Part shown: piece by piece, positions 1 to 37,102 of the stretch
Position numbering within the stretch: position 1 is the first letter of the stretch
Layout: the number at the start of each line of letters is the position of its first letter
Program-made: the position numbers and the translations under genes
The notes under the pieces: generated by a model
What the model was told of the DNA's origin: nothing
The model's input: the letters and a program-made list of their open reading frames with translations, nothing else
Database searches by the model: none
Assembly: GCA_938092125.1 (NCBI GenBank)
Contig: CALKMQ010000053.1
Coordinates: 1 to 37,102 of the forward strand
Length of the DNA stretch: 37,102 nucleotides
From: an uncultured bacterium
GTDB lineage: Bacteria > Fidelibacterota > Marinisomatia > Marinisomatales > UBA1611
Reading direction: 5' to 3'

Positions 1-8948: not shown

Positions 8949-11900
8949 TTACTTTAAATATGTAAGCTTGCCTTTTACAATTTTCTCTTGCAGTGTGAAA
9001 GTGTAATAATAAACTCCACTTGAAACTAAATCACCATATCTGTTTTTTCCATCCCAAGAAATTTGATGATAGCCCTTTGCACCGCCCATAATTAATTCAT
9101 CAACAATCATTTTCCCAGTAATGTCATAGACATTAAATATCACTAATTGAGGAGTTTCGATGGAAAAATCAAATTTGACTTTACCATTAAATGGGTTTGG
9201 GTATACCGAATGAATCTTGAAACTATTTGGAATATTTATATCAGACTCTTCATTTTTTGAGCTAAGGATATCTGTTCTTCGAATAATTTTAGCATAATAA
9301 TTAGCAAGGTCCTCTTTCCCGGAACTTCTGAGATCAATCCAATGAAGGAGATAGTCTTCGCCACTATATTTGGTTATCCTAGGATTTTTTTGACCATGGT
9401 ATTCAACAGATATTGGAATGCCGTCTATACCTGTGGTTCTTCCAGAACCAGTGACATAGGCAGAACCATAAAGATCAACACCATTTATTAAAAGTGGGTC
9501 ATTATTATAATACCCTCTACCATCCTCCCAAACAATAATATATTCTCCCGCTGCAACTGATTTCACCAACGGCTTTTGCTGGTTGGTTGTATCGAATGTA
9601 AAAAAAACATCGGTTTGATTCATAGTACCTGAGACAAGGTTTATTTCTCTACCAACGACGTTGTAGTCAGTTCCATTTCTGTAATCTTCCCATGCAATAA
9701 ATGCTGTTTGACCTGGTTCATCAATATCAAAAGATATCGCAGATTGGTCATTGTCCTCGATACTTATAGCCAAACCGTTTACGTCCCATTCTTTTTGACC
9801 ATTCCAATCAATTTTTTGGGCATAAATATCACTAAAATTTCCCTCTTGATTCCAAACTGCAAGCACACCACTTGTTTCCGAAATTGATTTAACAGATAAA
9901 TTATTTGCCCCTATGGTCTGGTTACTGAGACTATAGCCACTTGGAGGCCAACCAATAGAAATAGATCCACTGGCATCAACTTTATTATACTTTAATCTTG
10001 ATGCTGGCCAAACTTCTTCTACCCAAAAAACAAGAAAGCCTCCATCAGGCGTTGGAAGTATACTTTGGATATAATCATCTCCATTTGACTCTGCGACCAC
10101 AATACCTCCGGAACTCAGCTGACTTTCTCCATTATTATTGAGCGATTGAAAAAATATATCAAAACCGCTTAAAAAGGATCTGCTCTCTGACCAAAAAACA
10201 CCAACACCCTGAATTCCAAGATCCACCAAATGAGCGTTCCGTTGATCATTCTCAGGACTAAGGGCAACGCCGTTTTGATCCCAAATATTTTCTAGGTTAG
10301 CATCTAATTTATTTATTCTAATCTTTTTCGGAGTTTCAGTGGCATCGAAGGATGCAGTATAGACGCTATTAGATGCGTTTATCATGAACGGACTGGACAA
10401 ATCAATTTCAGTTGAGGAATTATCAGAAAATGAGATTTGATTTCCATTTAAGTGTGATATTTCTCCCGAGCTAATGACATTTGCATAAATTTTCTTACTA
10501 GCTCTGTTATCTTCCCATACTAAAACTATTTTTTCATTATCAATTGGAAATCCAACATTATATTTAATATCTCCATCTAATCCTTTAACCGCAAGCAACC
10601 CACCAGTTTCGAAAAGCGCACTGACACCTTTATAGTAGTTAACTCTTAAATCTATGCTACCACTTCCTTGATCAGCATACACTACAAATACACTATCACT
10701 AGAGCCACTAATGATATTGGGTGCGAATTGATAACCTTCATCACCAGTAACAACAATTGGTATATCACTTTGAGGCTGACCGTTCGAGTTAAAACTTTGG
10801 AATAAGATATCAACATTTGGAAAAACACCTTTCTCCCAAAATATATCGAATCCGCCAATATCATTTGCAGCAAACCTTCCGCTAAAATTAACACCGTCTG
10901 TTAAGTCAACCTGAATACCATCTCCCCATTGCACAGTACCATCTTCATTAATTTTTTGCATAAAAATATCACCATCTACAGAATCAAAACGTAAATCTTT
11001 CCAAGACAGAAATACGTCACCCTCACTGCCTCTTTTCAGCCTTGGCCCAGTTTGAATGGCATCAAACTGAGAAACAGCTTTTGAACTAGTAAAAACAAGT
11101 CCATTTTGATCAACAAACTGAAATAGTATTCTGGCATTATCATCACCATACTTCCAGGTAACAATTGAAGTTGTATTATTTACAAAAGTTGTTCGTGGCC
11201 TTGTTTCCAAACCAGACGTATTAGCAATAGGAATTCCATTTTCTTGAAACAATGGTGACATCGTAATATCTAATCTTTGTCCGTAAATATCAATATTTTC
11301 ACCTTGCCTAGAATCTGACCAACAAATAAAAGCTTCATTGTTTCCAGCATACTCAATGCTTTTGGCTGATTGAGTTCCGCCCTGAACTACAATAGGGACA
11401 CCTATTCCGGGTTCAATGATATTATAATTACTATCAACGTGAGTACCGTAAATATCATCATCAACACCTCCGCGTTTATCTTGCCATGTCACAAAAACGC
11501 CACCAAGGCTATCTGTGCACATGTTTATGGAAATCTGTTGGCCTTGCAACTGAGCTAATGCCACCCCATTAGGATCCATTAATATTGAACCGTCATTGTT
11601 TACATGTTGAATAAATATATCCCCAGCATCATCAAATCTATAGTCAACCCAAGCAATAAACGCTCCGCCATTTCCGTCTTCAATTGAGACAGGGTCTTCC
11701 TGTCTTCCAGGTAAATTTGTAACAACTGCACCTGTTTCACCCCATAACAGATTTCCATTTTTATCTATTTTGTGAGCAAATACGTTACGCATACCAAATC
11801 GAGTGTCTGACCACACAAAAATAGCAGAGCCATCAAGAGAGGGAGCGACTGTTCGGTACCATTCGACATGAACACCTTGCCTTATTGGGGATGCATTATC

Positions 11901-11984
11901 GAAAGTGAATTGTTCAGCTTTCAGAGAAAGAATTGTAAAAAAAAATAATAAAACTCGAGTCTTCATTGATTTGTTAATCTCCAT
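8949..11984 (-). CDS. Large secreted tandem-repeat (propeller-like) protein with T9SS CTD
   Basis: 1011-codon ORF. Signal peptide VLLFFFTILSLKA (alternative ATG at 11966). About 16 copies of a 50-60 aa unit. C-terminus VYPNPFNGK...VYDITGK...SGVYYYTF...LTYLK. Confidence 0.8.
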   Translation of the reverse strand: MEINKSMKTRVLLFFFTILSLKAEQFTFDNASPIRQGVHVEWYRTVAPSLDGSAIFVWSDTRFGMRNVFAHKIDKNGNLLWGETGAVVTNLPGRQEDPVSIEDGNGGAFIAWVDYRFDDAGDIFIQHVNNDGSILMDPNGVALAQLQGQQISINMCTDSLGGVFVTWQDKRGGVDDDIYGTHVDSNYNIIEPGIGVPIVVQGGTQSAKSIEYAGNNEAFICWSDSRQGENIDIYGQRLDITMSPLFQENGIPIANTSGLETRPRTTFVNNTTSIVTWKYGDDNARILFQFVDQNGLVFTSSKAVSQFDAIQTGPRLKRGSEGDVFLSWKDLRFDSVDGDIFMQKINEDGTVQWGDGIQVDLTDGVNFSGRFAANDIGGFDIFWEKGVFPNVDILFQSFNSNGQPQSDIPIVVTGDEGYQFAPNIISGSSDSVFVVYADQGSGSIDLRVNYYKGVSALFETGGLLAVKGLDGDIKYNVGFPIDNEKIVLVWEDNRASKKIYANVISSGEISHLNGNQISFSDNSSTEIDLSSPFMINASNSVYTASFDATETPKKIRINKLDANLENIWDQNGVALSPENDQRNAHLVDLGIQGVGVFWSESRSFLSGFDIFFQSLNNNGESQLSSGGIVVAESNGDDYIQSILPTPDGGFLVFWVEEVWPASRLKYNKVDASGSISIGWPPSGYSLSNQTIGANNLSVKSISETSGVLAVWNQEGNFSDIYAQKIDWNGQKEWDVNGLAISIEDNDQSAISFDIDEPGQTAFIAWEDYRNGTDYNVVGREINLVSGTMNQTDVFFTFDTTNQQKPLVKSVAAGEYIIVWEDGRGYYNNDPLLINGVDLYGSAYVTGSGRTTGIDGIPISVEYHGQKNPRITKYSGEDYLLHWIDLRSSGKEDLANYYAKIIRRTDILSSKNEESDINIPNSFKIHSVYPNPFNGKVKFDFSIETPQLVIFNVYDITGKMIVDELIMGGAKGYHQISWDGKNRYGDLVSSGVYYYTFTLQEKIVKGKLTYLK
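9344..11882 (-). repeat. About 16 protein-level tandem repeats with core [FIV]xWxDxRxxxxDI[YF]xQ[KR][IV]xxxGxxxWxxxG[IV]
   Basis: Units read from the translation, for example VWSDTRFGMRNVFAHKIDKNGNLLWGETGAVV, AWVDYRFDDAGDIFIQHVNNDGS, TWQDKRGGVDDDIYGTHVD, CWSDSRQGENIDIYGQRLD, SWKDLRFDSVDGDIFMQKINEDGTVQWGDGIQV, VWNQEGNFSDIYAQKIDWNGQKEWDVNGLAI, AWEDYRNGTDYNVVGREI, VWEDGRGYYNND. Confidence 0.7.
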
Positions 11985-11991
11985 TGAAATA

Positions 11992-13044
11992 TTAAATATT
12001 TATTTTTGCGGTTTTTAATCCTGATCTAGTACAAATTAAAATGTGCTCATTCCAGAATTCAGTTTTGTATGCATATCCAACATCAAAAATTCCTTTTGCT
12101 TTCGGATTATGAATATCTGAGACATCGTAAAGAGCAATCCCTTTAGAACCGATGCTTAATACGGCGATATCATCTTTTACAGAAATATGATCAACCGTGA
12201 GGCCTTCTGCAAAATGAACAACTATTCCCTCACCTGATTCAATTGACTCTTTTTCGATAAAATATGCTCCGAAATCATCTGCTGATATATATGCTCCATT
12301 ATCGACTAATTTTACTTGTTCTGCATTACCACCTAAGTCAAACCTGGAAAGAAAAACAGGTTCACCTCCAGCATTTTCAATAGATTGATCAAAGATGAGA
12401 TTATAAAATTCTACACCCAATTGGTCTACTGCCATCGCTACCAAATTTTCACCATTACTATCAATACCTAGCGGTTTTCCATCCGTAGAAATTTCTCCTC
12501 CAGCAGATGGCATCCAATTAATTATTTCTAGATTGAATATGGTAGTAGTATCTGACTTATATGTTCCCCATTTGAGACCATCATCATTATCAGCAACATA
12601 CATAGTAAAACCACTTTCACCGTTCGGAAATGAAACATAGTCTTTAGTGCGATCACTCATTATTTCGTTTCTGTAAACAAAATCACTACTATCATCAAAA
12701 AAGAAAACTTTTACTTTTTTGTTTGATTCAGTGACGAATATCAAATTATTGTCTCCATCTCTTTTTACAATTGATATATCATCAAATTCGATGTACGAAC
12801 CATCTTGTGAATAACCCAAATATTCATGCAATACTTGTCCAGTTTCTAAATTCCAAATTTGCACCCCAGCTTGACCAGAAGCAACATATGCTATATTTTC
12901 TTCCACAGACACACTTCTACAAAAGCCTTTAGTATTAAAAACACTTATTTGATCAACAGACCAAAGACCCTCATCATTCGGCTCCATGCATGAGAAAAAC
13001 ATTAGAACGATTAACAAAAAATAAAATTTTTTAATAATTATCAT
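11992..13044 (-). CDS. LVIVD-repeat-like beta-propeller lipoprotein
   Basis: Lipoprotein-type signal FLLIVLMFFSC. Repeated segments resemble the LVIVD repeat: AYVASGQAGVQIWNLETGQ, VAMAVDQLGVEFYNL, AVLSIGSKGIALYDVSDIHNPKAKG. Confidence 0.65.
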   Translation of the reverse strand: MIIIKKFYFLLIVLMFFSCMEPNDEGLWSVDQISVFNTKGFCRSVSVEENIAYVASGQAGVQIWNLETGQVLHEYLGYSQDGSYIEFDDISIVKRDGDNNLIFVTESNKKVKVFFFDDSSDFVYRNEIMSDRTKDYVSFPNGESGFTMYVADNDDGLKWGTYKSDTTTIFNLEIINWMPSAGGEISTDGKPLGIDSNGENLVAMAVDQLGVEFYNLIFDQSIENAGGEPVFLSRFDLGGNAEQVKLVDNGAYISADDFGAYFIEKESIESGEGIVVHFAEGLTVDHISVKDDIAVLSIGSKGIALYDVSDIHNPKAKGIFDVGYAYKTEFWNEHILICTRSGLKTAKINI

Positions 13045-14059
13045 AGGAAAAACTCCACTTAATTTTACACCATAACTGCAATTGTTTAAAACTTTTTAGG
13101 TCACGAACCCAACTATATGATGACCCAGTTTCCCTAGATCGAAAACGAGCACTTAATACGATATCAAGATTTTCTCTTAAACTCTGATTAAACCAAATAT
13201 CTAATTTATTGTCTACATGATCTCTACCAGCATGTAAAACATCATTTACAGCTTCTGCATTGTAGTATCTCAGTTCTTGTCTAAACGAAATACCAAAATT
13301 CTCAACAATGTCTATTGGACTATTTATTTTTATAGGCATATACCATTCAATAGATTCATATGACCGGTCAAAGTCACTTGAAATTGCAGTTTTTGTAAAT
13401 GTCACATTATCGGCGACAGTTCTATTTATTTGGAAAGAAATTGAACCATATTTTTTTATTTTTTTATTTATCCTTATCTTACCATAATAGATATTTAAAT
13501 CAAATTCTGTGAATGGATTATCATAATACCTTTGAAGAAAACCAAAACTAATGATATACCAATTATTTTTATTAATCCTATTTGAAATAGACAGATATTG
13601 ATCATTATCTGTAAAACTACATGGCTTCAAGTCGTTTAAGGACAAATCTCTATCAATATAATGACGAAGGTAATAACTATTAAGGTGCCTTAAAGAGTAT
13701 TTCAGATTTCGGTATGAGCCCCATTTATATTTTACGGATATGATACCCGACCAATAGTCTTTGTTTGAATTATGAACATAATTTGACAAAGCTACGGATG
13801 AATAATAAATTACCTCTTTCTTATTTTTCGTGTATAATGTTTTATCAAAACCAAATTGGATTTTATTAATATAACTATCAAATGTTTTAGATCCGCCAAG
13901 GTATTGTAGATTGGAAGAAGCATCGGAAATTTCTTTTTTAGAAAATCTCATCACATTGTCATCGTAACCACCTTGATAACTCAAACTTAAGTTGATTGGC
14001 GTAGAACCGTAAGAAGTAGAAAAAGTATATAATATGTTAATTATGATTAAAAATCGCAT
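13031..14059 (-). CDS. Predicted outer-membrane beta-barrel protein
   Basis: Signal peptide FLIIINILYTFSTSYG. Tyr/aromatic-rich alternating strands throughout (LSLSYQGGYDDNV, ISVKYKWG, YIISFGFLQRYY, ISFRQELRYY). Aromatic C-terminus KIKWSFSYDNY. ATG overlaps the upstream stop as TAATG. Confidence 0.55.
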   Translation of the reverse strand: MRFLIIINILYTFSTSYGSTPINLSLSYQGGYDDNVMRFSKKEISDASSNLQYLGGSKTFDSYINKIQFGFDKTLYTKNKKEVIYYSSVALSNYVHNSNKDYWSGIISVKYKWGSYRNLKYSLRHLNSYYLRHYIDRDLSLNDLKPCSFTDNDQYLSISNRINKNNWYIISFGFLQRYYDNPFTEFDLNIYYGKIRINKKIKKYGSISFQINRTVADNVTFTKTAISSDFDRSYESIEWYMPIKINSPIDIVENFGISFRQELRYYNAEAVNDVLHAGRDHVDNKLDIWFNQSLRENLDIVLSARFRSRETGSSYSWVRDLKSFKQLQLWCKIKWSFSYDNY

Positions 14060-14937
14060 TAGTATAACATAAAACGCGCAAGGGCTGTTTTTCCCTCATC
14101 AAAAACTTCAATAGAATAATTATGATTACCTTTTGGGACTTTAATTTCACAACTTCGCCATTTTCCTGGAACTTTATCTGAACGGTTTTTAATTTTTGAA
14201 GATCCAGACCTTTCAGTATTGAAAAAGTAAGTACCAACCACCTTTTTTCCACTTTTGACATGAATTCTATAAGATTCCTGTGCTCCCATTTTTTCAGAAA
14301 ACTCTAATCTACTAATAATTCTTAAGATTTTTGGACCATATGCTTCTATCTGCAAAGGTATGTTTTTACTACATTCAAAATATTTTAGATTTTTTCCATC
14401 CAATTCAATATCCACATTATTTTTATGGACCATAGGAACTAATATTTTTTGATTCTTTTTTGGAATTTCAAATTCCTTTGATAATAAACGCAGAAGAACA
14501 GGGTATTTTAAATCTTTATTTTGGAGAATTTCGACTGTATGGTTTCCCTTAGGAATGTTAATAAAATAATTTCCAGAAAAAGTATATCTATGTTTTGGGT
14601 GTTGGACAGAACGCACAGACGATTGGACTTTATATCGATGATTGACGTTAATGGTGTCTTTTTGGTTAAGAACAATAATATAGTTAAAACTATGACTGTT
14701 TTTCTTTTTCTTTAGGACTGGATATCTACTGATAAATTCTGTTCTAGCAGGTCCACTAATCTTGTAAACGAGACCTGTTTGTTCAATTGGGTAATAGACT
14801 CTTCTTTTCGAGTTGATCACAAGAATTTCTTTTTGGTCTCTATTATTTAGAGGTCTCAATAATTTTGCAAACACAGTAGAATCACAAATAACTAAAAAAG
14901 AGATAAAAATTAATTTATAATAGACTATCCGGCTCAT
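14059..14937 (-). CDS. Secreted protein made of two homologous ~125-aa beta-rich domains (internal duplication)
   Basis: Signal peptide LIFISFLVICDSTVFA. The two halves align: YYPIEQTGLVYKISGPARTEFISRY / YFECSKNIPLQIEAYGPKILRIISRL, and YFINIPKGNHTVEIL / CEIKVPKGNHNYSIEV. No family recognised. Confidence 0.7.
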   Translation of the reverse strand: MSRIVYYKLIFISFLVICDSTVFAKLLRPLNNRDQKEILVINSKRRVYYPIEQTGLVYKISGPARTEFISRYPVLKKKKNSHSFNYIIVLNQKDTINVNHRYKVQSSVRSVQHPKHRYTFSGNYFINIPKGNHTVEILQNKDLKYPVLLRLLSKEFEIPKKNQKILVPMVHKNNVDIELDGKNLKYFECSKNIPLQIEAYGPKILRIISRLEFSEKMGAQESYRIHVKSGKKVVGTYFFNTERSGSSKIKNRSDKVPGKWRSCEIKVPKGNHNYSIEVFDEGKTALARFMLY

Positions 14938-16084
14938 GGTTTATGAGATGCTCCTTTATTTCTTTTTTACTTTGATAACCAACAACGAAAACTGAGATAC
15001 ACAAGACAATTAAACATATGAAAGCAACAAGTATGTTATATTTTTCGACAGCATATAAGTTACCTACTCCAATCTCGGGAACTGGTATTGGAGCAAAAGG
15101 CATTCCTAGTTTTTCTGTTAACGACTTAATGTTCAATACATGTAGAACAGGAATATCGTTTTTTGAAAATTTTGATAAAACACCTTCTATTCCACCATCT
15201 TGCAATGACACATTCTGTACATCAGATCTGTTTACAATACCTGCAGGAAGTAATTTTGAATTAAAACTAGTACCCAAGCTTGCTACTCCACCACCAACAT
15301 TTATCATCGCACTATAATTATCTATTTTTGCAAAATTTTTAAAAAGTTCCATTCTATAACTTATATTATCAGCCAGCTTACTTTTTTTAATTAATGGTAA
15401 TCCATGAACTGCAATATTTTCAGTAATAATATTTCTACCTTCAGGGCTAAGCAACCTGCCCATATCATTACGTCCTCCAATAGATGCAGCAATACTTCTA
15501 TTTGGAATTAAATCTTGTTCATAGAGTATTTCTTCCATGTCAAGCCAAGTAAAATCAATATGATTTGCACCCCATTGAGATGCTCCAACAGATGTAATGA
15601 CTACAGGATAGGCGCCTAATGCTTTCAATCCCGTCAAGACTGCAATATTTCCACCTGGCATAGACCCAGTTAAAAGAACTGCGACAGTGTCATTTTTTTC
15701 TATGCCTATTTGAACCATCAAATCAACCATGCCTGCAGAAAAATTTGGATCTAAAGTCGTTAATTTTGCGTCCAAGTCACCTTCGTCAGTGGTTATCAGA
15801 CTGAATGGACTTCCAATTAATCCAGTTTCATTCGGGTCATTTTCATCATCAATAAAAACACTAGATACCATTCTGTAAGATTTCAATGTATTCATTGATT
15901 CTTTCATTAGAGAGGCAGCTTTAACTTTAGTATTGTATGAAGATGATACCTCAATGGTGGTACTGTTTAATGAAATAATAAATGCAACCATTGCTATCAG
16001 AGACAAGATTAAAAGAGTTGATGTTTTTTGAATTGCAGGAATGAATGGCTTCTTTTTATAATTATTCAAAGATTGCACCTCCAA
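14915..16084 (-). CDS. PGA-locus-associated periplasmic protein with N- and C-terminal membrane anchors (likely the 'poly-gamma-glutamate system protein' family)
   Basis: Immediately follows pgsC with overlap. TM segments TSTLLILSLIAMVAFIISL and ILVAFICLIVLCISVFVVGY flank a ~300-aa soluble domain. I recall a conserved family found next to pgsBC in diderms, but the assignment is from memory. Start codon uncertain (TTG at 16084; GTG and TTG alternatives a few codons in). Confidence 0.6.
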   Translation of the reverse strand: MEVQSLNNYKKKPFIPAIQKTSTLLILSLIAMVAFIISLNSTTIEVSSSYNTKVKAASLMKESMNTLKSYRMVSSVFIDDENDPNETGLIGSPFSLITTDEGDLDAKLTTLDPNFSAGMVDLMVQIGIEKNDTVAVLLTGSMPGGNIAVLTGLKALGAYPVVITSVGASQWGANHIDFTWLDMEEILYEQDLIPNRSIAASIGGRNDMGRLLSPEGRNIITENIAVHGLPLIKKSKLADNISYRMELFKNFAKIDNYSAMINVGGGVASLGTSFNSKLLPAGIVNRSDVQNVSLQDGGIEGVLSKFSKNDIPVLHVLNIKSLTEKLGMPFAPIPVPEIGVGNLYAVEKYNILVAFICLIVLCISVFVVGYQSKKEIKEHLINHEPDSLL

Positions 16085-16505
16085 ATAATATCATCACCAT
16101 AAGTTTTACAATGACAGCTGTAAGAATAACAACTGAAATTGTGCGCGTCACACCTTGTCTGTCCATCCAATTTGCAATAAGACCAGGTATAATATTACCT
16201 ATAACAGCAACACTTTTTATACTTTCTGAATCAACATAAAACGTTCTGGATAAATAGCCGAAGAAAAAACCAAGTATAAGTGCAAGTACAATCCTTCTTT
16301 TTCCATATAAAAACATAATTTTGCTTAAAATTTTTATTATCCCCAAAACCAAAATAGCGACCAAAAAAGTTGAGAACACTTGGACTGGTTGATGTAAAAA
16401 TAAAGCGATGTAACCTGGCACAATAATCCCACCAGCCGTGACGCCAAGAGCTTCTGATAATACTAAGCTTAGAATAATTCCTAACCCAATGCTAATTTCA
16501 ACCAT
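16062..16505 (-). CDS. pgsC: Poly-gamma-glutamate biosynthesis membrane protein PgsC/CapC
   Basis: 147 aa, all hydrophobic. Blocks match remembered B. subtilis PgsC: GGIIVPGYIALFLHQPVQV (VPAGLVVPGYLALVFNQPVFI), LYGKRRIVLALILG (LYGRRKFAAMLITG), IGNIIPGLIANWMDRQGVTRT (IGIIVPGLIANTIQKQGLTIT). ATG overlaps the pgsB stop (ATGGTTGA). Confidence 0.92.
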   Translation of the reverse strand: MVEISIGLGIILSLVLSEALGVTAGGIIVPGYIALFLHQPVQVFSTFLVAILVLGIIKILSKIMFLYGKRRIVLALILGFFFGYLSRTFYVDSESIKSVAVIGNIIPGLIANWMDRQGVTRTISVVILTAVIVKLMVMILFGGAIFE

Positions 16506-17679
16506 TAATTCTATTCCTGGCTAAATCTTCTAATATCTCTTGCCCAACCCCTACTTGGTTACCAATTGCGTAAATAAGTGAATCATCAGGCAATTTTAAT
16601 ATCGCCTTACTAACGACGTCAGCCTTTTCATCAATTGAGAATATTATAACAATTGTTTCAGGTGAGTGGTGTTTAAGCTTGTTTATTTTTGCTTCAATCT
16701 TATCACCTCTTACAATTAAATATTCAGGTCGAATTTCTTCGAATGTAAGTTCTAACATTTGTTTTGTGCGCATCGGACGGTCATCTCTTGAATTAAAAAA
16801 TACCGCTGTTGCACTTTTGGTGGGATACCTATCAATTACAAATTTCCATATTTGCAATGTTGATACTGGGTCATTTGCTGCCATTCCATTTACAAACTGT
16901 AATGAACCTTTTTGCCCAATTAATTTCCAAACAATCAAAGCACCTAAATCTGGTTGAACCTGGTGCATACCTCCTATTGCTATATCTCTATCTACCCCTA
17001 ATTTTTCACACACATCCAATGCGATTGCTATATTTTGAGGATGCTCGATGTAACTAAAATTATCTATATATTCATTTGACAATGAATTTTCATCTGATAT
17101 AATGAAATCAGAGTTATTGTCGTATGTAACTTTTTTTATGATATTTTTGTGTTTTTGCTCAGCAGTCACAAGAACACCACCAACAGGAATTGAATTACAT
17201 AATGATTTTACAACATCCTCTTCTGTCGGCCCCATTTCATCTAAGTGGTCTGGTCTGGCATTGGTAATAACCCCTATATCTGATTTTACCATCTGATGTT
17301 CTGAAATCCACTGATATTGAGGTTGAACTGCCATACACTCCATTACAACCACATCTGGTTTTTCATCAGAAAAATATTTAAGTAATCTTACTTGTTCACC
17401 AATCGAGGGTTTCCTTAGTCTATGGATAATTCTATCAATTCCTTTAGAATCAATTACCCTAGGGGCCGTACCTGTAGTTTTAGCAAATGTACGTTTTCCT
17501 CCAGCTCTTAACCCTGCCGCTATAAGCCGGGTAACACTTGATTTTCCTCTGGTGCCGTTTACATGTATTCTAATTGGAATACCAGATAAGCTTATTTGAT
17601 GGTATCTAAATTCTAGTAGACCAGCAATAATTAGAAGAGTAGCGAGAAAACCAAGTATCAATAATGGCGAAATCAGCAT
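16498..17679 (-). CDS. pgsB: Poly-gamma-glutamate synthase PgsB/CapB (Mur-ligase-like amide ligase)
   Basis: N-terminal TM, then IRIHVNGTRGKSSVTRL (B. subtilis VRVNINGIRGKSTVTRL), PSIGEQ, VMECMAVQPQYQ (VSECMAVNPDYQ), GVITNARPDHLDEMGPT, FVNGMAANDPVSTLQIW (FVNGFAANDASSTLNIW), NSRDDRPMRT, IGNQVG. Confidence 0.95.
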   Translation of the reverse strand: MLISPLLILGFLATLLIIAGLLEFRYHQISLSGIPIRIHVNGTRGKSSVTRLIAAGLRAGGKRTFAKTTGTAPRVIDSKGIDRIIHRLRKPSIGEQVRLLKYFSDEKPDVVVMECMAVQPQYQWISEHQMVKSDIGVITNARPDHLDEMGPTEEDVVKSLCNSIPVGGVLVTAEQKHKNIIKKVTYDNNSDFIISDENSLSNEYIDNFSYIEHPQNIAIALDVCEKLGVDRDIAIGGMHQVQPDLGALIVWKLIGQKGSLQFVNGMAANDPVSTLQIWKFVIDRYPTKSATAVFFNSRDDRPMRTKQMLELTFEEIRPEYLIVRGDKIEAKINKLKHHSPETIVIIFSIDEKADVVSKAILKLPDDSLIYAIGNQVGVGQEILEDLARNRING

Positions 17680-17700
17680 ACCCGCTAGCCTAAGTTAAAA

Positions 17701-20700
17701 TTACTGATCGTAACCCATTACAATTTGAATAAGCCTTACCATATCCAAAATATTCACCATACCATCAGAATTTATATCTGCTAGATATGGGTTAAAATTT
17801 GTTTGATCTACAACGATATGGTCTATGAGAATAAGAAGATCATTCACATCAATCATTCCATCAGTATTTAAATCACCATCTAAACGTATTTCACTTCCAC
17901 GAGTGGTAATTAAAATCGCAGTTCCATCTGACAGAGGCATAGCTGCATCAGCATATGAATTATTAAAAGTATACTGTAGTCCTCGCTTCATCGTATGATC
18001 TTCAATACCTATGGTGCAATAGTTACCATGGATTTGACTCCAACTATAACTTCCATTGGAATCATTATTGAAATCTAAATATTGCATCAATATTTCACCA
18101 TCACCAGTAGGAGTAGTGTAATACATGGGGTCTTTTAAAATCACTTGAAATGTTTCAGGAGTATTATTTTGAAAAGTACGCACTCTAGACCATTGAACAA
18201 TAAACAGTTTATTAATTTCGTCATACCAAGTATAAACTCTGCCTGAATTTGTTAATTGTAAATCATCCCAAAAAACAGCGACCATTTTCCCTGGCCCTCC
18301 AGCACCTGGTAAAGGATAATTCCTAAATGAGCTTAAATCTGTTGCACCAAAGGATATCCACCCATTTGAACAAATACTTAAACTTTCATATTCTTGGCCG
18401 TAAAATCTAAAATTAAAAGGTAGGCTAACTGTCTGGACATCATCTCCATTATCGCCATTATCACTTAGAGAGTTTAAATACGTCCCATTTCCATCGTATC
18501 TAGCATCTATCTCAATCCAATCAAAAGATGGTGCAATAAGATAGTCTGTATCTCCACTATCATATATATAGTAGCCATGTTCATCTGGACCCATTGGATC
18601 ATTTTCCGACGGAATACCAATTTGAATTGTAATAACCGAAGAGGCTGAGTATCCATCATCAGAACTCAAAGAGACAATTAAATTAGCGATGGTTCCAGGA
18701 ATTACATCTTCTTCAGCGCGGATAATGAATGAATCCCCACTGTTTGAGCTAGAGCTATAGGAACCTGGATTGATTGATGACCAAGTAGCGGAATTATCAA
18801 CAATCTCTATTGCACTTGATGATGAGGTTATTTGACCTGTAATATTTTGTGCTACAGTGGACCCTATATTGTGTAATTGAATATGAACATTTGATATTTC
18901 CCCTGCTGACAAGACATCTTGACTACTACCAGAAACATCAATATTCGATGCATAAATATTTTTACCTGAAACAGAAAACTCTACATAACCTGTAGACAAA
19001 TAATCGTTGCTATTAGTGAGCGTTAGCAACAGTTTAATATTTGAATTATCATGCACATCGTTATTTACGCTAAATGTAAATGGGGACGAATCGTTACTAA
19101 CAATATCTCCTGATGTTAGATCTCCGTAAAAGAATGTATCATTTATAATTGTAACATTAGAATTTTCAGAAGAAAGAGTACCACTTATTTGGGAAGCATT
19201 TGCATTACCATAATTTGATACAGGAATAATCAGGTCTACTATTTCTCCAGAATTTATTTCTCCATCTCCGTTACCAATTGAAGAACCAGTTCCATTTTCA
19301 ATTAGGGATATGTTATCACCAAAAATATTTACACTGGCACCTGGATTGTAAATTTGAAAAGAGCTTTGATATGGGTAATGATTTTTTTTAGTAACTGTTA
19401 CAAGAATTTCGCCCTCCTGAACAATTGGAATCATTAATCGAATTGATCCGTTGGAGTCACTATAACCAGATTCTAAAACAGAACCTTCTTTATAAATTGT
19501 TACCCAAGCATCTTGCACAGGGTTGCCGCCACTGTTGGTAAGGGAAAAGTCTATAAAATTTGTACCTTTTGTTAAAGAATACAAATGCGATACATTTAGC
19601 ATTTCAGGATATTCTGTCCACATTTGAAGGGAGGCATCTCCCATGAGGCTATTCCAATGAGTGAAGGTAGAAACATATTGATTTGGGTTTGTAGGGTATG
19701 CTCGCGAAAGCCAAAGCTTACCAGCCATAAGAGCACCTCCAACTGAGTTTATATTTTCAACGATCGCGCCATGATAAAAACCCATATCAACCATATTATT
19801 AAACATAGTATGTGTACCTAGTGTTGCAGTACCGATACAAGCAACTGCAGCTCTTGGGTTTGAAGCAGTGCCAGCTCTTAAAAACGACTCAGATAATGAT
19901 TCTTCAGAACCGAAGGAACCTGTTCCACAGGTAATTACAGTGGCAATTGGAAGCATAAAACCATTATTTGAATTGCCCGGGTCATCATTTGTATAACCAC
20001 TTACACCGTAAAAACCTCTGTAATTAAAAAAGCCTACTCCATCATTAAGATTACTAGTCATCTGGCCAGGAAAATCCCCGGAATAAACAGTTCTTATGTC
20101 TTCATATCCATGATTTTGGAGAACTTCTTTAATATTATTATTTGTAATAATACATGAAACGCCTGAGGTAGAAGGGTCCCCAACTAAGCATGCTCTTTTG
20201 AACCAATTCTCACCCATATACGGGTTTGATTCATAATTAACAGTTTTACTTATAATAGTTTGTAAATGGCTTTGACTATCAAAAGAAAGCCGACCAACAA
20301 ATAATTCCGGGAATAAATCATTTCCAACTAATGTGGCATAAGGATGATCACCTTCTCCATTGTAACCACTCCAATTTTCAAAATGCGTTGGTATATCATA
20401 ACTACCTTCAGCATCGCCAACGATAGTAACATATTCTGGGGGATTGTCCCAACCTTCGTAAGCAGTTTCAATATAATCTTTAAGGTTATTGGAGTTATTT
20501 ACAATATTTGAACTAGATATATAGTTCACTTCATACCCCATTCTTTTTTTCCAATCCATAAGTACTTCAACCGTACCTAAAAGGTTTCCAATATTGTTTG
20601 GAAGAACATACAAAATCGAAGGTCTCTGATAAGGAATATTTTCACGATTTAAAGAAGAATAATTTGCAATCATTGACTCGTATAATGGCTCAAAAGCTCT

Positions 20701-21312
20701 TGACCGCTTTGAAGGATGAAACAACACTGCTTCACGATTACCATTTTCAACTAATTCTACTTCTATATCAATAAATTCTTCTAAGACCTTTTGATCAGGG
20801 TGATATCGAAATGGCGAAACTGTCAATGTAAGCAATGATAATTCTCGCATAGCCATCGGTTCAGATATCAAAGCAATATTAGCTGGATAATAATTATCAA
20901 TATCAGAATAGTTTGGTTCGGAGACTACGACTTCATTTGCGTTATTATCCCAAGAACCTTTTGCAACTAGATCAACATCATTAATAAAACGTGAAGAACT
21001 ATAGGTTACTTCAATTGAATAACTTTTATTTGGGTCAACTGCGATAAATGTTGTACTAGATGGCAAATCTGGCATTCCTGGCTCAGAAATTTGGCTAGAA
21101 TTTGAAAAAACCGGCTTTTTAAGAACTTTACCATTAACATCATTTTTGGATTCAATAATATATTCTGGCATAGTGTAGGTGATGAGACCGTTACCATTGT
21201 TTTTGACTTCATACTTAAACCCCGGATCTTTTGAAATAGACATTGGGCTTTCAGCACCAAATAATGTGTAGGAAAAAAATATAAACGATATAACTTTGAT
21301 TTTCATTTTCAA
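17701..21312 (-). CDS. Peptidase C25 (gingipain-like) family protein with propeptide-like N-domain, CARDB/Ig-like repeats, NIDO-like domain and C-terminal dockerin
   Basis: The likely real start is the ATG at 21306 (MKIKVISFIFFSYTLFGA). C25 blocks: YVTIVGD, ELFVGRLS, FFNYRGFYGVSGY, LPIATVITCGTGSF, SESFLRAG, LMGDASL. Propeptide-like LTLTVSPFRYHP. The C-terminus has two DxNxDGxxxxxD segments instead of a CTD. Confidence 0.9.
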   Translation of the reverse strand: MKMKIKVISFIFFSYTLFGAESPMSISKDPGFKYEVKNNGNGLITYTMPEYIIESKNDVNGKVLKKPVFSNSSQISEPGMPDLPSSTTFIAVDPNKSYSIEVTYSSSRFINDVDLVAKGSWDNNANEVVVSEPNYSDIDNYYPANIALISEPMAMRELSLLTLTVSPFRYHPDQKVLEEFIDIEVELVENGNREAVLFHPSKRSRAFEPLYESMIANYSSLNRENIPYQRPSILYVLPNNIGNLLGTVEVLMDWKKRMGYEVNYISSSNIVNNSNNLKDYIETAYEGWDNPPEYVTIVGDAEGSYDIPTHFENWSGYNGEGDHPYATLVGNDLFPELFVGRLSFDSQSHLQTIISKTVNYESNPYMGENWFKRACLVGDPSTSGVSCIITNNNIKEVLQNHGYEDIRTVYSGDFPGQMTSNLNDGVGFFNYRGFYGVSGYTNDDPGNSNNGFMLPIATVITCGTGSFGSEESLSESFLRAGTASNPRAAVACIGTATLGTHTMFNNMVDMGFYHGAIVENINSVGGALMAGKLWLSRAYPTNPNQYVSTFTHWNSLMGDASLQMWTEYPEMLNVSHLYSLTKGTNFIDFSLTNSGGNPVQDAWVTIYKEGSVLESGYSDSNGSIRLMIPIVQEGEILVTVTKKNHYPYQSSFQIYNPGASVNIFGDNISLIENGTGSSIGNGDGEINSGEIVDLIIPVSNYGNANASQISGTLSSENSNVTIINDTFFYGDLTSGDIVSNDSSPFTFSVNNDVHDNSNIKLLLTLTNSNDYLSTGYVEFSVSGKNIYASNIDVSGSSQDVLSAGEISNVHIQLHNIGSTVAQNITGQITSSSSAIEIVDNSATWSSINPGSYSSSSNSGDSFIIRAEEDVIPGTIANLIVSLSSDDGYSASSVITIQIGIPSENDPMGPDEHGYYIYDSGDTDYLIAPSFDWIEIDARYDGNGTYLNSLSDNGDNGDDVQTVSLPFNFRFYGQEYESLSICSNGWISFGATDLSSFRNYPLPGAGGPGKMVAVFWDDLQLTNSGRVYTWYDEINKLFIVQWSRVRTFQNNTPETFQVILKDPMYYTTPTGDGEILMQYLDFNNDSNGSYSWSQIHGNYCTIGIEDHTMKRGLQYTFNNSYADAAMPLSDGTAILITTRGSEIRLDGDLNTDGMIDVNDLLILIDHIVVDQTNFNPYLADINSDGMVNILDMVRLIQIVMGYDQ
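17713..17880 (-). other. Type I dockerin-like module (two Ca-binding loop/helix segments)
   Basis: DGDLNTDGMIDVNDLLILIDHIV ... ADINSDGMVNILDMVRLIQIVMG. This is a duplicated ~22-aa segment with the D-x-N-x-D-G-x-(I/V)-x-x-x-D pattern of dockerins. Confidence 0.75.
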
Positions 21313-21319
21313 ATCTCTT

Positions 21320-21967
21320 TTAATTAAATATTAAATAATGAAATATGTTAGGAAAATAAAAACTTCCAACAAAGGTTACAAGAGAGGCGATTGCTAGATA
21401 TGGCGCAAACGGCAATGCTCTGTTTCTATCAAAACCTTTAATAACAGCTATAATTATCCAAACGATTAAACTTAAAAATGATGCGCCAAAAAGTGTAAGT
21501 GCCATTCTCATTGGTCCTAGCCAAATACCTAAGACAAAGCCAAGTTGAATATCTCCATAGCCCATCCCTTGTCTTTTTGTAATAAGAAAAATAAGCCAAA
21601 TCAATGCTAGAGGTATTATGGAACCAACAACTACACCATAAAATGCAGTCTTATAATTAAATGTCCCATTTACAACACCATATAGAACTATTATAGACCC
21701 AACGACAATGAATAGAAGCGGAATTTGAAAAGTGTGAAAATCTACCCAGCTAATTGCAAAAAGCAATCCTGCAAGCAAGCTAAAAATTACAGCTTCCATT
21801 GGCGGCAATGCATAAGTACCCCACAGCCACGATAATGCGCAAAATGCTTCCATTTTGTAATCATTTTTTCTAATAAAAAATCCCTCGACATTCAACCAAT
21901 TAATAGAAAATTTTAATGACCTTGCGTAAAGATAACTGATGCATAATATTAAAAAGACATTTAACAT
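21320..21967 (-). CDS. pilD: Prepilin peptidase (A24 family), short form without the N-terminal methyltransferase/Cys-rich domain
   Basis: Polytopic membrane protein. First catalytic Asp context AISWVDFHTFQIP; second in RQGMGYGDIQLGFVLG (GxGD). ATG at 21967 lies 5 nt after the pilC stop; an alternative ATG is at 21853. At most 215 aa, with no CxxC pairs upstream of the peptidase core. Confidence 0.85.
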   Translation of the reverse strand: MLNVFLILCISYLYARSLKFSINWLNVEGFFIRKNDYKMEAFCALSWLWGTYALPPMEAVIFSLLAGLLFAISWVDFHTFQIPLLFIVVGSIIVLYGVVNGTFNYKTAFYGVVVGSIIPLALIWLIFLITKRQGMGYGDIQLGFVLGIWLGPMRMALTLFGASFLSLIVWIIIAVIKGFDRNRALPFAPYLAIASLVTFVGSFYFPNIFHYLIFN

Positions 21968-21972
21968 TTTTA

Positions 21973-23220
21973 TTATAAACCCGACTGTAATGCAGATCCA
22001 AGATGAAAGACTGGTAGATAAGTTAAAACAACCATAAGAGCAATAACAGCGCCTACCATCAATATTAGAAGAGGCTCAATCAAAGTAGTCATCCGTTCTA
22101 CCAAAGCGTTCACCTGCTTGTGATAATAATCAGCTGCTCTATCAAGTAAATCATCAATTTCCCCAGTTTCTTCACCTGTAGAAACAAGTTGAAGCAAAAT
22201 TGAGGGGAAAACTTCAGTTCTTCGAAGCGCTGTTGAGATATTGTAACCATCTCTAATATAATTTGACGCATCCTGAACTGCTTTTTCGTATACTTTGTTT
22301 CCAACTACTTTTTTTAATAGCACCATTGCTTCAAGAACAGGGACACCAGCACCAATCAAGATTCCAAAGGTTTTACAAAATTTATTTAGTATGGATTGAT
22401 TAAGCAAACTTCCAAACACTGGAATTTTCAATTTAACAGTATCAATGATGAATCCTCCACGCTGGGTTTTTGAAATTAAGAAAAGCACCAAAAACACAAC
22501 AATAAAGTTAAAAAACATAAAACCTAAATTTTCAGTTACCCAGGCACTCGCATCCATCATTTTTTTAGTTGCTCCAGGGAGCGATGCCCCAAGTTGAGAA
22601 TAGACTTCAGAAAACTTTGGAATTATCCAAATAAACATTGCTAATACCATACACCCTAGAAAAATGACCATAAAAATCGGATAAGTCATCGCCCCTTTTA
22701 CTTTTCTTCGAGTATCATCAAGATTTTCAAGGTATGAAGCCAACTGATCTAATATCTCATTTAAGTTTCCACTGACTTCACCAGCTTTTGTCATCGCAAC
22801 AAAAAGGTTATTAAAAACACCTGGATGACGAGATAATGATTCAGAAAGGTTTAATCCTTTACGGATACTAGAGCCTACTTCAGTAAGTATTTTTTTAAAC
22901 TTATTATGCTTTTCTTCAATAGAAAGAGCGCTTATAGCCCTTTCGAGAGTTAATCCAGCACTAAACATTGTAGCCAGCTGCCTAGTAAAGAACACAAGAT
23001 TTGCTAAAGGCACTCTATTTTTTAGTCTTTCGAAAGTCAGATTAATTTCATCAAGAAATGGCCCTAGAAAATCAAAAGTAGTATCAACCTCTTTTAAGGT
23101 AATAACGATCTGCCCATTCGCAGTGAGCTTTTGAATGGCTAAATCCATTGATTCAGCACGAATATCACCCTCAGACCTATTGCCTTCATCATTTTTAACT
23201 AAGTAATGGAATACGCTCAC
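21973..23220 (-). CDS. pilC: Type IV pilus platform protein PilC (GspF family)
   Basis: N-terminus SVFHYLVKNDEGNRSEGDIRAES is typical of PilC. Two T2SSF-like halves (FTRQLATMFSAGLTLERAI; FCKTFGILIGAGVPVLEAM) and three TM segments. GTG start overlaps the pilB TAG by 1 nt. Confidence 0.9.
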   Translation of the reverse strand: MSVFHYLVKNDEGNRSEGDIRAESMDLAIQKLTANGQIVITLKEVDTTFDFLGPFLDEINLTFERLKNRVPLANLVFFTRQLATMFSAGLTLERAISALSIEEKHNKFKKILTEVGSSIRKGLNLSESLSRHPGVFNNLFVAMTKAGEVSGNLNEILDQLASYLENLDDTRRKVKGAMTYPIFMVIFLGCMVLAMFIWIIPKFSEVYSQLGASLPGATKKMMDASAWVTENLGFMFFNFIVVFLVLFLISKTQRGGFIIDTVKLKIPVFGSLLNQSILNKFCKTFGILIGAGVPVLEAMVLLKKVVGNKVYEKAVQDASNYIRDGYNISTALRRTEVFPSILLQLVSTGEETGEIDDLLDRAADYYHKQVNALVERMTTLIEPLLILMVGAVIALMVVLTYLPVFHLGSALQSGL

Positions 23221-24941
23221 TATAAATCCTCGACAGTTGACCTCAACACTTCCTCAACACTAGTAGTGCCATCTAGGACTCTTTCATTTCCAGCGTCCCT
23301 AAGTGTTACCATCCCATTTTTAATAGCAGCCTGCCTTATTTCGTCTTCATTTGCACTATCAAAAACAAGTTTTCTTAATTCTCTTGCCATAGGAATCATT
23401 TCAAAAATAGCTGTTCTTCCTCTGTAGCCAGTATTTCTGCAATCGGTGCAACCTTTTGCTTTATTAAGCTCTCCTTTCACATCTTTAGTTTCTAATCCAA
23501 TCAATGCAAGTTCATCAGCCGTTGGAGCATATGATTCTTTACATTTATCACACAACTTTCTAACCAATCTTTGAGCCATAACTAAGTTTAGGCAAGAACC
23601 TACCAAAAATGGAGCAATTCCAATATCTAGCAATCTTGTTAAAGTACCCGGAGCATCATTAGCGTGAACAGTTGAAAAGACCAAGTGGCCTGTCAAAGAA
23701 AATTTAACAGCAATATCTGCTGTCTCCTCATCTCTAATCTCACCAATTAATAATACATCTGGATCTTGACGCAAGATTGATCGCAACGAAGAACCAAAGG
23801 TAAGACCGATATCTTCAAAAATCTGAACTTGGGTAATACCATCGAGTTGATACTCGACAGGATCTTCGACAGTAATAATATTTGTTTTTTCATCTTTTAT
23901 CTGCTTAAGTGCAGCATATAAAGAAGTTGATTTTCCAGAACCTGTCGGTCCCGATACAACGACCATGCCATAAGGTTGACTAATGACTTTTTTAAAAACG
24001 CTTAGATTTTTTTTAGGAAAGCCCAAGGTTGTAAGATTAAAATCAAATCCACTTTTGTCTAGCAACCTCATTACAATTTTTTCCCCATGCACTGTAGGTA
24101 AAATAGACACACGAACATCTAAGTCTTTTGCTGCTGTCTTGATAGAGAACCTACCATCTTGCGGTAATCTTTTTTCTGCGATATTAAGTTTTGACAATAT
24201 TTTTATTCTTGTAACTAGGCCGCTAAGAGAAGTAGACGGCGGAGTCATAATAATTTGAAGAACACCATCAATACGTATTCTCACATTTACTTTGCTCTCT
24301 TGCGGCTCAACGTGGATATCTGTAGCGCGCTCTTTTATTGCTTCCTGTAGAATTAAATTAACTAGCTTTACTATTGGAGCATCTTCATCGCTAGCATTCT
24401 CTGGGGATAGGTCTACCTCTTCTGCTGAATCCTCATCTCCTGAAATAACAGTAATACCTTGTATAGCCTCTTCAACTTTACCTGCTTTTGTAATTTCACC
24501 ATAAAGTTGATCCATCGCTTTATTAATTAAATCAAAACCAGCGACAACAATGTCGGGCTCTAAACCAGTTAAACGTTTCACTGAATCTATCGTGGCAATA
24601 TCTTCAGGATCTTCCATCACTATCGTGACAGCACTATCTGATCTTTTTACCGCTAAAACTGAATTAGATCTAGCAAAATCTTCAGGTATTAAACCAACTG
24701 CATCTTGATCTGCTTCCAAAAGCAAAAAATTATCTGCTTTACGATATCCCATTTGCATTGAGTAAGCTGTAATAAAATCATCTTCGTCAATATACCCCAT
24801 AGAAATCAAAACTTGCCCTAATTTTTCATTAGTCTTTTTTTGTTCAGCTAACGCACTATTTAATTTGCTTTCATCAATTTTTGAAGCATGAATTAAAATT
24901 TCGCCAATTTTTTGAAATTGCGGATTAAAATCACTAGCCAT
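23220..24941 (-). CDS. pilB: Type IV pilus assembly ATPase PilB (GspE family) with MshEN/T2SSE_N-type N-domain
   Basis: Walker A VSGPTGSGKST, Asp/His boxes, Walker B DVLLIGEIRD, and tetracysteine CDKC...CTDCRNTGYRGR. I place the start at the ATG 24939-24941 (MASDF...), which overlaps the upstream TAA as TAATG. The ORF track extends to a GTG at 24950. Confidence 0.93.
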   Translation of the reverse strand: MASDFNPQFQKIGEILIHASKIDESKLNSALAEQKKTNEKLGQVLISMGYIDEDDFITAYSMQMGYRKADNFLLLEADQDAVGLIPEDFARSNSVLAVKRSDSAVTIVMEDPEDIATIDSVKRLTGLEPDIVVAGFDLINKAMDQLYGEITKAGKVEEAIQGITVISGDEDSAEEVDLSPENASDEDAPIVKLVNLILQEAIKERATDIHVEPQESKVNVRIRIDGVLQIIMTPPSTSLSGLVTRIKILSKLNIAEKRLPQDGRFSIKTAAKDLDVRVSILPTVHGEKIVMRLLDKSGFDFNLTTLGFPKKNLSVFKKVISQPYGMVVVSGPTGSGKSTSLYAALKQIKDEKTNIITVEDPVEYQLDGITQVQIFEDIGLTFGSSLRSILRQDPDVLLIGEIRDEETADIAVKFSLTGHLVFSTVHANDAPGTLTRLLDIGIAPFLVGSCLNLVMAQRLVRKLCDKCKESYAPTADELALIGLETKDVKGELNKAKGCTDCRNTGYRGRTAIFEMIPMARELRKLVFDSANEDEIRQAAIKNGMVTLRDAGNERVLDGTTSVEEVLRSTVEDL

Positions 24942-27211
24942 TATGGACACCCCACTGTTGTTTGTGTACGTACTAACTGTATGTCTAGCGGATCACTTGT
25001 TGTAATCTGTGGTATTAATAAAGTAGAAGAGATTGAGGCACTAAAATCTTCAAAAGTACAAATACCAGTCTCATCATCTGTTGCTTGCCAAATACATAAT
25101 TCCCTAGGGAATACAGCTATAATTCTTGCATACCCATCTTGGTCAGTTCTAACAATTGGTTCGCAGTTAATCATACTGTAGCCATCCCATTTTCCATTAC
25201 CCTCACCGAGGTCATTCGTGTTTGGAGCTTGATCTACACCATTGTCACTAAAAGGCTCTGAGACCTCTTGAACATCAAATTTTCCATCACCATCAATATC
25301 AAAAGCATCATGTTCCTCATTAAATGTCCCCATATCAGCGGTTTGAGAACTATCATCAGCACCATAATCTCTCCAACTAAAACAACCGTTGTCCTCGCCT
25401 GTATTTGCAACACCATTTATTCCGACATCCTCATAAAGTTCATAACCAAGTTCTCTCCAGGCTTCAACACCTGTGCCAACAAAAGATATTGGCGCATTTA
25501 CAACTGGGTTACCATAAAAATCAATCAAAATTGCTGTGATTGTTATCTCTACTTCATTTGTTGGCGCAGGAAGAGAGAAGTCGTGGTATGTAGCACTTGC
25601 TGTTAACGATAATTCACCAGGAAGAAAAAACAATGCTGCATCTCCAACATCTTCATTTATCAAAGCAGAAACAGAATCAGCAATCGTATCTTCATCCGGA
25701 CCATCTGAACCAAATGTAGTTGCTTTAACTCTTCCAAAATCCCCAATAGCATCTGTTGAGTAAACTAGTTCACTATAAGCCACCCCTTTGTTTGCGTCAC
25801 CGTCTAGATTTTCATTGCCGGTGAAGCTAATACCTTCGACAAATGCATCAATTAAAGTATCAGGCGCAATTGGATCTATTGACCAATAAACGTAGGTTGA
25901 ATCTTCAACGGGGTTGTACCATTTATCATAAACTATTGCTGCACATTGGGTTTTATAAAACCCACCACCGATCGGTTCTGTTGAATTTGGATCATATTCT
26001 GGCTCAATGTAGTAAGGAGCGCCAGAAGCTATAATTACAGGTACTGCATTTGCGTTAATCTCATAATCTCCATCCTCATCACAATCTACACTAGCTTCCA
26101 CCCTAATTGGTCCAGGAACAGTGCCACTATTAATAGATACGGTTGCAATTCCATTAATTGTGAAAACGCTGGTATCTGTGACTCCCGGCTCTTCTAAGTA
26201 TGCACCTTCCATAATTGGATTCAAAACGAAGCGAATTAATCTAGGTTCATCTATAAGGTTCTCATTATCATCAAAAAGTTTAGCCTTTATTGAAGTAGAC
26301 TCAATTCCTCCACCATCCCTAACAACAATATTATCAGGCACTGATGATGCAATTTCTACATATGTACATTCTTGAACTAAGCCTACCTGAGTAACAATTG
26401 AGATAGTAGAAGAGTCAATAACGGAGGAACTAATGGAAGGGTGCTGAAACAACGCTTTAACTGTAGCAATACCAATATTTTCTTGCTCGCCATAATCGTG
26501 AAAACTAAATGTTATCTCACCATTATTATTGGTTGTGTCCGAGTCAACAACATTATCATCAATTTTTATATATCCTTTTTCACCAGCATCAATTTGAACA
26601 ATGACGTTTCTTACAGGAGTACCGTTCTTATTTAATAGTCTGCATGTAATATCAGACGGAGTATCTGATGCTAATGTTATTTCTTCAGGATTGGGAGCAG
26701 TCATTGTAAAAGTATAAGGCCATATATCGTCTTTTGAACCATAGACATCAAACCTAGTTGACGCTTCTAAATTTTCTCCGTAATAAGCTGTAATCTCAAC
26801 ATTTTCAAAAATAGGGGTAGTAGGATTATCAACAGCACCACTGCCACTACTAACATTATACGTTACAAAGGCTGAACCATCAGAACCAGTTGTTACTGTA
26901 TTGACATCAAAACTGCCTATAGATTTATAAGAGGAACCTTCTAAAGCCTTTGCACTAAAAGATATAACACCCCCTTTAACCGGATCTCCATCAGCGTCTC
27001 TTAGCTCAACAATTAAAAAGACACCAGCATATCCAACAACTGCTTCGCCAACGGTGCTGCCACTTGCTACAGGCTGCGCTTCAATAAAAGCAAGTGTTAA
27101 GCCATCTTCTGTGACTGAAGCACTCACTTTACGATCGTCACAACTCAAAGATGAAAAAATTAGAATAATTGAGAAACTAACTAAAATAGATTTAAATGTA
27201 TTTATTATCAT
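24941..27211 (-). CDS. Large lipoprotein with several Big_1/invasin-like Ig domains and an acidic Ca-binding-like, Cys-containing C-terminal region
   Basis: AAGGAG-N6-ATG. Lipoprotein signal ILIFSSLSC-D. Repeated Ig-like units (LIVELRDADGDPVKGGVISFSA...TTGSDGSAFVTYN; ITCRLLNKNGTPVRNVIVQIDA...NNNGEITFSF; ITAILIDFYGNPVVNAPISFVG...TDQDGYARIIAVF). EF-loop-like DCDEDGDYE and DIDGDGKFD. Confidence 0.75.
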   Translation of the reverse strand: MIINTFKSILVSFSIILIFSSLSCDDRKVSASVTEDGLTLAFIEAQPVASGSTVGEAVVGYAGVFLIVELRDADGDPVKGGVISFSAKALEGSSYKSIGSFDVNTVTTGSDGSAFVTYNVSSGSGAVDNPTTPIFENVEITAYYGENLEASTRFDVYGSKDDIWPYTFTMTAPNPEEITLASDTPSDITCRLLNKNGTPVRNVIVQIDAGEKGYIKIDDNVVDSDTTNNNGEITFSFHDYGEQENIGIATVKALFQHPSISSSVIDSSTISIVTQVGLVQECTYVEIASSVPDNIVVRDGGGIESTSIKAKLFDDNENLIDEPRLIRFVLNPIMEGAYLEEPGVTDTSVFTINGIATVSINSGTVPGPIRVEASVDCDEDGDYEINANAVPVIIASGAPYYIEPEYDPNSTEPIGGGFYKTQCAAIVYDKWYNPVEDSTYVYWSIDPIAPDTLIDAFVEGISFTGNENLDGDANKGVAYSELVYSTDAIGDFGRVKATTFGSDGPDEDTIADSVSALINEDVGDAALFFLPGELSLTASATYHDFSLPAPTNEVEITITAILIDFYGNPVVNAPISFVGTGVEAWRELGYELYEDVGINGVANTGEDNGCFSWRDYGADDSSQTADMGTFNEEHDAFDIDGDGKFDVQEVSEPFSDNGVDQAPNTNDLGEGNGKWDGYSMINCEPIVRTDQDGYARIIAVFPRELCIWQATDDETGICTFEDFSASISSTLLIPQITTSDPLDIQLVRTQTTVGCP

Positions 27212-27223
27212 ATAAGGCTCCTT

Positions 27224-28726
27224 TTATTCTTCGCCTGATTCAATTTGTTCTGGTAACGAAGAAGCGTCATTCCAAATTCCTTCGTATGTGGACGTATTTT
27301 CTAATTCGACCTCACCAAGGTCTGAGTTCTTTGCAGTACCATCTTCACTTTTCCCAAGAAGATTTTTTTCAAATGACCTCATTCGATTGGTTTTCATAAT
27401 ACCAGTATAGTTATCAACTACAATCCTTGGTGTTATCTGTATAATTAAATCTGTTTTCCTTTCAACAAGGTTTTTACTGGTGAATATTTTTTCACCAAAC
27501 CAAGGAATTTTGTGCAATATTGGAACTTTGTATAAAGTTTGTTTTCTATCATTACTTAACAAACCACCAATGATAATACTTTCACCATCCTTAACTCTAA
27601 TAGTAGTTGATGATTTTCTACTTTTTACTCGAGGTATATTATTGTCAGGACCAATAAATTCAAAAATTGTAGAAACCTCTGGCTCAACTTTCACTGTGAT
27701 AAAACCATCTGTATTTACAGTAGGATTTATCTCTAGCTTAATACCGACTTCTTCTCGCTGAACTTGTACCTGACCACCCACACCCCCAGAACTGAGAATA
27801 TATGGAACAATATCAACGAGCTTAATAGAAGCCTCTCTTCCATTAAGTGTCGTAAGCCTTGAATCAGCTAAAACTTCTGCTTGATTTGCTTTCATTAACA
27901 TATCTAGAGTCACATCAAAAGCCGTCATTTGCCGACTAAAGTATCTAGGCACAATTTGACTACCATCATTCAAGTCTGATTTAAGCGGGTCAAAAGGCAT
28001 TGTTGTTGGCTTTTGTCCAATAGTCTGGTCATCTGGCACGACAGAACCACCTGTTGTTTCATCTAACGCATTTTCTGCTAAGATTGTCGTAAACTTTGAA
28101 AGCCTTGACCAATCAATGCCAAGTTGCTCTTCATTGTCTGCAGCAACTTCAATTAAACGAGTTTCCAACATAATTTGAATAGCAGGAATGTCGATCTGCT
28201 TGACGACTTCTTGAATCTCAGCGATTTTTTTAGGCGAAGCATTTACCAAAAGTTTATTCCCTGATATATCGACCTGAATTTGGTCAGATATGTCTTGCAG
28301 CATGGATTTTATTTCCTGCGCAGAAGCGTATTTTAATTCAATCACATAAGACGTTACCCCTACCTCTTCCTTTAATTTTTTTGGATCAGCAATTAAAAAT
28401 GAATTGCCAACAACTTCATAACTCAATCCAACTGCGCGAACAACTAAATTAATTGCCTGCTCTATAGGAACATCATCTAAATGAATAGATATTTTTTCTT
28501 GCCTGTTCACATTGGGGTCGGTCACAATATTGTAACCACTTTCTTTTGCAAGTATTGCAAGAATACTCGGTAAATGAGCATCTTCTGCGTGGACTGTAAC
28601 CAAATTAAGATCTTCTGATTGATCTGGAAGTCCATCTAAAGCACCGGAGCCTTGACCAAAAATCGTCAAAATGGATAATGATATGTAAATGATAAATTTT
28701 CTTAAGGACTGCATATTACTGTTCAC
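27224..28726 (-). CDS. pilQ: Type IV pilus secretin PilQ (secretin family)
   Basis: The likely start is the ATG at 28714 (MQSLRKFIIYISLSILTIFG) behind AAAGGTG; the ORF track begins at a GTG at 28726. STN/N0-like LPSILAILAKESGYNIVTD...VPIEQAINLVVRAVGLSYEV. N1-like YVIELKYASAQEIKSML. Secretin core VLADSRLTTLNGREASI...IPRVKSRKSSTTIRVKDGESIIIGGL...KVPILHKIPWFGEKIF...DLIIQITPRIV. Confidence 0.88.
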   Translation of the reverse strand: MNSNMQSLRKFIIYISLSILTIFGQGSGALDGLPDQSEDLNLVTVHAEDAHLPSILAILAKESGYNIVTDPNVNRQEKISIHLDDVPIEQAINLVVRAVGLSYEVVGNSFLIADPKKLKEEVGVTSYVIELKYASAQEIKSMLQDISDQIQVDISGNKLLVNASPKKIAEIQEVVKQIDIPAIQIMLETRLIEVAADNEEQLGIDWSRLSKFTTILAENALDETTGGSVVPDDQTIGQKPTTMPFDPLKSDLNDGSQIVPRYFSRQMTAFDVTLDMLMKANQAEVLADSRLTTLNGREASIKLVDIVPYILSSGGVGGQVQVQREEVGIKLEINPTVNTDGFITVKVEPEVSTIFEFIGPDNNIPRVKSRKSSTTIRVKDGESIIIGGLLSNDRKQTLYKVPILHKIPWFGEKIFTSKNLVERKTDLIIQITPRIVVDNYTGIMKTNRMRSFEKNLLGKSEDGTAKNSDLGEVELENTSTYEGIWNDASSLPEQIESGEE

Positions 28727-28732
28727 CTTTCG

Positions 28733-29272
28733 TTAAATCTTACCTCGTTTAAAATCTTCCGCACTAATTTCTAAAGCATTTTGTCTGTCAGTACCTGGAG
28801 CAGGATAAGAGAGGATTTTATTTTCTCTTTTAATAATTACCTGCTTTTCATCAATATGTACCACCTCACCTAAGCTTGGAATATTTTCACCACGAGTGGC
28901 ATTATAAATATTCCCTCTATAATTTAATTGGGCCTGAAACTTATTCTGACTTTGGTATATCATCGCTATTCTTAAAGCACTACGACTTCTTCTATTGCTT
29001 GGACCGCTACCATCAGCTAAGGTAAGGACATTTGTAAGACGCATAGGTTGTTTTTCTAATGAAAACTGGTAATAGCCTCTTTGCTCTAAACGTTGTTCTA
29101 AATATTCAATAACATTTTCTAAATCTTTATCGGTTCCAAAAGTTCTTGAAGACTTAGCAATAATTTTTCTATATTTTTTATTTTTTGGGTACAAACTAAA
29201 TCCACCAGCTACAATCGAAAGAATTGCAAATGTTATTAGAAGCTTCCAAATAGTAAGGGACCGTTCACTCAT
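28733..29272 (-). CDS. PilP-like inner-membrane-anchored pilus alignment protein (assigned mainly by position)
   Basis: N-terminal TM WKLLITFAILSIVAGGFSL. C-terminal small beta-domain pattern GENIPSLGEVVHIDEKQVIIKRENKILSY. Sits between pilO and pilQ exactly as pilP does. Confidence 0.45.
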   Translation of the reverse strand: MSERSLTIWKLLITFAILSIVAGGFSLYPKNKKYRKIIAKSSRTFGTDKDLENVIEYLEQRLEQRGYYQFSLEKQPMRLTNVLTLADGSGPSNRRSRSALRIAMIYQSQNKFQAQLNYRGNIYNATRGENIPSLGEVVHIDEKQVIIKRENKILSYPAPGTDRQNALEISAEDFKRGKI

Positions 29273-29274
29273 AA

Positions 29275-29844
29275 TTAACCTTTCGACCTAGATTTTACCA
29301 GAGTAATTGTAGCAAGATTTAACTCAAACACTTGCTCTAATAAATCATCTTCTGAAACATTTGTTTTTACTCGTTCAATACCATTTTTAACTTCATACTC
29401 ATTCAAAGTTATTAATCTAGGCGATCGCTCAATTTCAGCTAAAAACTTTCCAAACTCATCATAACTGCACTCAATCGTAATCACATATGGAGATTTATAG
29501 TAATCTCCTTTATTTACCCTATCCTTAGGCTTTATACCTAATAGTTGTATGTCTAAATCATCTAGTATATCTGTTAGAGCATTTAAAAAAGGAAGGCTAG
29601 CATCTTCAGCTAATGAGTCTTGTTGAGACAAAGCTAGGTTTTCTTGGAAAAGAGTATAAACTCGATCAAGTTTACTTGCGAGGATTTGAGCACTGATTAA
29701 GTTTTCATTTAGCTCGGTTTCTTCTTGTTCTAAGAGTTTTATTTTTAATGGCTTTTCACCAATGAAAAATGAAGAACTGACCCAATAAGTAATTGTCAAA
29801 ATAATTATCGCACCAAATAAAATGATATTTCTTTTTTCCGCCAT
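29275..29844 (-). CDS. pilO: PilO-like pilus alignment protein
   Basis: I place the start at the ATG at 29844, 1 nt after the pilN stop (MAEKRNIILFGAIIILTITYW). TM, coiled coil, then YYKSPYVITIECSYDEFGKFLAEIERSPRLITL, the usual PilO C-domain pattern. The ORF track extends to a TTG at 29886. Confidence 0.6.
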   Translation of the reverse strand: MAEKRNIILFGAIIILTITYWVSSSFFIGEKPLKIKLLEQEETELNENLISAQILASKLDRVYTLFQENLALSQQDSLAEDASLPFLNALTDILDDLDIQLLGIKPKDRVNKGDYYKSPYVITIECSYDEFGKFLAEIERSPRLITLNEYEVKNGIERVKTNVSEDDLLEQVFELNLATITLVKSRSKG

Positions 29845-29845
29845 A

Positions 29846-30436
29846 TTATGAATATACCTTACTACCACCTTTTTTGATTGAGGCAATCACTTCAAAACGA
29901 ATAATATTTTGTCCACGAATATTCACCTTTTGATGACCAACATATTTGATCCGAGAAAAATTCTCCGAAAATTCTTTATTACTTCTCAATGTTTGGACAT
30001 ATTCATCAATAATTTCGAAATCTTTTCTGTCTTCAAAAGTTAAAGCGATTCCTTTAATTGTTAATTTATCCCTTTTAAACTTCATTCCAGTTATCGCCAT
30101 ATCATCAGGAGTCATTTTGCCTAATAATTCCATATTCCTCGCCCAGAGGAATCTGTCTTGTTCTAGGTCAGCAAAAGACATAATATCATTTTTGGATAAA
30201 TTTTTACCTTTAGATTGCAACTGCTTAATTTGATTTTCAAGCTGAACAATTTGATTTTTCTTTTTATTAATTACGGAGTTATATCCAACCCCAATCATCA
30301 AAACTCTAATATTGATAAATACTAAACTAAATATCAAAATTCCAAAAACAACCCATCTCGTACGCTCAAGAACTCTCTCCTTAAGAACCTCTGAACTCTC
30401 AGCTTTATTTAAATTGATTTTAATATAGGTTTTCAT
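29846..30436 (-). CDS. pilN: PilN-like pilus alignment protein
   Basis: The ATG at 30434-30436 overlaps the pilM TAA as TAATG (MKTYIKINLNK..., compare the PilN INLLP motif). Single TM WVVFGILIFSLVFINIRVLMIG, coiled coil, then an alpha/beta C-domain. The ORF track extends to 30460. Confidence 0.65.
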   Translation of the reverse strand: MKTYIKINLNKAESSEVLKERVLERTRWVVFGILIFSLVFINIRVLMIGVGYNSVINKKKNQIVQLENQIKQLQSKGKNLSKNDIMSFADLEQDRFLWARNMELLGKMTPDDMAITGMKFKRDKLTIKGIALTFEDRKDFEIIDEYVQTLRSNKEFSENFSRIKYVGHQKVNIRGQNIIRFEVIASIKKGGSKVYS

Positions 30437-31488
30437 TATTCCATACCTGCTCGAATACATAATCCCATCGCAAGGACATATTGACTCGGGTTTTCCAGAC
30501 TCAAAGATTCAGCACCATCAAAACCTTCGAATGGATTCAAAATATCACAATCTATATTTAGTTTGGAGCTTATTAGTCCAGCTAAACCTGGCGTTCCGGC
30601 CGCTCCTCCTGTCAATAAGATTTTCAAGAAAAAACTCTGCCCGGTTTGCTTAGCATAAAACCTTAAACTTCTTCGAAGATCTTCAATAAGATTATCATAA
30701 ACTGATCTTTCCGCAACACCCAGAGTAGTCTGATCTTCACTTGCTTCATTTTTTAAAATTGAGGCAACACCATCTCTAAAAAGAATATCTTGAGCCTCCG
30801 TATAGCTAATATCTTTTTTGTCAACAATTTCTTTAACAAACTGATGACCACCGATAGGCAAATCTCTAGTAAAATATTGCTGCCCGTTACCCCATACAAT
30901 TAGACTCGATGACAAAGCTCCTATGTCTAAAATAACGGCTAATCCTTCAGATGGCATATCTTTTAAATACGTAAATGAATTTGTAATTGCGATTGGATCT
31001 GCATCTATTACGCCCGGCTTTAAACCGCTTTCCTTTAACAAATCCATATGGGATGTCAATACTCCTTTTGTACAAGCAACGAGACTTACATCTATTTTAT
31101 CAACTTCTTTTTCATTTGAACCTAATATTTGATAATCGATTACTGCATCAGTTCCATCCATAGGAATATGCTTTCTTGCTTCAAACGTCATCGCAGATTC
31201 CAACTCCTCTGCAGGCATTTCCATTGTAGTAATTTGCTTAACACTTGCAGACGCACCGCTAATACCTGTTGCAATTAATTTAATTTTTTTCGGATTCAAA
31301 TTTTGCTGTTTTAACAATTCTTTTATAGCCATAATCCAATGATGAGTATCAATTTTATCTGGATCAAAAGCTTGATTAGGTTCAGGCACTAATCTTTGAC
31401 CAGCATATAATAGTTTATAACCGTCTTTGGTCTTATTCATCGCAACAAGTTTGATATATTGTCTTCCAATATCTAATCCAACAAACAC
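30436..31488 (-). CDS. pilM: Type IV pilus assembly protein PilM (actin-like ATPase fold)
   Basis: GTG start behind AAAGGAGA. FVGLDIGRQYIKLV phosphate-1 motif, VILDIGALSSSLIV, LLTGGAAGTPGL. 350 aa. Followed by pilN/O. Confidence 0.88.
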   Translation of the reverse strand: MFVGLDIGRQYIKLVAMNKTKDGYKLLYAGQRLVPEPNQAFDPDKIDTHHWIMAIKELLKQQNLNPKKIKLIATGISGASASVKQITTMEMPAEELESAMTFEARKHIPMDGTDAVIDYQILGSNEKEVDKIDVSLVACTKGVLTSHMDLLKESGLKPGVIDADPIAITNSFTYLKDMPSEGLAVILDIGALSSSLIVWGNGQQYFTRDLPIGGHQFVKEIVDKKDISYTEAQDILFRDGVASILKNEASEDQTTLGVAERSVYDNLIEDLRRSLRFYAKQTGQSFFLKILLTGGAAGTPGLAGLISSKLNIDCDILNPFEGFDGAESLSLENPSQYVLAMGLCIRAGME

Positions 31489-31509
31489 TAGCCGTCTCCT
31501 TTCAACGAG

Positions 31510-33753
31510 TTAACTATCATCGCCTAGCTCACCATAGGATGCCATTTTGAGTATTACGTTATTATTCACATCAACTTGGTCTGGGTAATAAGGAGGAGGA
31601 TTCATGCGTAAATTCCAATCGTAATGAAAATTCTTATCATAACCCACTCCAGGAGACACATTGTAAGGCCCAGGGTAATTTCTTAGCAAATAGCCTCTTT
31701 TTTGTTGCACAATAGAACCCCATAAGTGAATAACCCCGCGCTTATCATTCGTATTTGTATAAAGACCATTATTTTCTTGAGATCTAAAATTATTTCTGTG
31801 ACCACCTCTACCATCAGCAATATAACCGTAGGACAAATTATCATTCCAATCATGATATGCCACAAGAGTATTTTGCCAATAATGAGAAATAAATCCACCA
31901 TAAAGCGCCATTATTGAAGCATTAATTTTAATATCAGAATCATAAAGCTGTCCTCTGGCACCATTAGGTCGAGTGTTAGCGATGATTACACTACCACCAG
32001 CAACGAGACCAAGGACATTTTGAGTACCTCCATCATCTGGATGCACAATAGCTCCATTGGCATATGAATCAGCATAAACTATATCGTCAATGAGCCAAAT
32101 ATTGCCCCAAACTCGGTCTACAATACTTTGATTGTCATGCCGTCTGTATTCTGTATAGTCATCCGTAACAACAGTATACTGTCCTCCTACTTGCCCTCTA
32201 ATTAATACTTGACCACCTTTAACATAGATAACCGATGGGCCAGAATAGGGGTAAAACAGTCTCTGCATATAAACGTAATCACTATTGTAAATTTGATCAG
32301 GGCAAGAAAAGATATCACAATTCAAGCCACTCAAACCGCCTGCGTTCCAATAATCAAAATCAAAATGATGCCTTCCACCAGGAGGACAATACTCTAAACC
32401 ATCATCTTCATGATCATGGTAATATTTAAAATCGTTCCATTCGACATCTTCTGCTAGACCTGAAGAAGCACTTGTATTTACCAACGTGATAGCTTCTCCA
32501 TCAGTAAAACCCTCTTCTGAAGCGGAAACGAAGTTAATCGATTCGGAATTTATTTGAATCATTACACGGTCTTCACCAATTGGAATTGGGTCATTTATCA
32601 CTGCAAATGAAACAGATTTAGAAATATCTGGATTTGCCAACCTCAGAATATCACCAGCACTAATGGTACTAATAAGGGTTGCTCTAATATTTTCTCCAGA
32701 GGCATCCAACGCGCTTAGTATGATGAAAGTACCTTCATAACCGATTCCCGGTATGAAGGCATTATCAGGACCAAAATGAACACTGGAAACATTCACATTT
32801 AATGCAGTACTTAAACCATCCCAAATATAATCGAACTCATTCGGAGGGCCACCAATAGGTGGAATGTTGTACCACCATTGAGATGCCCAAAAGCCACTTG
32901 GAGTAAAATTAATTTCTGTCATTACCAAAGTATCTTTTTTACCAGTTCGAAAAAGCATATTATCGGCATCAAACACATAGTCAGCATTTGCTCTAACAAG
33001 CTGAGCAGAGTTTTCAGGCGGAAATGTTATCGTAGCTATAGTATCAAGTATGTTTACTGATTCACCATCAATATTTTGTTCAAAGACGCCTTCATCGCAG
33101 GCACCCCAAGAACCTATGCCACCCCCATTATCAACTGCTTCATTCGTAATTGTAACGGAGCCTGAGAATTCAGGACATCCATAACTACTAAAGACCATAT
33201 CGCCATTTGTGTGAACCCTACCTTCGAGTTGATCATTGGTACCAAAGTTCACGGTCCCAGTATTTCCAGGACCAATAGGTTTTTCTTCATTTGTAAAATA
33301 CATAAAATCTTCAAAACCTTGAGCCTGCATTGTCATAAATACTGTACGCTCAATGGGATCTACTTTATCCCCGAAACTAGTAATAGGAGTCGCTTCACCA
33401 GTTGAATAAACATAATATAATTTTCTAGTTGAATTTTGCTCTAATTCTGTTCGAGCATAAATGTTTTTGTATTTACCAATAGGAGAACCATATTCATTTT
33501 TCCCATAATTTTTTCCTTCTGGGTACAACAATGTGTCCTCAGTTACCAGTTGAGGCAAAATCACAACGCCAACCTCATTTAGACCTGCTTCAGCAGCGTA
33601 CAGAGCTCGGTGTTCAGCATATCGATACTCTTCCAAAACAGATAAATTAAATGAACTTTTAAGATACGCAGCGGTAAAAACCATGCTTACCAAGGTAAAT
33701 AACATTGCTAGTGGAGCAGCACTACCCTTATTATGAAATTTGAGACTGGTCAT
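31510..33753 (-). CDS. Large PilX_N-type pilus-associated protein (candidate tip/adhesin component)
   Basis: N-terminus KGSAAPLAMLFTLVSMVFTAAYL resembles the PilX N-terminal hydrophobic segment, with no Glu at +5. 747 aa of Gly/Asn/Tyr/Trp-rich beta-type sequence (GRVHTNGDMVF, LVAGGSVIIAN). Follows the two minor pilins with a 23-nt overlap. Confidence 0.55.
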   Translation of the reverse strand: MTSLKFHNKGSAAPLAMLFTLVSMVFTAAYLKSSFNLSVLEEYRYAEHRALYAAEAGLNEVGVVILPQLVTEDTLLYPEGKNYGKNEYGSPIGKYKNIYARTELEQNSTRKLYYVYSTGEATPITSFGDKVDPIERTVFMTMQAQGFEDFMYFTNEEKPIGPGNTGTVNFGTNDQLEGRVHTNGDMVFSSYGCPEFSGSVTITNEAVDNGGGIGSWGACDEGVFEQNIDGESVNILDTIATITFPPENSAQLVRANADYVFDADNMLFRTGKKDTLVMTEINFTPSGFWASQWWYNIPPIGGPPNEFDYIWDGLSTALNVNVSSVHFGPDNAFIPGIGYEGTFIILSALDASGENIRATLISTISAGDILRLANPDISKSVSFAVINDPIPIGEDRVMIQINSESINFVSASEEGFTDGEAITLVNTSASSGLAEDVEWNDFKYYHDHEDDGLEYCPPGGRHHFDFDYWNAGGLSGLNCDIFSCPDQIYNSDYVYMQRLFYPYSGPSVIYVKGGQVLIRGQVGGQYTVVTDDYTEYRRHDNQSIVDRVWGNIWLIDDIVYADSYANGAIVHPDDGGTQNVLGLVAGGSVIIANTRPNGARGQLYDSDIKINASIMALYGGFISHYWQNTLVAYHDWNDNLSYGYIADGRGGHRNNFRSQENNGLYTNTNDKRGVIHLWGSIVQQKRGYLLRNYPGPYNVSPGVGYDKNFHYDWNLRMNPPPYYPDQVDVNNNVILKMASYGELGDDS

Positions 33754-34351
33754 TTGTAAGTTTTTTCATAATAAAGGATTGTCCTAAAAATACACCTCTG
33801 TGAAAATAATGGTCTTCGGAGGTGGTTTGACCATTCGTAAATACGTCTTGATCCATTGATAAAGTTAACTCAAGGTGTAAATAAGATTGCTTGAAGGCTG
33901 TTAAACCAGGCCTAGAGCTTGGCTCACTATTTACAACAAAATCTTTTATCCATATACTCCTCTGTCCATTACCTCTAAATGCTCCAAAATTAGGAAATTT
34001 TAGAGTCCCATCTAATGGGACAGCATAATTGAACTGAACTCCATTAGTTTGGTGACAGGATATAACCATCGAAGGTGTAAGGTCATTATAGAATTTAAAT
34101 AGTTTTATTCTCGAGAAGCCATTGAGACCATCAACTTCGACTTTTTGTGCCAGGTTTAACTCTTTGACCATTTCGCGCATTACATTGCTTCCATATTGTC
34201 TTAAATCTTGTCTAACATGGTCAGATTGATAATGCAATAAAACGCCTTGAGTCCCCATTGTCATTCCTAAGGCAATAATACTAGTAACTACAACAACTGC
34301 GGTCATTTCAATTAATGTCATACCTTTTGATGCTTTTGATAAAATCATCAT
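33731..34351 (-). CDS. Minor pilin with prepilin-type N-terminal cleavage/methylation signal
   Basis: SKASKG|MTLIEMTAVVVVTSIIALG has Gly at -1, Glu at +5 and a hydrophobic helix. ATG overlaps the upstream TGA (ATGATGA). Confidence 0.75.
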   Translation of the reverse strand: MMILSKASKGMTLIEMTAVVVVTSIIALGMTMGTQGVLLHYQSDHVRQDLRQYGSNVMREMVKELNLAQKVEVDGLNGFSRIKLFKFYNDLTPSMVISCHQTNGVQFNYAVPLDGTLKFPNFGAFRGNGQRSIWIKDFVVNSEPSSRPGLTAFKQSYLHLELTLSMDQDVFTNGQTTSEDHYFHRGVFLGQSFIMKKLTNDQSQIS

Positions 34352-34824
34352 CCGATATCGAAGACAGCCATTACAGTAGAGAGCCTTCTTTCCTTTTCAA
34401 CCTTATCGCTCCACCTATTAGCTGGCGTCTGCATGTAATCTTTCCATTTTATCCAACAGTCAAGCTGATACCTTCTAAAATCTGTTGGCCCATGTTCTGT
34501 TGTACGTTCGAGCTTATTAATATCATAATACAAGGTTGCTTTTACTTTATAACTAGATTGAGCGTTTCCAAATAGATAAATTTGATCACCTTGTAAATCA
34601 CCGCTCCATTCAGAAGAAGATAAGACGCCATCAGCAATTCTTCCTTTCCAATATTCCATATGATTTAAAAGCTCTTCAGTTGCCCGCTCTTTTACTTCAA
34701 GGGCATGAAGCTCTCCTCGAGCATGAACGGCACCCATAAGAATACCTAAAGCAGCAATTGAAATGATTACAACTGCTGTCATGACTTCGATAAAACCTAT
34801 TCCACTGCTTGTTTTTCTAATCAT
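34348..34824 (-). CDS. Minor pilin with prepilin-type N-terminal cleavage/methylation signal
   Basis: RKTSSG|IGFIEVMTAVVIISIAALGIL has Glu at +5. 158 aa. Starts 2 nt after the pilT stop. Confidence 0.8.
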   Translation of the reverse strand: MIRKTSSGIGFIEVMTAVVIISIAALGILMGAVHARGELHALEVKERATEELLNHMEYWKGRIADGVLSSSEWSGDLQGDQIYLFGNAQSSYKVKATLYYDINKLERTTEHGPTDFRRYQLDCWIKWKDYMQTPANRWSDKVEKERRLSTVMAVFDIG

Positions 34825-34826
34825 TA

Positions 34827-37102: not shown

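Follow-up and report, generated by a model that had tools for sequence, protein, structure and literature searches.

How a polymer made at the inner membrane of a diderm cell reaches the cell surface is the question raised by a poly-γ-glutamate (PGA) synthesis locus in an uncultured member of the Fidelibacterota. The window, the whole stretch of 37,102 nucleotides analysed here, contains a secretin, PilMNO and several T9SS sorting tails, showing that the host is diderm, as the original prediction had proposed. According to that prediction, five consecutive genes have the layout of an inner-membrane synthase, a periplasmic protein and an outer-membrane (OM) barrel. This layout holds, because the 342-aa protein folds as a barrel and because the 292-aa and 342-aa genes co-occur with pgsBC. 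PgsBC and TIGR04332 were already known, and two unannotated families, the 292-aa and 342-aa proteins, are tied to pgsBCW by gene linkage.

Gene organization of the locus

An ORF check of the window identified five minus-strand ORFs at exactly the positions predicted, and the proposed overlaps were also found. The pgsB and pgsC genes overlap by 8 nt, the 389-aa and 292-aa ORFs overlap by 23 nt (14915-14937), and a TAATG at 14059 is common to the 292-aa and 342-aa genes. However, the tight packing is not special to these five genes, because the region from 2242 to 37102 is a single dense array in which all genes are on the minus strand. No matches to the PGA_cap/CapA or GGT/CapD families were found among the window ORFs scanned, in agreement with the predicted absence of PgsA/CapA and CapD/GGT. 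Similarly, CapA- or GGT-like (pgsA/capD) genes were not found among the annotated recurrent flank families of 80 genome loci.

PGA synthase genes and PgsW

The first gene, pgsB (16498..17679, minus strand), encodes a PGA synthase amide ligase of 393 aa that scored 415.7 bits against the TIGR04012 equivalog HMM (cutoff, 222.7 bits). It contains a Mur_ligase_M domain (PF08245, 51 bits) and the P-loop NGTRGKSS, which is readable in the translation, and it is ∼35% identical to CapB of B. anthracis by tblastn. The second gene, pgsC (16062..16505, minus strand), encodes the 147-aa membrane subunit of the synthase, which scored 123 bits against the TIGR04011 equivalog HMM (cutoff, 96.45 bits) and 111.8 bits against PF14102 (CapC), and is 39% identical to CapC of pXO2. 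Judged by these family scores, which are well above the cutoffs, the proposed identities of PgsB and PgsC are unambiguous.

The third gene (14915..16084, minus strand) encodes a 389-aa protein, which had been described as a non-CapA protein with a transmembrane (TM) helix at each end. Both of these features were confirmed, but the protein is not a new one: in an HMM search with the TIGRFAM model for 'poly-gamma-glutamate system protein', the name carried by its homologs, it scored 288.7 bits (cutoff, 100 bits). By this score, it is a member of TIGR04332, an already curated but uncharacterised family with the NCBI gene name pgsW. In PgsW, a periplasmic domain of ∼300 aa is flanked by one TM helix on each side, and both helices are kept in 19 cross-phylum sequences and in nearly all of ∼115 family members. 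Public annotations use a TTG start at 16069 instead, which shortens the protein by 5 residues to 384 aa. In the window, as in about 140 loci, the gene comes directly after pgsC. A sequence-level comparison of the PgsW profile with CapA of pXO2 detected no similarity (hhalign probability, 0.1%), and a search of the PDB yielded no sequence match.

Tandem β-sandwich protein and outer-membrane barrel

The fourth gene (14059..14937, minus strand) encodes a 292-aa protein with a Sec signal peptide, predicted to be periplasmic. As expected from the proposal that it is built from two homologous β-rich domains, the AlphaFold2 model is all-β (pLDDT 80.7), and profile–profile alignment revealed that the two halves are homologous (hhalign probability, 99.8%; E = 5e-28; 127 columns), while BLASTP detected only a weak match between them (E = 0.01). 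The predicted domains are similar to carbohydrate-binding modules (CBMs); Foldseek matches to the model include tandem CBM22 domains, PNGase F and the jelly-rolls of Cry domain III, with low TM scores because of the domain orientation. The family, including members from other phyla, has no sequence match in Pfam, NCBIfam or the PDB, and its members are called 'hypothetical' wherever they are named. In 63 of 70 loci, its gene is the next one after pgsW and begins within 60 nt of it.

The fifth gene (13031..14059, minus strand) encodes a 342-aa protein with a signal peptide. It had been predicted to be a Tyr-rich OM barrel, and Tyr indeed accounts for 29 of its 322 mature residues. The AlphaFold2 model consists of a signal helix and 14 long β-strands (pLDDT 88.2, pTM 0.83). 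Foldseek placed it closest to CymA and OmpG, both of which are monomeric porins of 14 strands (E = 1e-11 to 1e-8; TM scores, 0.5-0.6), with the barrels of PgaA and AlgE next among the significant matches. A crude count from the strand register, not from coordinates, gave 23 Lys/Arg and 10 Asp/Glu residues facing the lumen, a net charge of +13. The protein is thus confidently modelled as a 14-strand OM β-barrel with a net-positive lumen. The family, which comprises 420 representative clusters, shares the motifs YDxNxLxxS, YLRxYxDxD, YNxxFTEYD and DPxHxGR. Every named cluster is a 'hypothetical protein', and no match was found in Pfam, NCBIfam or the PDB sequences.

Conservation of the cassette across phyla

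A motif specific to the barrel alone was used to retrieve loci from 185,579 species genomes. In 62 of the 64 informative loci, pgsB, pgsC, pgsW and the 292-aa gene are located immediately upstream of the barrel gene on the same strand; therefore, the predicted co-occurrence of the 292/342 pair with pgsBC extends far beyond the host phylum. These loci span about 11 phyla of the FCB group, namely Fidelibacterota/Marinimicrobia, Electryoneota, LCP-89, Zixibacteria, Calditrichota, KSB1, Gemmatimonadota, Bacteroidota and Ignavibacteriota, as well as Chlorobi-labelled and Cloacimonadota MAGs. The median gaps along the order pgsB-pgsC-pgsW-292-barrel are −4, −8, 17.5 and 7 nt. Because the flanks consist of mixed housekeeping genes that differ across phyla, the cassette itself is the conserved unit. 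All of the carriers belong to one superphylum, which suggests that deep vertical inheritance contributes to this conservation. Within the Marinimicrobia, synteny runs for >15 kb over unrelated genes (T4P, peptidases).

The module is not universal among pgsBCW loci. In an independent metagenome sample anchored on PgsW (n = 40), 16 loci contain both the 292-aa and 342-aa genes and 23 contain neither, and the barrel gene alone is present in 1. A locus without the module is found on plasmid NZ_CP143320 of Cetobacterium somerae (Fusobacteriota), which shares the PgsBCW core with the window, including a PgsW that is 28% identical and anchored at both ends. However, loci of the Cetobacterium type stop at pgsW and lack the β-sandwich, barrel, LVIVD and C25 genes; instead, they are surrounded by ggt and by genes for a TRAP permease and an AstE/AspA-like hydrolase. 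F. nucleatum, a relative of Cetobacterium, is the one Gram-negative bacterium shown to make PGA (Candela 2009, cited in PMC3815933). Furthermore, PGA is recovered from the supernatant of E. coli cultures that carry no more than pgsBCA (PMC3815934), so that a dedicated pore is not strictly required for release. The original prediction had argued that PGA must cross an OM in this host. The diderm nature of the host stands, but the argument for a dedicated exporter is weakened by these diderm Fusobacteriota without the module and by the release from E. coli.

Accessory genes

In the host lineage, the conserved unit also includes two further genes, one downstream and one upstream of the five; both fall outside the region of the original prediction (13031-17679). 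The downstream gene (11992..13044, minus strand), the sixth member of the cassette, overlaps the barrel gene by 14 nt and encodes a 350-aa LVIVD-repeat β-propeller lipoprotein. Orthologs from other phyla scored 86-102 bits against Pfam LVIVD (PF08309; cutoff, 20.2 bits). The window copy yielded only faint LVIVD matches, but a family HMM built from the sequences of the window and the loci shows it to be clearly orthologous, with E values as low as 1e-128. The lipobox Cys is kept in 39 of 43 members, mostly in the context …SC|GKPxDPES (FFSC|MEPNDEG in the window copy). The gene directly follows the barrel gene in 35 of the 68 loci that have downstream DNA, with a median gap of 34 nt.

The upstream gene (17701..21312, minus strand), with pgsB lying 21 nt past its end, encodes a 1203-aa C25 (gingipain)-like protein with a Peptidase_C25 domain (157 bits), a Propeptide_C25 domain and a dockerin-like C-terminus (Dockerin_1). 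Its orthologs of ∼1250 aa, which have T9SS tails, directly adjoin the cassette. The two accessory genes co-vary: among 48 informative loci, both are present in 23 and neither in 21, whereas 4 contain only the LVIVD gene and 0 only the C25 gene. The catalytic Cys (Cys244 of RgpB) aligns in the C25-like proteins. The position of RgpB His211 is occupied by Phe in the window protein and by Glu, Trp, Phe or Tyr in 26 relatives, including C25 proteins unlinked to the cassette; a base other than His211 could substitute. The C25-like protein is likely to be an accessory surface component.

Comparison with known systems

As in the PgsBCA(E) system of Bacillus and capBCADE of pXO2, the homologous PgsB/CapB and PgsC/CapC come first in the operon and the synthase genes are followed by that of a membrane-anchored extracytoplasmic partner. 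However, the window cassette lacks CapA/PgsA (PgsW being unrelated at the sequence level), CapD/GGT and CapE, and it contains three or four additional envelope proteins (β-sandwich, barrel, LVIVD and C25-like proteins) that have no counterpart in Bacillus.

The operon logic is shared with the systems for alginate (Alg8/44-AlgK-AlgE), PNAG (PgaABCD), cellulose (BcsABC) and Pel, which combine an inner-membrane polymerase, a periplasmic polymer handler, often an OM lipoprotein partner, and an OM β-barrel whose pore is electropositive and passes an anionic polymer (a crude lumen-charge estimate in the case of the window). As is typical of the OM porins of these systems, the barrel is encoded in an operon-like array with the synthase (62/64 loci). 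On the other hand, the polymer expected from the PgsBC family is a polyamide rather than a polysaccharide, and the predicted barrel has 14 strands, whereas AlgE has 18 and PgaA and BcsC have 16. Family searches of the cassette proteins detected no TPR scaffold (AlgK and the N-terminal parts of PgaA, BcsC and PelB), glycosyltransferase or c-di-GMP receptor, and no sequence homology to any component of these systems was found. Therefore, the cassette may be functionally analogous to these systems without belonging to them, as it lacks a TPR scaffold and a glycosyltransferase and its synthase is an amide ligase.

CymA of Klebsiella oxytoca and OmpG of E. coli have the same strand number as the window barrel, but they are only 9-11% identical to it, show no family-level match and lack the signature motifs of its family. 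Both are sugar uptake channels and, unlike the window barrel, are not encoded beside a polymer synthase. The T9SS attachment complex (PorU, PorV, PorZ and PorQ) also resembles the cassette in that, in T9SS-bearing phyla, both bring together a barrel of 14 strands, a β-propeller and a large protein of the C25 family. However, matches to the PorU, PorU2 and PorZ models were weak and below threshold (14-22 bits for PorZ), the barrel matched no PorV model, and the propeller is a lipoprotein rather than a bearer of the T9SS C-terminal sorting domain. With all scores far under the cutoffs, the similarity is confined to the kinds of parts involved. Identification of the C25-like protein as the T9SS sortase PorU (NF033707) was rejected, since the window protein gave no match and its orthologs reached at most 74 bits (cutoff, 420 bits).

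Possible function of the cassette

We consider it probable, though well short of certain, that the locus represents an FCB-group variant of PGA production, whose synthase genes are accompanied by a dedicated module for crossing the envelope. By their family membership, PgsB, an ATP-dependent amide ligase, and PgsC would polymerise glutamate at the inner membrane. PgsW, anchored in this membrane at both ends, would fill the place of Bacillus CapA/PgsA and receive the chain in the periplasm. The fold and gene order of the secreted tandem β-sandwich protein suggest that it may bind or guide the polymer through the periplasm, perhaps much as polysaccharides are handled by the BcsB jelly-rolls or by the periplasmic components for alginate. 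The barrel, with its positive lumen and near-obligate linkage, would serve as the OM exit pore; export through it is consistent with the fold, charge and gene linkage. In this lineage, the LVIVD lipoprotein and the large C25-like surface protein would form an accessory sub-module, whose probable role, more speculatively, is the handling, retention or processing of PGA once it is on the outside of the cell. If so, the proteins of this cassette, which recurs in diderm phyla, would be the first concrete candidates for the passage of PGA across the OM.

An unlikely but serious alternative is that the β-sandwich, barrel and LVIVD proteins anchor, retain or organise PGA at the OM rather than conduct it, comparable perhaps to Wzi in group 1 capsules or to CapD-mediated anchoring in B. 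anthracis, with the C25-like protein acting as a transpeptidase or trimming enzyme. The gene linkage is equal evidence for this and for export, the β-sandwich domains look like binding modules rather than parts of a channel, and the pore-independent release of PGA by diderm cells noted above would fit as well. Moreover, the cassette lacks a GGT/CapD-type enzyme, yet a C25-like protein that retains its Cys co-varies with the lipoprotein. However, the C25-like proteins lack the canonical gingipain catalytic His, and the structures nearest to the polar, positive-lumen barrel are open monomeric channels. In addition, 21 of the 48 informative loci have the five genes but neither LVIVD nor C25, and the frequency of this form indicates that the barrel and the β-sandwich protein act independently of the accessory genes.

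It is very unlikely that the PgsBC-like enzymes make a different γ-glutamyl product, such as a periplasmic or a lipid- or protein-linked polymer that the downstream proteins serve. The modest identity of PgsB and PgsC to the Bacillus enzymes (35-39%) and the lack of relatedness between PgsW and CapA would allow this, and PGA in a member of the FCB group has been inferred by annotation only (PMC8542988). Nevertheless, the scores of PgsB and PgsC greatly exceed the cutoffs of equivalog models made for PGA synthases, and a surface-exposed product is favoured by the presence of an OM barrel in the operon.

It is highly improbable that the barrel module serves for import, taking up PGA fragments, peptides or glutamate to supply PGA synthesis or recycling. 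This idea draws on the uptake function of CymA and OmpG, on the richness of the window in secreted peptidases (C25, M14) and on the other class of pgsBCW loci, which carries AstE/AspA-like, TRAP/DctM, C69 and M28 genes and thus suggests that PGA turnover genes travel with the synthase elsewhere. However, the C25-like protein is the only one of the neighbouring peptidases to be conserved beyond the Marinimicrobia, the conserved cassette contains no inner-membrane importer, and in almost all loci the barrel gene lies downstream of the synthase genes and is translationally coupled to them. Finally, the possibility that the 292-, 342- and 350-aa genes are mere passengers of synteny, functionally unconnected with PGA synthesis, as the dense packing of the window and the long synteny in the Marinimicrobia might suggest, is close to refuted, because the five genes keep their order with near-zero gaps while the flanks vary across phyla, the barrel family is found away from pgs genes in only 2 of 64 loci, and all parts remain adjacent even in rearranged cassettes (L059, L071).

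The synthase core of the PGA cassette

The original prediction had placed a diderm poly-γ-glutamate (PGA) synthesis and export module, without PgsA or CapD, at positions 13031-17679, and its five tightly coupled minus-strand ORFs are present exactly as described. The first two encode bona fide PGA synthase subunits: PgsB (16498-17679) scores 416 bits against TIGR04012 (cutoff 223), and PgsC (16062-16505) matches both TIGR04011 (123 bits) and PF14102 (112 bits). Identity to the proteins of Bacillus anthracis pXO2 is ~35% for PgsB (against CapB) and ~39% for PgsC (against CapC). The third product, a 389-aa protein (14915-16084), is not an orphan; it belongs to TIGR04332, 'poly-gamma-glutamate system protein' (289 bits, cutoff 100), and its homologs are already annotated under this name by NCBI and JGI, with the NCBI gene symbol pgsW. 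The PgsBCW core is, as such, already known to database curators.

A cross-phylum PgsW alignment bore out the double anchoring proposed for the 389-aa protein, with conserved N- and C-terminal transmembrane helices that flank a periplasmic domain of ~300 aa. Similarity between PgsW and CapA was undetectable (hhalign probability 0.1%), and a sequence-profile search of PgsW against the PDB gave no meaningful match. The pgsW gene has two in-frame TTG starts, at 16084 and 16069. The longest ORF encodes 389 aa and overlaps pgsC by 23 nt; the length of 384 aa annotated in most public homologs corresponds to the TTG at 16069, with an 8-nt overlap.

Two unannotated protein families downstream of pgsW

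The gene following pgsW (14059-14937) encodes a 292-aa protein that carries a signal peptide and is modelled as all-β (pLDDT 81); in Foldseek searches, the model resembles tandem jelly-roll binding modules (CBM22-CBM22, PNGase F and Cry toxin domain III). Because BLASTP of the two halves of this protein aligned only the PKGNH motif (E 0.01), a profile-profile comparison was needed; using 19 phylum-diverse sequences, it established that the protein consists of two homologous domains, as predicted (99.8% probability, E 5e-28). In L071, a locus from a Polaribacter-labelled MAG, the β-sandwich protein (11737-13002) is 421 aa long and contains an extra N-terminal repeat copy, yielding three domains instead of two.

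The next gene (13031-14059) encodes a 342-aa protein that had been proposed to form an outer-membrane (OM) barrel. This proposal is upheld by a confident AlphaFold2 model (pLDDT 88.2, pTM 0.83), which comprises a signal helix and 14 long β-strands and for which Foldseek against the PDB yields OM barrels only. The top matches are the 14-strand monomeric porins CymA and OmpG (E 1e-11 to 1e-8, TM 0.5-0.6), with further significant matches to PgaA and AlgE, which export exopolysaccharides. When the less hydrophobic side of each predicted strand is taken as the lumen face, the modelled lumen contains 23 Lys/Arg and 10 Asp/Glu residues, a positive surplus that, crude as the estimate is, would fit a polyanion channel.

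By profile search, the barrel family comprises 420 representative clusters, with the signature motifs YDxNxLxxS, YLRxYxDxD, YNxxFTEYD and DPxHxGR. Neither the barrel family nor the β-sandwich family has a match in Pfam, NCBIfam or the PDB sequences, including when members from Bacteroidales, Melioribacteraceae and LCP-89 were used, and all named members of both are 'hypothetical protein'. Two or three protein families are new here, of which the β-sandwich and barrel families are unannotated.

Linkage to pgsBC across phyla

In Marinimicrobia, synteny spans the pilus genes through the T9SS cargo genes, the whole window being one dense gene array. Because synteny covers the whole region, Marinimicrobia loci cannot separate functional linkage from common ancestry, and cross-phylum loci were therefore used. 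A scan with the barrel motif [YFL][YH]NxxFTEYD alone, using one genome per GTDB species, yielded 80 loci. Their MAG labels include LCP-89, Electryoneota, Zixibacteria, Calditrichota, KSB1, Gemmatimonadota, Bacteroidota (several orders), Ignavibacteriota, Chlorobi, Cloacimonadota and Neomarinimicrobiota, together with a few bins labelled Alphaproteobacteria; all of the unfamiliar names that were checked belong to the FCB group.

Loci were scored with HMMs built from the window proteins, and the 64 in which 4.2 kb or more of sequence precedes the barrel were considered informative. Homologs of pgsB, pgsC, pgsW and the β-sandwich gene were all found in 58 of them, lying on the same strand in this order upstream of the barrel in all but two. 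Four further loci are complete once frameshifts or start-codon problems are allowed, and the predicted co-occurrence of the β-sandwich and barrel genes with pgsBC is therefore strongly supported, extending to 62 of the 64 loci. The gene order is permuted in L059 and L071, where every part is still adjacent. The exceptions are an orphan barrel (L021) and a 17-kb contig (L079) carrying the barrel, LVIVD and C25 genes without pgs genes. Median gaps between successive cassette genes are −4, −8, 17.5 and 7 nt, with gaps of ≤60 nt at 85-96% of the junctions, and the genes flanking the cassette are unrelated housekeeping genes that change clade by clade.

Accessory genes for an LVIVD lipoprotein and a C25-like protein

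The conserved unit is larger than 13031-17679, as two further genes belong to it. One encodes a 350-aa LVIVD β-propeller lipoprotein (11992-13044) and overlaps the barrel gene by 14 nt; its homologs are located directly after the barrel in 35 of the 68 loci with downstream sequence. Orthologs in other phyla are clear LVIVD-repeat β-propellers (86-102 bits), and the lipoprotein Cys is present in nearly all members, in a conserved N-terminus (…SC|GKPxDPES). The other is a C25 (gingipain)-family gene (17701-21312), which ends 21 nt upstream of pgsB; its 1203-aa product includes a propeptide domain and has a C-terminus that resembles a dockerin. The C25-like orthologs are ~1250 aa long, have T9SS sorting tails and are encoded by genes that immediately precede pgsB or immediately follow the LVIVD gene; cassette-adjacent examples were found in Bacteroidota, Ignavibacteriota, Gemmatimonadota, KSB1, Cloacimonadota and Marinimicrobia. 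For 48 loci, sequence is available on both flanks; of these, 23 contain both the LVIVD gene and an adjacent C25-like gene, 21 contain neither, 4 contain LVIVD only and none contains C25 only. This joint presence or absence indicates that the two genes form an accessory sub-module.

Compared with RgpB, the C25-like protein retains the catalytic Cys, and the position of His211 is occupied by Phe (Glu, Trp, Phe or Tyr in relatives), a substitution also seen in C25 proteins without cassette linkage. Judging from these residues, catalysis in the FCB C25-like subfamily may rely on another general base, or the subfamily may be non-proteolytic. Identification of the 1203-aa protein as the T9SS sortase PorU was rejected on score (at most 74 bits against a cutoff of 420). 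In the FCB C25-like proteins examined (the window and loci L034-L083), the gingipain motif NYTGH is replaced by NYRG[EWFY] and the catalytic Cys is retained, whether or not the copy is linked to the cassette; L005 is an outlier with His.

The data also suggest that the surface trio of barrel, LVIVD and C25-like genes is a separable sub-module. The trio occurs as a block of its own in L079 (6309-13219, with no pgs genes on the contig) and is placed upstream of pgsBCW and the β-sandwich gene in L059 and L071. A membrane acyltransferase-like gene (HGSNAT_cat/DUF1624-type, 41 bits) recurs in 17 Bacteroidota-type loci, with a median offset just after the LVIVD gene; in L079 (4403-5938), it is located just upstream of the barrel. 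In 11 loci, it is followed by an unannotated 429-aa gene. The acyltransferase-like gene may represent a lineage-specific modification step or merely local synteny.

PgsBCW loci without the OM module

A reverse scan of metagenomes with PgsW motifs as the anchor yielded 80 loci, of which the 40 that extend 2.3 kb or more past pgsW in the downstream direction were informative. Both the β-sandwich and barrel genes are present in 16 of these, nearly always together with LVIVD and C25 genes; a barrel-like gene alone is present in one, and neither gene is present in 23. In the loci without the module, the operon usually ends at pgsW, and AstE/AspA-type zinc hydrolases, DctM/TRAP permease and C69 or M28 peptidases are recurrent neighbours. 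In Cetobacterium somerae, a diderm of the Fusobacteriota, the locus reads ggt … AstE-like-pgsB-pgsC-pgsW, followed by unrelated genes, and its PgsW (28% identical) is also anchored at both ends. The absence of the module from Cetobacterium and from 23 of the 40 PgsW loci therefore reveals at least two architectures built on PgsBCW, of which the window represents the FCB type with an OM module. The other resembles a system in which synthesis and turnover are combined. It was seen in L085 (C. somerae NZ_CP143320, 395103-413924) and in the metagenome loci L099, L151, L157, L158, L163 and L166, with ggt in Cetobacterium. A conserved PDxL tail at the C-terminus of PgsW was considered as a mark of module-bearing systems and rejected, the distribution of the tail being independent of the module.

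Proposed function of the cassette

PGA serves as a capsule, virulence factor, biofilm matrix component and industrial polymer, and its biology has been learned almost wholly from single-membraned Bacillus. In the searchable literature, we found no description of an OM component or crossing route for PGA and, for PGA in FCB phyla, only an annotation-level mention in Cloacimonadota. The PGA model of CapsuleFinder consists of CapABCDE only, with no OM component, and its authors state that diderms generally require an additional protein for OM crossing (PMC5542703). The cassette is carried by a diderm from the Marinimicrobia/SAR406 lineage, which is now called Fidelibacterota, and the envelope genes in the window include those for a secretin, PilMNO, T2SS-E/F and several T9SS-tailed proteins. 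The cassette provides named, testable candidates for the crossing of the OM by PGA: a 14-strand pore, a lipoprotein partner and a protein that would bind the polymer in the periplasm.

The reading with the best support is that of a trans-envelope assembly, each transport step of which is modelled on synthase-dependent exopolysaccharide systems; direct support is confined to the folds, family assignments and gene linkage. In such an assembly, PgsBC would polymerise PGA at the inner membrane, PgsW would act as the extracytoplasmic partner in place of CapA, the tandem β-sandwich protein would handle the chain in the periplasm, the positively lined barrel would be the exit pore, and the LVIVD lipoprotein and C25-like protein would act at the surface. 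The cassette would work like synthase-dependent exopolysaccharide systems, yet it is not a member of them, because it has no TPR scaffold, glycosyltransferase or sequence homology in common with them.

Three caveats apply to the export reading. The carriers all fall within one superphylum. Fusobacteriota lack the module, though Fusobacterium nucleatum makes PGA and is the sole Gram-negative bacterium shown to do so (PMC3815933). Finally, PGA was found in the culture supernatant of Escherichia coli carrying pgsBCA alone (PMC3815934). The module may anchor or retain PGA instead of conducting it, a rival to be weighed together with the porin-like fold of the barrel. Two less likely rivals are that the module imports material and that the product of the PgsBC-like enzymes differs, their family scores notwithstanding. 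That the module genes are mere syntenic passengers, for which the Marinimicrobia loci by themselves leave room, is nearly excluded given the linkage across phyla.

An analogy with the T9SS attachment machinery leads to a further idea, which we consider quite unlikely. The barrel, the LVIVD β-propeller lipoprotein and the C25-like protein would be counterparts of PorV/PorQ, PorZ and PorU, respectively, and would constitute, in FCB bacteria with a T9SS, a surface attachment machine whose anionic partner is PGA and not anionic LPS. As a transpeptidase, the C25-like protein would link PGA covalently to the cell surface, or secreted T9SS cargo to a PGA coat. If true, bacteria would have a new way to build a surface layer, tied to an OM translocon that is dedicated to a non-polysaccharide polymer.

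If the trans-envelope assembly is a true exporter, the principle of synthase-dependent secretion would apply to a polyamide as well as to polysaccharides, and the module could be transferred to Gram-negative production strains. Given that the cassette is spread over ~11 FCB phyla, among them Marinimicrobia that are abundant in the ocean, Bacteroidales of guts and digesters, and Cloacimonadota, PGA coats may be widespread, as an overlooked, common trait of environmental bacteria and a part of marine organic matter.

Genomic surroundings of the cassette

A promoter and terminator scan of the window gave counts at shuffle expectation and is therefore silent on operon ends. A perfect extended σ70 consensus (TTGACA, 16 nt, TG-TATAAT, 12/12) is located antisense inside pgsB (17076-17103, plus strand); this consensus may not be that of the host phylum, and site counts overall equal the shuffle expectation.

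Directly upstream of the cassette, a complete type IV pilus/T2SS-like cluster (21320-37102, minus strand) encodes pilin-like N_methyl proteins, a PilT-like ATPase, PilM/N/O, a secretin, a PilB-type ATPase with MshEN, PilC/T2SS-F and a prepilin peptidase, with a gene for a 756-aa Big_1/MG4 protein inserted within it. The cluster and the PGA cassette are also syntenic elsewhere in Marinimicrobia, though not outside this phylum. Downstream of the cassette is a T9SS cargo array (3442-11984, minus strand), conserved in Marinimicrobia, which encodes a 1011-aa protein whose sole known domain is a T9SS sorting tail, an M14 zinc carboxypeptidase with CarboxypepD_reg and a second C25-like protein. Since a carboxypeptidase-like fold is found in PGA hydrolases such as PghP, the M14 protein could, by analogy, act on PGA.

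Follow-up and report, generated by a model that had tools for sequence, protein, structure and literature searches.

A gene for a 756-residue multi-Ig protein, a predicted lipoprotein, is co-transcribed as part of a type IVa pilus operon and has a fixed place there, directly behind the secretin gene and ahead of pilB. This operon position is shared by Fidelibacterota (Marinimicrobia) and Cloacimonadota and extends to one or more other FCB-type lineages. Judged from the relatives examined, the type IV pilus machine has in this protein a constant partner, not described until now, across at least two uncultured-rich bacterial phyla.

The pilus locus

The window, that is, the whole 37,102-nt stretch of DNA analyzed here, contains the following features in and around the pilus cluster.

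35882–36289, minus strand: major pilin (Pfam N_methyl)
34827–35879, minus strand: pilT (Pfam T2SSE)
34348–34824 and 33731–34351, minus strand: two minor pilins (Pfam N_methyl)
31510–33753, minus strand: 747-aa protein of unknown family
30436–31488, minus strand: pilM (Pfam PilM_2)
29846–30460, minus strand: pilN (Pfam PilN)
29275–29886, minus strand: pilO (Pfam PilO)
28733–29272, minus strand: ORF at the PilP position, 179 aa, with a transmembrane helix and no Pfam match
27224–28726, minus strand: PilQ-type secretin with STN/N0, one Secretin_N, and Secretin domains and a C-terminal tail of ~60 aa (Pfam, NCBIfam, tail comparison)
27218–27223, minus strand: Shine-Dalgarno sequence AAGGAG, 6 nt before the lipoprotein ATG (read from the sequence)
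24941–27211, minus strand: lipoprotein gene, 756 aa (ORF list, Pfam Big_1, AlphaFold2 models, >335 homologues)
24939–24943, minus strand: TAATG, the lipoprotein stop overlapping the pilB ATG (read from the sequence)
23220–24950, minus strand: PilB extension ATPase with an N-terminal MshEN domain of the c-di-GMP-binding type (Pfam T2SSE, 456 bits, and MshEN; NCBIfam PilB and NF053729)
21973–23220, minus strand: pilC (Pfam T2SSF)
21320–21967, minus strand: pilD, prepilin peptidase (Pfam Peptidase_A24)
17701–21312: C25 peptidase gene after pilD

The ORF listing bears out a 756-aa frame with an ATG start; a PilQ-type secretin flanks it on one side and an MshE-type PilB on the other. For the secretin, the best NCBIfam match is PilQ, under the model cutoff, and Pfam finds no AMIN domain; for the ATPase it is PilB, at 607.9 bits slightly under the 675.65 cutoff. 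The pilus cluster holds no TPR pilotin gene, and the locus no gene for the AsmA-like GspN. The gene order of the pilin/pilT/minor-pilin/747-aa block (31510–36289) recurs in loci L001–L005 and L088. The initial annotation held that canonical T4aP loci have nothing between the pilMNOPQ and pilBCD blocks; this was loosely put, since model proteobacteria mostly carry these blocks at separate loci.

On the minus strand, the upstream junction reads TAA-AAGGAG-CCTTAT-ATG. The AAGGAG site is present as first noted, but not 13 nt after the pilQ stop: it begins directly after that stop (27224–27226), and it is the ATG that lies ~13 nt away. At the downstream end, the claimed overlap with pilB is found, with the TAA sharing its last A with the ATG of a PilB that opens MASDFNP. 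The ORF listing gives an alternative PilB start, a GTG at 24950, and either start overlaps the lipoprotein ORF. Contigs from RNA (metatranscriptome) libraries cover positions 23440–26843, 26817–27901, and 26937–27759, crossing both junctions. Terminator-like sites are no more frequent in the window than expected by chance, and neither junction holds one.

Conservation of gene order

Synteny in relatives had been named beforehand as the test that could refute the earlier proposal, and the gene is present in each informative related locus. It is followed by pilB in 82 of 85 Marinimicrobia (Fidelibacterota) loci, the remaining three stopping at a contig edge, and preceded by the secretin in 69, the remaining 16 being cut by a contig edge; the order secretin, lipoprotein, pilB, pilC is kept in each informative locus of the 85. 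The gene keeps its place in distant relatives too, both in Cloacimonadota and in a further FCB-type lineage. At 22–36% identity, the secretin–lipoprotein–pilB order persists in L004, L005, L086 (Candidatus Cloacimonadaceae), L087, and L088, while genes further downstream differ.

The secretin–lipoprotein junction is tight (≤22 nt in seven loci, from gene calls), and such tightness in all relatives fits a stoichiometric secretin partner as well as cargo. The spacing to pilB ranges in relatives from overlap to about 290 nt. The TAATG overlap with pilB is thus not a constant feature of these loci. Production in step with the machinery, as first suggested, stands, with the gene an integral member of the locus. 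The view that the gene is not a passenger also holds, as no compositional or mobile-element hallmarks were found at it: its GC content is 0.382 versus 0.36 for the neighbors, and the window has no tRNA genes.

This conservation bears on one alternative, in which the protein would be an ordinary surface adhesin, delivered by general FCB lipoprotein export and sharing the operon for co-regulation, with no physical link to the machine. We regard this as improbable, given an order frozen across phyla while the surrounding genes change and the finding that all 12 of the 12 family members individually checked for context sit in a pilus locus. A generic Ig stalk with a head would nonetheless suit such an adhesin, as would structural matches solely to Ig arrays.

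Domain architecture of the lipoprotein

AlphaFold2 predicts an all-β chain of five sandwich domains of the Big_1/MG-like type, in line with the initial count of at least four invasin-like Ig domains. A single domain exceeds the Pfam Big_1 threshold (res. 187–244; 40.5 versus 34.9 bits), and the same residues pass the MG4 cutoff (33.6 versus 24.7). The Invasin_D3 match and a Big_1 match in Ig5 fall below threshold. The Foldseek matches listed are Ig arrays only, such as InvE, SbsB, integrin legs, and complement MG domains. The mature protein has a pI of 4.05. The chain divides as follows.

26381–27115, minus strand: stalk, consisting of Ig1 (res. 33–160) and Ig2 (res. 161–277, containing the Big_1/MG4 match) (alignment A1, identity, copy number)
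24944–26380, minus strand: three-domain head, res. 278–756 (AlphaFold2, per-region identity)
26060–26086, minus strand: second DxDxDG-type loop, D376-C-D-E-D-G-D-Y-E384, in Ig3 (sequence, conservation)
25160–25435, minus strand: acidic insert of ~92 aa, res. 593–684, inside Ig5 (composition, invariant columns, lower pLDDT)
25265–25300, minus strand: EF-hand-type 12-residue loop, D638-I-D-G-D-G-K-F-D-V-Q-E649 (sequence, conservation)

The head is conserved and, as modeled, rigid: AlphaFold2 run on the head alone gave a pLDDT of 86.2 and a pTM of 0.72. It is built of Ig3 (res. 278–395), Ig4 (res. 396–510, the most conserved), and Ig5 (res. 511–592 and 685–756). Compared with described pilus components, the head gave no sequence match and no specific fold match.

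The acidic insert, a feature of the Marinimicrobia members, is flanked by the invariant residues C610 and C683, has lower pLDDT and no regular secondary structure in the AlphaFold2 model, and is missing in Cloacimonadota-type relatives and from the consensus of alignment A4. The loop within it is a putative Ca2+ site. Positions 1, 3, 5, 6, 9, and 12 are canonical for an EF-hand, E649 never varies in alignment A1, and D638 and D646 reach at least 90% conservation there; Pfam EF-hand_1 matches the loop alone, below threshold (E = 0.05), and a PDB search returned weak matches to EF-hand calcium-binding proteins. In the second loop, conservation within Marinimicrobia is at least 90% at D376, C377, D378, D380, and G381. 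The initial annotation had placed both loops in an acidic segment following the Ig domains, which is right for DIDGDGKFD (res. 638–646) but not for DCDEDGDYE (res. 376–384), located in the third Ig domain. Similarly, the spaced C-terminal cysteines exist (C610, C683, and C706 invariant, C718 at least 90% conserved), but they fall within the insert and the latter half of the final Ig domain.

Stalk variation and evolutionary rates

Insertions of whole Ig1–Ig2 pairs are visible in alignment A1, and relatives carry one, two, three, or more copies. Family lengths run from about 645 to 2014 aa, with clusters near 750, 965, and 1205 aa. Stalk identity is 29–30% where the head retains 54–70%, and proteins with 99–100% identical heads differ by one whole stalk pair, which argues against a periplasmic strut of fixed distance. 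Copy variation of this sort is typical of surface stalks and may indicate one here. The head has a mean p-distance of 0.50, a machine-like value (0.44 for PilM/PilO, 0.57 for the PilP-position protein). The gene's presence throughout, together with a head rate near that of PilM/PilO, fits a structural subunit as well as it fits cargo.

Such a subunit would be a periplasmic accessory. Its head would bind the short AMIN-less secretin or the PilNOP platform, and it would aid secretin assembly or tie the secretin to the rest of the envelope, in the manner of TsaP, pilotins, or MshM/N. We see this as the main rival, somewhat less likely than the export reading given below. In its favor are the invariant slot directly behind the secretin gene and the presence of the gene wherever the locus is seen. 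The secretin itself, with just N0 and one N1 domain, a C-terminal tail, and no pilotin gene in its cluster, would accommodate a helper, and in L089 and L090 a Wza-like Poly_export/SLBB protein of the periplasmic-ring type also occupies the slot. In MSHA loci, mshM and mshN, both accessory genes, fill the slot between the secretin and the MshE ATPase. Neither the length range nor stalk copies that vary at identical heads are easily squared with a spacer of fixed geometry. Moreover, known pilotins and TsaP are small proteins (TPR, lipocalin-like, LysM), and searches of Pfam, NCBIfam, and the PDB gave no similarity to them. A mirror-tree comparison of the head with PilQ, a weak method, yielded a partial r of about 0 and thus no specific co-evolution, which counts against a docked accessory and for the ordinary adhesin.

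Lipoprotein signal

The N-terminus contains two elements.

27143–27211, minus strand: signal peptide, res. 1–23, with lipobox L-S before Cys24 (translation, C24 conservation)
27131–27142, minus strand: C-D-D-R following signal peptidase II cleavage (C+1, D+2, R+4) (N-terminus counts)

K7, a hydrophobic stretch, and L-S-C24 satisfy the PROSITE-type lipobox rule by eye, and C24 does not vary across the 19 sequences of alignment A1 and reaches at least 90% conservation in A3 and A4, which are more divergent. The protein is therefore predicted to be a lipoprotein of the Sec/signal peptidase II type. Among 110 distinct family N-termini, Asp occupies +2 in 97 and Arg +4 in 90, and C-D-x-R is kept in Cloacimonadota-type members. 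We infer that C-D-x-R is a putative sorting or recognition signal.

The frequent Arg could instead mark a cleavage site, at which an Arg-specific C25 (gingipain-type) protease would cut the precursor after Arg+4 and release the Ig chain from the lipid anchor. Cleavage of this kind matures the type V pilins of Bacteroidia, and the window has a C25 peptidase gene behind pilD, as do most Marinimicrobia loci. We hold this to be highly improbable: L004, L005, L086, and L088–L090 lack the C25 gene yet keep the motif, and there is no type V pilin match in Pfam or among the Foldseek matches listed.

In enterobacteria, the classical signal for retention in the inner membrane is Asp at +2 (PMC12802150). 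C-D-x-R could simply retain a periplasmic protein, as the accessory role would have it. Acidic residues after Cys also recall Bacteroidetes export signals, as an ordinary adhesin would carry, but C-D-x-R lies outside their consensus C-X-K-(D/E)2 or S-D-D-D-D (PMC5080379). It is likewise unlike the published T2SS motifs GGG and ND(N/D).

Proposed export through the pilus machine

Three roles had been proposed for the protein: a secretin-associated pilotin or strut, a pilus-presented adhesin, and a secreted substrate of the machine. Among these, the evidence favors a surface-displayed, machine-exported lipoprotein. A classical pilotin is argued against by size, fold, and variable length. A place at the pilus tip is disfavored as well, since a protein anchored by a lipid could not ride on the fiber. 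The protein is not T9SS cargo either, as Pfam finds no T9SS C-terminal sorting domain in it, though five ORFs of the window carry such domains.

Tentatively, and with somewhat less than an even chance, we see the protein as a surface lipoprotein of the InvL/PulA kind that its own type IV pilus machine exports. Cys24 would be lipidated at the periplasmic face of the inner membrane, where the adjacent C-D-x-R would bar the default lipoprotein route. The pilus machine would receive the protein and send it out via the PilQ channel, just as the T2SS brings the lipoproteins PulA and InvL to the cell surface. Lipid-anchored there, it would hold its conserved head off the cell on a stalk free in length and, with the retractile pilus, would attach to a conserved ligand, with Ca2+ stiffening in marine lineages.

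The gene's fixed place in the pilus operon points to export, as does an adhesin-like build, all Ig with a variable stalk; the conserved Cys residues, the Ca2+-type loops, and the acidic pI are in keeping with it. The position of C-D-x-R does so too, because T2SS-dependent surface lipoproteins bear an export-required motif at the same positions after Cys; PulA and InvL are lipidated and then T2SS-exported (PMC12802150). In Acinetobacter baumannii, surface display of InvL, an invasin-like multi-Ig lipoprotein, requires the T2SS secretin (PMC9245377). Against export stands the machine, a T4aP with PilT and PilMNO and not a T2SS; our literature search found no precedent for lipoprotein export by T4aP. 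Cargo genes are also rarely so immovable within machine operons.

Comparison with known systems

InvL is a direct precedent for the exported lipoprotein proposed here. Both are barrel-less lipoproteins whose mature part is an invasin-type Ig chain, and InvL reaches the surface via a type IV filament-family machine and a secretin, with the residues after the acylated Cys mattering for export. InvL has a C-type lectin-like cap and a GGG motif, whereas the present protein has Ig domains and a Ca2+-loop insert alone, C-D-x-R, and an export that is predicted. As T2SS cargo, InvL needs GspN, the AsmA-like protein on which A. baumannii lipoprotein export depends (PMC12802150), while the T4aP here has PilT and PilMNO without GspN.

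A second lipoprotein, PulA of Klebsiella, does not use Lol: a dedicated secreton takes it from the inner membrane to the surface (PMC9245377). Unlike the present protein, which has no catalytic domain, PulA is an enzyme; it uses a T2SS rather than a T4aP, and pulA lies outside the secreton operon whereas the gene described here is part of the pilus operon. The pulA gene does neighbor those of its machine, and PulA has Asp at +2.

Invasin and intimin, which are inverse autotransporters, share Big_1 domains (one above threshold here), an Ig stalk of variable number, and a distal binding module. The present protein has no N-terminal β-barrel, LysM, or lectin-like tip, is predicted to be lipid-anchored, and is encoded in a pilus operon.

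The best Foldseek matches of the full model (E 1e-8 to 1e-12) are bacterial α2-macroglobulins (E. coli ECAM, 5a42; Salmonella, 4u48) and the MG arrays of complement C3/C5. Bacterial α2-macroglobulins are lipoproteins, and the Pfam MG4 match adds to the likeness. However, the present protein is half their size or less and has no thioester CxEQ motif, bait region, TED, CUB, or receptor-binding domain. TM-scores are only 0.14–0.2, so the match is at the level of domain type.

Among secretin partners, pilotins (PilF/PilW/Tgl, PulS/AspS), TsaP, and MshM/MshN, the likeness is that the gene adjoins the secretin gene; pilotins are lipoproteins too, and mshM/mshN share the slot before an MshE-type ATPase. 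Their folds differ (TPR, small α/β, LysM plus FlgT-like, AAA+), and they are far smaller, none with a variable-length stalk; sequence searches showed no similarity to any of them. TcpF and CofJ are soluble, non-lipidated proteins of type IVb systems in enteric pathogens, with unrelated folds. Like the present protein, they are non-pilin products of a type IV pilus operon, and they depend on the pilus machine, as this protein is proposed to do.

An Ig-domain lipoprotein gene in a type IVa pilus operon

The open reading frame at positions 24941–27211 of the minus strand is real, begins with ATG and encodes 756 residues. It lies between the genes for a PilQ-type secretin and PilB, in a cluster whose Pfam matches (PilM, PilN, PilO, secretin, PilB, PilC, PilD, PilT and N_methyl pilins) are those of a type IVa pilus (T4aP); the best NCBIfam matches PilQ, PilB and pilT_fam all score somewhat under their curated cutoffs. 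By Pfam and NCBIfam, the genes in transcription order are a major pilin, pilT, two minor pilins, a 747-aa protein without a family, pilM, pilN, pilO, a 179-aa protein in the PilP position, the secretin, the Ig lipoprotein, pilB, pilC and pilD. The features of the window discussed below are the following.

31510–33753, 747-aa protein after the minor pilins
28733–29272, open reading frame in the PilP position
27224–27415, tail of the secretin (residues about 437–500)
24941–27211, minus strand, Ig lipoprotein
23220–24950, PilB
14915–21312, C25 peptidase directly after pilD, then poly-γ-glutamate synthesis genes
541–2241, open reading frame with a C-terminal T9SS domain (Por_Secre_tail, Pfam)
3442–6615, likewise with a Por_Secre_tail domain
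6594–8918, likewise with a Por_Secre_tail domain
8949–11984, likewise with a Por_Secre_tail domain
36431–37102, likewise with a Por_Secre_tail domain

The secretin upstream contains STN, Secretin_N and Secretin domains and has PilQ as its best NCBIfam match, and the T2SSE ATPase downstream, with an MshEN N-domain, is matched best by PilB. On the minus strand, the upstream junction reads TAA AAGGAG CCTTAT ATG, placing the Shine-Dalgarno sequence directly against the secretin stop codon and 6 nt from the ATG. The downstream junction is TAATG, where the lipoprotein stop codon has one base in common with the ATG that opens PilB as MASDFNP. The initial annotation had described the reading frame, the AAGGAG site and the TAATG overlap correctly, apart from setting the AAGGAG 13 nt beyond the secretin stop. 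No terminator-like site was found at either junction of the gene in a window scan, and promoter and terminator scans of the window did not rise above chance. Marine metatranscriptome contigs (23440–26843, 26817–27901 and 26937–27759) cover the operon evenly in depth and cross both junctions, signals to which DNA carry-over may contribute.

Several neighboring proteins have features of their own. PilB has an MshEN-type N-terminal domain (NCBIfam NF053729, E 6e-16), which suggests that c-di-GMP may control pilus extension; every related locus read from gene calls has the domain. The 747-aa protein has a faint DUF4900 match only, and its position is kept in eight related loci (L001–L005 and L088–L090); the slot after the minor pilins is the usual place of PilY1-type proteins. 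The PilP-position protein has an N-terminal transmembrane helix, no lipobox and no Pfam family, and its equivalent in the distant locus L004 contains SH3_3/SH3_4 domains. The secretin extends ~60 residues past its Secretin domain, with a short segment conserved in relatives (GI.KT..M..E) followed by a variable, very acidic end. T2SS secretins bind pilotins via an S-domain, of which this tail is reminiscent.

Conserved synteny across two phyla

Using a family alignment (A4), we found 85 related loci, 80 of them in GTDB genomes (one per species) and five in contigs from metagenomes, and placed the pilus proteins of the window in them by tblastn. PilB follows the lipoprotein gene in 82 of the 85 loci, the remaining three being cut off by the end of the contig. 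In 69 the gene upstream is the secretin, and in the other 16 the contig begins inside the lipoprotein gene. None of the 85 loci joins the secretin directly to pilB or has any other gene in the slot. The order is kept in distant members at 22–36% identity, one of them annotated as Candidatus Cloacimonadaceae, while genes past pilC/pilD vary by locus; a further family member comes from Candidatus Stygibacter frigidus. With the order held in all informative loci, a GC content of 0.382 next to neighbors at 0.35–0.38, and no tRNA genes in the window, we rejected the idea of a horizontally acquired passenger gene. The gene forms an integral part of the pilus locus, as initially proposed; the roles suggested with that proposal, namely a pilotin or strut, a pilus-presented adhesin or a secreted substrate, are candidates.

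The two junctions behave differently among relatives. The one with the secretin is uniformly tight (at most 22 nt, or overlapping, in seven of seven loci read from gene calls), whereas the one with pilB varies between an overlap and about 290 nt. The TAATG coupling to pilB, emphasized in the initial annotation and present in the window, is therefore a local feature that relatives do not conserve, and the tie to the secretin is the general one. In a search for outgroup loci with the secretin, the matches listed were all near-identical Marinimicrobia secretins.

Two loci at a still greater distance, L089 and L090, have a Poly_export/SLBB (Wza/OPX-like) gene of 541–574 aa between the secretin and the Ig lipoprotein (L089:7281–8906 and L090:7191–8915), and the L090 locus has a T9SS-type neighbor. 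We know of no polysaccharide-export-type ring protein within a type IV pilus operon.

The window matches, with full identity, a 416-kb contig (L006) of an uncultured marine MAG, whose relatives carry the labels Candidatus Marinimicrobia, Neomarinimicrobiota or Fidelibacterota. Four loci (L015, L061, L078 and L084) are labelled Marinoscillum, Winogradskyella or Lentisphaeria, yet have a Marinimicrobia-type locus; one of them, L061, has the same gene coordinates as the Marinimicrobia contig L060, with near-identical identities. Mis-binning of contigs is the probable cause of these labels.

Few bacterial machines are as well studied as type IV pili, with parts lists drawn mostly from proteobacteria, Myxococcus and Thermus. 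The operon described here has an extra, invariant Ig-chain lipoprotein gene at its core, without counterpart among described pilus components, in two large phyla whose members are mostly uncultured and abound in the ocean interior and in anaerobic digesters.

Stalk and head architecture

The full-length AlphaFold2 model (60-sequence alignment) is an all-β chain with a pLDDT of 72.5 and a pTM of 0.36, values that suggest confident domains joined by flexible links. Modelled alone, residues 278–756 (Ig3, Ig4 and Ig5, hereafter the head) reach a pLDDT of 86.2 and a pTM of 0.72 and are predicted to form a defined three-domain unit. Foldseek searches with the whole and head models retrieved tandem Ig/MG arrays only, comprising complement C3/C4/C5, alpha-2-macroglobulins (including those of E. 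coli and Salmonella), integrin legs, the S-layer protein SbsB and the invasin InvE; the TM-scores of 0.14–0.28 point to likeness to a domain type, not to a particular protein, and are silent on function.

At the domain level, the protein belongs with Big_1 proteins. Big_1 (PF02369) matches residues 187–244 with 40.5 bits against a cutoff of 34.9, and MG4 passes its Pfam cutoff on the same residues; a second Big_1 match, on Ig5, is sub-threshold at 22 bits. In Pfam, the invasin-like Ig domains initially proposed are supported by this one Big_1 domain above threshold; Invasin_D3 remains sub-threshold (24.3 versus 33). A PDB sequence search with the protein alone gave chance-level matches to fatty-acid-binding proteins and weak EF-hand matches; the family profile retrieved nothing from the PDB, and an NCBIfam search found no family.

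Residues 593–684 form a 92-residue insert inside the last Ig domain. The strands flanking it, ITAILIDFYGNPVVNAPISF before and VRTDQDGYARIIAVF after, are two halves of one Big_1-type domain; what had been taken for an acidic segment followed by a cysteine-spaced C-terminal region is this insert within a domain. Its loop D638-IDGDGKFDVQ-E649 fits an EF-hand loop at positions 1, 3, 5, 6, 9 and 12 (D638, D640, D642, G643, D646 and E649). Pfam EF-hand_1 covers the loop only, below its cutoff (E 0.05), with no flanking helices predicted, and the loop is a putative Ca2+ site. The second acidic motif, DCDEDGDYE, had been assigned to the same segment after the Ig domains and actually lies in the third Ig domain (residues 376–384).

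A word-indexed search found more than 335 homologues, and exhaustive HMMER 266 representatives; family members go under the database names 'hypothetical protein', 'Ig-like domain-containing protein' and 'invasin domain 3-containing protein'. Ig1 and Ig2 (residues 33–277) form a stalk repeat unit that occurs once in the protein studied here, twice in ~960-aa relatives and three times in ~1200-aa relatives; open reading frames in the fetched loci span about 645 to 2014 aa. Proteins with 99–100% identical heads can differ by one entire stalk pair (1201 versus 967 aa; 1218 versus 985 aa). Compared with relatives at ~50% overall identity, the stalk is 29–30% identical, Ig3 54%, Ig4 70% and Ig5 58–60%.

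A conserved motif after the predicted lipidated cysteine

The N-terminus, with K7, hydrophobic residues 8–21 and L-S-C24, has the sequence features of a lipoprotein signal, and the protein is a predicted signal peptidase II substrate. C24 is invariant in the 19-sequence family alignment (A1), and 90% or more of the sequences in the divergent alignments keep it. The family consensus after this cysteine is C-D-x-R-x-P: among 110 distinct N-termini, 97 have Asp at +2 and 90 have Arg at +4, and C-D-x-R is kept in members at 22–30% identity, Cloacimonadota proteins included. It is absent from about six non-family lipoprotein-like N-termini in the same fetched DNA, a very small sample. The data show a protein with a predicted lipid anchor, a conserved distal end, a spacer of variable length and a gene locked to the pilus operon.

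A further idea, highly improbable in our judgement, is that the C25 protease whose gene follows pilD cuts the protein behind Arg+4; it is weakened by the persistence of the motif where the C25 gene is absent. The pilus-tip adhesin was rejected as unlikely because the family-wide N-terminal lipid anchor would be incompatible with travel on the fibre.

Candidate roles at the pilus machine

The protein may be a surface lipoprotein exported by the pilus machine itself, a reading we hold to be plausible though somewhat short of probable. A close precedent is InvL of A. baumannii, a barrel-less, invasin-like multi-Ig lipoprotein whose display on the surface depends on the T2SS secretin (PMC9245377). 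In both PulA and InvL, lipidation comes before export by the T2SS, and the residues straight after their acylated cysteine form a motif required for export (PMC12802150); the Ig lipoprotein likewise has a conserved post-Cys motif. Its stalk-and-head build and strain-level length variation resemble those of surface stalks, Ca2+-type loops occur in marine lineages, and, in contrast to T9SS cargo with its Por_Secre_tail or CHU_C domains, it has no T9SS sorting domain in Pfam, though five other open reading frames of the window do. In mode of working, it would be most like InvL and PulA, from which it differs in its machine (T4aP rather than T2SS), the position of its gene inside the operon, the lack of GspN and its C-D-x-R sequence, which departs from the published post-Cys motifs of T2SS lipoprotein cargo (PMC12802150). 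C-D-x-R could then be a new sorting signal that takes the lipoprotein off its default route and directs it to the pilus machine. The fuller proposal, of a type IVa pilus machine acting as dedicated exporter of a stalked Ig lipoprotein that is sorted by C-D-x-R, is offered tentatively and in our judgement is rather doubtful. It would carry the PulA/InvL principle beyond the T2SS, to retractile pili as well as the FCB superphylum. If the protein is cargo, retractile pili would be shown to put lipoproteins on the cell surface, and a new sorting signal would be defined.

The invariant adjacency of its gene to that of the secretin would also suit a periplasmic partner of the secretin, a role that is conceivable but not likely. 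The secretin is minimal, having a single N1 domain and a C-terminal tail but lacking AMIN; a Wza-like protein shares the slot in L089 and L090; and the head changes about as fast as parts of the machine (mean p-distance of 0.50, with PilM/PilO at 0.44 and the PilP-position protein at 0.57). However, the family has a 3-fold length range, and no similarity to pilotins (TPR PilF/PilW/Tgl, PulS/AspS) or TsaP (LysM) was found in Pfam or NCBIfam at E 0.1 or better. Mirror-tree analysis of the head against PilM, PilO, the PilP-position protein, PilQ and PilB in 44 loci, a weak test whose outcome we regard as uninformative, gave no specific PilQ signal (partial r of ~0 for PilQ, 0.27 for PilO and 0.23 for PilB). 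As a scaffold, the protein would represent a different solution for supporting a minimal secretin. Under either the export or the scaffold reading, it is a precise target for the first genetic or structural work on pili in these phyla, and its gene can serve in metagenomes as a marker of this type of pilus.

An unrelated adhesin that simply shares its regulation with the pilus genes is improbable, since the order of the genes stays fixed from phylum to phylum and none of the family members whose context was looked at lay outside a pilus locus.

Relation to other Ig-domain proteins

Invasin/intimin inverse autotransporters have an N-terminal barrel, with or without LysM, and a lectin-like tip; the Ig lipoprotein has none of these in Pfam and starts with a lipobox instead. 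Alpha-2-macroglobulins carry a CxEQ thioester and TED/A2M domains, whereas MG4 is the only Pfam model of that family to match here. None of the 10 cysteines (24, 190, 282, 377, 423, 610, 683, 706, 718 and 755) lies in a CxEQ context, and Pfam and the cysteine contexts revealed no thioester motif or catalytic domain. We found no description of this protein in the literature on Marinimicrobia and Cloacimonadota pili or on Ig-like lipoproteins with secretins.

Other genes of the window

The C25 (gingipain-family) peptidase directly after pilD has 1203 residues and ends in a dockerin-type module rather than a T9SS domain. Its gene position is kept in most Marinimicrobia loci and not in Cloacimonadota-type loci. 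A second C25 peptidase and an M14 carboxypeptidase are among the open reading frames with T9SS domains. The poly-γ-glutamate synthesis genes comprise a CapB-like gene (Mur_ligase_M) and CapC; a recent preprint links poly-γ-glutamate to Cloacimonadota physiology (10.1101/2025.11.11.687785).
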